NCBI GenBank assembly: GCA_964437865.1
Contig: CAYTJG010000001.1
Location: 5,544 to 69,543 of the forward strand
Length of the DNA: 64,000 nucleotides
Reading direction: 5' to 3'
Source of the DNA: an uncultured Bifidobacteriaceae bacterium
GTDB lineage: Bacteria; Verrucomicrobiota; Verrucomicrobiia; Limisphaerales; UBA11358
Shown: positions 1 through 64,000 of the stretch, in pieces
Layout: each line of letters starts with the position of its first letter
How positions within the stretch are numbered: the stretch's first letter is position 1
Program-made: the position numbers and the translations under genes
Notes under the pieces: model-generated
The model's database searches: none
Told to the model about the DNA's origin: nothing
What the model saw: only the letters and a program-made list of their open reading frames with translations

Positions 1-423
1 TTGAAGCCTAAAGCCTACCGGACACTGCTGGTGGACAATTCCCCGATAATGCTGAAAATCTTTGCCAAAATTCTGGCCAGAGAGGGCGACTTTACCGTCG
101 TGGGAGCCGCGGTCAATGGCCGGCAGGCACTCGAATATGCCTTAACTTTGAGGCCGAATTTGATCCTGATGGACTTTAACTTGCCTCATCTGAACGGGGC
201 AGAAGCCACTCAGCGCATAAAGCAGTTTGCCAACCCGCCGATCGTCTTCATAGTGACCTCGGACGACTACTCCAGTTCTAGAATGATGTGCAAAGCCGCT
301 GGTGCCGACGCTTTCATCGTAAAAGCGGGGGACCTTTGCGCGGAATTGAGATCAAAACTCAAAGAATGGTTCGGCTCAGCAGCTAACTCCCTTCTAGCGG
401 AAAACCACCGGAAAAGTGCATGA
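1..423 (+). CDS. Stand-alone CheY-like response regulator receiver (REC) protein; the 5' end may be clipped by the window edge (first codon is TTG at base 1)
   Basis: REC hallmarks are present in the translation: 'TLLVDNSPIM', 'LILMDFNLPHLNG' (phospho-acceptor Asp context), 'VFIVTSDD', 'KAAGADAFIVK'. There is no output domain before the stop at 421-423. Confidence 0.8.
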   Translation: MKPKAYRTLLVDNSPIMLKIFAKILAREGDFTVVGAAVNGRQALEYALTLRPNLILMDFNLPHLNGAEATQRIKQFANPPIVFIVTSDDYSSSRMMCKAAGADAFIVKAGDLCAELRSKLKEWFGSAANSLLAENHRKSA

Positions 424-674
424 GGAAAAAACCACCAGGAATCCGAACGCTACCGTCGCTGAAACCAAATTCCTTTACGGTCCGAATTCAACATTGGCAT
501 AACATTAGTTTCAGTCCGGCCATCAGAGTTTGTCCTGTTAAGTCTCCTTTTTCTAAAATCAACAAAAATGCTTTAGGGAAGCGCACGTGTTCATTCACGT
601 GCGAGGCTCACCCGTCCCGAGCATCCTGGCCCGCTCAACGGACTTACCGGCAGTCACGCGCCGGCTGCACCGGC

Positions 675-2633
675 GTGCGCTTCCCAACCGGGCCAAAGCG
701 AAAATATGTTCGCCTGGGCATTCAAATATCTGCGCTGGCGCTATGCGTGATCCTATGCTCCCCCCGACTTGTCGCGCAGGGGACCACCCCAGATGAAAAA
801 GCCGAAAAGTCACAAGCTGGTCAGATGCCGTATTTTGACGCCGTGCCTGATCCGATCGAAGGGTTTAACCGTGGTTCCTGGGCGTTAAACGAATGGCTTT
901 TCCGCGAGGTTATCTATCCGCTGAGTTTTGGGTATAACTTTGCAGTGCCCAAGCCGATCCGGTCGGGGATCAACAACGCTGGCCATAACCTGACCTATCC
1001 GGCGAGGCTGTTCAACAATTGTTGTCAGGGAAAATGGCGTGGAGCTTGGGAGGAAACCGAGCGTTTCAGCGCAAATTCCACTGTCGGGCTGGGCGGCCTG
1101 TTTGATCCTGCGACGCATTGGAAGATCGGGCGTGCCGACCGGGATTTTGGCGAAACCATGGGCTGTTATGGTTATGGTCCGGGATTCTACCTGGTGCTGC
1201 CGATCCTCGGACCGAGCAATGGCCGTGACGCGGTTGGCAAACTGGTTGACATGCCGCTGGACATTTGCTTTTGGATTGGCTGCGCGTATCCGGATGAATT
1301 CTGGCCCGATGTAATCCGGCCTGGCATCGAGGTCAATGACGTGAATGACAATGCGCGGGATTACAAGCGCCAGCTTGATGGGCTGGTGGATCCCTACCAG
1401 ACATTTCGCATGCTTTATTCGTTGAACCGGCAGCGGCTGGTCATGGACTACCTTCCATTATACGACAAGAGTGACAATCCCAATCCCACGATTCGCGCAG
1501 TTCTCTTCAAACCCGCCATCGCTAATTTCGCGGACAAGGCCGTCACTCGTAAAGTCCTGGTGCCGGCCACGGGGAGAAAGCTGACATACTCCTGCTGGAT
1601 GCAAAAACAGCCAGCTCCGTTAGTCTGTTATATCCCCGGGCTCGGTGCCTGCCGGACAGATCGTTCCACGCTGGCTTATGCGGACATGCTGTATCGTCAT
1701 GGATATTCTGTGGTGACCTTCGCCAATCCGTTCCATAAGGAGTTCATGGAGTCAGCCGCAACGATGGCGCTGCCGGGGTATGGTCCGGCAGACTGCGACG
1801 ATGTGGTGAACGCACTCAAATTGATGCTGACCGACGTGCGCAAATGGCAGGGTGACAAAATTACGGGAACCAGTCTGACCGGCATTTCCCACGGAGGCTA
1901 TTTTACTTTGATGATTGCTGCGCGCGAATCCGCCGGCCAGCTCGGCGGGCTGACGTTCGACCGCTACGTCGCGGTCAATCCGCCTCGGCAACTGGCCCAG
2001 GCGGAACAGCGTCTGGACGAAATGTTTGACGCTCCGCTAATCTGGCCGGTGGGCGAACGGCGTAAGCGGATGGAAGAGTCAGTTTACAAAGCATTATATT
2101 TTGACGATAATGGATTGGATGTGTCGGGTAATATTCCGCTTACCCGCACTGAATCCGACTTTCTTATTGGACTTTCCTTCCGTTACACGCTGATGAACGC
2201 TATTGTGGACAGCCAGCGGCGGACGAACTTAGGGGTCTTGAAAGTGAATCCGGCCAAATTCGTTCGTCAGGATTCAATTCGTGAAATCCGACAGATCAAC
2301 TACGTTGAATATACTGACCGCTTCGTCCTGCCCTATTTGATCAAGCGCGGCTATTCGACAAACCGTGTGGAACTGGTTGCCGCTACTGACTTGACACGAT
2401 GCACGGAGTTGCTCCGCGACAATCCCAAAATCCGCGTGCAGATCTGTGAAGACGATTTTCTGCTGACACCGGCGGACGTGCGGTGGTTCCGCTCGACGTT
2501 TGGCGAGCATCTCACTGATTACCCGGTCGGCGGGCACCTAGGCAACCTGCACCTGCCCACTGTACAAGAGGACTTGGTGCGACTGTTTTCAACCCAGGCG
2601 ACAACATGTCCACCACGCACCAGATCATTTTGA
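675..2633 (+). CDS. MlaA/VacJ-family lipoprotein domain fused to a C-terminal alpha/beta-hydrolase (putative lipase/esterase) domain
   Basis: The N-terminal ~230 aa resemble MlaA/VacJ ('PIEGFNRGSWALNEWLFREVIYPLSFGYNFAVPKPIRSGINNAGHNLTYPARLFNN', 'NSTVGLGGLFDPA', 'GCYGYGPGFYLVLPILGPSNGRD'). The C-terminal ~430 aa carry a nucleophile elbow 'GISHGG' plus 'CEDDFLL' and 'VGGHLGNL' as candidate Asp and His. The ORF opens at 420 with an ATGA overlap on the REC stop, but its first ~85 codons are Arg/Ser/Pro-rich and not protein-like. An in-frame GTG at 675 gives a plausible signal peptide ('RFPTGPKRKYVRLGIQISALALCVILCS'). Confidence 0.7.
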   Translation: MRFPTGPKRKYVRLGIQISALALCVILCSPRLVAQGTTPDEKAEKSQAGQMPYFDAVPDPIEGFNRGSWALNEWLFREVIYPLSFGYNFAVPKPIRSGINNAGHNLTYPARLFNNCCQGKWRGAWEETERFSANSTVGLGGLFDPATHWKIGRADRDFGETMGCYGYGPGFYLVLPILGPSNGRDAVGKLVDMPLDICFWIGCAYPDEFWPDVIRPGIEVNDVNDNARDYKRQLDGLVDPYQTFRMLYSLNRQRLVMDYLPLYDKSDNPNPTIRAVLFKPAIANFADKAVTRKVLVPATGRKLTYSCWMQKQPAPLVCYIPGLGACRTDRSTLAYADMLYRHGYSVVTFANPFHKEFMESAATMALPGYGPADCDDVVNALKLMLTDVRKWQGDKITGTSLTGISHGGYFTLMIAARESAGQLGGLTFDRYVAVNPPRQLAQAEQRLDEMFDAPLIWPVGERRKRMEESVYKALYFDDNGLDVSGNIPLTRTESDFLIGLSFRYTLMNAIVDSQRRTNLGVLKVNPAKFVRQDSIREIRQINYVEYTDRFVLPYLIKRGYSTNRVELVAATDLTRCTELLRDNPKIRVQICEDDFLLTPADVRWFRSTFGEHLTDYPVGGHLGNLHLPTVQEDLVRLFSTQATTCPPRTRSF

Positions 2634-2671
2634 AGGTTGGAATACAATACATAATTTAATCCAAGAATCCC

Positions 2672-3109
2672 GTGAAGAACGAGCAAATCATTAAAATAGC
2701 GCGACAACTCGCTGAACCTTTCCGTGTTGATAAAGGCATTTGCAGCTTCGAGCGTTATCTCTCGCGGAACGGTGTGGTGGTGCGCCAGTTTTTCCTCCAC
2801 GTTTCAAAAGGGGAACCGAAGCGGCGGTTCCTGGAACGCCTCAACAACCCGGAAAAAAACTGGAAGTTTTCCGCTGACGACACTGCCGAACATGGATATT
2901 GGGACGACTATATGGAAGTTTATGAAGACATGATTCGGCACACGGCCAGCCCAGCAGCCCCTTGGTATGTCGTGCCCGCCAACAATAAATGGTTTGGCTG
3001 CGGTGTGGTCGCGGCAACGGTCATTGAAACCCTGGCATCGCTTGGTCTCGAATATCCAAAAGTCGGCCGGGCGAAATTAAAGGAACACGTCGCGGCCAAA
3101 GCGGCTTAG
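2672..3109 (+). pseudogene. 3' remnant of a polyphosphate kinase 2 (PPK2) family gene; the N-terminal P-loop half is missing
   Basis: 'FERYLSRNGVVVRQFFLHVSKGEPKRRFLERLNNPEKNWKFSADDTAEHGYWDDYMEVYEDMIRHTASPAAPWYVVPANNKWF' matches the C-terminal half of PPK2 enzymes as I remember them. No Walker A region lies between the upstream stop (2633) and this segment. Confidence 0.65.
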
Positions 3110-3114
3110 GTGAA

Positions 3115-3936
3115 ATGATGGAAATTCCCGATCTATTCAAAAATATGATGTACGCAAAATTCAAGTGGCCCCGCGGACTCAGCCTGGCAATCCTGCTGGC
3201 GACCGGCGCAACGTCTGTGGTTTTTTCGAGCGACGCCGCCGGCGACGGTCTTTCGTCGAGCCAAATCTTGCAAAAGGTGCTGGAGAATTATGCCTCCCTG
3301 GCAAGTTACAGTGATGAGGGAAAAGTCGTCGTGATCATGGGCGGCACCACCAACTCTTCCGATTTTACCATCCGGCTGGCCCGGATGAATCTTTACCGAA
3401 TCGAATGGCAACAAAACAGCGCATCTTCGTCCACCAAAAATGCCGGTCCTCAAGCAGTCTGGTCGTCCGGTGCTGGCGATCATCTGGAGATAGGATTTGG
3501 ACAGCAATACCAATGTAGCCGGGAGATTGCTTTGGCCGAGGCGTCCATCTATTCCGATGGCGCGGCCGTAGACATTCCGCGGATATTTTTCAATATGCAA
3601 TGGGAAGACCAGCTTGCTGATCTAGTGTTGGGCGAGAATCAACAAACCGACGAGAAGGTGGAAGGCAAGGATTGTTACGTTTTTACCGGAGAATCACAAG
3701 GTCGGACGAAGACGCTTTGGATTGGCAAGCAGGACTTTCTGATCCATCAAGTGCGAATTATATTGAGTGCTGAAGCCATAAAGGCCATGTCCTCAAAATG
3801 GACTCCGAGTTTGATGCTGGATGTGCATGGCTTCACTTCAATCGAGATTCACACCAATATTGTGGTGAACAGAAAATTTTGTCGGTCGGATTTTGTTCCG
3901 TCATTCCCCTCATTTCCGTCCGTCGACAGTGAATGA
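3115..3936 (+). CDS. Secreted hypothetical protein, possibly with a LolA-like / DUF2092-like fold
   Basis: Signal-peptide-like 'GLSLAILLATGATSVVFSSDA'. 'SSSQILQKVLENYASLASYSDEGKVVV' and 'GKDCYVFTGESQGRTKTLWIGKQDFLIHQVR' resemble LolA-like lipoprotein-carrier-fold proteins. The assignment rests on pattern memory only. Confidence 0.45.
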   Translation: MMEIPDLFKNMMYAKFKWPRGLSLAILLATGATSVVFSSDAAGDGLSSSQILQKVLENYASLASYSDEGKVVVIMGGTTNSSDFTIRLARMNLYRIEWQQNSASSSTKNAGPQAVWSSGAGDHLEIGFGQQYQCSREIALAEASIYSDGAAVDIPRIFFNMQWEDQLADLVLGENQQTDEKVEGKDCYVFTGESQGRTKTLWIGKQDFLIHQVRIILSAEAIKAMSSKWTPSLMLDVHGFTSIEIHTNIVVNRKFCRSDFVPSFPSFPSVDSE

Positions 3937-4123
3937 TAATGGATGAGGTTTTAAGGAGTTAATATTCTGCATTTTTAACTTTAAGGGAAGTTCTATCCCG
4001 GCAGTTTGGCATCGGTCCAAGGTGCCCTGGGCGCGTGTTGCCGAATTCAGATAGCTGATTTGCGCCAGCGGGAGAAAACGCGGCGTAACCGGCAAGATTA
4101 CAATAACAAACCAATACGATATT

Positions 4124-5233
4124 ATGATTGAGGAAAAATTAGCCATGGAGCTTTTTCATCGCGCGCTGAAGGTGGCCGTCGATGGGAATGCGTCGGATAT
4201 TCACATTAAAGTCAACGCGCCGGTGGTACTCCGCATTAGTCGCGAACTGGTGGCGCTGGAAAGCCCGCACCCCACGCTGGAATGGATGAACCTCGTGGTG
4301 GACATGATCACACCCCGGCACCTGAAAAAACGTTTGGAGGAGGAGCGTGAGGTGGACTTTTCCTATTATCAACCCGAAATCGGGCGGTTTCGCACAAATT
4401 TGTTTCAACAACGCGGGCAATGGTGTCTGGCGATGCGCTATGTGAGGAACCAAGTGCCAAGCTTTGATAAACTCGGCTTGCTGACACAGATTAAAACTCT
4501 GGCCGAAGAACCCCGCGGGTTTGTGCTCGTGGCCGGAACCACAGGTTCCGGCAAATCCACTACACTCGCGGCAATGATCGAACATATCAACACCAACTTC
4601 AAGAAGCACGTAGTGACGCTGGAGGATCCCATTGAATATGTTTTCGAGGACAACCAATCCGTCATTGAACAGCGGGAGGTCGGGCTGGACACGCAGTCCT
4701 TTCACCACGCACTGAAACACATGTTACGGCAGGATCCCGACATCATCATGATTGGCGAAATGCGCGATGACATTAGTCTCGCCGCCGCCATGAGCGCGGC
4801 CGACACCGGGCACTTGGTGTTCTCCACCATCCACACCACCAACGCCAGCCAGTCGGTCACCCGCATCCTGGATTTCTTCAAGGCGGAGGAGCGCGACCAA
4901 GTCCGCCGCCAATTGGCCGACACCCTGCGTGGCGTGGTCTGCCAGCGGATGGTTCCCTCGCTCGATGGAAAAATGGTCCCGGCCTTGGAAATCATGATCA
5001 ACTCCCCGATGGTCCGCAAACTCATCGAGGAAAACCGGCTCGATAAACTTTCCGTGGCCATCGAAACCGGCAGCGACGACGGCATGCTCACCTTCAACCA
5101 GTGCCTCTATAATCTGGTGAAAGCCGGGAAGGTTTCGGAAAAGGAAGCGCTGGCCAAGGCTACTAATCCCCAAGCTCTGGAAATGAATTTTAAAGGCATT
5201 TTCCTCAATGAAGGCGGACGCATTATCAGTTGA
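4124..5233 (+). CDS. pilT: PilT-family type IV pilus retraction ATPase
   Basis: Walker A 'GTTGSGKSTTLAAMIEHIN', 'TLEDPIEYVF', 'ALKHMLRQDPDIIMIGEMRD', 'GHLVFSTIHT'. The length (369 aa) is typical of PilT/PilU. No other pilus assembly genes are adjacent. Confidence 0.85.
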   Translation: MIEEKLAMELFHRALKVAVDGNASDIHIKVNAPVVLRISRELVALESPHPTLEWMNLVVDMITPRHLKKRLEEEREVDFSYYQPEIGRFRTNLFQQRGQWCLAMRYVRNQVPSFDKLGLLTQIKTLAEEPRGFVLVAGTTGSGKSTTLAAMIEHINTNFKKHVVTLEDPIEYVFEDNQSVIEQREVGLDTQSFHHALKHMLRQDPDIIMIGEMRDDISLAAAMSAADTGHLVFSTIHTTNASQSVTRILDFFKAEERDQVRRQLADTLRGVVCQRMVPSLDGKMVPALEIMINSPMVRKLIEENRLDKLSVAIETGSDDGMLTFNQCLYNLVKAGKVSEKEALAKATNPQALEMNFKGIFLNEGGRIIS

Positions 5234-5300
5234 CATATTCAGTCAAACGCGAAGGACGCTGGCTTTCTGAAATTGAAACGCGATGGGTTCTTACCTGGTG

Positions 5301-6968
5301 TCAGGCGGGTCGCTTGAGTCCCATTTTATTCATGCGCGAAATCAAGGTGGTTGGTTTTACACCAAGAAGTTCCGCTGCGCCATCCTCACCTCTGATTTTC
5401 CACCCGGTCTTTTCAAGAACTGCAATTAGGTTCTCACGCTCGCGCTGCTGCATTTCTGTTTCCGTGAAAAACCCGGGTTCCGCATGGGAATCGTCACCCG
5501 GTTTGGTCGGGCGCACAGGTGCCGACGCTTTGCTGGTGGGCAAATCAAATTCCAGGGCGCCGCCGCGCGCCAGGATGACGGCGCGTTCAATCACGTTGCG
5601 CAATTCGCGGATGTTGCCTGGCCAGTCGTAATCCTGGAGGCGAACCACGCCAGCCCGCGTCAAACGAGGTTTGGGGCACTTGAGCTCCTTGGCCGATTGT
5701 TCCACGAAATGTTTCGCCAGCAGCGGGATATCATCTTTTCGCTCCTTTAGGTCGGTAACGTGGATGGGAAACACGTGGAGCCGGTAATAGAGATCCTCAC
5801 GGAAATGGCCGGCCGCGACTTCTTTTTTCAAATCCCGGTTAGTGGCCGCGACGATCCGCACGTCGGCGTGCCGGGTGCGGTCTTCCCCCACGCGTTCGAA
5901 GCTTTTCTCCTGCAATACGCGCAGGAGTTTGCCCTGCAATTCAAGAGGAACCTCACCGATTTCATCCAGAAACAAAGTCCCCCCTTCGGCGGTTTCAAAG
6001 CGCCCGGCTCGGTCCTTGATGGCCCCGGTGAAAGCGCCCCTGGCATGGCCGAAAAATTCGCTTTCATATAGATCTTTGGGAATGGACGCGCAATTGACGC
6101 GGACCAGCGATTTGTCTTTCCGCTGGCTGCGCTTGTGGATTTCATGCGCGACCAGTTCCTTGCCCGTGCCAGTCCCGCCCAGGATGAGCACCGAGGCATC
6201 GGTTGGCGCAACCAAGTCGATCTGACTGACGATTTGCCGCAAGGCCGCGCTTTGACCGACCAAGTCGCCGAAGGCCTTGGCTTCCACAACTTCCTCCTGA
6301 AGATAGGCGTTTTGCTGTTCGAGTTGCGACTTAAGCCGATGAATCTCTTCGAAGGCCCGCGCACTGGCGATGGCAGCGCCGAAATGGTCGGCAAAGATTT
6401 GGCCCCAGGGCCGTGCGCCGTCCGGTATGTCCTTACGCGCGAAAGAGGCGAAGACCCCCAAAACCTCGCCTTTGAAAGTAATCGGCGCGCCGCTGAATGC
6501 TCTAATTTGCTCGTCTGCATTGAGAGCGAAGTCTCGAATTCGCTCTTGTACCAAGTCCAATTCGGCCAGCTTCTCCGACCGCTCCCCCAAGCCGTTCAGG
6601 GAGAACTGCTCACCGGTCGCCGCTACCCTGCCTATCAAACCGACTCCCAACGGTATCCGTCCATTGGGATCGTCGAAGCGTGAAATATCCGGTCCAGACT
6701 TGCCGATTGGATTGCCCTCGCCCGCGACCAAATGCAAACAGCGGCTCTGGTCGGAGCACTTTGATCTTTGTGGACAAACCGGGCAGAGATCCCCCTTGTC
6801 AATCAGCCAAATCTGGAAGCATGCCATATCCAACTGATTTAGAGTCATGGCATTATGAACAAACTTCTTCAGCAGCTGCTCCACGGAATGCTCGTGGGCG
6901 ATATCCAAGAGCAATCGGGTCGCGAGATTTGGATCGAATCGGCTGTCAATGTCGGGTGCCATGAACAC
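5301..6968 (-). CDS. Sigma-54-dependent transcriptional activator (GAF sensor, AAA+ domain, Fis-type HTH)
   Basis: AAA+ Walker A 'GGTGTGKELVAHEIH', the sigma-54 contact loop 'ESEFFGHARGAFTGA', 'GTLFLDEIGE', 'WPGNIRELRNVIERA' and a C-terminal HTH 'AAELLGVKPTTLISRMNKMGL'. The N-terminal ~200 aa are GAF-like. Confidence 0.9.
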   Translation of the reverse strand: MFMAPDIDSRFDPNLATRLLLDIAHEHSVEQLLKKFVHNAMTLNQLDMACFQIWLIDKGDLCPVCPQRSKCSDQSRCLHLVAGEGNPIGKSGPDISRFDDPNGRIPLGVGLIGRVAATGEQFSLNGLGERSEKLAELDLVQERIRDFALNADEQIRAFSGAPITFKGEVLGVFASFARKDIPDGARPWGQIFADHFGAAIASARAFEEIHRLKSQLEQQNAYLQEEVVEAKAFGDLVGQSAALRQIVSQIDLVAPTDASVLILGGTGTGKELVAHEIHKRSQRKDKSLVRVNCASIPKDLYESEFFGHARGAFTGAIKDRAGRFETAEGGTLFLDEIGEVPLELQGKLLRVLQEKSFERVGEDRTRHADVRIVAATNRDLKKEVAAGHFREDLYYRLHVFPIHVTDLKERKDDIPLLAKHFVEQSAKELKCPKPRLTRAGVVRLQDYDWPGNIRELRNVIERAVILARGGALEFDLPTSKASAPVRPTKPGDDSHAEPGFFTETEMQQRERENLIAVLEKTGWKIRGEDGAAELLGVKPTTLISRMNKMGLKRPA

Positions 6969-7117
6969 CGATACTGCCAGAGGCCATCACATAGTTTCAA
7001 GCTGGAAGGAACAAAACGAACGGTTGATCGAACGTTCAATATTTCGACTCGTCCATCTAGGTGCCTGTAATCTCGTTAGGTACTGTGCATCAGCATATTA
7101 TAAACCAATGAGGTCGG

Positions 7118-7133
7118 TGGCGTGATTGCTGCT
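7118..7133 (+). promoter_or_regulatory. Weak candidate sigma-54 (-24/-12) promoter upstream of the glycosyltransferase gene
   Basis: 'TGGCGTgattgCTGCT' has the GG-N10-GC spacing of the TGGCAC-N5-TTGCW consensus. It lies ~180 bp upstream of the 7313 start, in the AT-rich divergent region shared with the sigma-54 activator gene. Confidence 0.25.
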
Positions 7134-7312
7134 TCTAAGTTTCCAATGCTCGACGGATTCAATAATGTAAACGTGAATAAAGACTGTAAACGAATCATTA
7201 AGACTCGCGAAGCATTGTTCGATCGGGATGTCTTCATGTCGGACGAACCCTCCGTGAACGCCACAATTTCTTCGCCCAAAGGCGTATGGAATAACCAACA
7301 GGGAACGAGCGA

Positions 7313-8476
7313 TTGCATTCCATTAATTTAATTTTTGCCTTGCTTGCGATCTTGAGCCTTGCCCTTGCCCTGTGGCAATGGATCGCCGCGCGAAGATTCC
7401 CGTTGCATGAGAAAAATGCCCGGGCGGACTTCGCCCCAGCGGTTTCAATCCTCAAGCCGCTCAAAGGCTGCGACGAAACCACCCGGGAGTCACTCGAAGC
7501 TTGGTTTAAACAAATTTACACTGGCGAGGTTGAGATCATTTTTGGCGTCGCGAGCGCGAACGATCCTGTCTGCGAAATTGTCCGCGGGCTCATCGCCGAA
7601 AATCCTGGTTGCGCCGCGCAAATCGTCTTCTGCAAGCAGTTGGGTGGCATGAACGCCAAGGTCGCGCAACTTGTCCAGCTTGAAAGGCTCGCGCAGCACG
7701 ATTTGATCCTCATCTGCGACGCCGATGTGCGCGTGCCGCCGGATTTCCTTGGTAATTTTGTGGTGCCGCTCCGCGATGAGAAAACTGCGCTCGTGAATTG
7801 CTTTTACCGTCTGGCAAATCCCGTGACGACGGCAATGCAGTGGGAAGCGGTGGCCATCAATGCCGATTTCTGGAGCCAGGTGTTGCAGTCGCAGACTTTG
7901 AAACCGCTCGATTTCGCACTCGGCGCGGCGATTCTGGTCCGGCGGCGTTCGCTGGCTGAGATTGGCGGGTTTGCGTCGCTCGCCAATTGCTTGGCGGATG
8001 ATTATCAGCTTGGCCAGCGCATTGCCAGGAACGGCCATCGCATCGCGCTTTGTCCGGTGGTCGTGGAGTGCTGGGACGCACGGCAGGGTTGGGCTGAGGT
8101 ATGGAAACATCAACTCCGCTGGGCACGAACCATTCGCGTCTCTCAGCCCACGCCCTATTTTTTTAGCATCCTGTCGAACGCCACACTTTGGCCGTCGCTG
8201 TGGCTCGTTGTGTCGTTCCTGACCACTTCGAATTGTCACCTGCCGCTGGTCATCATTGCCTGCATCGTTATTCGGATCGGCCTTGCGCAAGATTTGCAGC
8301 GCCGCCTGACGCCGGAGCGCAACCTGGTCTCGCCCTGGTGGCTGGTGCCAGTAAAGGATTTATTGTGCGCGGCAATCTGGCTCGGCGCATTTGCGGGCGA
8401 CACGGTGGAATGGCGCGGGCGCCGGATGAAATTGTTGCGCGACGGAACCTTGCTCGCGGACTCCATGACTCGATGA
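7313..8476 (+). CDS. Membrane GT2/GT21-type glycosyltransferase, HpnI / ceramide-glucosyltransferase-like
   Basis: An N-terminal TM helix, 'VSILKPLKGCDETT', 'ICDADVRVPPDF' (DxD region), 'HQLRWARTIR' (Q/RxxRW-type motif) and C-terminal TM helices. This layout is typical of the HpnI/ceramide glucosyltransferase family. Confidence 0.65.
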   Translation: MHSINLIFALLAILSLALALWQWIAARRFPLHEKNARADFAPAVSILKPLKGCDETTRESLEAWFKQIYTGEVEIIFGVASANDPVCEIVRGLIAENPGCAAQIVFCKQLGGMNAKVAQLVQLERLAQHDLILICDADVRVPPDFLGNFVVPLRDEKTALVNCFYRLANPVTTAMQWEAVAINADFWSQVLQSQTLKPLDFALGAAILVRRRSLAEIGGFASLANCLADDYQLGQRIARNGHRIALCPVVVECWDARQGWAEVWKHQLRWARTIRVSQPTPYFFSILSNATLWPSLWLVVSFLTTSNCHLPLVIIACIVIRIGLAQDLQRRLTPERNLVSPWWLVPVKDLLCAAIWLGAFAGDTVEWRGRRMKLLRDGTLLADSMTR

Positions 8477-8626
8477 CGTGGCCGCCGAATATTTCCCATC
8501 GCCAATCCATGGTTTCGGAGTGGAACAGACGATTTTCTGCACGTCCAATATTTCGACTTGGCAAAAAATGGCGTGTACTTACACAAGATGGCCAGCATCA
8601 GATAGATGCGAATTGCGAGCGCAAGT

Positions 8627-8642
8627 TGGCACGCATCTTGTT
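8627..8642 (+). promoter_or_regulatory. Candidate sigma-54 promoter upstream of the efflux operon (imperfect -12 element)
   Basis: 'TGGCACgcatcTTGTT' has a perfect -24 box and correct spacing, but the -12 element is TTGT instead of TTGC. It lies ~190 bp upstream of the probable OMF start. Confidence 0.3.
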
Positions 8643-8819
8643 TAAACATGTTGAAAGTCGGGACGCGGTCGAAAACATGAACACTGATAAAGCCCAGGAC
8701 GTCGACGTTAGCCATCCACATTTAGAATCGGGAATTCTAGAGTGGAACTGGCCAACCTTGGTGACTGCCCGAACCGCTTCGCCCGACAACGCAAAGCACA
8801 ACTAGGAGGTTTGCTGCAA

Positions 8820-10415
8820 ATGAAGCATTGCCCATTTAACTGGACGAGGGACTCGTGCTCGAGTTTTCCGTCGGACAAATATGATAAACAATTGTGGATT
8901 AAGTATTTGCATTTTGTTTTCATTACGTCCTTGTTGGTCACAGGATTGAACGCCCGGGGCACAGACGGGCCGGGGGCGGGCTCCAATTCTTCATCTGAAC
9001 TCCTGCGGGGTATCAAAGCCCCCGCCTCACCGGAACGTCCGTGGCAGCCGCCGGATTTGGGGGAATTTGCGAATGTGCTCAAGGTTAAAGCCGAATCAGA
9101 AGCCGATCCGCAAAAAGACTACGAACTGGCCGAACTTATTGATCTGGCCGAGCGAGCCAACCCGGAAACTAGAATTGCCTGGGAGCATGCCAAACAGTCC
9201 GCTTCTGCGGTCGGACTCGCGCAGAGCGAGTATTTTCCGCTGCTCGCCCTGCGGGCTTCAGGCGATTATGCGCGCGAGCCGGTCCCCGTGCCGCAAACGG
9301 CCTCCACCTCGGGTTATCTGGATCTTGAAGCTCAAGAAGCCCAGTCGGTCGCAACGGTCGAATGGGTGCTGCTCGATTTTGGCCGGCGCAAGGCCGGCGT
9401 GAACGCCGCGAAAGAACAATTGCTTGCGGCCAACTTCGGCTTCAACGCGCGGCATCAGGCTATCGTTTTCAAGGTGCAGAGCGCCTTCTACGAATTGTCG
9501 AAGGTGCGCGGGCGCATTGATGTGGCGCAATCGTCTTTGGATTCGGCCTTGAAAGTTCAGCAGGCGGCGGAAGAGCGTTTCAAGAATGGTCTGGCCACCA
9601 TGCCCGATGTGTCCCAGGCGCGGCAACAGGCGGTTCATGCCGCCTTTGAACTGGAAGATGTCCAGGCCAAGGAACGCGACGCCCAGGTGGTGCTCGCCGA
9701 AAGCATTGGCATTACGCCAACTGCTCCCCTGCACGTGGTTGATTTTTCACGCTTGGCCGTGCCCACCAACTTGGAGGACACCGTCGAGCAGTTGATTGAT
9801 CGAACTCTGGAACAGCGACCCGACCTGCTGGCGCAAGTGGCCATCTTGCGCGAGAAGGAGGCGGACATTCGCCGCGCCCGCGCGGCTTACTACCCAAAAC
9901 TTGCATTTGAAGGCGACGCGGGTGGGGCGGCTGATCGTTCCCAGATGAAATTTGCGGGCAACACGCTGCCGTGGTCGTCCACCCAACAACCGGTCTGGGG
10001 CGTGGGGCTTTCCTTGACCTGGGAATTGTTCGATGGCGGCGCGCGCAAGCGCAAACTGGAAATGGCCAGGGCCGAACGCGAGGCGGCGCAACATGAACTG
10101 ATTGATTCCCGCGACAAGGCCATTTCGCAAGTGTGGCAATCCTACACGGACACCAAGATGGCGATCCGCCGGCTGGACGTGGCCGTGGCATTGGTTGACG
10201 CCTCCGAAAAATCCTATCAGCAAACCTTCGAGTCCTACCAAAATGGATTGAGCAGTCTGGTGGACGTATTAACGGCGCGACGCGAATTGAGCGAGGCGCG
10301 CTACATGCAGCTCGACACGCGGGCGACCCTCCTCGAATCCACTGCCGCGCTCGCGTTCGCTTCCGGCGACCTCGGCCCGCAACTGTTGCAAGGACAATCT
10401 GGAAACACGCATTGA
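8820..10415 (+). CDS. TolC-family outer membrane efflux protein (MdtP-like OMF)
   Basis: A two-fold repeated OEP architecture with coiled-coil-rich sequence ('LTLAELIDLAERANPETRIAWEH', 'SEYFPLLALRASGDY', 'AAYYPKLAFEGDAG', 'LDTRATLLESTAALAFASG'). The ORF opens at 8742. ATG 8820 or TTG ~8891 are more plausible starts ahead of the signal-like 'LHFVFITSLLVTGLNA'. Confidence 0.8.
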   Translation: MKHCPFNWTRDSCSSFPSDKYDKQLWIKYLHFVFITSLLVTGLNARGTDGPGAGSNSSSELLRGIKAPASPERPWQPPDLGEFANVLKVKAESEADPQKDYELAELIDLAERANPETRIAWEHAKQSASAVGLAQSEYFPLLALRASGDYAREPVPVPQTASTSGYLDLEAQEAQSVATVEWVLLDFGRRKAGVNAAKEQLLAANFGFNARHQAIVFKVQSAFYELSKVRGRIDVAQSSLDSALKVQQAAEERFKNGLATMPDVSQARQQAVHAAFELEDVQAKERDAQVVLAESIGITPTAPLHVVDFSRLAVPTNLEDTVEQLIDRTLEQRPDLLAQVAILREKEADIRRARAAYYPKLAFEGDAGGAADRSQMKFAGNTLPWSSTQQPVWGVGLSLTWELFDGGARKRKLEMARAEREAAQHELIDSRDKAISQVWQSYTDTKMAIRRLDVAVALVDASEKSYQQTFESYQNGLSSLVDVLTARRELSEARYMQLDTRATLLESTAALAFASGDLGPQLLQGQSGNTH

Positions 10416-10418
10416 ACC

Positions 10419-10733
10419 ATGAACTCAATCAAACTCAACGAACTCCGCAACGCATCCGGCTGGCCGGGAGGCAGGCGGCTATGCCGGGTGGCCGCCAGCC
10501 TGAGCCTGGTTTTGCTTACGGGCTGCCAGGGCGCGCCGTCCATCAACCTGTTGGGTTCGTTTTTCCCCGGGTGGATGCTGTGCGTGGCCTTGGGCGTGGT
10601 CGGGGCCTTCATTGTGCGCGAGGTGTGCATCCGAACAAACATAGAGCCGTATTTGCAGCCGCGCGTGCCTGTCTATTTTTGTCTCTGGGGGCTGATCACA
10701 TTGCTCGTCTGGCTGCTCTTTTTTAGGAGTTAA
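10419..10733 (+). CDS. YtcA-like small membrane lipoprotein (efflux-operon accessory)
   Basis: Lipobox 'LLTGC' followed by 'PSINLLGSFFPGWMLC' and a C-terminal 'LLVWLLFF'. This mirrors E. coli YtcA (encoded upstream of mdtNOP) as I recall it. The gene is wedged between the OMF and HlyD genes with 3-bp gaps. Confidence 0.65.
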   Translation: MNSIKLNELRNASGWPGGRRLCRVAASLSLVLLTGCQGAPSINLLGSFFPGWMLCVALGVVGAFIVREVCIRTNIEPYLQPRVPVYFCLWGLITLLVWLLFFRS

Positions 10734-10736
10734 ATT

Positions 10737-11888
10737 ATGTCCGAAGAGAATTCTATTCCCATTAATCCCGTTCCCGCCAAACCCAATTTGAAAGGCGTTG
10801 GTCGAAGCATCAGTCTGGCCATCATCATCGCCTTTGTGGTCGTCGCCATCATCGCGGCGTGGTCGCATGACAACCGCCCGCAAACGGACGATGCCACACT
10901 CCGGGCGAATTTCATCGGCGTGGCTCCTCATGCCAGCGGCCACATCGTTGAGCTGCGTGTAAAGGACAATCAATATGTCAAGGAGGGCGACCTGTTGTTT
11001 TTGATTGACCCGCGCCCATACGAACACGCGGTCGCCAGCGCCAAAGCCGGCTTGAGCCTCACGCGCAAGGAAGTGTCAGCGTTGCAGAAGGCCCTGCAAG
11101 TGGCGGATGCCTCGATCACGCGTTACGAGGCGCAGGAACTGGCGGCCGAGGCCACGGTGGAACGCGCCCAGGCGGAACTCAAGGAGGCGGACGACCACGT
11201 CAAACGCCTGGAACCGTTGCTGACCAAAGAATTTGCCACCGCCGATCAACTGGAAGCAGCGCGTACCCGCCGTCTCGTGGCGGACACCGGGGTTCGAGAG
11301 GCGCAGAAACTTTTGGCGGCGGCCGTCGCGGCCGTGGAACAGGCAAAAGTCGAACGTCTCCGCGCCGACGATGCCATTGGCCAGGATGGCGACGTGAACG
11401 CGCGTATCGCCGCCGCCGAAGCGCAACTCCACGAAGCCGAATTGAACCTCGAATACTGTCGGGTCACAGCCCCATTCAGCGGCAAGGTCGTGAATTTCAA
11501 CATCTCCCAAGGGGCATTTGCGCGGGCTGGGGTGGATTTATTCACTTTGGTGGATACGCGCACATGGTTTGTCGTTGCCAATTTCCGTGAAACGCAGCTT
11601 AAGCATATCGAGGAAGGATCACCGGCGGAAATTTATCTGCAATTCAAAGGCGGGAGGAGATTCAAGGGCAAAGTCGTCGGCCTGGCGTGGGCCGTCGTTC
11701 CCGAAGACGGCAGCAGCGCGATGGGTTTGCCCAATGTGCCCCGCAACCTGGACTGGGTGCGTCTGGCGCAACGCTTTCCGGTGCGGGTTCAGGTGGAAGA
11801 CCCTGACGACAGCTTCCGCGTGGGCGCCTCGGCCGTCGTGACGATCACCGGCAAGGCTCCGCAAACAAGCCGGGCGGCCAACCCATAA
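10737..11888 (+). CDS. HlyD-family membrane fusion protein (MdtN/AaeA/EmrA-like)
   Basis: A single N-terminal TM ('SLAIIIAFVVVAIIAAW'), a lipoyl-like 'GHIVELRVKDNQYVKEGDLLFLIDPRPYE', a long coiled coil, and 'LEYCRVTAPFSGKVVN'. Confidence 0.85.
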   Translation: MSEENSIPINPVPAKPNLKGVGRSISLAIIIAFVVVAIIAAWSHDNRPQTDDATLRANFIGVAPHASGHIVELRVKDNQYVKEGDLLFLIDPRPYEHAVASAKAGLSLTRKEVSALQKALQVADASITRYEAQELAAEATVERAQAELKEADDHVKRLEPLLTKEFATADQLEAARTRRLVADTGVREAQKLLAAAVAAVEQAKVERLRADDAIGQDGDVNARIAAAEAQLHEAELNLEYCRVTAPFSGKVVNFNISQGAFARAGVDLFTLVDTRTWFVVANFRETQLKHIEEGSPAEIYLQFKGGRRFKGKVVGLAWAVVPEDGSSAMGLPNVPRNLDWVRLAQRFPVRVQVEDPDDSFRVGASAVVTITGKAPQTSRAANP

Positions 11889-11931
11889 ACTTTGAAAGTT
11901 TGTGACCGCGACGCCGGCCATTTCACGATGG

Positions 11932-14022
11932 ATGACCATCCCAATCGGGGAGTTCCTGCGCCGCGAATTGGCGCCGACGCCCGGCCGCTGGCAGGCCACG
12001 CTGCGCATCACGCTGGCCTGTCTGGCCTGCACCATTCCAATCATGGCCTTTCATTTGAAACAGCCGGCCATGGTGATGATTGGCATGTTCATGCTCACCC
12101 GGGAGGACATCTCGACCACATTGATGGGGACGATTCTGGCAATCGTTGCCGCCATTGCCACTTGCGGATTACTGCTCCTTTACTTCATGGTTGTGCTCGA
12201 CCTGACGTGGCTCCGCGTGCTGAGTGTTCCGGTCGTCATCGGGTTGGGCTTGCTGATGATCCGGGTCGTGAATCCCCCCATTCTCGGATTAGGTGTCGCT
12301 GTGGTGACCGGCTTTGGCATTACAATTCCCGACACCGTTTCCAATATCGAAGCCCTGAATCGCATGCCGTTCCAATATTGTTGGGCGTGGATACTGGGGC
12401 TGAGTGTCAACTTCGCGGTGCAATTTCTCCTGAATCCGGAAACCTCGCAATCGGTGCTCCGGCGCGGATTGGACTCCCGTATCGACGCGGTCGAGAAGTT
12501 GTTGCGGCGGCTGGCCGCCGGCCAACCGGCCGCTGCGCAGCCCTCCTCACTGGTTCCCCTGGCGCTCGCCGGGGTGGCGGAACCCCTCCGTCTGCTCAAG
12601 GTGGTCGGCGCCGTCGAGCCGTGGCTTAAGCAACACCACGCCGAGGTGCGCGCGCAGTTCATCGTCGCTGACCGATTGGTGACGGCCGCGGCCGCGCTCG
12701 AGGCGCGGGGCGTTCCGTCCGCCAATGCGGCGGTGCAACAGCGGCTGGGAAACCTGGCGGACGCCTGTGCCCGCTGGCGCACCGCGATTAAAAACCACCA
12801 GCCGCCGGAAATATTCAGCCCGCTGGCGGCCGGGGCGGCAGCCGTTTCGGACCAGGGCGCCTTGCCTTCGCTGGCGGAAATGGAACGCGCCGCCGAGCTG
12901 ATGCCGTTCACGTTTCCGGGCCGGGAATTGCCAGCCGAGTTGAAGCCGGCGCCCAGTCAGGCCAAAAGCAGCTTCCTGGCTCCCGATGCCTTCACCAATC
13001 CGGAACACCTGCACTTTGCCATCAAAGGAGCGCTGGCTGGTTTTATTTGTTATCTCGTTTATACGATGTCAGCTTATCCGGCCATTTACACCTGCGTCAT
13101 TACTTGTATCCTTTGTTCGCTCTCAACTGTGGGCGCAAGTGTGCAGAAAGGCATCCTGCGTTTCGCCGGTTCAGCCGTGGGCGGCGCTTTGGGATTCATC
13201 TCGCTCATGTATATTTTTCCGAACCTCGACTCGCTGGGCGGCTATTGGTTTCCGTTTGGCGCGGCCATGGCGCTGGCGGCCTACGTTAACTTCGGCAGTC
13301 CGCGGATTTCCTACTGCGGCATCCAGATTTGCCTGGCCTTTTGCAAATGTGCCATGCAAACCTACGGCACTTACACCGAACTGCGTGTGGCGCGCGACCG
13401 CCTCATTGGGATCGCATTGGGATTGTTGGTGTTTGGCATGATTAACACCCGGCTCTGGCCGGTCACGGCGCTGGGCACCATGCGGTCGAAACTGGCGTCC
13501 GTCCTGCGCACGCTCGCACAACTCACCAACCTGCCGGACGAAAAAGATGAGGCGCCGCATTTGACCGAGGCCTATGTCCTGCGACTGCAGGTGTATCAGG
13601 ATTTCGGCGCGGTGCGCGAACTGATTGAAAGCTCGAAGTTCGAGTCGGGCGCGGAGCGGCGGCAGCGGCTGGAAGCCATTCGCGATGCGGCGCAGGCGCT
13701 GTTCCTGCAGCAACTCGCCATCATCCAGCACCGCTCCGACCTCCGGCCATCCGCCGTCTCCGAACCGCTGTACGCGGCGTCGGCCAAATTCCGGGCCGCC
13801 TTGGCCGGCGTGCTCCTGAATGTTTCCGACCGTGTGGAAGGCAAGGCTGAACGCCCCATGCCCGACCTGCCGTCCGCTCTGACGGAGCTTGAGGAAACCG
13901 TCGCCGCCCAAATCACAACTGTGACCAACGCCAACGTCGCCGCCCAAATCCGCGCCCGCCTCGCACTCTATCAGGACGCCGTCCCGTTGGCGATGAAGCT
14001 GGTCCGCTTGCAAGCCGGATGA
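11932..14022 (+). CDS. FUSC-family inner-membrane efflux protein (MdtO/AaeB-like), copy 1
   Basis: Two multi-TM blocks separated and followed by long helical cytoplasmic regions, the typical FUSC layout, immediately downstream of the HlyD gene. The ORF opens at 11902; ATG 11932 aligns with the start of copy 2. Confidence 0.8.
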   Translation: MTIPIGEFLRRELAPTPGRWQATLRITLACLACTIPIMAFHLKQPAMVMIGMFMLTREDISTTLMGTILAIVAAIATCGLLLLYFMVVLDLTWLRVLSVPVVIGLGLLMIRVVNPPILGLGVAVVTGFGITIPDTVSNIEALNRMPFQYCWAWILGLSVNFAVQFLLNPETSQSVLRRGLDSRIDAVEKLLRRLAAGQPAAAQPSSLVPLALAGVAEPLRLLKVVGAVEPWLKQHHAEVRAQFIVADRLVTAAAALEARGVPSANAAVQQRLGNLADACARWRTAIKNHQPPEIFSPLAAGAAAVSDQGALPSLAEMERAAELMPFTFPGRELPAELKPAPSQAKSSFLAPDAFTNPEHLHFAIKGALAGFICYLVYTMSAYPAIYTCVITCILCSLSTVGASVQKGILRFAGSAVGGALGFISLMYIFPNLDSLGGYWFPFGAAMALAAYVNFGSPRISYCGIQICLAFCKCAMQTYGTYTELRVARDRLIGIALGLLVFGMINTRLWPVTALGTMRSKLASVLRTLAQLTNLPDEKDEAPHLTEAYVLRLQVYQDFGAVRELIESSKFESGAERRQRLEAIRDAAQALFLQQLAIIQHRSDLRPSAVSEPLYAASAKFRAALAGVLLNVSDRVEGKAERPMPDLPSALTELEETVAAQITTVTNANVAAQIRARLALYQDAVPLAMKLVRLQAG

Positions 14023-14145
14023 GAGCGGCCACACCAGATGCGCCCGGCATAATTTTCGCAAGCCAAATCATGCGTGCTCCGCGACGAAGTCATGGGGCGA
14101 TTCCATAGTGCGTCTGCGACCGCGACACCCACCATTCCAAGTCCG

Positions 14146-16239
14146 ATGATTTCCCGGTTCGCCAAGTTTCTACGCCACGAATTCGCCCCGGCACCCGGTC
14201 GCTGGCAGGCCACGCTGCGCATTACGCTGGCCTGTATCGCCTGCACTGTTCCGGTGATGGTCTTTCACCTGCAACAGCCGGTCATGATGATGATTGGCAT
14301 GTTTCTGATTGCGCGAGAGGATCTCTCGTCCACGGTGCTGGGCACAGTTTTGTCCATTTTTGCCGTAACCGTCGCTTGCGGCCTGCTTTTGCTCTTCTAT
14401 ATGTGCGCGCTTGACCTGACGTGGCTGCGCGTGCTGTGTGTTCCAGTGTTCATCGCGTTTGGCTTGCTGCTGACACGGGTCGTGACGCTCGGTCCAATCG
14501 GACTAAGCATCGGCGTCGTACTCGGCTTTGGCATGACGATTCCCGATACGGTTTCCGCCAACGAAACGCTCAATCGGTTTCCGTTTTACATTTGGTGGTC
14601 GTGGACACTTGGACTCAGCGTCAATCTGGCGGTGCAATTTCTATTGAACCCGGAAAACTCCCAGTCGGTGCTCCTGCGCGGACTGACCACGCGGCTCGAT
14701 GCGGTTGAAAAACTACTGCGGCGGCTGGCCGCCGGCGAAGCGGCCGATTCGCAGCACTCATCCTTGGCTCCGTTAGCGCTGGCGGGCGTGGTGGAACAAA
14801 TCCGCCTGTTGAAGCTGGCCAGGGGGATCGAACCCTGGCTCAAAAAGTATGACGATGAACTGCGCGCCCAATTCATCGTCGTTGACCGACTGGTGACGGC
14901 GGCAGCCGTGCTCGAAGTGCAGGGGATTCCGTCTGTTAATGCAGCGGTGCAACAGCGGTTGCGAAACCTAGCCGACGCCTGCGCCCGCTGGCGCACCGCC
15001 ATAAAAATTCACCAGCCGCCAGAAGTTTTCGACACGTCGTCCGCCAGCGCGGCGACCGTTTCGGATCGGTACGCCCTGCCTTCGCTGGCGGAGATGGAGC
15101 GTGCCGCCGAGCTGATGCCGTTCACCTTTCCGGGCTGGGATTTGCCGGAAGAACTGAAGTCGGCCCCCAACCAGGATCAAGGCGGTATCCTCACACCAGA
15201 CGCCTTCACCAATCGAGAATATCTGCGCTTTGCCATCAAAGGAGCTCTCGCGGCCTTCATTTGCTACCTCATTTTTACCCTGGCGGCTTATCCGGGAATT
15301 TACACGGCGGTCATCAGCTGCATCGTTTGTTCGCTCTCAACGGTGGGAGCGAGTTTGCAAAAAGGCATCCTGCGTTTTGCTGGCGCTGCCGTTGGCGGCA
15401 TTCTGGGATACATATCTCTGATGTATATCTTCCCGCACCTTGACTCGCTCGCCGGCTTCTGGATTCCGTTCGGCGCAGTCACGGCCCTGGCCGCTTACGT
15501 CAACTTTGGGAGCCCACGCATTTCTTATTGTGGTTTTCAGATCGGCCTGGCTTTTTACAAATGCGTCCTGCAAACCTACGGAACTTACACTGAACTGCGC
15601 GTGGTACGCGACCGGTTGGTTGGGATCGCGCTGGGACTGGCAGTATTTGGAATCATCAACAGCCAACTCTGGCCGGTGACGGCGCTGGCAACCACTCGCG
15701 CGAAACTGGTGTCCGTCCTGCGCACGCTCGCAAAACTTGCTGGGTTGCCCGATGCGGATGAAGACCACGCGCCACAATTGACCGAGGCCTATGGTTTGCG
15801 CTTGCAGGCGTATCAGGACTTTGGAGCAGTCCGGCAGTTGCACGAAAGCTCGAAGTTTGAGTCAGACGGGGTTCGCCGTGAGCGTCTGATGGTCATCGAC
15901 AACACGGTGCAGATGCTTTTTCTGCATCTGCTCGCAATCATTCAACATCGGCCTGATTTGCGACCGTCGGCCGTGCCGGAGCCGTTGCGCGCGATGTCGG
16001 TGCGATTCAGAGCAACACTGGCTGGTGTGCTCCAAAATCTTGCCGCACGCGTGGATGGCAAGCCCAACCGCCCCATGCCCGACCTTCCGTTCGCGCTGGC
16101 GGAGCTTGAAAAAAACGTCGCCACACAAATCAAAACTGTGACCGATGCCAACGTCGCCGCCCAAATTCGCGCCCGCCTCGCGCTCTACCAAGAAACACTT
16201 CCCATTACGCTGAAGCTGGTCCGTTTGCAAGCAGGATAA
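14146..16239 (+). CDS. FUSC-family inner-membrane efflux protein, copy 2 (tandem paralog)
   Basis: Collinear with copy 1 over its whole length (e.g. 'GRWQATLRITLAC', 'DLTWLRVL', 'QFLLNPE.SQSVL', 'AVEKLLRRLAAG', 'LADACARWRTAIK.HQPPE', 'ISLMYIFP.LDSL', 'GSPRISYCG', 'QTYGTYTELRV.RDRL'). The ORF opens at 14074. Confidence 0.8.
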   Translation: MISRFAKFLRHEFAPAPGRWQATLRITLACIACTVPVMVFHLQQPVMMMIGMFLIAREDLSSTVLGTVLSIFAVTVACGLLLLFYMCALDLTWLRVLCVPVFIAFGLLLTRVVTLGPIGLSIGVVLGFGMTIPDTVSANETLNRFPFYIWWSWTLGLSVNLAVQFLLNPENSQSVLLRGLTTRLDAVEKLLRRLAAGEAADSQHSSLAPLALAGVVEQIRLLKLARGIEPWLKKYDDELRAQFIVVDRLVTAAAVLEVQGIPSVNAAVQQRLRNLADACARWRTAIKIHQPPEVFDTSSASAATVSDRYALPSLAEMERAAELMPFTFPGWDLPEELKSAPNQDQGGILTPDAFTNREYLRFAIKGALAAFICYLIFTLAAYPGIYTAVISCIVCSLSTVGASLQKGILRFAGAAVGGILGYISLMYIFPHLDSLAGFWIPFGAVTALAAYVNFGSPRISYCGFQIGLAFYKCVLQTYGTYTELRVVRDRLVGIALGLAVFGIINSQLWPVTALATTRAKLVSVLRTLAKLAGLPDADEDHAPQLTEAYGLRLQAYQDFGAVRQLHESSKFESDGVRRERLMVIDNTVQMLFLHLLAIIQHRPDLRPSAVPEPLRAMSVRFRATLAGVLQNLAARVDGKPNRPMPDLPFALAELEKNVATQIKTVTDANVAAQIRARLALYQETLPITLKLVRLQAG

Positions 16240-16529
16240 AATGGCCATGATCAACGGCCCTTATGGAGCAAGCCAGTTCAGACTGTCCCGCCTGTGTATT
16301 TTGCACGAGCCCTGCCATGAAAACCGGGTGAATGCTAATTCGATGAGATGCCAAAAACAGAGCTGCGGTTTCCTCCAACCAAGTTCGAATCTTCGCACGT
16401 TCAAACTTTCGTGCACGTAAAAAACCAAAGAGAAATGCTTATGTGGCGTGAAATAAATAGGTTAAGACAATTCCATTCGCTTGGCATGAGAACTGTTTCA
16501 GGAGTAATGAGCATGAAAAAATCACGAAA

Positions 16530-16883
16530 ATGAGCTCGATTCCCGAAATCAGTGGACTGGACTTCCAGTCTAAAGTGCTACAGTCAACGGAGCCAGTTCT
16601 AGTGGCGTTTTTAGCTCCATGGAGCCAACCTTGCCAGACAGCCAGGCTGGTGTTGGACGAAGTTGCCTCCGGTTGTACAGGCACGCTGAATGTGTTCACA
16701 GTCAATGCGGATGATAATCCCGATCTCGGGGTCTGGTACGATATTCATTCCGTCCCTACTTTGCTTTATTTCGTCGGTGGAAGTCTCCAGGCCAAAGTAA
16801 TCGGGACTGCCAGCAAGGAAGCAATTCTTGCCAAACTACAGTCAGTCGATCACAGCGGCCGCGCCACCCCCCCAACCCGGTGA
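16530..16883 (+). CDS. Thioredoxin-fold protein with an atypical WSQPC active site
   Basis: Collinear with classical thioredoxin ('VLVAFLAPWSQPCQ', 'VNADDNPDL', 'IHSVPTLLYFVGG'), but the WCGPC motif reads W-S-Q-P-C (16620-16634). Confidence 0.75.
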   Translation: MSSIPEISGLDFQSKVLQSTEPVLVAFLAPWSQPCQTARLVLDEVASGCTGTLNVFTVNADDNPDLGVWYDIHSVPTLLYFVGGSLQAKVIGTASKEAILAKLQSVDHSGRATPPTR

Positions 16884-16997
16884 AAAGGAAGGAAATGATC
16901 CCCATAATCCGTAACCTCAATTCAACCGGGACTTCTCGCTTTTGCTCGACACGGCCAAGCCATCATCACGGCAAACTTCTCCAGCACGATACGAAGT

Positions 16998-17558
16998 ATG
17001 AAAGTTGAAACCAAAGCGTTGACGTGCGCGGTTCGCCGTCCGGACGAGAAATCGTCTGGACAACATACCGGCGGTGCCGCACCCGACGCGTCTAACTTGC
17101 TCATTCGGGAGATTCTTGCGCCGTTGGATTTTTCCGAGCATTCCTATGCCGCGTTGAAATATGCGATCCAATTGGCGGAGCAGGTTGGGGCCAGAATCAC
17201 CTTGTTGCATGTCGTTAAACCGGCGTTAGGGATGCCTGAAGGGGGCGTTTGGTGCCTGGACGTTGAATCGGTGAGCCAAATTGTCCTGGCCGCCGAACAG
17301 GCCGTTGCTCGAATCTGTAAGCGGGAGAAACTGAGGCCGCCGGCTTCGGGACCAACTATTGTGCGGATCGGCGTACCTTCCGAAGTCATCAAGGAAACCG
17401 CCGCAGATCAGAGAAGTGATTTAATTGTACTCGCCACGCACGGTCGAACCGGCCTCGCCCATGCCCTTCTTGGCAGCGATGCGGAAAGTGTAATTCGCCA
17501 AGCACCCTGTCCGGTGCTGGTCGTTCGCGTTTCTGCCGTTGAAGATCAAACCAGATAA
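16998..17558 (+). CDS. Universal stress protein (UspA family)
   Basis: 'ILAPLDFSEHSYAALKYAIQLAEQVGARITLLHVV' and 'DLIVLATHGRTGLAHALLGSDAESVIRQAPCPVLVV' are the canonical Usp N- and C-terminal motifs. An alternative TTG start at 17097 would remove a non-conserved leader. Confidence 0.8.
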   Translation: MKVETKALTCAVRRPDEKSSGQHTGGAAPDASNLLIREILAPLDFSEHSYAALKYAIQLAEQVGARITLLHVVKPALGMPEGGVWCLDVESVSQIVLAAEQAVARICKREKLRPPASGPTIVRIGVPSEVIKETAADQRSDLIVLATHGRTGLAHALLGSDAESVIRQAPCPVLVVRVSAVEDQTR

Positions 17559-17562
17559 GAAC

Positions 17563-17826
17563 ATGAATCAGCAAAATCCACTCTTCGAGATCTCAACTTC
17601 ACACAGCGGCGATGACCTGACGGTCGTGGTTAAGATAAAAATTCGCCCCACAGAAAGGCAAATCCAACAACGCACCCTTGAACTGCATCAGGCGCGAGGC
17701 GGCAAGGGACACCCCCTCCTTGACTGGCTTCAGGCAGATCGTGAACTCACAGCCATGTTGAACGGCCTGCAGGAAAACAAACCTGCTGAGCGGGAAAATA
17801 TTAGCGTCTTCAAGCCCGCGCTTTGA
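17563..17826 (+). CDS. DUF2934-family small protein
   Basis: 'IQQRTLELHQARGGKGHPLLDWLQADRELT' matches the DUF2934 signature (E/W-x-ARG-x-P-x-G-x-x-x-DWL-x-AE-x-EL). The ORF opens at 17539, overlapping the usp stop; ATG 17563 avoids the overlap. Confidence 0.6.
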   Translation: MNQQNPLFEISTSHSGDDLTVVVKIKIRPTERQIQQRTLELHQARGGKGHPLLDWLQADRELTAMLNGLQENKPAERENISVFKPAL

Positions 17827-17874
17827 ATCGTCCAACACTCCGGCGCTAAAGCCAAACATAATAGGGAAACCCGC

Positions 17875-18084
17875 GTGACATCTACAAATATGCAAATTTT
17901 TAAAGACACCCTTTCCCGGTCCACTGCAGCTTTTGCGTTGTTTGCCGCCACCTGCGCCAATCAAGATGAATGGGCGCACAAGGCCATCTTGAACGTGGCC
18001 GCGTCGGGCAAGTTTTCGAGCGACCGGACCATCGCCGAATATGCAAAAGCAATTTGGGGTGTCAAACGTTGTCCGGTCAGATAA
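17875..18084 (+). pseudogene. Extreme 3' remnant of an alpha-glucan (glycogen) phosphorylase gene
   Basis: '[33 protein letters not shown]' corresponds to the last ~40 residues of GlgP/MalP-type phosphorylases (the ...SGxFSSDRTIxEYAxxIW... tail). The remaining ~750-800 codons of such a gene are absent. Confidence 0.7.
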
Positions 18085-18096
18085 ACGGAGGACAGC

Positions 18097-18645
18097 ATGA
18101 GATGTTTTGTCACCGGCGCATCCGGATTCATCGGCTCTCATATTGTGCGGGAATGGTTGGCTCGAGGGCATCAGGTTAAGGGACTTGTCCGCCCCGGCGC
18201 GGACGTGCGCGGTTTGGTGGGCCTGGAATTTGAACGCGTAACCGGCGACATCCTGGATCCCCAGTTGATGAAACGCGAACTCATCGGCTGCGACTGGTGT
18301 TTCCACGTGGCGGCCAGTTACCGGTTGTGGATGCGACATTATGCTCCCAATTGGACCTTGCAGGAAACGTTCGCCGCGCTGGAAAAAATCACGGGGGTGC
18401 CGGCTCCGCGTCACCAGGTGCCTTATTGGCTGGCGTTAATGTGGGCGGGAATCAGCGAAGCCTTTGCCCGCTTCACCGGCAAGGCGCCGCAAGCCATGCT
18501 GGCAGGCGTGCGCATGGCCAGGCATAAAATGTGGTTTGATCCCAACAAAGCAGTCCGGGAACTTGGCTTGCCCCAAACCCCGCCGGAGCAGGCCTTCGCC
18601 GATGCCGTGGCTTGGTTCCGTGCCAACGGCTATGTGCGGCCATAA
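18097..18645 (+). pseudogene. HpnA-like NAD-dependent sugar epimerase/reductase with a large in-frame internal deletion
   Basis: An N-terminal Rossmann 'MRCFVTGASGFIGSHIVREWLARGHQV' runs through 'CFHVAASYRLW'. It then jumps directly to the C-terminal region 'LQETFAALEKITGVPAPRHQVPYW...LAGVRMARHKMWFDPNKAVRELG'. Family members are ~330 aa, whereas this ORF is 182 aa and lacks the catalytic S/YxxxK core. Confidence 0.6.
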
Positions 18646-18697
18646 AATAACGGAAACCCAATCGGAAAATCAGTTAAACGATTTGAATAACTTTAAT

Positions 18698-20152
18698 ATG
18701 AAGCAGACCCTTTACCTTTCCCCGCCCAGTTTTGATGGTTTTGACGGTGGTGCCGGTGCCCGTTACCAGGCGCGGCGGGAAGTGACCAGCTATTGGTATC
18801 CCACCTGGCTGGCACAGCCGGCGGCCATGACGCCCCATTCCCGGTTGCTCGACTGCCCCCCGCACAACATCCACCTTGCCCAGTGCCTGGCCATCGCCAA
18901 AGATTTTGATCTCGTCATCCTCAATACTTCCACGCCGTCATTGAAGAACGACTGCAAGGTGGCGGAAGCCATCAAGGCGCAGAAGCCGGATACCCAGATC
19001 GGTTTTGTCGGCGCCCACACCATGGTGCTGCCCACGGAGACGCTCAAGGCATCGCCCGCCATTGACTGGGTGGGTCGCAAAGAATTTGATTTCACCTGCA
19101 AGGAGGTGGCCGAGGGCCGCGAGTATTCGAGTATCGCCGGCCTGTCCTACAAGAACCGGGAGGGTAAAATCATCCACAATCCCGAACGCGAAATCGTCCA
19201 AGACATGGATGCGCTGCCGTGGGTGGCGGATGTTTACAAGCGAGACCTCCAGATTGATAAATATTTCATCGGCTATTTGCAGCACCCGTATATTTCCATG
19301 TACACGGGTCGCGGTTGTCCCGCGCAATGCAGTTTCTGCCTCTGGCCACAAACCATTGGCGGTCACAAGTACCGCGTGCGTTCGCCGCAAAATGTCGTCG
19401 ACGAAATGGCTCACATGAAGCGCCTGTTTCCGCAGGTGCGGGAGTTCTTCTTTGACGACGACACTTTTACCGCCAATCTGCCGCGTGCCCGCGAGATTGC
19501 AAAGGCATTGGGTAAATTGGGCGTGACCTGGAGTTGCAACAGCCGCGCCAACCTTGATTACGGCACCATCAAACTGTTCAAGGATAACGGTCTGCGCCTC
19601 TTTCTGGTGGGTTATGAGAGCGGCAACGATGAGATTCTCAAGCGCATCAAGAAGGGGGTGACCACCGACGAAATGCGGGCTTTTACCAAGGCCTGCCACC
19701 GAGCCGGCGTGGTGATTCACGGCACCTTTATTCTGGGGCTTCCGGTGGAAACCAAGCAGACCATCGAGCAGACCATCAACTTCGCCAAGGCACTGGACGT
19801 CTTTTCCTTGCAGGTTTCCTTGGCGGCACCGTACCCCGGCACCGAGCTGTATGAGCAGGCCAAACTCAATGGCTGGTTCGTTAAAAAAGACAAGACCGAC
19901 TTGGTGGAAGCCAGTGGCCTGCAACAAAGCACCTTGGAATATCCGGATGCCACCAAGGAAGAAATTTTTGAAGCGGTGGACCGGTTTTACCGTTCTTACT
20001 ATTTCCGGCCAGGCCCGGCTTGGCGCATCTTCAAAACCATGCTGGAAGACAAGCAGGTCTTTATGCGTCGCTGCCGCGAAGCCATGGAATTCTTCACAAG
20101 TCTGTCCCAACGCAAGCAGGATCTGAACAAGGCCCGATCCTCTGGCAATTGA
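18698..20152 (+). CDS. hpnJ: Hopanoid-biosynthesis-associated B12-binding radical SAM protein HpnJ
   Basis: The N-terminus 'MKQTLYLSPPSFDGFDGGAGARYQARREVTSYWYPTWLAQPAAM' is the characteristic HpnJ start as I remember it. A radical SAM 'GRGCPAQCSFCLWP' is also present. The ORF opens at 18464, overlapping hpnA; ATG 18698 fits the family. Confidence 0.75.
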   Translation: MKQTLYLSPPSFDGFDGGAGARYQARREVTSYWYPTWLAQPAAMTPHSRLLDCPPHNIHLAQCLAIAKDFDLVILNTSTPSLKNDCKVAEAIKAQKPDTQIGFVGAHTMVLPTETLKASPAIDWVGRKEFDFTCKEVAEGREYSSIAGLSYKNREGKIIHNPEREIVQDMDALPWVADVYKRDLQIDKYFIGYLQHPYISMYTGRGCPAQCSFCLWPQTIGGHKYRVRSPQNVVDEMAHMKRLFPQVREFFFDDDTFTANLPRAREIAKALGKLGVTWSCNSRANLDYGTIKLFKDNGLRLFLVGYESGNDEILKRIKKGVTTDEMRAFTKACHRAGVVIHGTFILGLPVETKQTIEQTINFAKALDVFSLQVSLAAPYPGTELYEQAKLNGWFVKKDKTDLVEASGLQQSTLEYPDATKEEIFEAVDRFYRSYYFRPGPAWRIFKTMLEDKQVFMRRCREAMEFFTSLSQRKQDLNKARSSGN

Positions 20153-20219
20153 AAGAGGTGAAAGGTGTTTAAATTCTTGGCAGTCAGGCTTGTCCTCGTT
20201 TCCCGGCCTCACATGTTTT

Positions 20220-20645
20220 TTACAGGTCCTCGGTTTCCGAGGCTTGCCCCACCTCGAACCTCTTGCGGGCCATGTCCCCGTCGCGCAAGACTAGTTTCCC
20301 TCCGTGAGCAGTCCAGGCGGGCCGGCAAACCGATAAAAAGCTCAACGAGATTTGTTCGGTGTCGAATTCCGAACCCAAGGCCTCAGGAGATATCCGATGC
20401 CGCATCTGAAACATCCCTCGTTGATTGCTGAACCAACCCAGCAGATTCTTCCAATGGCGTTGGCAACGAGGCAATTCATCGCCCGCGATAAAGGTCATTC
20501 CCGTGGCCAACGGCTCGTTATTTGGACCGTCCATGAGGCGGATCAAGTTTCGAAGAAAATGGGTGGCAATTCCCCGGCCAGAACCTGTCACCCAATTTGC
20601 GATCCCAGTTGCTATCTTTTTTGTTCTCATGGCAGCTTCTGTCAA
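20220..20645 (-). CDS. Hypothetical protein, faint DUF1801/YdhG-like pattern
   Basis: This is the only protein-like reading in the gap. 'IATHFLRNLIRLMDGPNNEPLATGMTFIAGDE' loosely resembles DUF1801 proteins. No strong motif is present. Confidence 0.3.
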   Translation of the reverse strand: MTEAAMRTKKIATGIANWVTGSGRGIATHFLRNLIRLMDGPNNEPLATGMTFIAGDELPRCQRHWKNLLGWFSNQRGMFQMRHRISPEALGSEFDTEQISLSFLSVCRPAWTAHGGKLVLRDGDMARKRFEVGQASETEDL

Positions 20646-20800
20646 TCCGATGCATTACAGATTTCATGCCAGCCAGCGAAAAGTACGCATTTAGCTATTC
20701 ATCAACGAATTGCAAAACTTCTTACGGTCTGTTCAGAACGTCGAAATCTCGACTGTCACGAGAATTCGTGAAGTGACTTAAGGCGTCGGCCGGGTATTTT

Positions 20801-21306
20801 TTGACAAAATCATGGCTCGCAGGAATGAATCTGCCGCCGGATTACCATCCTGAATTCGGTTCCATCATCGATGCGCTGGTGGAGGTCGCGCATATCGGTT
20901 CGGTAGATGCGCTCTTGCGGCGCATGATGGCCGGCCTAGAGGAACGGCCTCACGTGGCGGCCGCCCGGCTTTGGCTGATCGACCAATGCGACCAACACAA
21001 GCTGTGCGTCCTGCAGCCGGAATGTGCCAAGCGGGATACAGGAACATCTTTTCCGTGACCGTGGCTCCGCTACGCGAACGCAAGGACGATATTCCCCTGC
21101 TGGCGTCGTACTTCCTGGAGCAATCCGCCAAACGCCTGAAGCTGCGTTTGCCGCGATTGAAGCGGGCTCACAGTGTCCACCTGCAAAGTTGTGCTTGGCC
21201 GGGCAATGTGCGCGAACTTCAAAGCGTCATTGAGCGCGCCACCATCTTGGCCACTCGAATAAAAAAGTACCGGATCAGGAAACCGCACGCGTCAGGCAGC
21301 TTCTAG
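20801..21306 (+). pseudogene. Remnant of a sigma-54 activator paralog (GAF start fused out of frame to the AAA+ lid; core deleted)
   Basis: ORF 20801-21058 ('LLRRMMAGLEERPHVAAARLWLIDQCDQHKLCVLQPEC') parallels the N-terminus of the intact activator at 5301-6968 ('LLKKFVHNAMTLNQLDMACFQIWLIDKGDLCPVCPQRSKC'). ORF 20971-21306 ('VAPLRERKDDIPLLASYFLEQSAKRLKLRLPRLKRAHSVHLQSCAWPGNVRELQSVIERATILA') parallels its 'LKERKDDIPLLAKHFVEQSAKELKCPKPRL...WPGNIRELRNVIERAVILA'. Walker A/B, GAFTGA and the HTH are all missing. The junction lies at ~21040. Confidence 0.7.
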
Positions 21307-21458
21307 TTGAAGCGTTTGACTTGGCCACAACGCGGATTCCAACAACTTAACGTTGGTTGACGATTTTTCGTGAAGCACGATATTTTGCGATGTCCACTGG
21401 GGCCGCTGATTTTTTCTATCTCATTATTGTAACGCTTGTTACGGCATTTGCTCCGGTG

Positions 21459-21474
21459 TGGCACACTCCATGCT
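21459..21474 (+). promoter_or_regulatory. Candidate sigma-54 (-24/-12) promoter upstream of the AhpD-like gene
   Basis: 'TGGCACactccATGCT' has a perfect -24 box, exact GG-N10-GC spacing and a -12 element of ATGC versus TTGC. It lies ~40 bp upstream of ATG 21515 and ~150 bp downstream of the dead activator remnant. Confidence 0.45.
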
Positions 21475-21514
21475 TAGTTACTTTCACACATACCGACAGT
21501 TGGCCGAACGAGTA

Positions 21515-22159
21515 ATGACAACAATGAAAACAGCACCACCATTAATCCCCCCTCGGGAGGATGCGTTTTTTCGCAAATTAGAGTCCGGCGCCGACGGAAG
21601 GGACAACGGCAAGATCACCAATTTGGTTAGGGTTCTCGCCCAATCGCCGGTCACGCTGAAGGCTTGTCTGGATTTCAATAAAACCCTCGAGCACGGATTG
21701 CTCACGCCCAAAAAACGAGAGCAGATCGCCCTGTTGATGGCCGAAGTCAACCGCTGCCGTTACAGCCTCTCCATGCATTGTGATCGCAGTCGAGAGATGG
21801 GCCTGACCGACGAAGAAATCGAATCAGCCCGCAAGGCACGGGCCGCCGACCCGTCAACCGCCGTCCTGCTTCGTTTCGTGTTGCACTTTGTTCTGGAGCG
21901 GGGCGCGGTTGGCGCCCAAGCATTTGAATCATTAAGAACCGCCGGCTTTTCCGACGCACACATTGTGGAGATTATCGCCAACATGGCGCAGAACATCTTC
22001 GAAAATTATTTCAACATTGGAATCGCGACGCCGATTGATTTTCCGCTGGTCACACCGGGTGTGATCGCCTCGTCGCCAGTGGCTTCAGGCGGTTCAACCA
22101 GTCCGGCCCCACGCCATAGACAGCAACGGCGCAGTCGTTCCATTTCCGGGCGCTTTTGA
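21515..22159 (+). CDS. Carboxymuconolactone decarboxylase / AhpD-like family protein (CxxS variant)
   Basis: 'LTPKKREQIALLMAEVNRCRYSLSMH' (CMD core motif with the second Cys replaced by Ser), 'GLTDEEIESAR' and 'GFSDAHIVEIIANMAQNIFENYFN'. The ORF opens at 21458, inside the putative promoter. Confidence 0.75.
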   Translation: MTTMKTAPPLIPPREDAFFRKLESGADGRDNGKITNLVRVLAQSPVTLKACLDFNKTLEHGLLTPKKREQIALLMAEVNRCRYSLSMHCDRSREMGLTDEEIESARKARAADPSTAVLLRFVLHFVLERGAVGAQAFESLRTAGFSDAHIVEIIANMAQNIFENYFNIGIATPIDFPLVTPGVIASSPVASGGSTSPAPRHRQQRRSRSISGRF

Positions 22160-22190
22160 TGAAACACTGCATGCAAAATGGAGTCATACC

Positions 22191-22568
22191 ATGGCACATT
22201 TCATAAATCCTATTAATGAGGGACAATGCCTGGCCCTCACCTATACCGGGGAATTGGCACCGCTTGAAGTCGTCGCCGCCCGTTACGCGATCACTGAAAT
22301 GTTGGAGACCAAACACTGGAATCGCTTGATGATGGATGTGACGTCGCTGTCAGCCACCCAAACCGCGTTGGTGTTGTTTGATCTGGCTGGCGGCGCGTTC
22401 GCGGGGGTTCCGCATAACACGCGCATCGCCATCGTCGTTCAACCGGAAGAGGTGCGGCGCGCCCGCATCCTTGAGACCCCACCCCAAGAAAAGGGGGTGG
22501 CGATTGCCATTTTCAAAGATGCTTCAAATGCCACTCGTTGGCTCCAGACAAACACCTCCAAGGTTTGA
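22191..22568 (+). CDS. Hypothetical 125-aa protein (possibly a STAS/SpoIIAA-like fold)
   Basis: A compact ORF with a balanced composition, 32 bp after the AhpD-like gene. No diagnostic motif was recognised. Confidence 0.4.
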   Translation: MAHFINPINEGQCLALTYTGELAPLEVVAARYAITEMLETKHWNRLMMDVTSLSATQTALVLFDLAGGAFAGVPHNTRIAIVVQPEEVRRARILETPPQEKGVAIAIFKDASNATRWLQTNTSKV

Positions 22569-22814
22569 AATGAAAGCAACGTTCCAAATCGCGGTCAGCC
22601 ATTGGCACGTTGGGCAATTCAGAGAGCGGCTCGGTCAAGAGCCATCCATCCCTTTTGGGAGCGCACGGATCCCCGGACGCTTAACATTCGCGCACTTCCG
22701 CGCCGTGGGGCCGGTTTTCCCCGCCGCCGGTTGTGTTGCTCGCCCCAACCGTGTCCACCGTGCGCTTCCTGTTTGTTTTCCGCCCCGCGAGGGCGGATAG
22801 AAAAAGACACCACC

Positions 22815-23021
22815 ATGAAAACTCGAACACGAAAAGGCAATGCCGTGCCGGCAGACACCCAAGAACACTCCACTCCCCACCTGGTCACGCGCCAACAAAT
22901 CGAGCGGCGGGCTCACGAAATATGGATCGCTCGCGGAGGCTCACCCGGCCGGGAATTGGATGACTGGCTCCAAGCTGAACAGGAACTCAAAACCGCCGTT
23001 AATCCCACCGCCACGATCTGA
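22815..23021 (+). CDS. DUF2934-family small protein (second copy in the window)
   Basis: 'RQQIERRAHEIWIARGGSPGRELDDWLQAEQELK' is a near-consensus DUF2934 motif. The ORF opens at 22602, but only the ATG at 22815 precedes protein-like sequence. Confidence 0.65.
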   Translation: MKTRTRKGNAVPADTQEHSTPHLVTRQQIERRAHEIWIARGGSPGRELDDWLQAEQELKTAVNPTATI

Positions 23022-23350
23022 CCAGACAAACGTTCATCCGACGATGAGGTGACCATCGGGACTCAACCTGCGTTTGCCGGTCGCCGACTCCCGCGCCCTT
23101 GGGAAAAGTGCGGACATGGTACCTGAAAGAATGACCAGTTTGCTTACAACAATGCTGACCGCCGGCATCCTCATCTTCGCCTGGTTGTGGCACGATCAAC
23201 CCGCCGTGCAGTCCAAATCGGAATCCCAGCCGCGCTCACACGAACCCCTTGGGCATTCTCCTCCGCCCCGCCCCGTCGCCTATGAGGCCCCCTAGATCAC
23301 GCAAAACTCGTCGCTACGTGGACAGGGTGTGCGTTGGTTGGCGCCGAAGC

Positions 23351-25492
23351 ATGATCAGCATCACAATATCCATCATCTGGGTGGCGCTGGTCTTCCGGAT
23401 CGGGCAGCAACTGTCCGCCCAGGATTATGGAATGCCGTCGGAAACACAAATTGCCGCCGCCAGCGCAACGATTCTGGATCAGGTGCATTTTCCCTCCCGC
23501 CCGCCCGAAGAATTATTGTCCCGTCAGTTTTTCGATAATTATCTCGAAGCGCTCGACGGTTCGCATCTGCTATTCCTTCAGTCCGACATTGACGAATTCG
23601 CTTGGTTCCGGCCTACGATGGCTCGTGAGGTTCGGTCGAAGGGCTACACCTGGCCCGCCCAGTTGATCTATCGGGTTGGCATGTTGAGGCTCGTTGAGAA
23701 ATTCCATTTTCAAACCAACTATTTGCAAACCACACAATTCGATTTCGCGGGGCCGGAATTATGGCAAACCCAACGCCACCGGACGCCGTATCCGTCCGAT
23801 TTACGAGCCTCCAGCGCGCTCTGGCAACAGGAGACACGAGCGGATTACCTGCAACAGAAGCTGATCGGATTGCCGCCTCCGCAAATCGTTACGCTGTTAA
23901 CAGCGCGTTACCGATATAAGTTGGAGGGTATGCGGCAGCTTGGTTCGGAAGAATTGTTGTCCCTCTACCTTGACGCCTTGGCCCGGGCGTACGATCCAGA
24001 TTCATCCTATTTGACCACCAAGAAAGCTGACGAGTTTAGGAACACCTTGGCCTTGACTGTGGCCGGCATCGGTGGTTCGCTGGTTTCAAAAGGCGGCTAT
24101 TGGGCCATTGGCGATCTCCAGCCAGGCGGTCCGGCCGCATGCAGCGGGTTACTTCATCCCGGCGACCGCATTCTAGCTGTTGCCGAAGGCAACGGTGAGG
24201 CGGAGGATGTGAACGAGATGCCATCCTGGCGTTTGGTCGACCTCATCCGGGGCCCCAAGGGCACGACCGTGAAGCTAACGGTTCTCCCCGCCGGCCAGGA
24301 CATCCGGGCCGTTAGCACGGTGTCGCTGGTGCGTGACAACTTGGAGTGGTCCGCAGGTCAGCCCAGTGCTGTCATAGCCGAACTGTCACGGACCAGCCGT
24401 GAAAGGGACACAATAGGAATCGTCCGCCTGCCCCTGTTTTACCAGCAAAGCGGTCCCAATGCCGTCACTGGCACATCAGCCGACGTAGCGCGGCTGATTG
24501 AGGTGCTAAAAACTGAGAACATCAAAGGGTTGATATTGGATCTGAGGGGGAATCCCGGCGGATCGGTGGCTGAAGCCATTAGCGTGATTGGATTGTTTAT
24601 CCCGTCCAGCACCGTCTTAGAGACCTGTGCTGGAACCGGTCTGGTGGAAATTCAGCGATCGCCGAGCATCCGTGCCTTATACGACGGGCCGCTGGTGGTG
24701 CTAACCAGCCGCGCCAGCGCTTCATCGGCGGAAATCGTGGCGGGCGCGCTGCAAGATTACGGGAAAGCGTTGATTGTCGGCGATTCCTCCACCTATGGCA
24801 AAGGAACCGTTCAAACTCTCGTGCCAGTGAGCCAATTGCTCCACGGCCCCGGCGGCGGCACAGTAAAAGTGACCATCGCCAAGCTCTATCGACCGGGCGG
24901 TGCGGCCACCCAGCTGCGAGGTGTCGTTCCGGACATTATCCTGCCTTCAGAAACGGATCGACCGGATATTGGAGAAGCGCAATCACCCAACGCCCTGCCT
25001 TGGGATAGTGTGTCTCCTGAGATTTCCTCCCATGTCGATTGCCTCCACAAAATACTCCCGGAATTGCGCCGCTTGTCGCAGGCTCGCGTAAATCGCAACG
25101 CAGGATTCCGGCTGGTGCATGAAATCGTGGGCGCGGAAATGGCGCAGACCAACGGCGTTTCTTTGAACGAATCCCGTCGCTGGGATGAACGCGCCAAGGC
25201 GGACCACCTGATTGAAGAGGAAAAACGGGTATGGCAGGATTGCCTCGCTCGTTCGCCGCGCACCTGGAACGTCACTCTCACCAATGTGGTCGGCGCTGCG
25301 GAGCCACCGGCCAAAGAAATCCAGATGGGGGGCAACATCGAGGACAACGATTTCGTGCTGTTGGAAACCGAAAGAATCCTGGCGGATTACCTTTGTCTTC
25401 TCCCGGCGGCCTCAAAACCAGCTACTGATCACGCCCCTCACCAGCCCCCCTTGGCTTTGGTGCCAAACGGCCGCCACGCCAATCTTCGATAA
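23351..25492 (+). CDS. S41-family C-terminal processing (tail-specific) protease
   Basis: PDZ region 'GDRILAVAEGNGEAEDV', 'LILDLRGNPGGSVAEA', catalytic Ser region 'LTSRASASSAEIVAGALQDY' and Lys region 'GDSSTYGKGTVQ'. ATG 23351 precedes a TM/signal segment 'ISITISIIWVALVF'. Confidence 0.85.
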   Translation: MISITISIIWVALVFRIGQQLSAQDYGMPSETQIAAASATILDQVHFPSRPPEELLSRQFFDNYLEALDGSHLLFLQSDIDEFAWFRPTMAREVRSKGYTWPAQLIYRVGMLRLVEKFHFQTNYLQTTQFDFAGPELWQTQRHRTPYPSDLRASSALWQQETRADYLQQKLIGLPPPQIVTLLTARYRYKLEGMRQLGSEELLSLYLDALARAYDPDSSYLTTKKADEFRNTLALTVAGIGGSLVSKGGYWAIGDLQPGGPAACSGLLHPGDRILAVAEGNGEAEDVNEMPSWRLVDLIRGPKGTTVKLTVLPAGQDIRAVSTVSLVRDNLEWSAGQPSAVIAELSRTSRERDTIGIVRLPLFYQQSGPNAVTGTSADVARLIEVLKTENIKGLILDLRGNPGGSVAEAISVIGLFIPSSTVLETCAGTGLVEIQRSPSIRALYDGPLVVLTSRASASSAEIVAGALQDYGKALIVGDSSTYGKGTVQTLVPVSQLLHGPGGGTVKVTIAKLYRPGGAATQLRGVVPDIILPSETDRPDIGEAQSPNALPWDSVSPEISSHVDCLHKILPELRRLSQARVNRNAGFRLVHEIVGAEMAQTNGVSLNESRRWDERAKADHLIEEEKRVWQDCLARSPRTWNVTLTNVVGAAEPPAKEIQMGGNIEDNDFVLLETERILADYLCLLPAASKPATDHAPHQPPLALVPNGRHANLR

Positions 25493-25642
25493 ATGCTCTT
25501 GCTCATTATGAACGTAACGACAGCTTGGAAAACCCGCGGACAGGCAAATCGATGTCAAGGCGATGAAACATACCTGCTCCACGAACGGCATCAAGCGAAT
25601 CCCGGCCGATCGGCCGAGCTCGCCTGTTCCGTCAGGCCGTTA

Positions 25643-26593
25643 ATGATTCGGACGGAATCGGGACCGCGACCTGAAGTTCAGGCCCCTCCACAAGCAAGTC
25701 TGAGACAACCAAATGTCTGTCCCCAAATTCCCGCGCTGGCGGTTGGCGAAAGCGATCCTTCCGAGGCCCGTTACGACACCTGCATGACCCTTTATCTGCG
25801 GGACATTGGCCGAATCAAACTCCTCACACCACAGGAAGAAGTCGAACTGGCCGCCCGCGTCAAAGCCGGCGACGCGGAAGCCCGCGACCAGATGATAAAA
25901 GCCAACCTGCGATTGGTGGTCACGATTGCCCGGCACTATCAAGGCCTCGGCGTTCCTTTGCTGGACCTCATCAGCGAGGGAAACATCGGTCTCGTGCGGG
26001 CCGTTGAACGGTTCGATCCCCGCAAAGGGGCCAAGCTCTCCACTTATGGCGCCCCATGGATCAAGCAGGCGATCATCCAAGCCCTGGCGTCGCAATCCCG
26101 GGTTACCCGCCTGCCCATGCATATGGTGGACAAGCTCGCCAAACTGCGTCGCGTCGCCGCGCAACTGGAGGCCGATTTGAACCGGGAACCCACGGACGAG
26201 GAATTGGCCGCTGAACTCGCCACCACTGCGACCCGGGTTGCGCAATGGCGTAGCACGGCCATGCGGCCCGTCCCACTCGATGCCTCTGTAGATGATTCGG
26301 ACTCCCGCACCTACGCCGAAACCATTCCGGACGAAAAGGTGGAGTTGCCCGACAAGAAATTTGCGGACAAGACATTTTGGACAATGACGCAAAACCTGAT
26401 GGAAACGCTGACCTGGCAGGAACGGTCAGTTTTGCAGTGGCGTTACGGCCTGGACGGGCACGAACCCAAGAATCTCGAAAAAACCGGGATTGAGCTGAAG
26501 CTCACGGACGAACGCGTTCGGCAGATCCAGAACCTCGCGCTGCTTAAGCTCCGTCGCCGGATTAAAAAACTGGATCAACCCTCTTTGAAATGA
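25643..26593 (+). CDS. Sigma-70 family RNA polymerase sigma factor (RpoD/RpoS-like, no region 1.1)
   Basis: Region 1.2/2 'LYLRDIGRIKLLTPQEEVELA', 'ANLRLVVTIARHY', 'LDLISEGNIGLVRAVERFDPRKGAKLSTYGAPWIKQAI'. Region 4.2 'LEKTGIELKLTDERVRQIQNLALLKLR'. The start is ambiguous (25493, 25643 or 25784). Confidence 0.85.
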   Translation: MIRTESGPRPEVQAPPQASLRQPNVCPQIPALAVGESDPSEARYDTCMTLYLRDIGRIKLLTPQEEVELAARVKAGDAEARDQMIKANLRLVVTIARHYQGLGVPLLDLISEGNIGLVRAVERFDPRKGAKLSTYGAPWIKQAIIQALASQSRVTRLPMHMVDKLAKLRRVAAQLEADLNREPTDEELAAELATTATRVAQWRSTAMRPVPLDASVDDSDSRTYAETIPDEKVELPDKKFADKTFWTMTQNLMETLTWQERSVLQWRYGLDGHEPKNLEKTGIELKLTDERVRQIQNLALLKLRRRIKKLDQPSLK

Positions 26594-27054
26594 TGTGGAC
26601 GCCAAAACAAACACGCCAGATAACGCCGAGCTAGCCCATGTTTTACCCGACCAATCCAGCAGGGATAGGAAACTGTGTGCCGCTTTGCGACGGGCGAAGG
26701 CAAACTGACATTGGGTTAATGACTCTGTGCACGATAATTGCCACGTGGCAGAGTTGGGACGGTTGCCGGTAGGCTATTGCGTCCGGGCGGGCTTGGGCAT
26801 GGCGGTTCCGGGCGGGTTCCTGTGGGAAGTGTTAGCGCAAGGTGACGCAATGCTAGCCTATCGGACAGCCTATCGGATGGCGCAAAGCGGCAAGGTGGCT
26901 AGTCATTCCACTATTCAAACCACCGACGCAGCCAGTGCGGTAACCCTCAAAGCAACCGCAACCAAAGAATCAACCCGCTACCACGAATAAGACTATAATG
27001 GAGCCACTATTAGCGGAGCCACCAACGACCTGGCGGAAGCTGAGCATTGAAAGG

Positions 27055-27927
27055 CTATTGTCTGCGCTGGGTAAATCCGCGCGGCGACTGGCCCATTATC
27101 CTTTTGAAAACGCGTGAGAAATGATAGGGATCACTAAAACCGGCGTTTAGGGCAATTTCCTTTACTTGCAAACGGCCGGTTATTAGCCATTCGGCGGCGT
27201 GGTTGATTTTTTTTCGAATCAGGTAGCTATACGGGGAGGGGTACCCATGGGACTGGAACAGACGACAAATGTAGCATTTATTCATGCCCGCTGCGTGTGC
27301 GATTTCGTCCAGGTCTCGAAATTCCAAATGGCGAGTGTCAATCATATCTCGACAAGTCTCAAAGGTCTGGGTCGGGCCGCCATCCATCTCGGCGCTGGGT
27401 ATCTGGGCACCCGCCGTTTTCAAAATTAGGATGCGCAGCAGGCTGACGCAGATTTGTGACGTATTTCGCAGACCACGGCCACCTTCTGACAGCAGCATTT
27501 CGAGAAGTGCCCGGCAGTCTTCCAAGTCGGGAAGCTGCCTTGCGGTCCCGGGCGCGACAGAGCCGGATCTCAACAACTGAGCCGCTTCCCGGCCAAAGAA
27601 ATCCACGAAGTATTTGCGCAAGGGATTCTTGGGGTCGCTGATGATGTGATGCCTCGTGGTGGGGCCATAAATGAAAAGGACGCCGGCCCGGAGAGAGAAA
27701 GTTTTTTGATCCAGGTGAACCGTGCCGCTACCGCGTTCGACATACTCAAGACCGTAACAGGGGAAGGTCGAACGCTGGACAGAGTAATCAGGGCGGCAGT
27801 TTTCATGCCCGGCGCACGCAACATGCAGCCGTGGCCGAGACTGCTCTATGCGCTTTTCCAGGTGGCAGTAGCGCGACTGGCTAACTTGGAGGGAAACGGG
27901 TGGAATGGCTTTTGCGCGCATGAGCAA
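27055..27927 (-). CDS. AraC-family transcriptional regulator (cupin sensor + AraC HTH)
   Basis: C-terminal 'MNKCYICRLFQSHGYPSPYSYLIRKKINHAAEWL...VKEIALNAGFSDPYHFSRVFKRIMGQSPRGF' and an N-terminal cupin-like domain. The probable ATG is at 27921. The gene is divergent from the pseudopilin/LamG/GRE block. Confidence 0.85.
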   Translation of the reverse strand: MLMRAKAIPPVSLQVSQSRYCHLEKRIEQSRPRLHVACAGHENCRPDYSVQRSTFPCYGLEYVERGSGTVHLDQKTFSLRAGVLFIYGPTTRHHIISDPKNPLRKYFVDFFGREAAQLLRSGSVAPGTARQLPDLEDCRALLEMLLSEGGRGLRNTSQICVSLLRILILKTAGAQIPSAEMDGGPTQTFETCRDMIDTRHLEFRDLDEIAHAAGMNKCYICRLFQSHGYPSPYSYLIRKKINHAAEWLITGRLQVKEIALNAGFSDPYHFSRVFKRIMGQSPRGFTQRRQ

Positions 27928-27928
27928 A

Positions 27929-27955
27929 TGTCAAGGATATCCATCTTTTTGTCAA
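27929..27955. promoter_or_regulatory. Direct repeat TGTCAA-N15-TGTCAA (21-bp period) in the 77-bp AraC/pseudopilin divergent region; candidate AraC-type operator
   Basis: TGTCAA occurs at 27929-27934 and again at 27950-27955. AraC-family dimers classically bind direct repeats two helical turns apart. Confidence 0.3.
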
Positions 27956-27998
27956 CCATAGTCATTTTCACAAGAAAAAGCGCTGTTAATATGAAAAC

Positions 27999-28796
27999 AT
28001 GACTCCCGGTAATAATCTACTGCGCAAAAAATCAAGTTGCGCGTTCACTTTGATTGAACTGCTGGTCGTCATTGCCATCATTGCCATCTTGGCGGCGTTG
28101 CTATTGCCCGCCTTGGCCAAGGCCAAGGACAAGGCCAAAGCTATTACGTGCATCAACAATTTGAAACAAATGGGAATTGCCCTGCCGCTGTATCGATCTG
28201 ACAACAACGACTACTATCCGTGCGGAATTGATCCTGCCATCGGTTCCGCATGGATTTGGCCGCCGCTGTTGCGGCAATATACCGGCAACAAAAACACGGC
28301 GGTTTTTCAGTGTCCATCCGCGCCTCCGCAATCGCAGTGGGTACTCTCGTTTGGCAGCGGACTACCAGCCATTGACGGCTACCTTCAAAACGAAGTGCAT
28401 TTGATCCCCGGCAGCACCAATTTTATGAGTTATGGCTATAATGTGTGGGGAGTGATCGTCGAGCATAATCCGAATCTGGGATTGGGAGTTTACAAGGATG
28501 ATCATGTCTGGGGCTCTGCAAAGGAAAGCTCGATTGTAAAGCCGACAGACATGATTGCAATCGGCGACAGCAATTGGGATTTGCAAAGGAACGGCGATCC
28601 GGATTGGAGCGGTTTCATAGGCATGTATGCGGAGCGCCAATGGCCATTGGATTTGCACAATCGACGGACAACCATCCTGTTCTGTGACAGTCATGCGCAG
28701 GCCGTGAAGCGCGCATTTGTAGTTTCACAACTGAACACCCCCACCACCGCGCCGGAACCCGACAAACTTTGGAACCGGGACAATCAGTATCACTGA
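27999..28796 (+). CDS. Prepilin-type N-terminal cleavage/methylation-domain protein (pseudopilin-like, DUF1559-like)
   Basis: '[49 protein letters not shown]' is the class III signal plus the conserved helix. The C-terminal '[16 protein letters not shown]' resembles the H-x9-D[GS] end motif of the family. Confidence 0.85.
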
Positions 28797-28907
28797 TGAG
28801 GCGCAGGACTGCCGGAAATTGCTCAAGAAAGGTATTTGTTACGCCTAACGAAGTTCGTGAAAAGAGCTTCACTTTCAAACAATTCGAACAGAAAAAACCC
28901 CAAAACT

Positions 28908-31900
28908 ATGAAAAAAACAAACAAGTGCCTGGCGGCGATTGGTCTGGCAATTGGGCTGGCGCAAATTATTTGCGCTGATTCCACGTGGAATGGCACGATT
29001 ACAAACAATCTGTGGTCTAATCCCAACAATTGGAGTCCGGTGGGCGTGCCACCGCCGGGAAATCCGACGACGACTTTTCAAGGCAATGTTTGGCTGGATC
29101 CTGCCAATGGCGACTCGACGATCACGATTGGCGCCGGCGATGTGGAAAGTCCCGGGGTCGGCAATACGAACGAAGTTTATAACACCATTTTCGGCCCGGA
29201 ATGGGGAGCCACGCTCAATATTTACGGCACCTTGAACTACGACTGGTTTTTGTTCCCGGTGCAGAACGATCCCACGCCGGGAAAACGCAGCTTGATTAAC
29301 ATCTTTACCAATGGGGTCACCAGCACCGCTGGTGCCGCGCTGGGAGTGGGCGATAGTTGGTGGAATACCGGCGCTCCCTATGTAACGGTGAATCTTTATG
29401 GCAACGCTCAACATAGCAGCCTGGGTGGTGCCGGGCTGTGGCTGGGCGGCCATTTGAACATCTATGACGTGGCCACGGTGACCATCGGGACGGGGGGGGG
29501 TGGCTACGTAAACATGGATACCGCCGGGCCGATGTCCGACGGCACTCGTTCCATCAATATGGGCGGCGGCACGCTGATCTTGCCGCCTGGTTTCGCGACC
29601 GCCAACGTTGGTAACTGGATTGCTCGGGGAATTCTCCGCGCGTACGGCAAGGGTTTGGATGCCAATGACCTCGTTATCACGGATAATGGCACGAATGTCG
29701 TCGTCAGCACGGTTCCGCTCGGGGGGGCGCTCCAACAGGTTTATTTTCAGACCTTGCTCGAAACCAACATGGGGGTGGGTTCTTTTCAACAGTCCGTTTT
29801 GGTTGGAGATTATCCCGCCGTCATCGGCGTGCTTTTGAGCTCTCCGGAACCCGGCTTGTCGCCGGCTTCGTTTAGCCAGCCCATTTACACCTCCAGTAAT
29901 CCCAAGGTGGTGGCGGTGGACAGCAACGGCATGATCTCGGCCGTCAGCCCCGGCAATGCCACCTTGACGGCCAAGGTCGGCGCGTTGAATACCACCAATT
30001 CCCTGCTGGTTACCGTCACGCCGCTGGGTGGCAACCTGATTCATCGTTACAGCTTCAGCGAAAGCTCGGGTGCTACCAGCGCTGATATGATTCCCGGAAA
30101 CAGCCCGACTTGGGATGCCACGTTAAACGGCGGAGCCACGCTGGGCGGCGGACAGGTGACCTTGGATGGTTCCAGTGGTTATGTGCAATTGCCAGCCGGA
30201 ATATTGAATGGCTTGGATGAAGTGACGATTCAGGCCTGGGCCAGCTTTGGCTCACCCATCAGTACGTGGGCAAATGTATTTGCCTTCGGCGACACTGATG
30301 GTAATGGAGAAGGGGAAAATTATATTGGTCTGCAAAGGACCGCCAGCGGCACCAGTGCCACTTTTGGCCAGGGAGACCCGGGCAACGCAGCGGAGCGCGA
30401 TGCCGTTTTCAATAGCACCTTGGATGGCCAAAGCAACGTGCAGGTAACCGCGGTCTATCATCCGCTCGCCGGATACGAGGCGCTGTATATCAATGGCTTG
30501 CAAGTCGCGACGATTTCCATGTTTAACAATCAGATTGATCCGGTGGCTTATGCGGGACCGACTTACAACGGCCAGAGCATCCTGGCTTATACCATCGGTC
30601 AGGACAATCTCAACTATATTGGTCATTCGTTGTATGACGGCGACCCAACCCTCAATGGTACCATTGACGAGTTCCGTATTTACAACGGCTGTTTGAATCA
30701 GGCGGAGGTGACGGCTAGTTACCAGGCCGGGCCGAACAACACGAATTACAATCCTGGTAATTTGGTCAGCGTCACCTTTTCCACAATGGAAACCAACCTG
30801 CCGTCCGGCCTCAATTATACGCCCACCACCTTCGCCAACTACGAGTTCGCAACCAACGTTCCGATTGCGACTGACAGCGCGCTGGCGCTGACCTCATCCA
30901 ACACGAACGTCGTCAACGTTGTCGGAAATCAACTGCATACCGGGGTCGGCGGCAGCGCGACGGTGAGCGCTTTTTATGAGGGCAAAACGGCCTCACTGAC
31001 AGTCTATGTTCTCCGCACGCCTGCCGTGTTGCTCCACCGCTGGAACTTCAACGAATCCAGCGGCACGATCGCCCACGACCTGGTGGGGGGAGCGGACGGC
31101 ACGCTGCAAGGAAGTGCGGCCTTTACGGGGTCCGGTTATGTCAACCTGCCGAACCCAGGCAGCAACCCGCAGACCGGCAACAGTTATGTAACCATTCCCG
31201 GCGGCCTGCTCAACAATTTGAGTGCGGTGACTGTGGAATGCTGGGTGACCAACAACGGTTGGAACAATGGCAACACCTTCGTCGGCTTTAGCGGCCCGAT
31301 TGACGAAAACGACTTTGGCACCAACTACATCAACTTTTATGCGCGGATGTACAGCAGCATTTCCGCCTTTGAGATTGCCACGACCTCAGGTGACTCCGGC
31401 CTCGAGGCGCTCGGCACCCGCGTGAACGACAACGGAGTGGCCAGCGGCATCCCGTCGCACTACGTTTATGTCTATGATCCGACGATCACTCACACGATTA
31501 CACTCTACACCAATGGCGTGCTGGCCGGGTCGCAGTCGGGCGCCAGCGTCCCGTTGAGTTCCTTGGGGACGAACGTCGGGACCATCGGGCTTTCCGTCTA
31601 TAGCCAGTCACAGAGTTACACGTTGACGCAAAATGGCGGCAGCAAAATCAACTGCCCGTATCTCAACGGCGGCGTCAACGAAGTGCGCATCTATAATGGC
31701 ATCCTCACGGCAGCGGACGTGGCAGCTACTCAAGCGCTCGGACCAGATCTGACCCTTGGCAGCAACACCGCCGTTTCATTGGAGGCCACCACCTCGGGCG
31801 ACAGCCTGAATCTGACTTGGCCAGTATCGGCGGCCACCTTCGGCGTGCTCAGCAGCCCGACCTTGGGTGCCGACGCGGTCTGGACGCCGGTGAGCGCGAG

Positions 31901-31982
31901 CCTGACGGTTGTGGGAGGCAGCTATAGCGTCACGTTGCCCCTGAACAGTTCGAATCAGTTCTTCCGGCTGCAACAGCATTAA
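28908..31982 (+). CDS. Large secreted LamG (concanavalin-like) / Big_2 domain protein with a conserved C-terminal domain
   Basis: Signal peptide 'MKKTNKCLAAIGLAIGLAQIICA'. Big_2-like 'SSNPKVVAVDSNGMISAVSPGNATLTAKV' and 'SSNTNVVNVVGNQLHTGVGGSATVSAFY'. Two LamG ends, 'TIDEFRIYNGCLNQAEV' and 'VNEVRIYNGILTAADV'. The protein ends '...NQFFRLQQH'. Confidence 0.8.
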   Translation: MKKTNKCLAAIGLAIGLAQIICADSTWNGTITNNLWSNPNNWSPVGVPPPGNPTTTFQGNVWLDPANGDSTITIGAGDVESPGVGNTNEVYNTIFGPEWGATLNIYGTLNYDWFLFPVQNDPTPGKRSLINIFTNGVTSTAGAALGVGDSWWNTGAPYVTVNLYGNAQHSSLGGAGLWLGGHLNIYDVATVTIGTGGGGYVNMDTAGPMSDGTRSINMGGGTLILPPGFATANVGNWIARGILRAYGKGLDANDLVITDNGTNVVVSTVPLGGALQQVYFQTLLETNMGVGSFQQSVLVGDYPAVIGVLLSSPEPGLSPASFSQPIYTSSNPKVVAVDSNGMISAVSPGNATLTAKVGALNTTNSLLVTVTPLGGNLIHRYSFSESSGATSADMIPGNSPTWDATLNGGATLGGGQVTLDGSSGYVQLPAGILNGLDEVTIQAWASFGSPISTWANVFAFGDTDGNGEGENYIGLQRTASGTSATFGQGDPGNAAERDAVFNSTLDGQSNVQVTAVYHPLAGYEALYINGLQVATISMFNNQIDPVAYAGPTYNGQSILAYTIGQDNLNYIGHSLYDGDPTLNGTIDEFRIYNGCLNQAEVTASYQAGPNNTNYNPGNLVSVTFSTMETNLPSGLNYTPTTFANYEFATNVPIATDSALALTSSNTNVVNVVGNQLHTGVGGSATVSAFYEGKTASLTVYVLRTPAVLLHRWNFNESSGTIAHDLVGGADGTLQGSAAFTGSGYVNLPNPGSNPQTGNSYVTIPGGLLNNLSAVTVECWVTNNGWNNGNTFVGFSGPIDENDFGTNYINFYARMYSSISAFEIATTSGDSGLEALGTRVNDNGVASGIPSHYVYVYDPTITHTITLYTNGVLAGSQSGASVPLSSLGTNVGTIGLSVYSQSQSYTLTQNGGSKINCPYLNGGVNEVRIYNGILTAADVAATQALGPDLTLGSNTAVSLEATTSGDSLNLTWPVSAATFGVLSSPTLGADAVWTPVSASLTVVGGSYSVTLPLNSSNQFFRLQQH

Positions 31983-31998
31983 AATGAGTTCCGCCCGT

Positions 31999-32028
31999 CG
32001 GCGGAGGCGCTTTGCGGCGTCTCCGCCG
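31999..32028 (+). terminator. GC-rich intercistronic stem-loop (no U-tract) between the LamG gene and the GRE gene
   Basis: 'cggcggaggcgc-tttgcg-gcgtctccgccg' forms a 12-bp stem with one G-U pair, 17 bp after the stop. The lack of a T-run argues for a stabiliser or partial attenuator rather than a full terminator. Confidence 0.3.
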
Positions 32029-32110
32029 AAACCATGCAAGCAAACAACATATCCAACGACATCATCAGCTATTTCGTGCAATTCGAATCATACTTTGTAG
32101 AAACTCAAAT

Positions 32111-34387
32111 ATGCCTGATGCCCGCGAAGAGATCCCTGCTTTGAAACTAGTTTACGGAAACCGCCTGAAAGTGTTGGCCGAGCGTCGCGATCGATTGGGG
32201 CGAGAAGGCCGGCGCAGCAACTTTGTGGACAACCCGGAATTCCTGGTTTATCACTGGTCGGGCGTGGGCGAAGGCTTTGCCCCGCCCACCGGCGAGCAGG
32301 CGGTCAGCCGGCGCCTCAACATCGGCGACAACAATTGCCGTGTTGCCCTGGGCATGCCTTTCCCGCACGCGGCAGAAATGCCATCACGCCAGCACGGCCA
32401 CGTGAACGATGTGCTCAACTGGGCGCGGGATTACGCATTCTTTCTGGACCACAATCCCTGTGAAATCCATCCCGAGGAGGAGGTGGTCGGCGAATTTCAC
32501 TGGCAGTTGGACGAGGCGCGGCGTTTCCGGTATCCCGACGACGTGCGGGAAGCGGGTTTCAATGCGCGAAAATTGGGCGCGGGCGGCATTAGCTACGCGC
32601 ACACCTGCCCCGATCTGTCAATCGGTCTGGAATTGGGCTGGGGCGGATTGCTCACGAAAGTCCGCCAATGGAAGGCCAGGCATGAGGCCAACGGCAACGA
32701 GCCGGCAGCGCGTTATCTGGCCGGCCAGGAATTGGTCGTGACCAGCATCCAACGCTGGGTAAAACGCCATGCGGAGAAGGCCGCCAAACTCGCTCATGAA
32801 GCGCCGCCCGAATTGGCCCGACATTATCTCGTCGTGGCGACAACGTGCGAAGCCATCATCAGCAAGCCACCGCAGACATTTTTGCAGGCCATCCAATGGC
32901 TTCAGTTTTTTCAACTGGCCGAGCGCATTATCGCGCATGGCAATGGCTATGGCCGGCTGGACCAGTTGCTGCTGGATTTTTACCGGCGCGACCTGGCTGC
33001 CGGGCGGATGGCGCGCGAGGAGGCACGCGAATGGCTCGCCGAATTATTCTGCAAATATGGCGGCAATTATTTTTCCGTGGGCGGGCGCGACCGGCTGGGC
33101 CGCGATGCCACCAACGAATTGAGCCGCGTCGTTCTTGAGGCCTACGACTTGAACGGCGGTGACAACAACCTCGGCGTGATGTGGCACGTGGACATGGACA
33201 AGTCATTCTTTAACTACGCCTGCGAAGTGCTGGGCCGCCACGGGACGGGTACGCCGGTGCTCATTAATTATGACGTATTACGCGACAGCGAACTGCGCAG
33301 CGGTGTCAGCGATGAGCACGCCTGGAACGTTGCGTATTCCGGCTGCCAGTGGTATTGCGTGGTCGGCCGTGAATACAACGACCAGGATTTGAATTCGCTC
33401 GTGTTGTTGCAGCCCATGGGGCGTGCCATCCGCCGGGCGGTTGAGGCGGACGTGAAACGTTTTGACGAGTTGTTCCGCCTTTTGAGCGAGGAGACCATGG
33501 CTACCGCGATGGCGTTGCGCGATTTAAAGAACGCCACGTATATGTGGCAGTGCCGCGTCTGGCCGGAGATGGTTACTTCGCTCTGCATGCACCACTGTAT
33601 TGAGCGCGGACGCGATTGTACCGCTGCTGGCGCAGTGGATTACAATCTGACTTCGGTGAATATTCTCGGCGTGCCGAACGTGTCGGACTCGCTTCAGGCC
33701 ATCAAGCAACTGGTTTTCGACGAGTGTCGCTACACTCTTGCCGAGGTGGAATCGGCCGTCAAATCCGACTGGGCCGGGCAAGAGCCAATGCGCCGTGAAT
33801 TTCTCAACGCGGAAAAATTCGGGAACGACCTGGCGGGGCCAGACGCGATGATCGTGCGCCTGTCTGAAATGGTGCAGGAGTGCCTGGAATCACTGCGTCA
33901 TAACAAAGGCGGGCATTTTCGCGCGTCGCTCTTTCAATACATGGGGCACACCTATGCCGGGCCGATGCTGGGGGCCACGCCGGACGGACGCCATGCCGCT
34001 GAGCCGCTGGCACATGGCATGAACCCCATGCACGGGCGGAACACGAAGGGTATGACCGCCACGGCCAATTCCTTTTGCAAGGTGAACTTCCGAAAATTCC
34101 AGGGCGGCTCGTTTCAGATTGAACTGGAGCCGACTTATTTTCCCGAAAGCGCCCGCCGTAGCGACATGATTGAAGTGTTTGCGCGCACCTTTTTCAAGCT
34201 CGGCGGCGTGCAAATAAACTTGAACATCCTGTCCCTGGAAAAGTTGAAACTGGCGATGGAGCGGCCGGAACTGCCAGAACATCAGGCCATCATCGTGAAG
34301 GTAACGGGCTACTCGTCGCACTTCCTCATCATGGACCGGAAATTCCAAGAGGAGTTTGTTCAGCGCGTGAATTACCCAACGCTCTGA
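32111..34387 (+). CDS. Glycyl radical enzyme (PFL2 / dehydratase-lyase-type fold) with an atypical Cys loop
   Basis: 'QTFLQAIQWLQFFQLAERIIAHGNGYGRLDQLLLDFY', 'GRDATNELSRVVLEA', the Cys loop 'VAYSGCQWYCVVGREY' (Cys codon 33344-33346) and the glycyl radical motif 'IIVKVTGYSSHFLIM' (Gly codon 34307-34309). The ORF opens at 32012, but ATG 32111 follows the stem-loop. Confidence 0.85.
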   Translation: MPDAREEIPALKLVYGNRLKVLAERRDRLGREGRRSNFVDNPEFLVYHWSGVGEGFAPPTGEQAVSRRLNIGDNNCRVALGMPFPHAAEMPSRQHGHVNDVLNWARDYAFFLDHNPCEIHPEEEVVGEFHWQLDEARRFRYPDDVREAGFNARKLGAGGISYAHTCPDLSIGLELGWGGLLTKVRQWKARHEANGNEPAARYLAGQELVVTSIQRWVKRHAEKAAKLAHEAPPELARHYLVVATTCEAIISKPPQTFLQAIQWLQFFQLAERIIAHGNGYGRLDQLLLDFYRRDLAAGRMAREEAREWLAELFCKYGGNYFSVGGRDRLGRDATNELSRVVLEAYDLNGGDNNLGVMWHVDMDKSFFNYACEVLGRHGTGTPVLINYDVLRDSELRSGVSDEHAWNVAYSGCQWYCVVGREYNDQDLNSLVLLQPMGRAIRRAVEADVKRFDELFRLLSEETMATAMALRDLKNATYMWQCRVWPEMVTSLCMHHCIERGRDCTAAGAVDYNLTSVNILGVPNVSDSLQAIKQLVFDECRYTLAEVESAVKSDWAGQEPMRREFLNAEKFGNDLAGPDAMIVRLSEMVQECLESLRHNKGGHFRASLFQYMGHTYAGPMLGATPDGRHAAEPLAHGMNPMHGRNTKGMTATANSFCKVNFRKFQGGSFQIELEPTYFPESARRSDMIEVFARTFFKLGGVQINLNILSLEKLKLAMERPELPEHQAIIVKVTGYSSHFLIMDRKFQEEFVQRVNYPTL

Positions 34388-34406
34388 AAATTGACGCAGG
34401 TCATCA

Positions 34407-35402
34407 ATGGACTCACCCACCGCGCTGGTCTTTGACGTGCATCGCAACTCGACCCACGACGGGCCGGGCATCCGCACAACTATCTTTCTCAAAGGCTGCC
34501 CGCTGCGCTGCCAGTGGTGCCACAATCCGGAGAGCCGGGGGGGAACCCCGGAAGTCTGGTGGTTCGGCCAGAACTGCATCAGTTGTTTCCGCTGCGTCGA
34601 GGCTTGCAGCCGGAAGGCCTTGACTTCAACGGAAGCTGGCATACTGATTGACCGTGCCAAGTGCGAAGGCTGTCAGGACTGCGTCCGCGCGTGTCCGGCG
34701 CGCGCGCTGCGACCGGTTGGTGAGTGGAGAACACTTTCGGAGTTGGTGGCGGAAGCAGAGTCGGATCGCGTCTGGTATGAAGCCACCGGCGGCGGGGTGA
34801 CCTTGTCCGGCGGTGAACCGTGTGCGCAACCGGATTTCGCGATGGCATTTTTGGCGGGCTGCCGCGAGCGCGGGTTACACACGGCACTGGACACGTGCGG
34901 CCAGGCGGCAACGGGAACTTTTGCTCGGGTGCTCGATGGCGTTGATCTGGTTTTGTTTGATTTGAAACATCCGAACGAAGCCGTCCACCGGGAACTCACG
35001 CATGCCGGGCTGTCGACTATTCACGCCAATCTGCGGGAAGCGGCCAGGCGCGCGCGTGTGAAACAACTGAAGCTCTGGATTCGGACGCCGCTGATTCCTG
35101 GCGCAGCGGCGGCGGCGGCGGTGCTGAAGGACCTCGGAAATCTTTTGCGCAACGAATTTGCCGGCGCCATCGAACGGTGGGAGCTGTGTGCTTTTAATCC
35201 TTCGTGCCGCGCAAAGTATCACCGGCTGGGTCTGATCTGGCCATATGAAAACGAAGGACTGCTGGACGAGGCCAGCGCCGCCTGCTTTCTGGCGGTTGCG
35301 CAGAAGGCGTTTGGAGATGAAGCGCTCGTTCATCTGCAAGGAATTCGCCGCAGCCCGACGACAAACAAACAAACTTGCTTGAAACCGGCCGTGCATAATT
35401 GA
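34407..35402 (+). CDS. Glycyl radical enzyme activating enzyme (radical SAM with two auxiliary 4Fe-4S motifs)
   Basis: '[26 protein letters not shown]' (CX3CX2C), ferredoxin-type '[16 protein letters not shown]' and '[16 protein letters not shown]', and '[10 protein letters not shown]'. It lies 20 bp after the GRE stop. Confidence 0.9.
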
Positions 35403-35409
35403 AAAAATC

Positions 35410-36816
35410 ATGACCATGACAGTGGCAGAAAAAACGTCGGTGCTGACCAATGCCAAGCCCCGCGGCGGCATGTTCCGCGCACCCGGTGGCGGGAGCTACG
35501 CGGTGACGTTTGTGCTCGTTTGTTCACTGTTTTTGCTCTGGGGCCTGTGCAACACCTTGCTGGACGACCTCAACAAGCACTTTCAGAATTCGCTCCATGT
35601 CACCAAGGCTCAGTCGGGACTCGTACAGGGCATTTGGTACCTTGCCTATTTTGTGATGGCATTTCCAGCGGGTTGGGTCGCAAAGCGAACCGGCTATCGC
35701 GGAGGTATTCTCGCCGGGCTGGGAATCGTGATTGTCGGCTCGTTGCTCTTCATTCCAGCCGGCAGGGTTGACGCCCCGCAGTCGGTGCACTTTGCGATTT
35801 TTCTCACGGTTCTATTCGTCCTCGCGACGGGCTTGGTCTTTCTCGAAACCATCGCGAATCCCTATACAACCGTGCTGGGACCGACGGAAACTTCGGTCAG
35901 CCGAATTAATCTTGCGCAGTCGTGCAACGGCGTCGGCTCCATTATTGGTCCGTTCATCGGTGCGACGTTCATTCTGTCGCAGACCGCCGCAGTGAACACC
36001 AGCAACGCGAGTCTCTACCTGCCATATCTCGTGATCGCCGGCGTCGTGGCCGTGATGATGATTATCTTTGCCTTCGCCCCGATTCCCGAGCTCAACGCGC
36101 CCGAAGAGGCGAAGAATCCCCGGACTCCCGCCGAGCATGTGCGCCCGCTTGGGCACGAAAGACACTACGTATGGGGGGTAGTCTCACAGTTTTTCTACTG
36201 CGCTGCGCAGACCGGTATCTTTAGCATTTTTATCAACTATGTGCGAGACGACAGGCACATGCCGCCATTGCCGCTCTGGCTCACCAAACAGCTGCCCGAC
36301 ACAATGAAATACCTTGAGGGGGGAAGTTGGCACATCACTGAATATGCCGCCGGCGTGATGCTCTCCGGGGCGTTCATATTTTTCACGGTTGGGCGTTTCT
36401 CTGGAAGCGCGATTCTGCGTTATTTTTCGCCCCACCGCACATTGGGCTTTTACGCACTGATCAATGTTGTGTTGATGGTGCTGCTGTTCTTGAACCTCGG
36501 GTGGCTTTCGGTGGCCTCGTTAGTGCTAAGTTTTTTCTTCATGTCGATCATGTATCCCACGCACTTTGCGCTCGCGATTCGCGGCCTCGGCGGTCGCACA
36601 AAATTTGGTGCGGCTGGCATGGTTACGGCCATTCTCGGCAGCGGTCTGGGCCCGATTAGCATGGGTTGGATTGCGGATCACTACGGTATGGCGGACGGCT
36701 TTTTGTTGCCCCTGGCATGCTTCAGCTTCATCGCCTGCTATGGCTTTGCGTGGAGCAGCTTGTTCGCTCGCGATATGGAGCCGGAATCAGATAGAGCGCC
36801 CGGGCGCACTCACTAA
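35410..36816 (+). CDS. FHS-family MFS sugar:H+ symporter, L-fucose permease (FucP)-like
   Basis: Collinear with E. coli FucP as remembered: 'FVLVCSLFLLWGLCNTLLDDLNKHFQ', 'LETIANPYTTVLGP', 'INLAQSCNGVGSIIGP', 'FFYCAAQTGIFS', 'FFMSIMYPTHFALAIRGLG'. It lies 8 bp after the activase stop. Confidence 0.8.
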   Translation: MTMTVAEKTSVLTNAKPRGGMFRAPGGGSYAVTFVLVCSLFLLWGLCNTLLDDLNKHFQNSLHVTKAQSGLVQGIWYLAYFVMAFPAGWVAKRTGYRGGILAGLGIVIVGSLLFIPAGRVDAPQSVHFAIFLTVLFVLATGLVFLETIANPYTTVLGPTETSVSRINLAQSCNGVGSIIGPFIGATFILSQTAAVNTSNASLYLPYLVIAGVVAVMMIIFAFAPIPELNAPEEAKNPRTPAEHVRPLGHERHYVWGVVSQFFYCAAQTGIFSIFINYVRDDRHMPPLPLWLTKQLPDTMKYLEGGSWHITEYAAGVMLSGAFIFFTVGRFSGSAILRYFSPHRTLGFYALINVVLMVLLFLNLGWLSVASLVLSFFFMSIMYPTHFALAIRGLGGRTKFGAAGMVTAILGSGLGPISMGWIADHYGMADGFLLPLACFSFIACYGFAWSSLFARDMEPESDRAPGRTH

Positions 36817-36941
36817 TTTCAAAAATGAAACACTGGAATTCAAAATAGGAACCGGACCTCTCCGGAGGATGCCGGTCGCCGGCGCTGGCCGGGCAATGCA
36901 GGAATGGTCGGCCAATCCGGCGCAAGTCACGGAAAACCACT

Positions 36942-38756
36942 ATGAAATCAAACATGATAACCAGAATGAAAAGGCTGAATGCGCTCTTCTCCGCGGCGCT
37001 TTTATTGTGCGTTACCGGCTGGGCGCAAACCAACCGCACGCCGACCTTTGAAGCCATTTATCAACGGAAAATTCCGGCTTGGTTCAACGAGGCCAAGTTC
37101 GGAGTGTTCATCGTCTGGGGCGTTTATTCGGTTCCTGGTTGGGCGCAGAAGGGCCAATATGCCGAATGGTACGGCCATAACATCCTGGATCAGGGCAGCC
37201 CTTCGCAACAATATCACGAGCGCGTCTGGGGCAAGCACTTTACCTACGACCAGTTTGTGCCGCTGCTTAGCGGCGAAGGTTTTGACGCCAACGAATGGAC
37301 TTCGTTGATCCAGAAAGCCGGCGCAAAATATGTCGTCACCGCCGCCAATTACCACGATGGCTTCGCGATGTATCCGACCACGTATGCCGTCTCGAAATTC
37401 GGTGATCACTGGAACGCATTTGATCGGGGACCTCATCGCGATGTGCTGGGCGAACTCGAAGCCTGCGGCAACGCCAAGGGTTTGAAGATGGGTATTTATT
37501 ACTCCCTCTACGAATGGTGGAATCCGCTATATATGAGCGGACAGCTTGAAAAATATGCGCGCGACCATCTGGGACCTAAGTTCAAGGAAGTCGTCACCCG
37601 GTACCATCCTCCGGTGATCTTTCTCGACGGCGAATGGGAGCATCCTTATCAAACATGGCATTCGGATGAGCTGGCGAATTGGCTTTACACTGAATCGCCG
37701 GTGAAGGACGAGGTGGTCGTGAATGACCGCTGGGGCTGGGTGCGTGGAAAGTATGGCGATTACTTGTCCAGCGAATACGGCGGCGGCGACTATCCGCCGA
37801 CGCACCCGTGGCAGGAAGATCGCGGCATCGGCAACAGCTACGGATACAATCGCAACGAGGATGCATGGGATTATAATACACGACAAACGCTGGTGCGTTT
37901 GCTTTCCACTGTTTGCGGCAACGGCGGCAATCTCCTGCTCGATATTGGGCCGACGGCCGACGGCCGCATTCCGCCCATTATGGAGGAACGTCTGTTACAA
38001 ATCGGCGACTGGCTCAGCAAAAATGGCGCGGCCATCTACGGGAGTGGTGCCAGCCCGTTCTGGCCCCGCAAATTTGAGTGGGGCGTGTGCACCGCGAAGG
38101 GTGACACGGTGTTCCTGCATCTTTTTGATCAATCCACAAAGAGTTTGGATATCAAGGGGTTTTCCGCCGACGTGGAAGGCTGCAAGTATCTCGCCACCGG
38201 CGCGGACCTGAAGTTCGCCACGCGCAAAGACGAACTGCACCTCGACCTAACTCCCGTGAAGCCTGACAGCGACGACACCGTGATCGCGGTGAAAATCCAT
38301 GGCAAACTCAAAGCCGACAAACGACCGCACCAATACGAAAGCGGCAGGATTCTGATATCCGCATGGTCATTAACGATTAACGGCTCCAAGGCAAAAATGC
38401 GGTTCGACGGTTTTGAAAAAATCGCGCATATCACAGACTGGACAGATCCGTCCGAAACGGCGTCCTGCAGATTCGTGGTTAACCAACCGGGGCGCTATCA
38501 AGTCAGTGTAACCTATTGTAGCGACAAAAACAGCGCAGGCTCCGCAGTCATTTTAAACTTTAACAATCAGAAAATCGATTTTGTTTCCGGTGACACTGGC
38601 GGTTGGAGTGGTGGAAATTACCAAAACATGAATTGCGGAACGATTTCGCTTTCCCAAGTGGGCGAGCAGCAGCTTTCCATCGTGCCCGTGGCGAATGGCT
38701 GGAAAAATATCGCCATCAAACAAATTCTTTTGACGCCGGAAAAGCGGCGGTCATAG
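36942..38756 (+). CDS. GH29 alpha-L-fucosidase with a C-terminal beta-sandwich (CBM-like) domain
   Basis: A signal peptide, then 'IPAWFNEAKFGVFIVWGVYSVPGW...YAEWY', 'AKYVVTAANYHDGFAMYPT' and 'GGNLLLDIGPTADGRIP' typical of GH29. The last ~150 aa form a CBM-like module. Confidence 0.8.
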   Translation: MKSNMITRMKRLNALFSAALLLCVTGWAQTNRTPTFEAIYQRKIPAWFNEAKFGVFIVWGVYSVPGWAQKGQYAEWYGHNILDQGSPSQQYHERVWGKHFTYDQFVPLLSGEGFDANEWTSLIQKAGAKYVVTAANYHDGFAMYPTTYAVSKFGDHWNAFDRGPHRDVLGELEACGNAKGLKMGIYYSLYEWWNPLYMSGQLEKYARDHLGPKFKEVVTRYHPPVIFLDGEWEHPYQTWHSDELANWLYTESPVKDEVVVNDRWGWVRGKYGDYLSSEYGGGDYPPTHPWQEDRGIGNSYGYNRNEDAWDYNTRQTLVRLLSTVCGNGGNLLLDIGPTADGRIPPIMEERLLQIGDWLSKNGAAIYGSGASPFWPRKFEWGVCTAKGDTVFLHLFDQSTKSLDIKGFSADVEGCKYLATGADLKFATRKDELHLDLTPVKPDSDDTVIAVKIHGKLKADKRPHQYESGRILISAWSLTINGSKAKMRFDGFEKIAHITDWTDPSETASCRFVVNQPGRYQVSVTYCSDKNSAGSAVILNFNNQKIDFVSGDTGGWSGGNYQNMNCGTISLSQVGEQQLSIVPVANGWKNIAIKQILLTPEKRRS

Positions 38757-39001
38757 AAGGAAAACATCGAGGATCACCATAAAATCTCCGCACGTTTTGC
38801 ACGCTCTTTCGCTTCCGTTTCAAACTTTCGGTCGTGCAAAGGCCGACGGTGCTTCCGTGACCAAGACGGCGAAGCCTGCGGTGACAATCCCCAACAGGGA
38901 CATTGCCCGGGGTGAGGTTTGATGCGGCATCGTCCGCATCGGGTAAGGAATTGTTTTCGACAACGCAAGCTACTACTAATCAATACATAACAAATTAAAA
39001 A

Positions 39002-41620
39002 ATGAAAAGACTGACATTAAAATTATGCTGTACGCTCGCCGCTGCGTCCTTGGCGCTATCGTCAAAGGCTCAGTTTGCCATAGCGGACGTGGGAACCACC
39101 GCTCCCACGCCGGGGCCGAATGACGTATATTGTATCATCCCAAGCATCCAAGATAATGATGGCCTGAATTATTATTGGGATAACGGTAATCCGGTTGGCC
39201 AGACCTTTGTCACGGGATCGAACTCCACCGGTTACACGTTGATGAGCTTGGCACTTATGACCGCTGGCAACGGAGGCAGTTGGGGAAGTGGGGCGGCCGC
39301 CTCGGTATTGGCGTCACAGAACTTCACCTTGACGATCTACTCCATTGATGAAAGCGGGAATGCCACCCCGGTGGCGACCAATTCGACCGTTGGAGCGTTG
39401 ATTACCCAGGGTGATTGGATGCAATGGAGCGGACTTGGTGTGCCGCTGTTGCCCAATATGAATTATGCTTATACCTTCAAAGACGGCGATACCGATTCAG
39501 GTGGGAATTGGGAACAGTTGGCCAACAACGGCAATAATCCGTATACCAATGGGCAGATTTGCAGCATTCCCGTCGGTGGCGGCGCGGTGGAATTCGGCAA
39601 CAGCGGCATTTCGGATGCGGTGTTTGATATTGGTCTGGCGCTGGGAACTGCGCCCGGCGGTACGGTGACGATTGCGGATATTGGCGCGAACGCACCGACA
39701 CCGGGAGCCAACGATATCTCGCAGTTGCTGCCCACGGTTGTTCCCATGCAAAACAACTATGGCTTGAATTATTATTGGGACAGTGGTGCGGGCGAGACCT
39801 TCCAAACGCCGAGCAGCACTGTTCCGTGGTTGTTGACCAATCTTGTAATCGGAACCGGTGGCAATGGTGGCGGTGGCCAGACTGCCGCCCAGGCTTTTGT
39901 CCTGAGAATTTACTCTGTTACGAACAACGGCGCGACCGCCATATTGATTTATTCGAATTCCTACAACACTTCACTCAATGCAGATTTGGATTGGATGCAG
40001 TGCAGCGGAATGAATCTCAGGTTGAATCCCAATCAACAATATGCCTACACCTTTTATCGCGGCAACAGCGGAAGTTGGGAACAAATGGCTGATTACGACC
40101 ACCATCCTTATTCAGGCGGCATGATTTGCCTGATTCCACCCGCCGGCGGCACAATTGAATATGGTAGTCAAAGCGGGAATAGTTCCTCGGATGCGGCATT
40201 TGACGTGGGTCTCGCGGCCGAATCGGTTTATGCGCAAATTCCAACCTATACACCCGAAGTTAATCCCATATACGCCGGCACGCCCGTGACTCTGAGTGAA
40301 GCTCCAGTGGGCACCGGGACGATGTCTTTTCAATGGCAGACCGATGGCGGATCCGGCGGCACATTGACAAATATTCCAGGTGCATCCAGCTCCAATTTGC
40401 TGGTAAGTACAGCCGGCTTGGCTGCGGGAACATTCAATTACGACGTGGTTGTCAAAACGATGGCCGGGGGCGGCATCTCCTCCACCAGCGCCGTGGCGCC
40501 GCTGACGATCATTGCTGCGAGCGCGCCTTTCCTTGTGACGGATACGACGGCGTCGCCCAATGCTGCAAGCAACTACGTGGGATTAAGTCAAATCTACTCA
40601 GCCTCGTTCTCCGGAACCTTGCCATTTGGTTACCAATGGTATGTTGCCTCCAACGTTAGCGGGTCCGGATCAACCCCGGTAGCTGGCGGAACCAATGCAA
40701 CGCTGGTGCTGAACAACCTGCAACTTGCTAACAGTGGTTATTATAGCTTGCAGGCGACCAATAACGTATATCCCTACAGCCTCAACAGCAGTTGGACGCA
40801 ACTGACGGTGTTCCCGGCCGCAGACATGCTGGTTCATTGGCAGGCGCCGGTGGTGTTCAACGGCCTCACGGCCGGCCAAATATTGACAAACAATATACCG
40901 GGAACATTTTTCGAAGGCGCCTATTTTGGCACTGCCACCGAACCCATTCCGGTTGTGCTGAACGGCGTTACCAACACTTTTTACGGTGATGGGTCAACTA
41001 TTTCAATCAGCGGCCAAGATGGCGAAAATCAGGGAACTTGGCTGACGGGTGGCATTACCACTGGAGATACAAATCTCGATACCATCCTCAACCAGTTCGC
41101 TTACAACATCAGTACAGGCACTCAGTTGATGTCCATTCATAATTTGCTTTTGGGAACGAACTACTATGTCCAAATTTTTGCGTTGGATGACCGCCTGGCT
41201 GGCGCGGGGCAATTCACGTCGTTTCAAAATCCCACGGACAATGCCGATGTTTCAGCCGCCTGGGCAATGTCGGCAAACAACTATGTCGTGGGCACCTTTA
41301 CCGCTCCCAACACTGACGTGGACATTCAACAAAATCTGTTTCCGGTTGGCAGTTTGAATGCCGTGATAGTTGGAACGGCAATTCAGAGCCTGGTTAACAC
41401 CAACCCATTGACGGTAAACTTCAAGGCCACACTGTCGGGGCAGGCGTTGAAATTCACGTGGTCCGCCGACCACCAAGGGTGGCAACTCTATACCAATGCG
41501 GTGGGAGTGGCCGCAACCAATAGCTGGTATCCAGTTTCAGGTTCGGCCAACGGAACCAGCCAGACGATCACGCTGGATCCTACCAAATCCAACGTGTTCT
41601 TCGAATTGCGCTATCCGTAA
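39002..41620 (+). CDS. 872-aa secreted multi-domain protein (tandem N-terminal ~195-aa modules, Ig-like domains, conserved C-terminal domain)
   Basis: Signal peptide 'MKRLTLKLCCTLAAASLALSSKA'. Two homologous modules ('IADVGTTAPTPGPND...GLNYYWDNG...DAVFDIGLA' and 'IADIGANAPTPGAND...GLNYYWDSG...DAAFDVGLA'). Ig-like 'NATLVLNNLQLANSGYYSLQATN'. The protein ends '...SNVFFELRYP'. Confidence 0.7.
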   Translation: MKRLTLKLCCTLAAASLALSSKAQFAIADVGTTAPTPGPNDVYCIIPSIQDNDGLNYYWDNGNPVGQTFVTGSNSTGYTLMSLALMTAGNGGSWGSGAAASVLASQNFTLTIYSIDESGNATPVATNSTVGALITQGDWMQWSGLGVPLLPNMNYAYTFKDGDTDSGGNWEQLANNGNNPYTNGQICSIPVGGGAVEFGNSGISDAVFDIGLALGTAPGGTVTIADIGANAPTPGANDISQLLPTVVPMQNNYGLNYYWDSGAGETFQTPSSTVPWLLTNLVIGTGGNGGGGQTAAQAFVLRIYSVTNNGATAILIYSNSYNTSLNADLDWMQCSGMNLRLNPNQQYAYTFYRGNSGSWEQMADYDHHPYSGGMICLIPPAGGTIEYGSQSGNSSSDAAFDVGLAAESVYAQIPTYTPEVNPIYAGTPVTLSEAPVGTGTMSFQWQTDGGSGGTLTNIPGASSSNLLVSTAGLAAGTFNYDVVVKTMAGGGISSTSAVAPLTIIAASAPFLVTDTTASPNAASNYVGLSQIYSASFSGTLPFGYQWYVASNVSGSGSTPVAGGTNATLVLNNLQLANSGYYSLQATNNVYPYSLNSSWTQLTVFPAADMLVHWQAPVVFNGLTAGQILTNNIPGTFFEGAYFGTATEPIPVVLNGVTNTFYGDGSTISISGQDGENQGTWLTGGITTGDTNLDTILNQFAYNISTGTQLMSIHNLLLGTNYYVQIFALDDRLAGAGQFTSFQNPTDNADVSAAWAMSANNYVVGTFTAPNTDVDIQQNLFPVGSLNAVIVGTAIQSLVNTNPLTVNFKATLSGQALKFTWSADHQGWQLYTNAVGVAATNSWYPVSGSANGTSQTITLDPTKSNVFFELRYP
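39071..40230 (+). repeat. Internal tandem duplication (two ~195-codon modules) within the 39002-41620 gene
   Basis: Module 1 spans roughly 39071-39650 and module 2 roughly 39650-40230. Conserved strings appear in the same order in both: IAD[VI]G..APTPG.ND, GLNYYWD.G, GNGG, IYS, DWMQ.SG, YAYTF, WEQ, SDA.FD[IV]GLA. Confidence 0.7.
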
Positions 41621-41639
41621 TCATGGGATGACGGGGACG

Positions 41640-41672
41640 GCCGCCGCAGTTTAGAGACTGCGGCGGCATTTT
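41640..41672 (+). terminator. Rho-independent terminator after the 872-aa protein gene
   Basis: A perfect 11-bp stem 'gccgccgcagt'/'actgcggcggc' with a 6-nt loop 'ttagag', followed by 'atttt'. It starts 20 bp after the stop codon. Confidence 0.6.
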
Positions 41673-42418
41673 GAGGCAAAGCTGGACACATGAAAGCCGC
41701 CGTTTTGTTTTGATCGGAACGCCACGGCCAACAGTCCCCGGCGCTGCTGGTGCCTCACCGACTGCCTCGTCTGGTTGATGTATTTCCGCAAGGTCGCGAT
41801 GTCTCGAACTTTGAACCCCCGGGTGAAATTCACTGCGGTGTTCGGGTCAGGTGTGAGTGCTTGAACAAGCCTGATTCAATCCGGGTGCACGGGCGGAATG
41901 AGCTTTTTTGCTTTACTAACTCTCTTGAATCACGCTTGTTGAAGGACTAGTCCCGCAGGACTTGAAGCGAAGCGCCTGGATGGTTTTGTCGCAGCGCTTT
42001 GCATCGCTCCGGGCAACTTGCATTGTCATAAAGGGTTAAAAGGACGACATTACAACTCCAGAAGATGTCATTACAACATTATCTTAAATTGAAGTAATTG
42101 CGCTTTAATTTCGCCGCCGGCGCAATCAAAGTAGCGCTGTTCCACACAGGTTCTGAATCAGCCAATTTTGATCACGATCCTTTTCACACATGAGGACTAC
42201 ACGATGCTCTATTGCTGTCGAAATCAACAAATGAGTTTCGTTTCACCCTCACCGGTAGCCGCCACCTGGTCATCGTGGTGGAAGGTTGCGCGAATCATGT
42301 TCAAGGTTGTCTGGCAGCCCATGCAATCCCGCGCGCTGGCGACTGGCGCGTTTCGTTTCGATGCTCCTCAGTGGGCGAGTTATCCAAGCCGCTTTTGCCG
42401 TCTTCGGACACCAAGATT

Positions 42419-44004
42419 ATGACCCACACCAATCTAAGGTTAACGGTTTACCTAATCGCGGCAACCTTATTCGCTGGCGGCCCATTGATTGCGGCGGATG
42501 GCCAAACCAGTGGCAAAAACATTTTCAAATCACCGGACATTCCGGCACACCCGGCCTCGTATTCCGAACCATTACGGCCACAATACCACTTCACCCCGGA
42601 AAAGAACTGGATGAATGATCCTGATGGCCTGGTGTTTTACGCCGGCGAATACCACCTCTTTTACCAATACAACCCACTCGGAAACATCTGGGACCACATG
42701 AGTTGGGGCCACGCCGTAAGCACGGATCTGATCCACTGGAAACATCTGCCAGTGGCGTTGCGGGAGGCTGATGGCCTCATGATCTTTACAGGCAGTGCGG
42801 TGGTGGATTGGAATAAAACCAGCGGCTTTGGCCTGGATGGTAATCCCCCTTGGTTGCCATTTACGCGGCTTATCGTCGGTCGGACAACGTGCAGTTTGAG
42901 TGCATCGCCTACAGCAACGACAGAGGTCTCACGTGGACAAAGTACGCTGGCAATCCCGTCATTAATCTGAACTCAAAGGATTTTCGCGATCCAAAAGTGC
43001 AATGGCATCAAGGCACCGGACGCTGGATCATGACGGTGGCGCTCTCGGTCGAGCACAAAATCTGCTTTTATGGTTCCAAAAACTTGGAGGATTGGACCTT
43101 ATTGAGCAAATTTGGCCCTGCGGGAGCAATTTCCGGGGCTTGGGAATGCCCGGACCTCTTCGAATTGCCAGTGCAAGAAGGCAAAGAAAAGCTATGGACG
43201 TTGACCATCAGTGTGGACGCTGGATTGGCTGGGGGCTCGGTGGGACAATACTTCGTGGGTACATTCGACGGTACTCGTTTCACGCCAAATCCGGCGCCGG
43301 CACTACTCTACGACTACGGGCCTGATTGCTACGACACTGTCTCTTGGAGTGATGTTCCAAAGACGGACGGGCGTCGGCTCTGGCTTGGTTGGATGGGCAA
43401 CTGGGCCTACAGCTACAACGCGCCCACCTCACCGTGGCGCGGCACCATGTCAATCCCGCGTGAACTTCACCTGCGCAAAACCAGCGAAGGCGCCCGATTG
43501 GCTCAAACGCCGGCCAGAGAAATGAAATCCTTGCGGGATAAACACTATGAATTCAAAGGAGGCAATATTGCGGAGGCCAACGCGTGGATCGCCGGCAATC
43601 AGATTGCCGGAAAGCCACTTGAACTGATCATTGCCTTCGCGCCAAGGCCGCATGGCGTTGAAGGGGTGAAGGTCTTGAAGAACACCAGCGAGGGTACGGC
43701 GATTGGGGTGGATCACACGCACGCGCAGATTTTTCTGGATCGATCGCGTTCTGGGAACGTGGACTTCCATCCCAAATTTCCAGGCATTTATCGCGCGCCG
43801 TTCGTTACCGGGAACCAACCGGTAAGCCTCCAGATTTTCGTCGACACCGGCTCCGTGGAAGTTTTTGCCAACCATGGCGAATGCGTTCTCACCGGGCTCG
43901 TATTCCCGAGTCCGGATAGTCGAGGCGTGGAAGTGTTCGGAACGGACCCGGCGACAAAGATCCTCTCCGTGGACGTGTGGACATTGAAGTCCATTTGGAA
44001 CTAA
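42419..44004 (+). pseudogene. GH32 beta-fructofuranosidase/levanase-type gene interrupted by a 1-nt frameshift at 42844-42850
   Basis: Frame 1 gives a signal peptide, then '[34 protein letters not shown]' up to 'GLDGNPP'. Frame 2 continues '[32 protein letters not shown]...FRDPKV...WECPDLF'. The intact paralog at 54676 reads 'GKDGKPPLVAIYTG...' across the same point. The break falls in 'aatCCCCCTTgg'. Confidence 0.8.
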
Positions 44005-44088
44005 TGAGAATCATGGCGTCGCTTCCTAATGTGGTGTTTGCCTCCAAAGTGGGACAACTCGGAAATAATTCCAGGCAGGCACTGGAAT

Positions 44089-44358
44089 TTAATAGGCTCG
44101 TATTGCGGAAACGGGGACGCCGCCCCTGCGTCGCTTGGCGTATTGGTTGACGAACTCGTGCAGAAGGTTACCCTGAATCCTGACGCTGTTGGAACGATCG
44201 CCGCCATGGCTGAATGCGAACGGTGCTTGCAGAGTGAAGAAGCCCCTGATCATGTGCCGGGTTGCCGGGGGCAACGGTACGAGGTCATCAAGTTCCTTCG
44301 CAGAGAACGGTTCGTAGTTAAGCAGCGGAACGAGAGCTGAATTGGCATTGGTCGGCAT
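44089..44358 (-). pseudogene. Possible degenerate HigB/RelE-like toxin gene, with a truncated HigA-like start downstream (44005-44088)
   Basis: 'SAKELDDLVPLPPATR...FSHGGDRSNSVRIQGNLLHEFVNQYA...VSAIRAY*' loosely follows the HigB pattern (...L.DL..PPGNR...L.GDR.G..S[IV]RI...[WY]R+.F.[FW]..G.A..V...DYH*), with a ~14-aa insertion. Just downstream, 'CLPGIISELSHFGG' resembles the HigA 'HPGEILKEEFLEPLG' start, then runs into the GH32 3' end. This call is low confidence and based on pattern memory only. Confidence 0.3.
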
Positions 44359-44491
44359 CCTTCGTGGATTGGTTGCGTAACGACTGCAGCTCCACCGCAA
44401 TCTACGCATAAAATGAATTGACAAGCATAATTCAGGTTGGTTGTTTAACCCGCTGGCCCGAAGTTCACATTGACGATGAACCGTTAAAGAC

Positions 44492-45715
44492 ATGAAAATT
44501 CCTGACTCAACCATTTTGGGCGCAAAGCCTCCTTTATTGCGCGAGCATTTAACGAGCGTTCTGCAAGGAATTCAGGTTGAGGCGTGGGAAATTGATCAAC
44601 GCAAACTTGCTCTGCCGGCAAACGACTGCTGGTTTGTCAGGAAATATACGCTGCATGGCGGGCGACAGGAAGGGGTGGATGTTGTTGAAGTGGATAACGG
44701 GCGGCTGCGCTTTTTGGTCTCGCCGACCCGCGGCATGAGTGTGCTAAGAGTTGAGACCGGTGATGTGCGGCTGGGCTGGGATTCTCCGGTGACGGAGGTT
44801 GTCCATCCAAAGTTCATCAATTTGGAAAGCCGAGGCGGACTTGGCTGGCTGGCAGGTTTCAACGAATGGCTGGTCCGTTGTGGGTTGGAGTGGGCGGGAC
44901 ATCCGGGGCGCGACAAATTTCTTAACAATGCCGGAGACGAGGTTGAAATGGATCTGACCTTGCATGGCAAGATTGGAAATACGCCGGCGTCGGAAGTCGA
45001 GGTGTTGGTTGAGGGCGGACCACCGCCCCGGATCCATGTGCGCGGGCTGTTGCACGAGCGGATGTTTCACGGGCCGAAGCTGTCCTTTTGGGCGGATATT
45101 TCCACGGAGCTTGGCTCAAATTCCCTTCGGTTTGATGACGCGATCACGAATTACGGCGCGGAGGAGCAGGAATTTCAAATCATTTACCACGCCAACTTCG
45201 GCCCCCCGTTGCTGGAGCAGGGCGCCCGACTGGTCGCGGCCTTGGACCGGGTCGAGTCATTCAACGACCACGCGGCCAGGAGTGTGCAGACGTTTAGTGA
45301 ATTTGGAGCCCCGCAAACTGGCTTCGTCGAGCAGGTTTATTGTCTCCATCCGTTGGCGGGCGCGGATGGCCGCACCGAATTATTGTTGCAAAACGCGAGC
45401 GGGAACCGCGGTGTCTCGCTTGCTTTTCCCATCCGGCAGCTTCCGTGTGTGACGCTATGGAAAAACCTGGCGTCGGGAACCGAAGGTTATGTGACTGGAA
45501 TTGAACCGGGCACGGGCTTTCCGTATACGCGGCGTCTGGAGCGCCAAGCGGGGCGGGTGCCAAAGCTCGGACCGAACGAAACGCGTCGCTTTACGATTGA
45601 TGTCTCAATTCATGCGGATTCGGCCGGCGTGCAGTCTGCCAACGGTCGCATTCTAGACATCCAAGGGGACGTCAAAAAATCGTTAAAGGGTTTCAGCAGC
45701 ATGGGTGCTCCCTGA
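44492..45715 (+). CDS. DUF4432-like (aldose-1-epimerase-fold) protein
   Basis: '[38 protein letters not shown]', '[15 protein letters not shown]', '[12 protein letters not shown]' and '[15 protein letters not shown]' fit my memory of the DUF4432 / galactose-mutarotase-like superfamily. It sits within a sugar locus. Confidence 0.55.
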
Positions 45716-46864
45716 ACTTTTTGCCTCGTTTGTGGGCATTTTGGCGGGCTTGGGCCGTGGCAAATAGGCCCCGCAGGATTCGCGCACGACCAACCGGGGA
45801 GTCAAGGCAATGCTCCGTGCCGGCAGGGTTGGCTCCGCGAGTCGTTCCATCATGGTACGAAAAGCGATCACGGCGATGTCCCGGCAGGGCTGGTGGATCG
45901 TGGTCAGCGGGACCGATACGAGGGTGGCGTATTTCACGTCGTCGAAACCCGCAACTCGGATATCACGTGGCGCGCGCACGCCTTGCGACTCCAAGGCGCG
46001 CACCAATACCGCCGCCGTGTCATCATTGGCGCAGATGACTGCGTCTGCATGCCCACCGGCCAAGAGTGAGCGGACAAATTTCAGGTCGGCTGGGTCTCCT
46101 TTACGAACCCAGTCGGCGGTCGGATCAAGGTGGTTTCTCACGAGCGCTTCGCGCACTCCAGCGATGCGCGCGTCCACGGTCGCGGCCGAGAACGGGCGCG
46201 CCACAAACAAGATTTTATGGCAGCCCATCTTGACCAGATGCTCCGCCAACATGTAGCCGCCGGTCACGTTGTCAATACCCACCAAGTCAAAATCGCTGCG
46301 GCGGGGAAAATCCAGCAGGTCGCGGTCGATGAGGACCACTGGAATTCCAGCCTCCCGGAGGGACTCGGCCAGTTTACTGTTGGCCTGTTCCTGGCCTGGC
46401 AGCAGTTCCGCCGGGGCAAAGAACACGCCGCTGACCTCCCGTTCGATGAACTGTTTGCAAAGCTCCTCCGCATGTTTGAGGCTGGCGTCGGTGTCCACCC
46501 GCGGGTTGGTGGAACCGCCCCAGAGCAGGCCATATTCGTTGACCCGCGCGAGGCTGGCGATTTCGCCGCAAATAATCTGAAAGATTTCGGTGCTGGCCAG
46601 ACCCGGGACAAGCAAGCCCAGGATGCGAGACCCGATGCTCCGTTGGGCATTCGAGCGGACATAAGTGCCCGAACCGGCACGCCGGTCGATCAAACCTTGG
46701 GCTTCCAAGTCTCGCAGTGCCCGCGCGACCGTTGGGCGCGAAACTGTGAATTGTTTGACCAATTGGATTTCGCTGGGCAGGCGCGCCCCCTCTCCGTACC
46801 GGCCGGCGGCGATTTCAGTTTGCAGGTATCTACTGATTTCATGGTGCTTGGGCTTGGATTTCAT
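45683..46864 (-). CDS. Hybrid regulator: GntR-type winged HTH + LacI/PBP-type sugar-binding domain (AraR-like architecture)
   Basis: N-terminal '[41 protein letters not shown]'. C-terminal PBP type I ('[11 protein letters not shown]', 'VSGVFFAP', 'IPVVLIDRD', '[34 protein letters not shown]'). Its 3' end overlaps the convergent DUF4432 gene by 33 bp. Confidence 0.85.
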
Positions 46865-47059
46865 GGCTGTGGATAGACGGTGATTTTGACAAGGCGGTGA
46901 TTACAGCATTGATAAGTAGATGTATCAGCTATTTTTAATTCTGTCAAGTTTGCCATCGTCTAAAGCATGATTCGTGGTAAAATCTGTTCAATCAATTAAC
47001 CCCAATTCACAGCTTGGTTTGTCGTGACCAGACCGAGCACAATTAGATGGCAATTCGTT

Positions 47060-48034
47060 ATGAAAACATCGTTAAATTACATAATTCTGTTGCTGGCAGT
47101 ACTTTTCGCCGCGGCGGGATGTGACCAGAATACGGCCATCAGTGAGACCCCGAACGGTCCCAGGCACGTGATTGCCGTGATACCCAAGTTGACCAACACG
47201 GTTTTCTGGCAGTCCGTCCTGGTCGGGGCGAAGGAGGCGGGCAAGGACTTTGGCTACGAAATTATCTGGGATGGGCCAGATCGGGAAACCAACAGCACCC
47301 GCCAAATCCAGATTGTAGAAGACGCCATCGCCCGCCACGTGGAGGGCGTTGTCATCGCTCCGGTGGACCGCCAAGAGCTGGTGCCTTCCGTTGACAAGCT
47401 CGCCGATCTGAAAATTCCTTGCGCCATCATTGATTCGGGTTTGGATGCGGTTCACTTCGTTTCGTTCGCCTCCACGGACAATTACCAGGGTGGGGTGCTG
47501 GCGGCACAGCGCATGGGGCATGCGCTCGGCGGCAAGGGCAACATTCTCGTCGTGCGACACATCGCTGGTTCCCATGCGGCGGTCAAGCGCGTGGCGGGTT
47601 TTGTCGACACCATTTCCAATGATTTTCCCGGCATCAAGATTGTGGATTCCCAATCTGGTCAGGACTCGGCGTTAATTGCGAAAAAGGTGACTGAGGAAAT
47701 GCTCCAACGGCATCCGGATGTGCAGGGGCTTTTCGCCTGCAATGTTGACCTGTCGGTGGGGGCCATCGAGGCGTTGGAAGAATCCAAACGCACTGATGTT
47801 AAAATGGTGGCTTTTGATCCGGATAAAATACTTATCGACGGCTTGCGCTCCGGGCAGGTGGTGGCGATCATCGTTCAAGATCCTTTCAAAATGGGCTATG
47901 AGGGGGTGAAAGCATTGGCCTTGAACAACCGGGGGCAATCCAGTCCTCGGCTGATTGACACGGGCGTTGAGGTGGTAACCGCCGAAAATCTCACGGAGCC
48001 CAAAATCATGAGGCTGCTTGGCGAACAGCAATAG
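47060..48034 (+). CDS. Orphan periplasmic sugar-binding lipoprotein (RbsB-like, ABC-type SBP fold)
   Basis: Lipobox 'LLAVLFAAAGC', 'VIAVIPKLTNTVFWQSVLVGAKEA', 'TDNYQGGVLAAQRMG' and 'VVAIIVQDPFKMGYEGVKA'. No ABC permease or ATPase gene is present anywhere in the window. Confidence 0.8.
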   Translation: MKTSLNYIILLLAVLFAAAGCDQNTAISETPNGPRHVIAVIPKLTNTVFWQSVLVGAKEAGKDFGYEIIWDGPDRETNSTRQIQIVEDAIARHVEGVVIAPVDRQELVPSVDKLADLKIPCAIIDSGLDAVHFVSFASTDNYQGGVLAAQRMGHALGGKGNILVVRHIAGSHAAVKRVAGFVDTISNDFPGIKIVDSQSGQDSALIAKKVTEEMLQRHPDVQGLFACNVDLSVGAIEALEESKRTDVKMVAFDPDKILIDGLRSGQVVAIIVQDPFKMGYEGVKALALNNRGQSSPRLIDTGVEVVTAENLTEPKIMRLLGEQQ

Positions 48035-48952
48035 GTTGCTTACGGCGGCCGCCGGCCCCTCAGTTGATTTCTAATCAGGCTTGGCTGGCGGTATGCGGGC
48101 CTGGACCGCTGGTTGACTTTTTGTCGTCGGCTTGAGGGGCGGGAACCGTCGGTAACGCGGCCCGACTCTTGCAGTGGCCCTCGGGCCAAAGCCGCGTACG
48201 TGCTCCGGGATGACGAGTTTTCCGCGAGAGTGATGATTTCTTGACGTTCGATTTGTGCCGACTGCGGGCCTCGGCTCCTCCGCTTGGCGTCTTTGTGCGC
48301 CAATGGCCTCCGATCGAGCAAACCGGAGGCCGCGTTTCTCAGCCGACTTTTGACTTATCTGGACTACCAGGCTCCGCAGGGGGGGGCAAGGCACGCGAAA
48401 GTAATTCTCACGGGACATTTTTCACCGGCCCCTGCTCCTGGCACATCATTTCAAAAGCCGGGCAGTGGACACGACCACTGCAAGCGGACTCATGACGGCA
48501 GGTTCGGCGATCTCCAGGTGTCAGGTCGTTCAGCCGCCGTCGCCCCCCGGGATGGGCCCGCGCCCGCCTGATGTTGAAAGCACGCCGTTTCAGGGGGGCG
48601 CTAGTTTTTATTGACTGCCCCGCTCCGACTTCGTCCGTTCGCCGCATTTCTAATAGCACCGGCGTGAATTCTTACCGTTTATCCAAGCGAAGCGATTATA
48701 CGCAATGTAGTGACAACCATGCTTGTTGTAATTACAACTATTTTCAAACCTGCCTATTCTGCATTTGCATTCTGGTCAGATGCAGATTAAAAAGTACGCA
48801 CACCCAGTGACTGGACCAAAGTGGCCCGATGGCGCGCGATTATTGCGGCCGGTGGTCATTCGGAACTAAGCCGGAGTTTCTCCAGGCTTTGTTAAATCGG
48901 GTGGGCGAAAACCTGACAACCAAGTCAACCGAACAAAAAAAGAGAACAGAAA

Positions 48953-51265
48953 ATGAAAACGAAGAACAAACCCTTAATGACGGTGGCCATCGCTGCTGGA
49001 TTGATTATTGGCGGGATCGGCGTGGCTCGCGCAGTGGAATCAGACACTAACGCAACCACCGTGGCATATTGGAAATTCAGCGGAGTTGAGAGCATTCCAT
49101 TGAGTCCCAGTGGCAATGGCATTCTGGACTTGGCCACCAATGCGGGGCAGGGTATCACGCCGCCGGGGACCGGTCTCGCACCAGCGACAGTGCAAGACCT
49201 TTGGTTCCAAGGTCCCATGGCTTCGAGCCCGACGATTACGAGTACCGTGCCGCCTTCCTCGATGTTCAACGCGAATGATTACTTCAGTGCCGGCTCGGGA
49301 TCCTGGGATTGCGGTGCCGATGAATTTTCCGGTGCCGGTGGCACCCTTACTTGCGACAACACGACCTATGGCAACGCCTTCAACGGCCCCGATTTCACCT
49401 TTGAAGTGTATTTCAAATCCGATACGACAAACGATCCGACGCTCGGTACACAGCAACAGTACCTCATTTTCGATCATCACCAATCGGCTTATGCGTTTAT
49501 TGACTTGAACGACAACGCTGGCAACGACACGAATCAAATCGGCGGCATCCGGTTTTGGAGCTGGAACGTGGCGGTTTTCGGCATCGATTGCCGAATCACG
49601 GCGGCCCAAAACCACGGGCATCGTCTGGATGATGGCCGGTGGCATTATGCCGCCGCCAGATTTAACGAAGCCACCGAGACGATGGACCTTCTGGTGGTGA
49701 ACGAAGATGGTACCAGTGCGGAAACCTCAACCTATGTAACGGTGCCGCTAAATCCGGGTGGTGCCACCAGCCAGGGGCCATTGTTCCTTGGCTGTGACGA
49801 GAACGGGAATGACATATTTGACGGTCAAATCAATCAGATACGTTATTCCAAGGTTTCGTTGCCGGCCGGTCAATTGGTAGCCAACACGACCGCGTGCAGT
49901 ACACCAGTATTCAACAACCCGGCGGCGACGAATTCCGTCCTCGTGGGCGATGTTTTGGCCATTTCGGCGGCATCCTGGCCCGTTTACGCTCAAGGCGGCC
50001 CCCTGAATTTGCAGTGGCAGTTGAACGGCGCAAATATTTCAGGGCAAACCAATCTGGCCGCAAATCTGTTCCCGGTAACGGCGGCTGATGCGGGCTCCTA
50101 TCAGCTGGTTGCCACGACCCCGTGCGGCGGCATTTCCGCCACCAGCGCACCGATCGTCGTCAACGTGGCTCCCAAAGTGCCCGTCAATCTAGCCCGCTGG
50201 AGCTTTGAAAACGTTATTAATCCATTGAACGACGCCACCCCGCCGGTTCCAATCGCGCAATGTGGTATTGCCAGCGTGGATAGTTTTTACTATCCATTGA
50301 TCACCTTTAACAATGGTCCCATCCAGCCGGCCGGGGCCAATGGTGGAATCGCACTGACGAACGTGGTGCCGCCGGCCTCAATGTTTATCAATGGGAATGG
50401 CGCGGGAACGAATGCCTTTGACCCCTCATTCATCTATGGTGTGAACGGCGTGGTGTTTTACCCGAATGGCAGCTATCCGGGCGATCCCTTTGATTTTCGA
50501 ACCCAGTTTTCGCTGGAATTGTTTTTCCAGACCTATGGCGATCAGAGTGCCAACGGTACAATGGAACTGATCTGCCAGGGCTCCGATGGCGGCAACACCT
50601 TCGAATATGGGGTTAATATCAACCAGACAGCGAACGGTGCGCTGAGCTTCAAGGTCAACAACGACGCCATTGCCCCGACCGGCCCGTCGTTTGAAGACAC
50701 CAACGCCGGGATTCAGTCGGTCGTACTGTCCGACCGAAACTATGCCGATGGCGCCTGGCACTATCTGGTGGCAAAATATGATTCTAGCGCCAACACGATC
50801 AGTCTGTCGGTTGCCAATGTGGACGGCTCCGGCACCAATGCGACCGTGGCCTTGCCCGCTGGATACAGTCCATTGTCGGCCAACAACGAAGGCAATTTGT
50901 TTATCGGCCGGTATCGCTATCCGTTCGTTGATAACCCGGCCTCCCAATCGGATCCGCGCACCTTTATGGGCGCCATTGATGAAGTGCAAGTCTCCTCCGG
51001 CTTGGTGACACCCGCCACTGGGCAGTTGGGGTACCTCCCGGTTCCGCCCAGTATCACAGGCATCATGATCAGTGGCAACACGGTCACGATTAATTTCACT
51101 GGCAACGCCGCCGCCGCCGCGTCGTCCTACAAATTGGTGGGCTCGCCCACAATTAACGGAACCTACTCAGCCACGGGAGCGGCCATTACGTCGCTTGGCG
51201 GTGGCAGTTTTCAGGCGACGATCAACAAGAGCGGTAGCGCGGAGTTTTATCGGGTTGCGCATTGA
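48953..51265 (+). CDS. Secreted LamG - Ig-like - LamG protein with a conserved C-terminal domain
   Basis: Signal peptide 'MKTKNKPLMTVAIAAGLIIGGIGVARA'. LamG ends 'FDGQINQIRYSKVSLPAGQL' and 'MGAIDEVQVSSGLVTPATG'. Ig-like 'LNLQWQLNGANISGQTNLAANLFPVTAADAGSYQLVATTPCG'. The protein ends '...SAEFYRVAH'. Its C-terminal half is collinear with the C-terminal half of the GH32 protein at 56915-60430. Confidence 0.8.
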   Translation: MKTKNKPLMTVAIAAGLIIGGIGVARAVESDTNATTVAYWKFSGVESIPLSPSGNGILDLATNAGQGITPPGTGLAPATVQDLWFQGPMASSPTITSTVPPSSMFNANDYFSAGSGSWDCGADEFSGAGGTLTCDNTTYGNAFNGPDFTFEVYFKSDTTNDPTLGTQQQYLIFDHHQSAYAFIDLNDNAGNDTNQIGGIRFWSWNVAVFGIDCRITAAQNHGHRLDDGRWHYAAARFNEATETMDLLVVNEDGTSAETSTYVTVPLNPGGATSQGPLFLGCDENGNDIFDGQINQIRYSKVSLPAGQLVANTTACSTPVFNNPAATNSVLVGDVLAISAASWPVYAQGGPLNLQWQLNGANISGQTNLAANLFPVTAADAGSYQLVATTPCGGISATSAPIVVNVAPKVPVNLARWSFENVINPLNDATPPVPIAQCGIASVDSFYYPLITFNNGPIQPAGANGGIALTNVVPPASMFINGNGAGTNAFDPSFIYGVNGVVFYPNGSYPGDPFDFRTQFSLELFFQTYGDQSANGTMELICQGSDGGNTFEYGVNINQTANGALSFKVNNDAIAPTGPSFEDTNAGIQSVVLSDRNYADGAWHYLVAKYDSSANTISLSVANVDGSGTNATVALPAGYSPLSANNEGNLFIGRYRYPFVDNPASQSDPRTFMGAIDEVQVSSGLVTPATGQLGYLPVPPSITGIMISGNTVTINFTGNAAAAASSYKLVGSPTINGTYSATGAAITSLGGGSFQATINKSGSAEFYRVAH

Positions 51266-51279
51266 TAGTGAAAAATACA

Positions 51280-51311
51280 GCCGGCCTGCGGCCCGCAAAC
51301 CGCAGGCCGGC
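51280..51311 (+). terminator. Perfect 12-bp GC-rich stem-loop (no U-tract) between the LamG gene and the pseudopilin gene
   Basis: 'gccggcctgcgg-cccgcaaa-ccgcaggccggc' starts 15 bp after the stop and is followed by 'ataacttgg'. It is likely an intercistronic stabiliser or attenuator. Confidence 0.35.
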
Positions 51312-51345
51312 ATAACTTGGCAAAATATAATACAATTCACAGATT

Positions 51346-52161
51346 ATGAAACCAGTCAATTCAGAGCTTCAATCTCCACCCCGGCGCGCATTTACTCTCA
51401 TCGAGCTGCTTGTGGTTATTGCCATCATCGCCATCCTGGCGGCCATGTTGCTGCCGGCGCTGGCCTCGGCGAAGAGCAAGGCTGTCCGGATCAGTTGCGT
51501 GAACAATCTCAAGCAAATGGCCTTGTTTACGCAAGTCTACACGGATGACAACAATGATCAATTTCCAACCGCGGCGGCCTCTTGGGGAAATGGCGACGAA
51601 CTTACCAACTGGTGGGGAACGGCCATTTGCGGCGGCGGCACCAACAATTATAATTCTTTTCACGACCCTGCGGTCAAATCGGCCATAACGCTGCCCGGTG
51701 GAGCTACATGGAACTGGGCGTTCAACTTTAACCTGGTTGGTTATGGCTATAATTCCTTCTTTTTGAGTTGCACACCCAACGCTCCAGGCACGGTCTCGGT
51801 GGCGGGGTATAAGTTTAACAGCGCGGCGAACTACAAACGCAGCGCTATTTTGCATCCGGTGGACTGCCTGGTGTTTGGCGACAAGCAGCCCAAGCCCGAT
51901 CTGACAGCCAGCGGCAGCTTGTGGTGGCCCAACGCCAGCATGCATCAGCCGAGTGCCTCCGGTGACTACGAAGGAATCGACACTACGCGTCATTATGGCG
52001 GGAGGTTCCCGGGCGTGGGCAATGTCGGGTTCTCTGATGGTCACGCTGAATCGAGATTGGAGGCGAGAATCAACCCGCCGGTTGATCCTACGAGTGGATC
52101 AACTCAGGGTTTGATTAATTCCCAATACTGGGACCCCAGGCAGGCGGCCGGGCAGCAATAA
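51346..52161 (+). CDS. Prepilin-type N-terminal cleavage/methylation-domain protein (pseudopilin-like), second copy
   Basis: '[47 protein letters not shown]' is nearly identical to the 27999 protein over the first ~45 residues. The C-terminal motif is '[12 protein letters not shown]'. Confidence 0.85.
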
Positions 52162-52333
52162 TCGAGCACGGTCCACTATTTCGAGCCAAGTATGATCCGG
52201 CGACTGCATTTCGGGCCGAACGACACGGCTTCGGCCCGCCGGCTCAGGTGCCGCCCCGGTCAAAGGCAAGAACTGTTTGCGATGTGGGACACGCGTGGTT
52301 GCCCGTCGGACAACTGGGCAAAATAGATTGTAC

Positions 52334-53719
52334 ATGAATGATATTACCTCCATAAATGCCTTGCCGGTGGAAGTGGCTGGCAGGGTCCGGGCTTTCAATA
52401 GCCGTATCTTTTTCTGGTCCATCACTTCCGCACTGGCAGGGTTCCTTTTCGGTTTCGACACGGTCGTCATTTCGGGAGCGGAACAGAAAATCCAGGCGCT
52501 CTGGGGACTGAGCGCCGGGCTGCACGGGCTTGCCATGGGGTCGGCACTCTATGGCACTGTGTTGGGTTCGTTGTTTGGCGGCTGGCCCACGGACTTTTTT
52601 GGACGCAAGAAAACTTTGCTGTGCATCGGTTTGCTTTACATTATCTCGGCGGTGGGTTGCAGCCTCGCCAGCGGCGTGGCCATGTTCATTGCCGCGCGGG
52701 TGATCGGCGGCATCGGGATTGGTGTTTCGACGGTGGCCGCGCCACTCTACATCTCAGAGATTGCGCCGCCCCGCCATCGCGGACGTCTCGCAGGCATGTT
52801 TCAGTTTAATATCGTCTTTGGCATTGTCATCGCTTTCGCTTCCAATTGGTTGCTGGCCGGCATCGGTGAGAATGCCTGGCGTTGGATGTTGGGGGTGGCC
52901 GCCATTCCATCTCTGATTTACACCATCATGTGTTTCAGCCTTCCGGAAAGTCCGCGTTGGCTGATTGGTCGCAAGGGTGATCGCGCCGCCGGTGTGAAGG
53001 TTCTGAAACTCATCGAACCGGAGGCGTTGTCGGCGGAGATTGAGGCGGATGCCAATGCGATTCTTGCTGCGTCCTCCGAGCGTGTCACTTCCGCCAGGTT
53101 CTGGACTTGGGGGTTGCGGGTGCCGATCATGCTGGCGTTTTTCATCGCTTTCTTCAACCAGCTATCCGGAATTAATGCCATCCTCTACTTCGCGCCGCGC
53201 ATTTTTGAGATGACCGGCCTGGGCGCCAAGGCGGCATTGCTGCAATCCGTCGGCATCGGAATCACGAATTTGATCTTCACTTTCATCGGCTTGTGGCTGA
53301 TTGACCGGCTCGGCCGCCGAACCTTGTTGTTCATCGGATCGTTTGGCTACATCCTTTCGTTGGGGCTGACGGCCTGGGCTTTTTTCACCCAACATTACAG
53401 CATTGTGCCGGCCTGCATTTTCGGATTTATTGCCGCCCACGCCATCGGTCAGGGGGCGGTTATCTGGGTGTTCATTTCCGAAATTTTCCCCAACCGCCAC
53501 CGCGCTGAAGGGCAGACGCTCGGCAGTTCTACCCATTGGATTTTTGCCGCACTACTCACGACCTTCTTTCCCAAGATGGTCTCGGTGTTCCCGCCGGGAT
53601 ATATCTTTGCATTCTTCACTTTTATGATGGTCCTGCAATTAATCTGGGTGAAAACCATGGTGCACGAAACCAAAGGTGTACCGTTGGAGCAGATCCAAAA
53701 ACGCCTGGGTATTGAGTAA
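52334..53719 (+). CDS. MFS sugar porter family transporter (sugar:H+ symporter)
   Basis: Sugar porter signatures 'GFLFGFDTVVISGA', 'FGRKKTLL', 'PESPRWL', 'GPVIW-like GAVIWVFISEIFP' and 'PETKG-like HETKGVPLE', with 12 predicted TM segments. The ORF opens at 52277. Confidence 0.85.
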   Translation: MNDITSINALPVEVAGRVRAFNSRIFFWSITSALAGFLFGFDTVVISGAEQKIQALWGLSAGLHGLAMGSALYGTVLGSLFGGWPTDFFGRKKTLLCIGLLYIISAVGCSLASGVAMFIAARVIGGIGIGVSTVAAPLYISEIAPPRHRGRLAGMFQFNIVFGIVIAFASNWLLAGIGENAWRWMLGVAAIPSLIYTIMCFSLPESPRWLIGRKGDRAAGVKVLKLIEPEALSAEIEADANAILAASSERVTSARFWTWGLRVPIMLAFFIAFFNQLSGINAILYFAPRIFEMTGLGAKAALLQSVGIGITNLIFTFIGLWLIDRLGRRTLLFIGSFGYILSLGLTAWAFFTQHYSIVPACIFGFIAAHAIGQGAVIWVFISEIFPNRHRAEGQTLGSSTHWIFAALLTTFFPKMVSVFPPGYIFAFFTFMMVLQLIWVKTMVHETKGVPLEQIQKRLGIE

Positions 53720-53727
53720 AACTGAAC

Positions 53728-54666
53728 ATGAATTTCAAGATTATTGGCATCGGCGAGGTCCTGTGGGATTTGCTGCCGTCTGGCCCGCAACTCGGTGGTG
53801 CACCGGCGAATTTCGCCTATCATGCCCGCGCCCTCGGCGCGGATGCCTGCGTGGTTACACGCGTGGGCAGGGATGATTTCGGCCGGGCCATATTGCGGCG
53901 GTTTGAGGAGCAGGGGATCGCCGACGGCACCGTGCAAGTTGATGACGAAGTTGCGACCGGCACTGTTACCGTCATGCTGTCCGAGACTGGCATTCCCACG
54001 TATACTATCCACGAGAATGTCGCGTGGGATCGGTTGGCCGTTACCGCTGCTGCGCTCAACGCGATTCGCCGTGCCGATGCGATTTGTTTTGGCAGTCTCG
54101 CGCAGCGGAGTGACGAATCGCGGGCTGCCATCCAGCGCCTGGTGAGCGCCGCGCCGGCAGATTCCCTCCGGGTTTTCGATATCAACTTGCGCCAGAAATA
54201 CTATTCCCGCGAGGTTATTGAAGAGTCATTACGTCTGGCCAACGTGCTCAAGCTAAATGATGGCGAACTGCCGATTCTTGCGGGTATGTTTGAATTGCCC
54301 GGTTCGACGCAACAGCAAATCGAACGACTGGCGCAGAGGTTTGGCTTGCAACTGGTCGCCCTGACGCGTGGTCCAGCAGGCAGCCTCTTGTTCAGGGCGG
54401 GAAAATGGTCCGACTGTCCATCCTTGCCGATCAAGGTAGTGGATACGGTCGGTGCCGGCGATTCATTCACGGCGGCATTGGTCATGGGGCAGTTGCAGCG
54501 AATGGAACTGGACGAAATTAACCATCTCGCGGATGAAGTCGCCCGCTACGTTTGCGCCTGCGCCGGGGCCACACCGTCATTACCCGAGTCCATCCGTCAG
54601 AGGTTCGGTTCCGGCTGTTGCCGGCGAAGGTCCGAGTTTAACTTAAACCACCCCGTCAGCACCTAA
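53728..54666 (+). CDS. PfkB-family carbohydrate kinase, probable fructokinase
   Basis: 'IGIGEVLWDLLPSGPQLGGAPANFAYHARALG' and 'DTVGAGDSFTAAL' are the PfkB N- and C-terminal signatures. It is sandwiched between a sugar porter and GH32 genes. Confidence 0.8.
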   Translation: MNFKIIGIGEVLWDLLPSGPQLGGAPANFAYHARALGADACVVTRVGRDDFGRAILRRFEEQGIADGTVQVDDEVATGTVTVMLSETGIPTYTIHENVAWDRLAVTAAALNAIRRADAICFGSLAQRSDESRAAIQRLVSAAPADSLRVFDINLRQKYYSREVIEESLRLANVLKLNDGELPILAGMFELPGSTQQQIERLAQRFGLQLVALTRGPAGSLLFRAGKWSDCPSLPIKVVDTVGAGDSFTAALVMGQLQRMELDEINHLADEVARYVCACAGATPSLPESIRQRFGSGCCRRRSEFNLNHPVST

Positions 54667-54675
54667 TCAGAAACA

Positions 54676-56826
54676 ATGAAACTACTCGAATTCACGAAAC
54701 GTTGGGTGAAGTGCACAGGTATGGGCCGGCTGCTTCTGAAATCTCCGTCTCGCAACCCTATGCAATCTTGGCATTCTGCGCGTTCGTCCCGGGGCATGGG
54801 TGAGCGACCGGCAACCAGACTGCTCTCGGTACTGATGATGGGAGTCACATTCGTTTGTGGGGCGGCGAATTCCACGGGCTATTATTCTGAAGCATTTCGG
54901 CCACAATACCATTTTACGCCGGAGAAGAATTGGATGAATGATCCGAACGGCCTGGTATACTACGAGGGGGAATATCACCTTTTCTACCAGTATAATCCTT
55001 TCGGCGACAAGTGGGGACACATGAGTTGGGGCCACGCGGTAAGTCCGGACATGGTTCACTGGCAGCATCTGCCGCTGGCCTTGCCCGAGGCGGATGGCGT
55101 TATGATCTTCTCAGGCAGCGCGGTGGTGGATTGGAAGAATTCCAGCGGCTTCGGCAAGGACGGGAAGCCGCCGCTGGTGGCCATATATACGGGCTGTCGG
55201 GTGGACAGCGATGGCGTTCAATTTGAATGCATTGCATACAGCAACGACAAAGGACGCACCTGGACAAAATATCCGGGTAATCCTGTTATCAATCTGAATT
55301 CAAAGGATTTTCGCGATCCGAAGGTTCAATGGTACGAACCGACGAAAAGCTGGATTATGACGGTCAGCCTTTCGGCCGAGCACAAAGTTTGTTTCTATGG
55401 TTCGCCGAATCTCAAGGACTGGACGCTCTTGAGCAAGTTCGGTCCGGCGGGTGCCACTTCCGGCGTGTGGGAATGTCCCGATTTATTCCAACTGCCGGTT
55501 ACGGGTACGGATGAAAAACGCTGGGTGCTCGCGGTGAATATCAATCCTGGCAGTATCGCGGGCGGTTCGGGCGGGCAATACTTTATCGGCCAGTTTGACG
55601 GCAAACAATTCACGCCCGACCCTGACTCGTTGCTGAAACCCACTCCGGAGTATGTTCCGCCCGGGAAAGTTATTGCCAACTTTGAGGGCCAGGATTACGG
55701 CGATTGGAAAACCACGGGTGAAGCCTTTGGCCCAGGTCCGGCGCAGGGGCGTTTGGCGGACCAAAACCCCGTGGACGGTTATCTTGGTCATGGCTTGGTC
55801 AACAGCTATTATCACGGCGACGCTACCACGGGGACACTCACTTCGCCGGAGTTTGAAATTACGAAGCCGTTTCTCAATTTCCTGATTGGCGGCGGTTCCC
55901 AAAAGGAAACACGCATGGATCTCATGGTTGGTGGCAGAATTGTGCGGACCGCTTCCGGTTCCGATGCGGAGCGCTTGGCCTGGAGTTCCTGGGACGTGCG
56001 CGAATTTCAGAATAAGAAAGCGATTTTGCAGATTGTGGACAGTGCGACCGGCGGCTGGGGCCACATCAACGTTGATCAAATCATGCTCGCCGATGCACCC
56101 GCTCGTCCTGCTTCCGAATCCGCGTTGTGGTTTGATTACGGCCCGGACTACTATGCCGCCGTTTCCTGGAGCGATATTCCCCAGACCGACGGCCGCCGGC
56201 TTTGGATCGGCTGGATGAGCAATTGGGAATATGGTCAGGACGAGCCCACTTCGCCGTGGCGCAGTGCGATGTCCATTCCACGAGAAGTGGGTTTGCGTCA
56301 TACGACCGAAGGCATCCGGTTGGTGCAGAAGGCGGCGCGGGAGATGAAGACCTTGCGCGGAGAGCATTATCAATTCGAAGGCGGCGGCGTGGCTGAGGCC
56401 AATGCTTGGCTGACGAAAAATCACATTCAAGGCGACCAGCTTGAAATGGAAGCGGACTTCGATCCGCATGCATCCGGAGTGGAAGGCGTAAAAGTTTTGA
56501 AAGGTGCTGGCGAGGAAACGGTTGTCGGGGTGGATCGTGACAAGGGAACCGTGTTTGTGGACCGCGCCCACTCGGGCAACGTGAGCTTTAACCCGAAGTT
56601 TTCCGGCCGGTATGAGGCGCCGTTCGCCGCTCGTGACGGCAAAGTGAAACTGCACATGTTTGTGGATGCATGTTCGGTGGAAGTGTTCGTGAACGACGGT
56701 GAAAAAGTCTTTACCGTTCTGGCTTATCCCACAACCGGCGGTCGCGGCGTGGAATTTTTCGAATCGGAAAAAGGCGCGAAAATCAGTTCCGTTGAGGTTT
56801 GGCGGTTGAAATCAGTTTGGGAATGA
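54676..56826 (+). CDS. GH32 fructan hydrolase (levanase/inulinase-type) with a ~165-aa module inserted between the propeller and C-terminal sandwich domains
   Basis: '[34 protein letters not shown]', 'FRDPKV' and 'WECPDLF' are intact. The inserted segment is ~55630-56125. The start is ambiguous (54676, 54721 or 54796; the last gives the signal peptide 'MGERPATRLLSVLMMGVTFVCGAANS'). Confidence 0.85.
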   Translation: MKLLEFTKRWVKCTGMGRLLLKSPSRNPMQSWHSARSSRGMGERPATRLLSVLMMGVTFVCGAANSTGYYSEAFRPQYHFTPEKNWMNDPNGLVYYEGEYHLFYQYNPFGDKWGHMSWGHAVSPDMVHWQHLPLALPEADGVMIFSGSAVVDWKNSSGFGKDGKPPLVAIYTGCRVDSDGVQFECIAYSNDKGRTWTKYPGNPVINLNSKDFRDPKVQWYEPTKSWIMTVSLSAEHKVCFYGSPNLKDWTLLSKFGPAGATSGVWECPDLFQLPVTGTDEKRWVLAVNINPGSIAGGSGGQYFIGQFDGKQFTPDPDSLLKPTPEYVPPGKVIANFEGQDYGDWKTTGEAFGPGPAQGRLADQNPVDGYLGHGLVNSYYHGDATTGTLTSPEFEITKPFLNFLIGGGSQKETRMDLMVGGRIVRTASGSDAERLAWSSWDVREFQNKKAILQIVDSATGGWGHINVDQIMLADAPARPASESALWFDYGPDYYAAVSWSDIPQTDGRRLWIGWMSNWEYGQDEPTSPWRSAMSIPREVGLRHTTEGIRLVQKAAREMKTLRGEHYQFEGGGVAEANAWLTKNHIQGDQLEMEADFDPHASGVEGVKVLKGAGEETVVGVDRDKGTVFVDRAHSGNVSFNPKFSGRYEAPFAARDGKVKLHMFVDACSVEVFVNDGEKVFTVLAYPTTGGRGVEFFESEKGAKISSVEVWRLKSVWE

Positions 56827-56914
56827 CGGCTGTCCGCGGTATTGATCGCCAGGAACTTCTCCAGAAGTTGAAGTCTGGGTTTGGGAGCAACCGGTCCACA
56901 AGCCGTTGTTTTTA

Positions 56915-59900
56915 ATGAACGCTAGCCAGTTTTGCCAGTGGACGTCGTCCAGTTTCCTCGTCCGCCTCCTGGGCGGTTTAGGGGCTTTAATGCTGGCCGG
57001 GAGTAACCTCTGTGCCCAGGACCTTCTGCTGTCCGATTTTGAGGAAACCAATTATGCCTGGCTGCCCGGCGGGATTTGGTCGGCAACCGGCAATTGTTTT
57101 GGGACCGGTCCAGCGGCAGGCGCGTTGACCAATCAAAATCCCGTCACTGGCTATCTTGGAATTGGTCTGGTAAACACCTTCTTCGGCGGTGACGCTGGCA
57201 CAGGCATGCTGACTTCACCGCCCTTTGCCATTGAACGAAGATACATCAAGTTTCTCGTGGGCGGAGGCAGTTACCGCGGCGAGGGCGGATACGGTGGTGA
57301 GACGCGAATTGACCTTTTGGTGAATGGTCAGGTTGTCCGACATGCGGCTGGCCCGGGGGAATGGGAGCATCTGGATTGGGAGCAGTGGGACGTGAGCCAG
57401 CTACTGGGCCAAACAGCTCAGCTTAGGGTTGTCGATACAGCCACCGGTGGGTGGGGACATCTCAACGTGGATCAGATCGTACAGTCAGATTCATCGCTGG
57501 CTGACGGTGTCATTATTCCAACCAATCGCTTCATAAATTTCCCGGTGAAGTTGAGCAGTCCGTACCGCGAGGTGGCTTTGTTGGTGAATGGCCTGGCCGC
57601 GCAGGAGTTTAAGCTCGCCCTCGGCACATCCACAAATTTTGATTTTTACGCTTTCTTGGATTTGTCGGCTTATCAAAACACGCAGATGATCGTGCGGGTG
57701 GATTCGACCAATGGCCTCCAACTTTCCGATTTTATCCAATCCAAGATGCCGGTGGCGACCGTCCCGATTTACCAGGAGTTGTTGCGGCCGATTTATCATT
57801 TCACGCCCCGCCGCGGATTCAATAACGACCCGAACGGGATGGTCTATTTGAATGGGGAATACCATTTGTGTTATCAGCACAATCCTTACGACGTCGTGGT
57901 GGGCAACCAGAATTGGGGCCAAGCGGTGAGCACGGATTTGGTGCATTGGGTGGAATTGCCCGAAGCGATTTACGGCGATGCGTTGGGGCAGGCCTGGTCC
58001 GGTTCTGCGGTGGTGGACTGGAACAACACGGCCGGGTTTGGTTCCAATGCGATTGTGAGCTTTTATACGAGTGCCGGCGGACATTCCAATAACAACCTGA
58101 TGTCCGAAGGCCAGTTGTTCGGTCAAAGTCTGGCCTACAGTCTGGATGAAGGTCGGACGTGGATAAAATACCCGAACAATCCGGTGGTCCCGAATGTAGT
58201 GGGGGACAATCGTGACCCCAAGGTAATCTGGTATGCGCCGGGCCACAAATGGGTCATGGTATTCTGGCTCCAGAACAACGACTTCGGCTTTTTTTCCTCC
58301 CGTGATCTGATCCATTGGACCCAGACCTCCACTTTCACTTTTCCCAATGTCATTGAGGTGCCGGAATTGTTCCAACTCTCGTTGGACGGAAACACTAACA
58401 ATCAACCTTGGATTTTTTACGCCGGCGCCGGACATTATTATGTGGGCCAGTTTGACGGCAATGCTTTTAGCGCCCGGTTTGGCCCGTTCAGCATTCGTAG
58501 CGGCAATTGCTTTGCCGCCGGCCAGACGTTTAACAACCTTCCGGCTACCGACGGACGACGCATTCTGATCGCAAACGCGACGGGAAACTTCCCCAACATG
58601 CCATTCAACGGCGGCATGGATTTTCCGGTGCAACTGACCTTGCAGACCAGCGGCTCGGCACCGTCGATTTTTGTCAATCCGGTGAATGAAGTGGCATGGT
58701 TGCGGACGAGCACAAATTCCTGGCACCAGCAGACGCTTCAAAGTGGCGTGAACGTCTTATCGAACTTAACTGGTGAGGCTTTTGAATTGGATGCCAAGTT
58801 GAATCCGGGAACGTCCGGCCAAATCAGCTTTGGTTTAGGTGGCACGCTGGTGACTTATGACAGTCAAAGCCAGCAGGTGGATTGTGAAGGAATTACAAAT
58901 GTGCTGCGCCCTAGCAATGGAGCGGTCGAATTGCGCTTCCTGGTGGATCGCGGTTTTCTCGAAATTTATGGTAATGCCGGATTGCTCTATATGCCTATGA
59001 GCGTCAATCCGGTGGCGGGTCCGCAGCCTTTGAGCCTGGTTGCCAGCAGCACGGGGAGCGTTTTGGAGTCGATGAAACTCTATCAGCTCGGCTCGGCGTG
59101 GCCGGGTGCGCCGCCGTATATCATTTCACAACCGGGGCCAGCGGCCACCGTTCCCTTGGGGGGCGGCGCGAGCTTGAATGTGACGGCAACGGGATCGACC
59201 GTGCCTTTGACGTATCAATGGTTCAGCGATGACCAGCCAATTGCGGGGGCGACGAACAGCACCCTGTCAGTGCTGGCCGTACCGGCGACGAATGTGAGTT
59301 ACCACGTCGTGGTGAGCAACGCGGTCGGTTCGGTGACCAGCGCTGTTGCCCCGTTGACCGTGCGGGCACCGTACACGGTGGCGTATTGGCGGATGGAGGG
59401 ACAAATCACCGCGCCGAACAACGCGGGCGTGCCTTCATTTGTCGGCGTGGCGGACTCGGCGACCAATTGGGGCCAGGGTATTTACACAGCGGGCACCTTG
59501 CCGGCGGCGATTGATGATCTGATCACGTTTAATGGCCTGCCTGGCGGAGGGGTGAGTTTGAGCACGAATGTGGCGCCAGCCGGCATGTTTGTGAACGGTC
59601 ATAGTGGTGGGGGCTTTTCGTACAATGCGGAAGCGCTGACCAATGTGGATGGCGCACTGTTCTTTCCGCAGGATCAATATGGGGACGAGCTGGATTTCAC
59701 CGGGCCCTTTTCGGTGGAGTTGTTTTTCAAGACAGACGGCAATCGGAGCGCGGCGGGCATCCAACAATTGATTGCGCAGGGCACGGACACCGGGCAAACG
59801 TTCCGCTACGGCCTCAATGTTAACGAAGCTGGGCCGGGTGGAATCCGGTTTAAGCTCGCGAATAGCGGCCTGGGTCAGACCAACGTGGCGGACGTGACAG

Positions 59901-60430
59901 CCGCCAACTATGCGGACGGGCAGTGGCATTATATGCTGGCGGTGTATGACCCGCTGGGCGGCACCCACGGGCAGTTGCGGCTGACGTTGGTAAATCCGGA
60001 CGGTTCACAAGCCAGTGCAACGAACAACCTGCCGGCGGGTTTTGTGCCGCTGCCGGCGACGGACAATGGAAATCTGTTCGTGGGCCGGAACACCTATCCG
60101 GTGGCAGCGAATCCGGAGACGTTTCTGGGATTGATTGACGAGGTGCAACTGACTGCTGGGGTGGTGTCGGACACCGGGCGAATTGGCCGGGTGCCCGCCG
60201 TGGACAGCCATCCGCGGATCAGCTGCGTTTCCGTAGGGACAAATGGGTTCAATTTTCAGTGGAACGGAGCGGCGGTGAACAGTTTTCTTGTGCAATCGAC
60301 TCCGGAACTTGGTGTGGCATGGCAAACCATTGCCACCCTGCCCAGTGCGGGCAGCCAAAAATTCTATGCCGACTCAAATGTAAACCAAATGATCGGTACG
60401 ACCCGTTTCTACCGAATTGTGTCCCAATAG
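56915..60430 (+). CDS. Multi-domain surface GH32: N-terminal beta-sandwich module, GH32 catalytic and sandwich domains, Ig-like domain, LamG, conserved C-terminal domain
   Basis: Signal peptide 'LLGGLGALMLAGSNLCA'. GH32 motifs 'RPIYHFTPRRGFNNDPNGMVYLNGEYHLCYQHNP', 'NRDPKV' and 'IEVPELF'. Ig-like 'PLTYQWFSDDQPIAGATNSTLSV'. LamG end 'LGLIDEVQLTAGVVSDTG'. The protein ends '...TTRFYRIVSQ'. A TTG at 56906 is an alternative start. Confidence 0.85.
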   Translation: MNASQFCQWTSSSFLVRLLGGLGALMLAGSNLCAQDLLLSDFEETNYAWLPGGIWSATGNCFGTGPAAGALTNQNPVTGYLGIGLVNTFFGGDAGTGMLTSPPFAIERRYIKFLVGGGSYRGEGGYGGETRIDLLVNGQVVRHAAGPGEWEHLDWEQWDVSQLLGQTAQLRVVDTATGGWGHLNVDQIVQSDSSLADGVIIPTNRFINFPVKLSSPYREVALLVNGLAAQEFKLALGTSTNFDFYAFLDLSAYQNTQMIVRVDSTNGLQLSDFIQSKMPVATVPIYQELLRPIYHFTPRRGFNNDPNGMVYLNGEYHLCYQHNPYDVVVGNQNWGQAVSTDLVHWVELPEAIYGDALGQAWSGSAVVDWNNTAGFGSNAIVSFYTSAGGHSNNNLMSEGQLFGQSLAYSLDEGRTWIKYPNNPVVPNVVGDNRDPKVIWYAPGHKWVMVFWLQNNDFGFFSSRDLIHWTQTSTFTFPNVIEVPELFQLSLDGNTNNQPWIFYAGAGHYYVGQFDGNAFSARFGPFSIRSGNCFAAGQTFNNLPATDGRRILIANATGNFPNMPFNGGMDFPVQLTLQTSGSAPSIFVNPVNEVAWLRTSTNSWHQQTLQSGVNVLSNLTGEAFELDAKLNPGTSGQISFGLGGTLVTYDSQSQQVDCEGITNVLRPSNGAVELRFLVDRGFLEIYGNAGLLYMPMSVNPVAGPQPLSLVASSTGSVLESMKLYQLGSAWPGAPPYIISQPGPAATVPLGGGASLNVTATGSTVPLTYQWFSDDQPIAGATNSTLSVLAVPATNVSYHVVVSNAVGSVTSAVAPLTVRAPYTVAYWRMEGQITAPNNAGVPSFVGVADSATNWGQGIYTAGTLPAAIDDLITFNGLPGGGVSLSTNVAPAGMFVNGHSGGGFSYNAEALTNVDGALFFPQDQYGDELDFTGPFSVELFFKTDGNRSAAGIQQLIAQGTDTGQTFRYGLNVNEAGPGGIRFKLANSGLGQTNVADVTAANYADGQWHYMLAVYDPLGGTHGQLRLTLVNPDGSQASATNNLPAGFVPLPATDNGNLFVGRNTYPVAANPETFLGLIDEVQLTAGVVSDTGRIGRVPAVDSHPRISCVSVGTNGFNFQWNGAAVNSFLVQSTPELGVAWQTIATLPSAGSQKFYADSNVNQMIGTTRFYRIVSQ

Positions 60431-60604
60431 ACGACTGATATCAAAACCGCTGCTGTATCCCGGCTTGAATTGCTGGTTGACGCAACCAATACGGGTGACC
60501 AGGAACGCGTGTTCCGGTCGACGATCGTGCAATTGCGGTTTGACGATGAGGACACCATGATCGTTCCATGCAACAGTGAGGGGGGGGCTCGCCGCTTGCG
60601 CAAC

Positions 60605-61606
60605 TCACTTCGTCGCCAGTTTGTCCAGGATCTGAATCGTCGTAGCCGGGCCGAGGTCGGCGGGCGGCGTCCACGCACGCAGGGCCCAGGCGACTTTTTT
60701 GTCCGGCGTCACTTCGATCGCCTGCACTTCCGCAGTGGTGGGATCCACCGGGCCATTCCACTGGTTGAACCAATTGTTGATGAGCGTGTTTCCGTTCGGC
60801 AAGCGCGTGGCCAGCTGCAGACTCGACGTCTTGAAATCCGGTGTGTCCTTCGGTGTCCATTCCCAGACGGTTTCGCCCTGGCGATTCAACTCGCGCACGA
60901 ACCCATGGTTGCTGGCGACGAGGATATTGCCGTTCTTGAGTGGCGTGGCCGACCAGATGCCGGGCACGGGCTGGGACCAAAGCGCCTTGCCCGTCAAATC
61001 GTACTCAACGACTTTGCCCATGTCCATGTGGGCGACCAGCAAGGTGCCCGCGCTCGTCATTCGCGCATGGCGGAAGTGACCGTGCGTGCCTTTGGGATTG
61101 CCCACCGGCAGGATGAATTCATTCTCCACCTGGCCGTTGGCTTTGTTAATAACAATGAATTTGGCTGGATCGCCGTTTTGGATGAACCACACGCTATTGT
61201 TGCCGAACGGCTGCGCGGTGTGAATTTCCGTGTTCGGGGGCGCGTCGTGATTCCAGACCACTTCCTTGCCCGCTGTGATTTCCGTCACGCCGTGCTGGTG
61301 CGCGAATAAAATATCGCCGTTGGGCAGCAACGTCGCGTCGCTGATCTCCCCTTGCGCGGGATGCTTATAGTCCCAAACGATCTTGCCGCCGCGCACTATG
61401 AACATTCGTTCTTCCTTGGCCTCGCCCGCGTAAAAGAAATCGTGTTGCGCCAGGCCACTGCCGGGCAGGACTGCCGGCGCCGACGGGGTGCCGGTGGGGG
61501 CAGCCCGTTGATTTGTGGCCGGCAAATTGGCTGCCTGGGGTTGCGCGAGCGCGGAGCCGGCCAAGAGTGAGGTCAGCAGAATCGTTGACAGGTGGAATTT
61601 GTTCAT
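60605..61606 (-). CDS. Secreted beta-propeller protein (PQQ/BamB-like repeat pattern), function unknown
   Basis: Signal peptide 'MNKFHLSTILLTSLLAGSALA'. Repeated 'G.I.W......G...D...LPNGN.L' units ('GKIVWDYKHP...LLPNGDILFA', 'GKEVVWNH', 'GKALWSQPV...PLKNGNILVA', 'GETVWEWTP...RLPNGNTLIN'). Confidence 0.6.
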   Translation of the reverse strand: MNKFHLSTILLTSLLAGSALAQPQAANLPATNQRAAPTGTPSAPAVLPGSGLAQHDFFYAGEAKEERMFIVRGGKIVWDYKHPAQGEISDATLLPNGDILFAHQHGVTEITAGKEVVWNHDAPPNTEIHTAQPFGNNSVWFIQNGDPAKFIVINKANGQVENEFILPVGNPKGTHGHFRHARMTSAGTLLVAHMDMGKVVEYDLTGKALWSQPVPGIWSATPLKNGNILVASNHGFVRELNRQGETVWEWTPKDTPDFKTSSLQLATRLPNGNTLINNWFNQWNGPVDPTTAEVQAIEVTPDKKVAWALRAWTPPADLGPATTIQILDKLATK

Positions 61607-61825
61607 AATATTGATTTGAGGGGCATAAAATTTTTACAGGTTGGGTTGGCGATCCACCGGCAACTCGGGTGGTGTACGAGACGATTAAGCCGAAAATGGG
61701 GTTGGATGAAAAGGGATGTTTTTTCGCGAGCGCGGGTTCTTTGTTCGTCAGCCGGAATTGTGGACGACTGGCGGAATCGGGGAGTGGAAGCTCGCCTTAG
61801 AATCCAAAGGGTGCCTTTCAACCAC

Positions 61826-63001
61826 TCAATCAAGCTCCTGGCGTGTCCCATCCTGCCGCCAGTGCGCTGGCAAGCGGCCGGTGATTTGCTTGAAAACCAG
61901 ATTCAGTCGGCGGCGATTGTTAAAGCCGCAGTCCTGGGAGATTTCCTTGAGGCTTCGCCGCGGTTCAGCCAGCAACAGGTCTTGCGCAAGACGAATCCTC
62001 TGCTGCACAAGGTAATTATGCGGTGTGCTGCCGATTGTCTCACGAAATCGACGGTCCAGGGTGGCGCGGGAAATCCCGACTTGGTCTGCCACCGTGGCGA
62101 TGGAAATCGGTGCGGCCTGATTCGCCCGGATATATTCCACGGCGCGCGCGACGACGCGATCTTCAATCGCCAAGGTCGCGGTGGATGCCCGCTCGATTAC
62201 GCCCAGCGGTGGCACTTCAATGAACCGCCTGACCGGGTATCGGCCGGACATCATCTGCTCCAAGTGTTCCACGACCAATTGCATCTGTGTTTCATGGTCC
62301 TCCTGCACGGCCGTCAACGGCACGGGACACAACGCGAGTATCTCGCTGTGGAGGCCGATGGACATCACGACCAAGTCGCGCGGAATTTCCAGGCCGGTCT
62401 CGCGGCAGACGTGCATCAGCACCGGCGCATCCCAGTCGTCCATAAAAATCAACGCCGCGGGTGGTTGCAGCCGGCGCACCCACTCGGCAAAACGTTTCCG
62501 TTCCCCGGCGGAAATGGGCTGGCGCAAAAATGGCTTCGGATGACGGAGGTGGAACAAACTGGCCTTCAGGCCTCGCGCTTGAATGGTTTTGAGAAACATT
62601 TTGGCGCGCTTGGGAATGCAGCCGCCCGGCACGATGACGCAGCCGAAACGGCGGAAGCCTTTTTTGAGCAGATATTCCGCGGCGACCCGGCCGAAGGTCT
62701 CGTAATCGTGCCGGACGGTTGGCACGCCTGGGTTGTCCTGCCACGAGGAAACATTGATCAGCGGAAGAGGCGTATTGAGCGCGGCACGCCTCATCGCCGG
62801 GGACAAAATGCGGACAATCGCGCCGTCGAAATTCACCTTGCGGAGGAATTGAAAGGCCTCCACCGTGGCTTCCGCGGCGAAGACAAAGCGCCAGTTGCCC
62901 ATGCGCTCGGCGTAATTGGCGATGGCCACGCTGCCGAAGTTTTGGACCGATTGCACGACCGGCAACCCGATCACCGCGATGCGTCTCAATTTGGCTTTCA
63001 T
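61826..63001 (-). CDS. XylR-like hybrid regulator (periplasmic-binding-protein-type sugar sensor + AraC HTH)
   Basis: An N-terminal PBP-like domain ('RRIAVIGLPVVQSVQNFGSVAIANYAERMGNWRF', 'DGAIVRI') and a C-terminal 'ISIATVADQVGISRATLDRRFRETIGSTPHNYLVQQRIRLAQDLL...LKEISQDCGFNNRRRLNLVFKQITGRLP'. The ORF opens at 63184; ATG 63001 fits the family length. Confidence 0.85.
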   Translation of the reverse strand: MKAKLRRIAVIGLPVVQSVQNFGSVAIANYAERMGNWRFVFAAEATVEAFQFLRKVNFDGAIVRILSPAMRRAALNTPLPLINVSSWQDNPGVPTVRHDYETFGRVAAEYLLKKGFRRFGCVIVPGGCIPKRAKMFLKTIQARGLKASLFHLRHPKPFLRQPISAGERKRFAEWVRRLQPPAALIFMDDWDAPVLMHVCRETGLEIPRDLVVMSIGLHSEILALCPVPLTAVQEDHETQMQLVVEHLEQMMSGRYPVRRFIEVPPLGVIERASTATLAIEDRVVARAVEYIRANQAAPISIATVADQVGISRATLDRRFRETIGSTPHNYLVQQRIRLAQDLLLAEPRRSLKEISQDCGFNNRRRLNLVFKQITGRLPAHWRQDGTRQELD

Positions 63002-63331
63002 CGGGCTTTTCGGCCCCAGAATGGCTGAGTTGCCGGGGAAAGTGAAATTGAAAAATGAACAAAGTCCCGCGCTGCCGGCGCCGGGCAGACTTGCCGGCCA
63101 AGTCGCGGCGGTTTGCCACCAACAGGCCAAGGTAATCCCGGTTTTCCCTGGAAAAAGCGGACCCCGATTGTGAAAAGATGACACCTTTTGCTTTTCTGCT
63201 GTCAGTCAACAATGATGGCTAATAAACATTGGGTCTGGTTGCGTTCTGGATTCGGCATGCGGGCTGAAATGGCCCGTGTTGTTGCGCGCTCACAAATGAT
63301 GTGGCTGGACAAATTAGAAGCAAGATGACAC

Positions 63332-63826
63332 ATGCCTGCTGAAAAAGGTCCGTTCATGGTCTGCCGCAAGACCGGCAAAATTGTGGGTCTCAATCGCAAT
63401 TGCCGCTGGAGTCGGTGGTTTTTCCCCTTGCTCGGAGCGCTGGCACTGACCTGGTATCCGGCGCGAGTTGTTCCCAAACCGTCTCGAGCAAACTATCCCT
63501 GCCAACGGGTGGCGGCGCCGACGGCGCTGGGCGGACTGTCCTGTTTTTTGAGCATGTTCGGACTGGCAACCGCTTTTCGCAAGATGCGCGGGCATTTGCG
63601 TCAGCATCGCTATTTTGTGCCGAATGGAACGCTGGTCATCGACAACAGCGGCGGGCTGACCAAGGCCGAAGGGAAGGGTTTGTGGTGGGTGTGGCCGGAC
63701 CCCCACGATTTGTATGCGCAAGACCACCCGCGAAGCAAAAATGATTTCAAGCTGTGGGACATTATTACGCTCTGGAACTGGAGCAGCGACCTCGGCATCG
63801 TTTTCAAAATCACGCCGAAAGACTGA
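63332..63826 (+). CDS. Hypothetical membrane-associated protein
   Basis: Two hydrophobic segments ('WFFPLLGALALTWYPA', 'LGGLSCFLSMFGLATAF'). No family was recognised. An antisense ORF of similar length exists, so the strand choice is tentative. Confidence 0.3.
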   Translation: MPAEKGPFMVCRKTGKIVGLNRNCRWSRWFFPLLGALALTWYPARVVPKPSRANYPCQRVAAPTALGGLSCFLSMFGLATAFRKMRGHLRQHRYFVPNGTLVIDNSGGLTKAEGKGLWWVWPDPHDLYAQDHPRSKNDFKLWDIITLWNWSSDLGIVFKITPKD

Positions 63827-64000
63827 AAGACTGACAGCTTGCTTGGCAGACATGGGGAGCCGTGTTAAACTTAATAACAGTTCAATTGAAAAACCTTTCA
63901 GACCAAGATTATTCCCCAGCGAAGGAAATTGGCGAACCTCTGAAGCAGTGCAGACGCGCGTTCCTGGCACTAATCTGGTTTGTTTTCAGCACCGGAGTTC

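Follow-up and report, generated by a model that had tools for sequence, protein, structure and literature searches.

A distinct lineage of glycyl radical enzymes linked to fucose release and uptake genes across bacterial phyla

The glycyl radical enzyme (GRE) classically tied to fucose catabolism is 1,2-propanediol dehydratase (Roseburia inulinivorans PD; GRM3/5 loci), which belongs to microcompartments induced by fucose or rhamnose. Two other GREs, PflD and YbiW, are the C-O lyases of 'anhydroglycolysis', acting on 1,5-anhydromannitol-6-P and 1,5-anhydroglucitol-6-P; they use phosphorylated sugars, and aldolases cleave the product (GRE review). The CXE motif's glutamate is kept by all known GRE eliminases and isomerases, and the June 2026 GRE review names no GRE working directly on fucose.

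We examined a 64-kb window (the whole stretch of DNA analysed) that encodes a GRE with its activase, together with a FucP-type symporter and a GH29 fucosidase, in four co-directional genes on the plus strand (32111-38756), separated by gaps of 19, 7 and 125 nt, respectively. The GRE translation contains the strings QTFLQAIQWLQFFQL, NGYGRLDQLLLDFY and IIVKVTGYSSHFLIM. A preliminary description of this DNA had reported the same four genes and strings, and had recognised the GRE and the activase that follows it; our searches bear this out, since the GRE matched the Pfam domains PFL-like (E 3e-83, 281 bits) and Gly_radical (E 1e-14, 55 bits), and the activase scored above the cut-off of TIGR02494 and carries the motif DGPGIRT, a CX3CX2C motif and two ferredoxin-type Cx2Cx2Cx3C motifs. 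It had further noted the absence of isomerase, kinase, aldolase and shell genes, which holds for the fucose pathway in a scan covering all but a few of the window's ORFs of at least 200 aa: FucI, FucK, FucA, FucO and FucU were not found in the 64 kb, and the sole kinase found (PfkB) is part of a separate GH32 fructan cluster. The proposed PVC origin agrees with the sigma-70 gene of the window, whose best named relatives belong to Limisphaerales and Verrucomicrobiota.

Table 1. Genes, motifs and key residues of the fucoside locus, and the PfkB gene of the same window.
Feature	Position	Strand	Basis or remark
AraC-family regulator with cupin sugar-binding domain	27055..27927	-	Pfam AraC_binding + HTH_18
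Prepilin-type N-methylation / DUF1559-like protein	27999..28796	+	Pfam N_methyl + SBP_bac_10
Large LamG/Big-like protein	28908..31982	+	Pfam Laminin_G_3 + Big-like
Glycyl radical enzyme, 758 aa, ATG start	32111..34387	+	Pfam PFL-like + Gly_radical
N-terminal GRE motif EFLVYHWSG	32237-32263		family-specific
Cys loop YSGCQWYC with catalytic Cys412	33335..33358	+	aligned with PflD VVGCVELS
Cys412	33344-33346		
Trp414	33350-33352		
Cys416	33356-33358		
Gly loop VKVTGYSSHF with radical-bearing Gly733	34295..34324	+	sequence
Gly733	34307-34309		
GRE-activating radical SAM enzyme	34407..35402	+	TIGR02494 282 bits vs cut-off 174
Activase CX3CX2C motif CPLRCQWC	34497-34520		
Activase ferredoxin-type motif, first	34575-34607		
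Activase ferredoxin-type motif, second	34662-34694		
FucP-type L-fucose:H+ symporter (MFS)	35410..36816	+	TIGR00885 277.9 bits vs cut-off 280.4
GH29 alpha-L-fucosidase	36942..38756	+	PF01120 E 1.5e-97, 328 bits
PfkB	53728-54666		

The symporter shares 36% identity with E. coli FucP and conserves D46, E135, Q159 and N162. The match of the fucosidase to its Pfam profile spans positions 8-344 of 345 and is followed by a DUF5077-like domain at the C-terminus; judged by eye from the letters, the N-terminus resembles a signal peptide, and the enzyme looks like a secreted one. The AraC gene lies upstream of the GRE gene, is divergent from the operon and probably encodes its sensor and activator; an orthologue was present within six genes of the GRE in 39 out of 78 species-level loci and directly adjoins it in loci L008-L011. 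The locus resembles the E. coli fuc regulon (fucPIKUR-fucAO) in combining a FucP-type symporter with a sugar-responsive activator, but the GRE and its activase stand where the catabolic enzymes would be. Two genes co-directional with the GRE lie between it and the AraC gene, and it is uncertain whether either is part of the module. The N-methylation/DUF1559-like gene is not present in lineage L008, whose GRE is 87% identical; the LamG/Big-like gene, which ends 128 nt before the GRE and likely encodes a glycan-binding surface protein, has a counterpart gene call in locus L005 and is not conserved in L008.

Every NCBIfam GRE model stayed below its cut-off on the window GRE: equivalog models gave 85-235 bits (cut-offs of about 1000-1150), and TIGR01774, the general PFL2/glycerol-dehydratase subfamily model, gave 297 bits (cut-off 678). 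The AF2 model, whose confidence is low in the Gly loop and the N-terminal motif, predicts a full-length GRE fold (pTM 0.83, TM ~0.75 to solved GREs), and by structural alignment every solved GRE lies at much the same distance (19-23% identity). The best PDB sequence match was the sugar-acting PflD (8yjo, E 5e-55). In a neighbour-joining tree the window enzyme fell inside a monophyletic clade, CxW, comprising 34 of 146 GREs, with PflD and YbiW outside it. At E <= 1e-200 the family comprises no fewer than 416 distinct clusters of 90% identity, and 16 aligned members drawn from several phyla share C412, Q413, W414, C416, G733 and EFLVYHWSG without exception; by the cluster count and this invariance, the family is a conserved one that is subject to selection. 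By HMM scores, distance and the missing CXE glutamate, the GRE lies outside the characterised clades and represents a distinct uncharacterised lineage, in agreement with the earlier suggestion of a possibly unassigned function. Public databases name the members PFL-family protein or formate C-acetyltransferase. Pyruvate formate-lyase is a very unlikely identity: TIGR01255 gave 86 bits (cut-off 994), the alignment is confined to the C-terminal third, and although the window GRE, like pyruvate formate-lyase/TdcE, has more than one cysteine on the Cys loop, these are C412-x3-C416 and not the adjacent pair Cys418-Cys419.

The Cys loop of the preliminary description is present but is not canonical: it reads YSGCQWYC, and therefore the usual CXE glutamate is replaced by a tryptophan (Trp414), with a second cysteine at +4 (Cys416). 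The Gly loop has Lys instead of Arg in the RVxG fingerprint. His164 is retained and aligns with a histidine conserved in nearly all GREs compared, a position which we take to be the general acid of diol dehydratases. The catalytic core looks functional; Asp426 and Glu671 may replace the CXE glutamate in its acid/base role, and a sugar ring may stack against Trp414.

In common with E. coli PflD/YbiW, the window enzyme has the full-length PFL-like fold, an adjacent two-ferredoxin-type activase, a neighbouring sugar uptake system and the histidine aligned with His164. However, sequence identity is only 26-29%, and PflD/YbiW keep the CXE motif (GCVE, GCIE) and have Lys at the position of Glu671, whereas the window GRE combines GCQW with Cys416, Asp426 and Glu671. 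Their loci encode PTS components, and that of ybiW also the aldolase fsaA; in the window the transporter is a proton symporter, which would bring in its sugar unphosphorylated, and neither an aldolase nor a kinase gene is linked. Propanediol dehydratase shares the fold (TM 0.75, 5i2g), and its activase belongs to the subfamily of the window activase, but the two GREs are ~22% identical, the window GRE lacks the CXE motif, no recurrent shell, aldehyde dehydrogenase or phosphotransacylase gene was found in the window and 78 related loci, and the genes linked are those of fucose release and uptake rather than lactaldehyde/propanediol genes.

We counted the neighbours within six genes of the GRE in the 78 species-level loci. 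The activase adjoined the GRE in 61 loci, while GH29, FucP, GH95-like and rhaM-type mutarotase genes were present in 27, 25, 8 and 6 loci, respectively (FucP homologues occurred in 28 fetched loci when the window and two same-species copies were included). Among the 65 species-level loci with at least four neighbours, 34 had a fucose marker (GH29, GH95, FucP, FucI or mutarotase) within 8 kb of the GRE, including 18 of 20 Bacteroidota loci; marker-bearing loci spanned Bacteroidota, Acidobacteriota, Verrucomicrobiota, Spirochaetota, Bacillota and Chlorobiota, and in at least five phyla the association took the form of same-strand, tightly spaced operons. L008 kept the core (AraC beside GRE-AE-MFS-GH29) among other flanking genes. 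Compact arrangements were also found in cultured gut bacteria, namely Parabacteroides segnis (AraC< GH29 GRE AE FucP GH95) and Blautia hominis (two-component system, GRE, AE, GH29, sugar ABC transporter). The fucose linkage, which the preliminary description had proposed to check in related genomes, is thus not unique to the source genome; it is conserved across phyla, and the module is not PVC-specific. Counting against a fucose role, 31 of the 65 loci, among them most Bacillota and all Chloroflexi, had no marker within 8 kb; in those inspected more closely the GRE was still paired with sugar transporters and sugar-type regulators. Minimal loci of Treponema and Diplocloster held, besides GRE and activase, no more than a regulator and a sugar ABC transporter, which fits a GRE acting on the imported sugar itself.

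Genes of the canonical route were rare near the GRE: FucI in three Spirochaete species, FucU in two loci, FucA and FucK in one locus each, and FucO in none of the loci; RhaA and RhaD were likewise absent. In the Spirochaete locus L067 the GRE lies with FucI, an FGGY kinase and a class II (FucA-like) aldolase. Since it stands beside FucI in these three Spirochaete species, the GRE may work alongside the canonical route instead of taking its place, and could there act before or after it; this co-existence also counts against a direct role in fucose use. Microcompartment-shell, aldehyde-dehydrogenase, Fe-ADH, aldolase and kinase genes were not among the recurrent neighbour families, and no recurrent downstream catabolic enzyme was found among 217 otherwise unclassified neighbour proteins; this lack of a downstream enzyme again counts against a direct role.

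We consider it moderately probable that 27055-38756 is an AraC-controlled fucoside-harvesting operon whose GRE transforms L-fucose after its uptake, or a compound closely derived from it. The secreted GH29 would free L-fucose outside the cytoplasm, the FucP-type symporter would take it up, the adjacent radical-SAM activase would put the radical on Gly733, and the cytoplasmic GRE would take as its substrate either this L-fucose or a near derivative, for instance the ketose isomer of L-fucose or a 6-deoxyhexose with an ether modification. The comparison with characterised clades and the linkage analysis both lend support to the radical enzyme for L-fucose or an immediate derivative proposed earlier; we infer the substrate, fucose or a near derivative, and, on the model of PflD and YbiW as its nearest relatives, a chemistry of radical C-O cleavage or isomerisation.

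The GRE could instead act downstream of FucI/FucK/FucA on a C3 product, either dehydrating L-lactaldehyde hydrate to propionate or serving as an atypical 1,2-propanediol dehydratase. A product that is excreted or handled by generic enzymes would need no dedicated downstream genes, and the lack of a conserved downstream enzyme in the 65 loci is what a terminal step would leave; L067, which has the GRE and activase beside the canonical genes without FucO, the RhaT-like or rhaM-like genes of some loci (lactaldehyde also comes from rhamnose) and the retained His164 fit as well. Yet the glutamate kept by every known GRE diol dehydratase is missing, the TIGR01774 score is far below its cut-off, shell, aldehyde-dehydrogenase and Fe-ADH families do not recur among the neighbours, FucO is in none of the loci, and the linkage is overwhelmingly to release and uptake. 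A lactaldehyde or propanediol role is thereby weakened, and we regard this reading as unlikely.

Also improbable, in our estimate, is that the substrate is not fucose itself but an inert ether-modified deoxyhexose from the same glycans (O-methyl-fucose or an anhydro form), with the GRE as an anaerobic C-O (ether) cleaver, much as PflD/YbiW open 1,5-anhydro-alditol rings. URO-D-family proteins that resemble MtaA/CmuA and whose HxC Zn site is conserved were present in 13 loci and also adjoin distant CxW relatives; 9 loci have a PhyH-type Fe/2OG oxygenase whose HxD...H triad is intact, usually right after the activase; and one MtmB-like protein lies beside the GRE. Ether or methyl-group chemistry is known for all three types of enzyme. 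The top solved-structure match is likewise an ether-ring-opening sugar GRE, and co-occurrence with FucI suits a step feeding the canonical route. However, the surroundings of the URO-D-like genes showed no corrinoid protein, and genes of the URO-D-like and PhyH-like types are absent from the window. Radical beta-elimination of methanol would moreover yield a deoxy-keto sugar, not fucose, so downstream enzymes would still be missing, and the GRE lacks the CXE base that this mechanism would call for.

That the linkage is without functional significance, the GRE being a general PFL-like fermentative enzyme or acting on an unrelated substrate and placed there by chance or shared anoxia regulation, would suit the 31 markerless loci and the public annotations but is very unlikely given the TIGR01255 score, the lack of an adjacent Cys-Cys pair, the recurrence of tight same-strand fucose operons and the sugar transporters and regulators of the markerless loci examined.

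With a GRE that would act on imported L-fucose or a close derivative, the joining of fucose release and import to an oxygen-sensitive enzyme suggests that fucose use includes an anaerobic step not yet described, in a GRE lineage that is widespread and has had no reaction assigned to it.

ORF calling with Pfam and NCBIfam matches bore out the four genes of the preliminary description at the positions it gave: a glycyl radical enzyme (GRE), its activase, a FucP-like MFS transporter and a GH29 alpha-L-fucosidase, separated by intergenic gaps of 19, 7 and 125 nt. The activase carried the radical SAM CX3CX2C motif plus two ferredoxin-like cluster motifs and scored above the TIGR02494 (PFLE_PFLC) cut-off. 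The MFS protein fell just under the TIGR00885 cut-off and shared 36% identity with E. coli FucP along its whole length; D46, E135, Q159 and N162 were kept, the first two of which we take to be key proton-coupling and substrate residues of FucP. Its orthologue in Parabacteroides segnis reached 381 bits on the FucP model. The N-terminus of the GH29 protein resembled a signal peptide. Two surface-protein genes, in the same direction as the GRE, separate it from the AraC-type regulator gene (Pfam). A promoter/terminator scan of 26500-42900 gave counts no higher than in shuffled sequence and was thus uninformative on operon boundaries. The earlier statement that the window has no isomerase, kinase, aldolase or shell gene also held for the fucose pathway: the window ORFs scanned included no FucI, FucK, FucA, FucO or BMC shell, nor any aldehyde dehydrogenase or phosphotransacylase/alcohol dehydrogenase. 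In contrast, the microcompartment (GRM) loci of GRE propanediol dehydratase comprise BMC shell, aldehyde dehydrogenase and phosphotransacylase/alcohol dehydrogenase genes.

Positions of the GRE module and other features in the window
Feature	Position	Strand	Evidence or remark
B12-binding radical SAM protein	18464-20152		562 aa; ~12 kb upstream, unrelated to the GRE activase
AraC-type regulator	27055-27927	opposite to the GRE	Sugar-binding cupin domain; upstream of the GRE; Pfam
DUF1559-like/LamG pair, first	27999-31982		
GRE	32111-34387	+	758 aa from ATG; Pfam PFL-like E 3e-83, Gly_radical E 1e-14
GRE Cys loop	33335-33358	+	YSGCQWYC
Activase	34407-35402	+	TIGR02494 282 bits (cut-off 174); CPLRCQWC and two Cx2Cx2Cx3C motifs
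FucP-like MFS	35410-36816	+	TIGR00885 (FucP equivalog) 277.9 bits (cut-off 280.4)
GH29 alpha-L-fucosidase	36942-38756	+	PF01120 328 bits, profile positions 8-344 of 345
872-aa ORF	39002-41620	+	Weak Ig_3 signal, below the Pfam threshold
GH32 enzyme	42850-44004		Fructan cluster
DUF4432	44492-45715		Fructan cluster
GntR/LacI-type regulator	45683-46864	-	Fructan cluster
Periplasmic binding protein	47024-48034		Fructan cluster
DUF1559-like/LamG pair, second	48953-52161		
Sugar_tr MFS transporter	52277-53719		Fructan cluster
PfkB kinase	53728-54666		Fructan cluster
GH32 enzyme	54676-56826		Fructan cluster
GH32 enzyme	56906-60430		Fructan cluster

The 872-aa ORF directly downstream of the GH29 gene and co-directional with it had no useful PDB sequence match, and it was not conserved in the lineage whose GRE is 87% identical to that of the window. 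Further downstream lies a fructan-utilisation GH32 cluster (42850-60430) that is unrelated to the GRE module. The glycan-utilisation clusters for fucose and fructan are flanked by two distinct gene pairs, each coding for a prepilin-type N-methylation (DUF1559-like) protein and a large protein with LamG domains, which suggests a recurrent Verrucomicrobial surface glycan-binding module.

The GRE belongs to the superfamily by its full-length, 10-stranded PFL-like barrel (PF02901, 281 bits, residues 162-616), its catalytic Cys (C412, invariant in 146/146 GREs compared) and the activase starting 19 nt downstream. The Gly_radical domain PF01228 matched with 55 bits (cut-off 22), and G733, Y734, Q746 and R752 were kept. 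Measured against the fingerprint RVxG[FWY]x6-8[FL]x4Qx2[IV]x2R, whose opening RVxG follows a June 2026 review (PMC13450708), the family departs throughout at three positions, with KVTGY for RVxG, M for [FL] and F for [IV].

We found the GRE outside the characterised clades by NCBIfam HMMs, PDB search and structural comparison, as the preliminary description had thought possible. Its NCBIfam equivalog scores ranged from 85 to 235 bits against cut-offs of about 1000-1150 (PRK09983, PflD/YbiW-type, 235/1109; HypD, 206/1100; HpfG, 192/1000; HpsG, 186/1000; CutC, 152/1050; IAD, 150/1100; HPAD, 124/1150), and the PFL2/glycerol-dehydratase subfamily model TIGR01774 gave 297 bits (cut-off 678). The best PDB sequence match was E. 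coli PflD (E 5e-55), and about a dozen further GREs had E-values only a few orders of magnitude away; identity was 28.5% to E. coli PflD and 26.3% to YbiW. An AF2 model of the GRE (pLDDT 76, pTM 0.83; Gly loop and N-terminal motif pLDDT <50) aligned about equally with all solved eliminases/isomerases in Foldseek (TM 0.73-0.77 over ~760 columns, 19-23% identity).

In the GRE loop, GCQW aligned with GCVE of PflD and was followed by a Tyr and a second Cys. The CXE motif is required of the GRE eliminases and isomerases, namely GD, PD, HypD, CutC, IslA/IseG, HpsG/HpfG, HplG, PflD and YbiW, and two Cys on the loop are known only in PFL and TdcE (PMC13450708). In PFL and TdcE these are adjacent, whereas the window GRE has C-x3-C. 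A PFL identity was rejected on this loop and on TIGR01255 (86 bits, cut-off 994). The eliminases/isomerases were set aside for C412-Q413-W414 in place of CXE and for every curated cut-off missed, and the decarboxylases for IAD and HPAD scores far below their cut-offs. Propanediol/glycerol dehydratase was likewise rejected as the best reading because of the missing CXE, the sub-threshold HMM scores and the lack of recurring BMC shell or aldehyde dehydrogenase genes. BSS and MASS aligned with the GRE over the C-terminal third alone in the PDB search, and no gene for a small Fe-S accessory subunit of the HPAD or BSS type was present between or beside GRE and activase; on these two points, the short and weak match and the absent subunits, the GRE is probably not a succinate synthase. 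Judged from its sequence, the GRE is thus outside the eliminase/isomerase group on the CXE motif, and on motif and HMM score it is no PFL or decarboxylase.

C412, Q413, W414, C416, VKVTGYS (with Lys for Arg) and the N-terminal EFLVYHWSG were invariant in a family alignment of 16 sequences from Verrucomicrobiota, Spirochaetota, Bacteroidota and unnamed lineages; the deviations of the Cys and Gly loops are therefore conserved features, not decay. We also aligned 146 GREs: members of the family, sequences representing the nearest clusters at 50% identity, and PflD and YbiW of E. coli. The loop was CxE in 100 and had Trp in place of the Glu (CxW) in 34; all 34 CxW sequences formed one clade, with zero CxE inside, in a neighbour-joining tree rooted on PflD. 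Position 426 was Asp in 34/34 CxW GREs and position 671 was Glu, Asp or His in 32/34, the latter position being mostly Lys in CxE GREs. The second loop Cys was found in 16/34 and the Lys730 variant in 11/34, these being the core family and the cluster closest to it. His164, presumably equivalent to the general-acid His of glycerol dehydratase with which it aligns, was retained in the window GRE. The acid/base machinery would accordingly appear re-arranged rather than lost, and Trp414 may stack on a sugar ring. The distant CxW relatives P0122, P0125, P0130, P0134 and P0143 were on contigs too short or in uninformative contexts.

We surveyed 78 species-level genome loci carrying family members, calling and clustering their ORFs and naming recurrent clusters by Pfam and NCBIfam. 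Within six genes of the GRE, an activase was present in 61/78 loci, an AraC regulator in 39, GH29 in 27 and FucP in 25. LacI-type regulators (about 15), URO-D/MtaA-like proteins (13), a ribose-type sugar ABC transporter (about 10), a PhyH-type Fe/2OG oxygenase (9), GH95-like proteins (8), a sulfatase (7), a rhaM-type mutarotase (6) and RhaT-like proteins (4) were found in fewer loci. A fucose marker (GH29, GH95, FucP, FucI or mutarotase) lay within 8 kb in 34 of the 65 loci for which four or more neighbours were available, and it did so in 18/20 Bacteroidota, 4/6 Acidobacteriota, 6/13 Spirochaetota and 1/11 Bacillota. E. coli Fuc and Rha proteins served as probes against all fetched loci: FucP had a homologue in 28 of them, FucI in three Spirochaete species and FucU in two loci, a FucA-like protein with an FGGY kinase occurred in one, and FucO homologues in none. 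A rhamnose-specific association was rejected because RhaA and RhaD were absent from every locus. FucI corresponded to neighbour cluster c20; another cluster considered for it, c69, is a chemotaxis receptor.

The lineage with the 87% identical GRE had the order AraC, GRE, activase, MFS, GH29 within wholly different flanks, plus an isomerase-like gene. Parabacteroides segnis had a reversed AraC gene followed by GH29, GRE, activase, FucP and GH95, and Blautia hominis combined a YesMN-type two-component system, GRE, activase, GH29 and an oligosaccharide ABC transporter. Treponema and Diplocloster had just a regulator, a sugar ABC transporter, GRE and activase. Given these loci and the 34/65 count, the fucose linkage is not peculiar to this genome. 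An intact GRE and activase pair is physically coupled to fucose release and import, and this coupling is conserved.

Clustered at 90% identity, the matches of the family profile at E <= 1e-200 make up at least 416 distinct groups. The hosts include peat Verrucomicrobiota and Acidobacteriaceae/Terracidiphilus (GRE 80-89% identical to that of the window), marine or sediment Prolixibacteraceae and Marinilabiliaceae (Labilibacter marinus, Carboxylicivirga sediminis, Draconibacterium), gut Parabacteroides segnis and Tannerellaceae, Lachnospiraceae (Faecalicatena contorta, F. fissicatena, Blautia hominis, Diplocloster), termite-gut and free-living Treponema and other Spirochaetes, as well as Chloroflexi, Victivallales and Photobacterium sagamiensis. 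The best named relatives of the sigma-70 gene in the window were Limisphaerales and Verrucomicrobiota (about 52-62% identity), so its assignment to a PVC bacterium holds. Among the peat and soil MAGs that carry the closest GRE homologues (80-89%), some are Verrucomicrobiota and others Acidobacteriaceae/Terracidiphilus (L014, L016-L020 and L039 compared with the window, L013, L015 and L021). This identity across two phyla, against only about 52-62% for the sigma factor, suggests that the GRE module passed recently between Verrucomicrobiota and Acidobacteriota by horizontal transfer. One locus (L012, GRE 89%) was binned as Bifidobacteriaceae, probably a binning error.

The preliminary description proposed, from the gene linkage, a radical enzyme acting on fucose or an immediate derivative. 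We lean slightly towards a substrate of this kind, fucose or a near derivative taken broadly. The thiyl radical of Cys412 would abstract a hydrogen from imported L-fucose or a close derivative, and radical C-O cleavage or isomerisation would be the most economical chemistry by analogy with PflD/YbiW, openers of chemically inert sugar rings. The 'anhydroglycolysis' loci of PflD/YbiW are also the closest analogue of the module, since they too hold a GRE and activase pair within a sugar-uptake operon. We advance more tentatively, as a possibility, that the monophyletic CxW clade forms a new functional class, with this GRE as its first and a tractable member. Such a class would perform radical chemistry directly on free non-phosphorylated L-fucose without the CXE Glu and thereby provide an undescribed oxygen-sensitive entry into fucose catabolism.

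A scan of 217 otherwise unclassified neighbour proteins of up to 640 aa revealed no recurrent catabolic enzyme family and no aldolase or kinase family more than once, single loci noted apart. The families recurring near the GRE in the 78 loci included neither BMC shell nor aldehyde dehydrogenase. The lack of these recurring families argues against a propanediol-dehydratase-type module, and the lack of a recurring catabolic enzyme gives no account of what becomes of a sugar-derived product. This last point would be accounted for if the GRE acted downstream on a C3 product, L-lactaldehyde or propanediol, as dehydration of lactaldehyde hydrate would yield propionate directly; one GRE (L067) does lie beside a FucA-like aldolase without FucO. 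We regard this as unlikely, however, for a GRE that lacks CXE and whose neighbours are uptake and release genes, not FucA or FucO. In the facultative anaerobe Photobacterium sagamiensis (L087), GRE and activase occur with a class II FBP-type aldolase, FucU, a ribose-type ABC transporter, an aldo/keto reductase, a DeoR regulator, a chemoreceptor, a Sugar_tr MFS transporter and a PfkB kinase, the one gene set among these loci to point towards a downstream route by kinase and aldolase.

Other neighbours recur. MtaA/CmuA-type proteins of the URO-D family, in which HxC and a further His are conserved as a putative Zn site, lie beside the GRE, often as 2-3 paralogues with a rhaM mutarotase (L003/L076, L034, L040, L043, L067, L022, L025, L028, L051 and L054), and URO-D-like genes also flank two distant CxW GREs (L093 and L096). 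Directly after the activase, and in one operon with the oxygen-sensitive GRE, there is often a PhyH-type Fe/2OG oxygenase whose HxD...H triad is intact (L014, L016, L027, L033, L038, L048, L063 and L066; e.g. L063:7476-8450 and L066:5198-6022). In five of these eight loci the oxygenase is followed by a 274-aa xylose-isomerase-like TIM-barrel protein (c17), which, like the URO-D-like protein, had no useful PDB sequence match. This arrangement may represent a counterpart for oxic conditions or an additional step.

Enzymes of all three types serve in methyl-ether or sugar-rearrangement chemistry, and their recurrence beside the GRE, that of the URO-D-like genes extending to distant CxW relatives, would fit a specifically ether-modified deoxyhexose as the substrate. 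No corrinoid protein was seen near the URO-D-family genes, however, and URO-D-, PhyH- and TIM-barrel-type genes are missing from the window; we consider such a substrate unlikely as well. That the GRE-fucose linkage, recurring as it does in other lineages, has no functional meaning is very improbable. On sequence grounds, the GRE represents a distinct clade with fucose as a strong substrate lead.

In the literature we found no description of this family under fucose-acting GRE, under GRE with fucosidase, GH29, fucoidan or PUL, or under GRE with URO-D or anaerobic demethylases of methylated sugars. Where its members are named in databases, they appear as 'pyruvate formate lyase family protein', 'formate C-acetyltransferase', 'choline trimethylamine-lyase' or 'hypothetical'; since all of the at least 416 sequences are generically or wrongly named, solving one member would re-annotate many, and cultured hosts exist that are open to genetics. 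The Trp in place of the CXE Glu, the co-varying Asp426 and Glu671 and, here, the second loop Cys promise new chemistry or a new acid/base architecture.

Mucins, human milk oligosaccharides, plant pectins and algal fucoidans all carry fucose as a major terminal sugar. Its anaerobic breakdown is generally assigned to FucI/FucK/FucA or to a non-phosphorylative route, with propanediol processing afterwards. The linkage of a radical enzyme with fucosidases and importers of fucose, which extends over at least five phyla and to cultured human-gut species, suggests a missing step or a parallel route. If the CxW class is as proposed, this entry into fucose catabolism would serve gut Bacteroidota and Lachnospiraceae, Treponema of termites, marine Bacteroidota, and Verrucomicrobiota and Acidobacteriota of peat, and such a step or route would bear on cross-feeding, on propionate and propanediol formation and on carbon turnover in peat and marine sediment.

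Follow-up and report, generated by a model that had tools for sequence, protein, structure and literature searches.

What does an oxygen-sensitive glycyl radical enzyme (GRE) do when tryptophan stands in the place of the glutamate next to its catalytic cysteine? The question is raised by a gene encoding a protein of 758 aa at positions 32111..34387 (+ strand) of the window, i.e. the whole stretch of 64,000 nucleotides analyzed here, whose Cys loop reads G411-C412-Q413-W414-Y415-C416 (33341..33358, +). According to the June-2026 review of GREs, C-x-E is found in all eliminases and isomerases, with the Glu acting as base and, in eliminases, hydrogen-bonded to the substrate, and C-C occurs in PFL/TdcE only; PFL-like GREs cleaving C-O, C-N or C-S bonds all have the Cys-x-Glu dyad up to mid-2026 (PMC13450708). 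The background given in the initial annotation matches this review, and its reading of the loop, with C412, W414 and C416 numbered from ATG 32111, agrees with the translation.

The gene encodes an intact GRE with its own activase directly downstream. Pfam finds both the PFL-like barrel domain (PF02901, 3e-83) and the C-terminal glycine radical domain (PF01228, 1e-14) that characterize the superfamily, the reading frame is intact, and the start at ATG 32111 is backed by homologue alignments that begin at residue 1. The dedicated radical SAM activase (34407..35402, +; NCBIfam TIGR02494, 282 bits at a cutoff of 174; ferredoxin-like domains) begins 20 bp downstream of the GRE gene and carries the cluster motif CPLRCQWC (CX3CX2C) at residue 31. 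When the PDB was searched by Foldseek with the AlphaFold2 (AF2) model (pLDDT 89.3), 50 GRE chains were returned with TM scores of 0.76–0.82 (PFL2-type GREs ~0.8); these are generic GRE matches with at most 24% identity, and a closer structural relative was not found among them. The best PDB match by phmmer is of the PflD/YbiW type (E 5e-55, ~24% identity), BSS and MASS come lower down among the phmmer and profile matches, and the alignment to PFL/TdcE covers the C-terminal radical domain only. None of the NCBIfam equivalog thresholds is reached: the scores are 206 for HypD (cutoff 1100), 192 for HpfG (1000), 152 for CutC (1050), 235 for the PflD-type equivalog NF007437 (1109) and 86 for the PFL equivalog TIGR01255 (994), which does not place the enzyme among the formate lyases. 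It also scores 297 against a cutoff of 678 for the PFL2-3 subfamily and falls below the TIGR01774 subfamily cutoff.

In the translation, the stretch 'GTPVLINYDVLRDSELRSGVSDEHAWNVAY' stands directly before the Cys loop. With phmmer against PDB sequences, GCQWYC was aligned with 'GCVELS' of PflD; a family profile, built from 60 homologue sequences and aligned to solved GREs, placed it on 'GCVEPQ' of glycerol dehydratase (GDH) and on the loops of propanediol dehydratase (PD), HpyG and both PflD entries, giving the GDH equivalences C412=C433, W414=E435 and C416=Q437. Thus, C412 is aligned with the catalytic Cys of PflD, GDH, PD and HpyG, as the initial annotation had supposed from context, and W414 with the catalytic Glu. 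In the AF2 model the loop is a hairpin made up of a strand (407–409), a tip (410–414) and a return β-strand (415–417), the latter bearing C416. From alignment and model, C412 is predicted to occupy the thiyl position at the loop tip, with W414 in the place of the C-x-E Glu. The possibility that the radical site is another Cys, with Glu beside it, was considered and rejected, since C412 is indicated by each of the five alignments displayed and by the model.

Among 120 homologues (56–100% identity, at least nine phyla) the loop reads GCQWYC in 118 and GCQWFC in 2, so that Cys+2 is Trp throughout and the C-x-E of GRE 1,2-eliminases is absent, as is that of the GRE isomerases (PflD, YbiW, HplG). 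In the 60-sequence alignment, which has a mean column identity of 68%, C412, Q413, W414 and C416 do not vary. With GCQW[YF]C retained in every one of the 120 homologues, the exchange of Glu for Trp is neither a chance nor a private substitution. The exchange extends beyond the core 'GCQWYC' family: C-x-W is present in 24 of 141 representatives (50% identity), and a neighbor-joining tree of 136 full-length representatives unites 25 C-x-W sequences in an exclusive group. The enzyme shows all traits of this group, namely Trp at Cys+2, Asp at the position of GDH Asp447, an R/K-V-T-G-[FY] motif (in most members) and monophyly. Cys at Cys+4 is found in only 6 of the 24 representatives, the rest having A, S, V, G or N, and recurs in some neighboring subgroup loops (FWYC, YWYC, NWFC); judged by sequence, Trp and not the second Cys is the hallmark of the group.

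The Cys-x-Trp group is described by no solved structure, NCBIfam equivalog or the June-2026 review (PMC13450708), and no description of the family was found in the literature on fucose, fucoidan, fucosidase, Cys loop/Trp, uroporphyrinogen decarboxylase, deoxy sugar or Pontiella. In gut and soil metagenomes its genes at present carry the labels 'formate C-acetyltransferase' or 'choline TMA-lyase'. Hosts of the family come from soil (Verrucomicrobiota, Acidobacteriota), the sea (Bacteroidota, Kiritimatiellota), termites (Treponema) and the human gut (Lachnospiraceae); those in culture are Blautia hominis, Faecalicatena contorta and F. fissicatena, Diplocloster, Labilibacter marinus as well as Pontiella sulfatireligans. 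Within the PFL2/dehydratase-like GREs, the enzyme belongs to a Cys-x-Trp group that had not been described before, a widespread and uncharacterized branch, and we have little doubt that this group is real, conserved and non-canonical. The new subclass proposed in the initial annotation is therefore a fair reading, because the loop without a Cys/Glu dyad is conserved, has no match among characterized GREs, NCBIfam equivalogs or solved structures, and marks an exclusive group.

Apart from the loop, the active site keeps equivalents of the residues of the B12-independent glycerol and 1,2-propanediol dehydratases (1r8w/1r9d, 5i2a/5i2g): His164/His166, His281, Asp447, the thiyl Cys and the radical Gly. 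His164 (32600..32602, +) is invariant in the 60-sequence alignment, occurs in 22 of 24 Cys-x-Trp representatives and is aligned with both GDH His164 and PD His166, the proposed general acid that donates a proton to the leaving OH in eliminases. Asp426 (33386..33388, +), likewise invariant in the family and mapped by the profile to GDH Asp447, has a counterpart in all 24 Cys-x-Trp representatives compared with 17 of 103 C-x-E representatives. The enzyme differs from GDH in Glu435→Trp, Ser282→Gly and Tyr640→Phe, in the missing Tyr339 insertion, and in a glycine-rich HGNGYG segment standing where GDH has HSISPA, which may, by inference from the sequence, form a larger pocket. Its radical motif V-K-V-T-G733-Y-S (34295..34315, +; family consensus VKVTGYS[AS]HF) is aligned with VRVAG763YS of GDH, Gly733 matching Gly763, and Thr directly precedes the radical Gly in 21 of 24 Cys-x-Trp representatives. 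The segment KVTGY...M....Q..F..R departs from the published fingerprint RVxG[FWY]x6-8[FL]x4Qx2[IV]x2R, which is strictly matched by 0 of 120 homologues; the departures (R→K, L→M, I→F) are conservative. The replacement of the radical Gly by Ala, Ser or Thr that marks aminoacyl radical enzymes (AAREs) is not seen; Gly733 is kept, and the threonine is Thr732 before it. The initial annotation had held a canonical 1,2-elimination to be unlikely: the Cys/Glu dyad is indeed absent, but doubting elimination as such goes too far, given that the invariant His164 and Asp426 are kept. C-O cleavage with a different base, or with none, remains the most economical reading.

The main functional clue is the fucose context, which did not figure in the initial annotation. 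In the window, the order of the operon is AraC | GRE, activase, FucP, GH29. The AraC-family regulator (27055..27927, −; Pfam HTH_18, AraC_binding, HTH_AraC) is divergent, and the operon-like run opens with a prepilin-type N-terminal-methylation/DUF1559 protein (27999..28796, +; Pfam N_methyl, SBP_bac_10 (DUF1559)) and a large LamG/Ig-like protein (28836..31982, +; Pfam Laminin_G_3 in two stretches, Big-like) that is probably secreted and glycan-binding. The GRE and activase genes are followed by an MFS permease resembling FucP, of the L-fucose:H+ symporter family (35410..36816, +; NCBIfam TIGR00885 fucP, 277.9 bits, just below the cutoff of 280.4), and a GH29 α-L-fucosidase (36942..38756, +; Pfam Alpha_L_fucos, 1.5e-97). 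A large secreted repeat protein downstream (39002..41620, +; weak Ig_3 match only) is of uncertain operon membership.

Scoring fucose genes within 10 kb at 66 non-redundant loci of homologues, we found a FucP-like permease, a GH29/GH95 fucosidase or FucI at 33 of them (16 of 31 if loci are limited to those having 5 kb or more of sequence on either side), and no recognizable fucose gene in the other half. By gene, the 66 loci have FucP in 22 cases, GH29 in 22 (often in two or three copies), GH95 in 4 and FucI in 3; an activase adjoins the GRE at 56 loci, an AraC-type regulator stands beside it at 35, and a RhaM-like mutarotase occurs at 7. Minimal modules consist of transporter, GRE and activase, the transporter being an ABC system of the ribose type in Diplocloster and Treponema and an SSF protein at two further loci (L014 and L053). 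In Blautia hominis, the GRE and activase genes are accompanied by GH29 and by an ABC system for oligosaccharides. A conserved cluster of small ORFs, which might have pointed to the small accessory subunits of X-succinate synthases, was not seen across 73 GRE loci. More distant C-x-W members also adjoin carbohydrate genes; the contexts of P0130, P0133, P0155, P0134 and P0122 are on short contigs or uninformative. The family is thus embedded in L-fucose acquisition loci with fucosidases, FucP or other sugar transporters, mutarotase and AraC/LacI regulators, and the GRE group is probably tied to the use of fucose or another 6-deoxyhexose.

Taken together, we see roughly even chances that the enzyme represents a new subclass of GREs that takes up imported L-fucose as its substrate and breaks a C-O bond by radical chemistry, with no Glu base involved. 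The narrower assignment of free L-fucose as the substrate, with C-O cleavage as the reaction, is tentative. The activase is of the type that installs the radical on the Gly motif; in such a scheme, the substrate would be an imported free 6-deoxyhexose, in the window L-fucose. From secondary structure and alignment, W414 and Y415 might stack on the pyranose while the C412 thiyl radical takes a hydrogen from a carbon of the ring; dehydration or ring-opening isomerization would follow, in which a vicinal C-O bond is broken and His164 protonates the leaving oxygen, and any deprotonation would fall to Asp426 or His276, outside the loop, or be needless. The deoxy-keto or deoxy-lactone product would pass to enzymes encoded elsewhere; across the loci, no enzyme that would process a deoxy-keto-fucose product turned up consistently, genes for a PhyH-like protein, a TIM barrel resembling xylose isomerase and URO-D/MtaA-like proteins recurring in subsets only. 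As a counterpoint, the GRE at L002, a spirochaete locus, has FucI, FucK and FucA genes of the canonical kind beside it and is therefore not obviously their replacement.

The nearest characterized enzymes, the PflD/YbiW isomerases, cleave C-O by a radical mechanism on a six-membered sugar ring (PMC13450708). These 1,5-anhydrohexitol-6-phosphate ring-opening enzymes (PDB 8yjo, 8id0, 8id7) are also the best PDB match with the profile (1e-80) and have the same fold (TM ~0.8) and type of activase, but their identity to the GRE is only ~21–24%. They retain C-x-E (Glu433/Glu443 hydrogen-bonds a substrate OH) where the enzyme has C-Q-W, and their substrates are phosphorylated, by a PTS or kinase route, whereas in the window a free-sugar permease and fucosidases accompany the GRE. 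Another GRE without C-x-E may be phenylacetate decarboxylase (PAD/PhdB), where the essential Gln484, named in the review, would stand at Cys+2 if the catalytic Cys is residue 482. PAD/PhdB, however, is an aromatic acid decarboxylase without Trp at +2, with an unrelated context, and is absent from the closest matches.

Instead of the hexose, the enzyme might act at the C3 end of fucose catabolism, on L-lactaldehyde (e.g. its hydrate, converted to propionate by radical dehydration) or on (S)-1,2-propanediol, as a non-canonical analogue of propanediol dehydratase, which likewise belongs to anaerobic fucose catabolism. The retained His164 and Asp426 speak for this, as does L002, where FucI, FucK and a class-II aldolase adjoin the GRE and no lactaldehyde reductase is visible; an excreted acid product would moreover need no downstream enzymes. 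Yet the genes associated with the family are fucosidases and fucose permeases and not equally rhamnose genes, though rhamnose gives the same C3 compounds, the minimal operons couple the GRE directly to a monosaccharide transporter, and, unlike in the context of the glycerol and propanediol dehydratases, genes for a microcompartment shell or an aldehyde dehydrogenase were seen at none of the GRE loci. The putatively larger pocket would also point away from a C3 substrate. At L053, the CQW enzyme has as its neighbor a canonical GRE that matches 1,2-propanediol dehydratase best among PDB entries (5i2a, E 1e-194), so that a second propanediol dehydratase would be redundant; identity with propanediol dehydratase itself was rejected because of this neighbor. 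We regard action at the C3 end as rather improbable.

Action on a decorated fucose, O-methylated or sulfated, appears equally improbable. Methanol or sulfate would be lost via a spin-centre shift, and a good leaving group or another proton inventory would make the Glu base dispensable. URO-D/MtaA-like methyltransferase homologues (9 of 66 loci, in multiple copies, and also flanking P0123, a relative with the loop GCFWYC) and PhyH-like 2OG-oxygenase homologues (8 of 66) belong to enzyme types that can demethylate ethers, sulfatases are present in marine loci, and R604 is conserved in the nearest subgroups. However, most loci lack these partners, as does the window, the URO-D and PhyH matches are all far under the family cutoffs, no corrinoid protein was seen at the loci, and the family is spread over taxa from soil, peat, gut and termites, habitats in which such sugars are rare.

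The initial annotation had also suggested that C412 and C416 could form a PFL-like pair, which would imply a radical relay, a covalent acyl or formyl intermediate and C-C cleavage. PFL/TdcE have the same fold and likewise bear a pair of cysteines within or close to the Cys loop, and C416 is invariant in the core family with a second Cys in the FWYC, YWYC and NWFC subgroups; but the rarity of Cys+4 in the wider group and the return-strand position of C416, equivalent to GDH Q437, make a two-thiol role unlikely. In PFL, C418 and C419 are adjacent at the loop tip, whereas here the cysteines lie four residues apart; the TIGR01255 score is far below its cutoff, and no CoA-dependent partner (phosphotransacetylase, acyl-CoA enzyme) was found at the loci. 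We consider this suggestion quite improbable. That the protein is a non-catalytic relic that has lost its Glu, as the missing C-x-E and the off-fingerprint Gly motif (K for R, T before G) might hint, is highly implausible in view of the intact frame, the activase kept at most loci and ~200 invariant columns, including radical Gly, Cys and loop, across at least nine phyla.

A large, exclusive and strongly conserved group with Trp for Glu implies a new way of running spin-centre-shift chemistry, or a new reaction, and the link to fucosidases and fucose permeases provides a concrete, testable substrate hypothesis. The enzyme could possibly, although we would not favor it outright, be the founding example of an eighth functional GRE class, the first to act on a free, unphosphorylated hexose (L-fucose), with a Trp-bearing loop and Glu-independent radical C-O (or C-C) cleavage. 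If true, this would be a kinase-independent anaerobic fucose route common to the soil, marine, termite and human-gut hosts named above. Fucose is a major sugar of host glycans and of plants and algae. A radical fucose route, if it exists, would alter the annotation of anaerobic fucose use in gut and soil metagenomes.

Translation of window positions 33341-33358 (+ strand) gives G-C-Q-W-Y-C as the Cys loop of the glycyl radical enzyme (GRE) of 758 aa that starts at ATG 32111, in agreement with the initial annotation, whose numbering (C412, W414, C416) and '...GTPVLINYDVLRDSELRSGVSDEHAWNVAY' stretch ahead of the loop are also correct; homologues do not support the longer alternative, TTG 32012. 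A phmmer search of all PDB sequences pairs PflD 'vvGCVELSipGR' with the query 'ysGCQWYCvvGR', and with a profile built from 60 members of the CQW-type family (homologues with a GCQW[YF]C loop) the loop falls on the catalytic loop of each of the two PflD structures and of propanediol dehydratase, glycerol dehydratase (GDH) and HpyG. In the parsed GDH alignment, C412 corresponds to GDH C433, W414 to E435, C416 to Q437, D426 to D447, H164 to H164, H276 to H281, G277 to S282, F608 to Y640 and G733 to G763. The AlphaFold2 model made from the alignment (pLDDT 89.3, pTM 0.91) has the finger as expected, with strands at 407-409 and 415-417 and the tip at 410-414; alignment and model place C412 at the radical site, with no rival Cys next to a Glu. 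With W414 at the position of GDH E435 in sequence and profile alignments, the earlier claim that the loop is not a canonical Cys/Glu dyad holds.

The loop is also conserved. Of the 518 relatives from a word-index search, the 120 best (56-100% identity) all carry GCQWYC (118) or GCQWFC (2). In the 60-sequence family alignment (mean column identity 68%) C412, Q413, W414 and C416 are invariant, as are H164, H276-G-N-G-Y-G-R282, E421, D426, C492 and the Gly motif V-K-V-T-G-Y-S (34295-34315, +). The motif departs slightly from the norm, with Lys in place of the usual Arg and a Thr ahead of the Gly; the published GRE fingerprint, taken strictly, fits none of the 120 family members, while the radical Gly itself is kept. 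Thus the catalytic loop is real, conserved and non-canonical. The protein belongs to the GRE superfamily, contains the Pfam domains PFL-like and Gly_radical, and resembles every PFL2-type GRE in fold (TM about 0.8). The next gene (34407-35402) encodes a GRE activase (TIGR02494, 282 bits; cutoff 174) whose sequence contains CPLRCQWC and a pair of ferredoxin-like motifs, and an adjacent activase is found in 56 of 66 non-redundant homologue loci; judged by its sequence, the query locus is a working GRE system. Residues 1-160 (32111-32590, +) are strongly conserved with many invariant positions (e.g. Y47-H-W-S-G51, G72-D73, R77, N103, D107-Y108, F129, W131, E135, R137) and are predicted with high confidence as mostly non-helical; at the level of sequence no PDB GRE matches them, the alignments beginning near residue 160.

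A genome scan found 68 distinct CQW-type loci in Verrucomicrobiota, Acidobacteriota (Terracidiphilus), Bacteroidota (Labilibacter, Carboxylicivirga, Draconibacterium), Spirochaetota (Treponema), Bacillota (Faecalicatena contorta, F. fissicatena, Blautia hominis, Diplocloster), Chloroflexota, Kiritimatiellota (Pontiella), Planctomycetota, Lentisphaerota and Photobacterium sagamiensis. Across loci L005-L013, from MAGs labelled Verrucomicrobiota, Acidobacteriaceae/Terracidiphilus and even Bifidobacteriaceae, the GREs are 80-89% identical, which indicates recent horizontal transfer among soil/peat bacteria, mis-binning, or both.

In the window, an AraC regulator (27055-27927, minus) is followed by a DUF1559/prepilin-like and a LamG protein (27999-31982, +), the GRE, the activase, a FucP-like permease (TIGR00885 277.9, just below the cutoff of 280.4) and a GH29 alpha-L-fucosidase. 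A fructan/GH32 operon also starts with a large LamG/N_methyl (DUF1559) pair (48953-52161, +), in the opposite order, and such pairs may represent a recurrent glycan-capture module of Verrucomicrobial genomes. Two overlapping ORFs (42212-42970 and 42850-44004, +) divide a GH32 gene between them, and their Glyco_hydro_32N matches abut exactly (positions 1-81 and 82-307): a probable frameshift, from either a pseudogene or an assembly error. A B12-binding-domain radical SAM protein (18464-20152, +), 12 kb upstream, appears unrelated to the GRE operon.

We clustered all ORFs of 73 loci, which reduce to the 66 non-redundant ones. In 33/66 loci one or more fucose-specific genes occur within 10 kb; of the 31 loci whose two flanks each extend for at least 5 kb, 16 have such a gene. 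Among the 66, the neighbours are AraC-type regulators (35), FucP-like MFS (22), GH29 (22, often in 2-3 copies), LacI (13), ribose-type ABC transporters (10), URO-D/MtaA-like (9) and PhyH-like genes (8), xylose-isomerase-like TIM barrels (5), GH95 (4), RhaT-like (4) and FucI (3); a RhaM-like mutarotase occurs in 7 of all 73 and fits an anomer-specific step. Other arrangements agree with this context. In Blautia hominis the GRE and activase are accompanied by a two-component regulator, GH29 and an oligosaccharide ABC system; in L014 and L053 the transporter is an SSF sugar symporter; and the Diplocloster and Treponema TIM-1 loci consist only of the GRE and activase with AraC and a monosaccharide ABC transporter. 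Since such minimal operons pair a monosaccharide transporter with the GRE, and fucose-specific genes are favoured over rhamnose genes, imported free L-fucose is the most likely substrate. The combined reading, free L-fucose as substrate with C-O cleavage, we consider possible, if on balance rather unlikely.

One alternative is a C3 substrate, L-lactaldehyde or propanediol, for which the retained dehydratase residues speak, as does a Spirochaete locus (L002) in which FucK, FucI, class-II aldolase, mutarotase and GRE adjoin one another. The association with fucose-specific genes and the pairing of GRE with a transporter argue against it, as does L053, a Phycisphaerales MAG locus (7572-14340) where SSF transporter, RhaM-like mutarotase, CQW GRE and one activase are directly followed by a second, canonical GRE (best PDB match 1,2-propanediol dehydratase 5i2a, E 1e-194; passes TIGR01774). 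The annotated L053 ORFs include only one activase, so both GREs may share it. Neither shell genes of a microcompartment nor genes for an aldehyde dehydrogenase were seen in the loci. A decorated fucose (O-methyl or sulfate) is suggested by URO-D/MtaA-like, PhyH-like and sulfatase neighbours, but these are minority features with weak family matches. Multi-copy URO-D/MtaA-CmuA-like genes (L002 14208-16603; L023, L029, L067; L074 5397-6557 and 9904-11160) border GREs with Trp at Cys+2 in Spirochaetes and in the GCFWYC relative P0123, match far below family cutoffs, and have no corrinoid protein seen beside them. A PhyH-like Fe/2OG-oxygenase homologue (weak match to 'sporadic carbohydrate cluster 2OG-Fe(II) oxygenase') lies directly 3' of the activase in L027, L035, L045, L049 and L022, and also occurs in L009, often with the xylose-isomerase-like TIM barrel next. 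PhyH-like enzymes are O2-dependent and GREs O2-sensitive; the two could form an aerobic/anaerobic pair for one step.

For free L-fucose, a mechanism can be sketched. Trp and Tyr are residues of the kind that stacks on pyranose faces, and W414/Y415 (+2, +3) would do so here; C412 would abstract H, His164 could then protonate the leaving oxygen, and deprotonation, performed by Glu in other GREs (PMC13450708), might fall to Asp426 or His276 or be unneeded. Candidate reactions are ring dehydration to deoxy-keto-fucose, C1-H abstraction leading to 2-deoxy-fuconolactone, and PflD-like ring opening.

Searched exhaustively with HMMER, 1.84 billion cluster representatives yielded 4,468 relatives, of which the best 150 were aligned; among 141 full-length sequences, 103 have canonical C-x-E and 24 have Trp at Cys+2 (C-x-W). 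The C-x-W loops are GCQW[YF]C, GC[FY]WYC, GCFWYV, GCHWWG, GCQWMG, GCNWFC, GCNWM[SA], GCHW[TS]A, GCHWF[GN], ACPWYS and GCGWYS. Asp at the GDH-447 position is present in 24/24 C-x-W versus 17/103 C-x-E sequences; His164 is kept in 22/24, Thr ahead of the radical Gly in 21/24, and Cys at +4 in only 6/24. When 136 full-length sequences are placed in a neighbour-joining tree, all 25 with C-x-W (24 plus the query) fall into one exclusive group without any C-x-E member. From this exclusivity and the rarity of the +4 Cys, Trp reads as the defining mark of a monophyletic lineage, with the second Cys as a sub-lineage trait. The PFL-like two-thiol role for C412 and C416 that had been suggested is disfavoured, the +4 Cys being patchy and located in strand 415-417 and the protein lacking any PFL-type signal; two loop cysteines are described for PFL and TdcE only (PMC13450708). 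The conservation contradicts a dead enzyme, as does the retention of the activase. Neighbours of distant C-x-W members include sugar transporters, SIS, Gfo/Idh/MocA, beta-helix and sugar-type AraC genes. In L079 (2644-5802) the relative P0142 is a natural activase-GRE fusion of 1052 aa (loop GCNWFC) adjoining a Gfo/Idh/MocA oxidoreductase.

By sequence, PflD/YbiW (sugar-ring isomerases) and the glycerol and propanediol dehydratases are the known enzymes closest to the query, at no more than 24% identity. It lacks both the C-x-E that defines the eliminase/isomerase classes, kept by all of them, and the adjacent C-C of formate lyases; none of the seven GRE classes listed in a superfamily review of June 2026 (PMC13450708) has a C-x-W loop or a free-sugar substrate. 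NCBIfam release 20 holds no equivalog for the CQW-type family, the query scores below its PFL2-3 subfamily cutoff, and relatives are publicly annotated as 'formate C-acetyltransferase', 'pyruvate formate lyase family protein', 'choline trimethylamine-lyase' or 'hypothetical'. Taken together, the loop identifies a GRE lineage that is widespread, uncharacterised and linked with fucose and carbohydrate use; the reaction can be tested directly, and the CQW-type lineage has cultured hosts.
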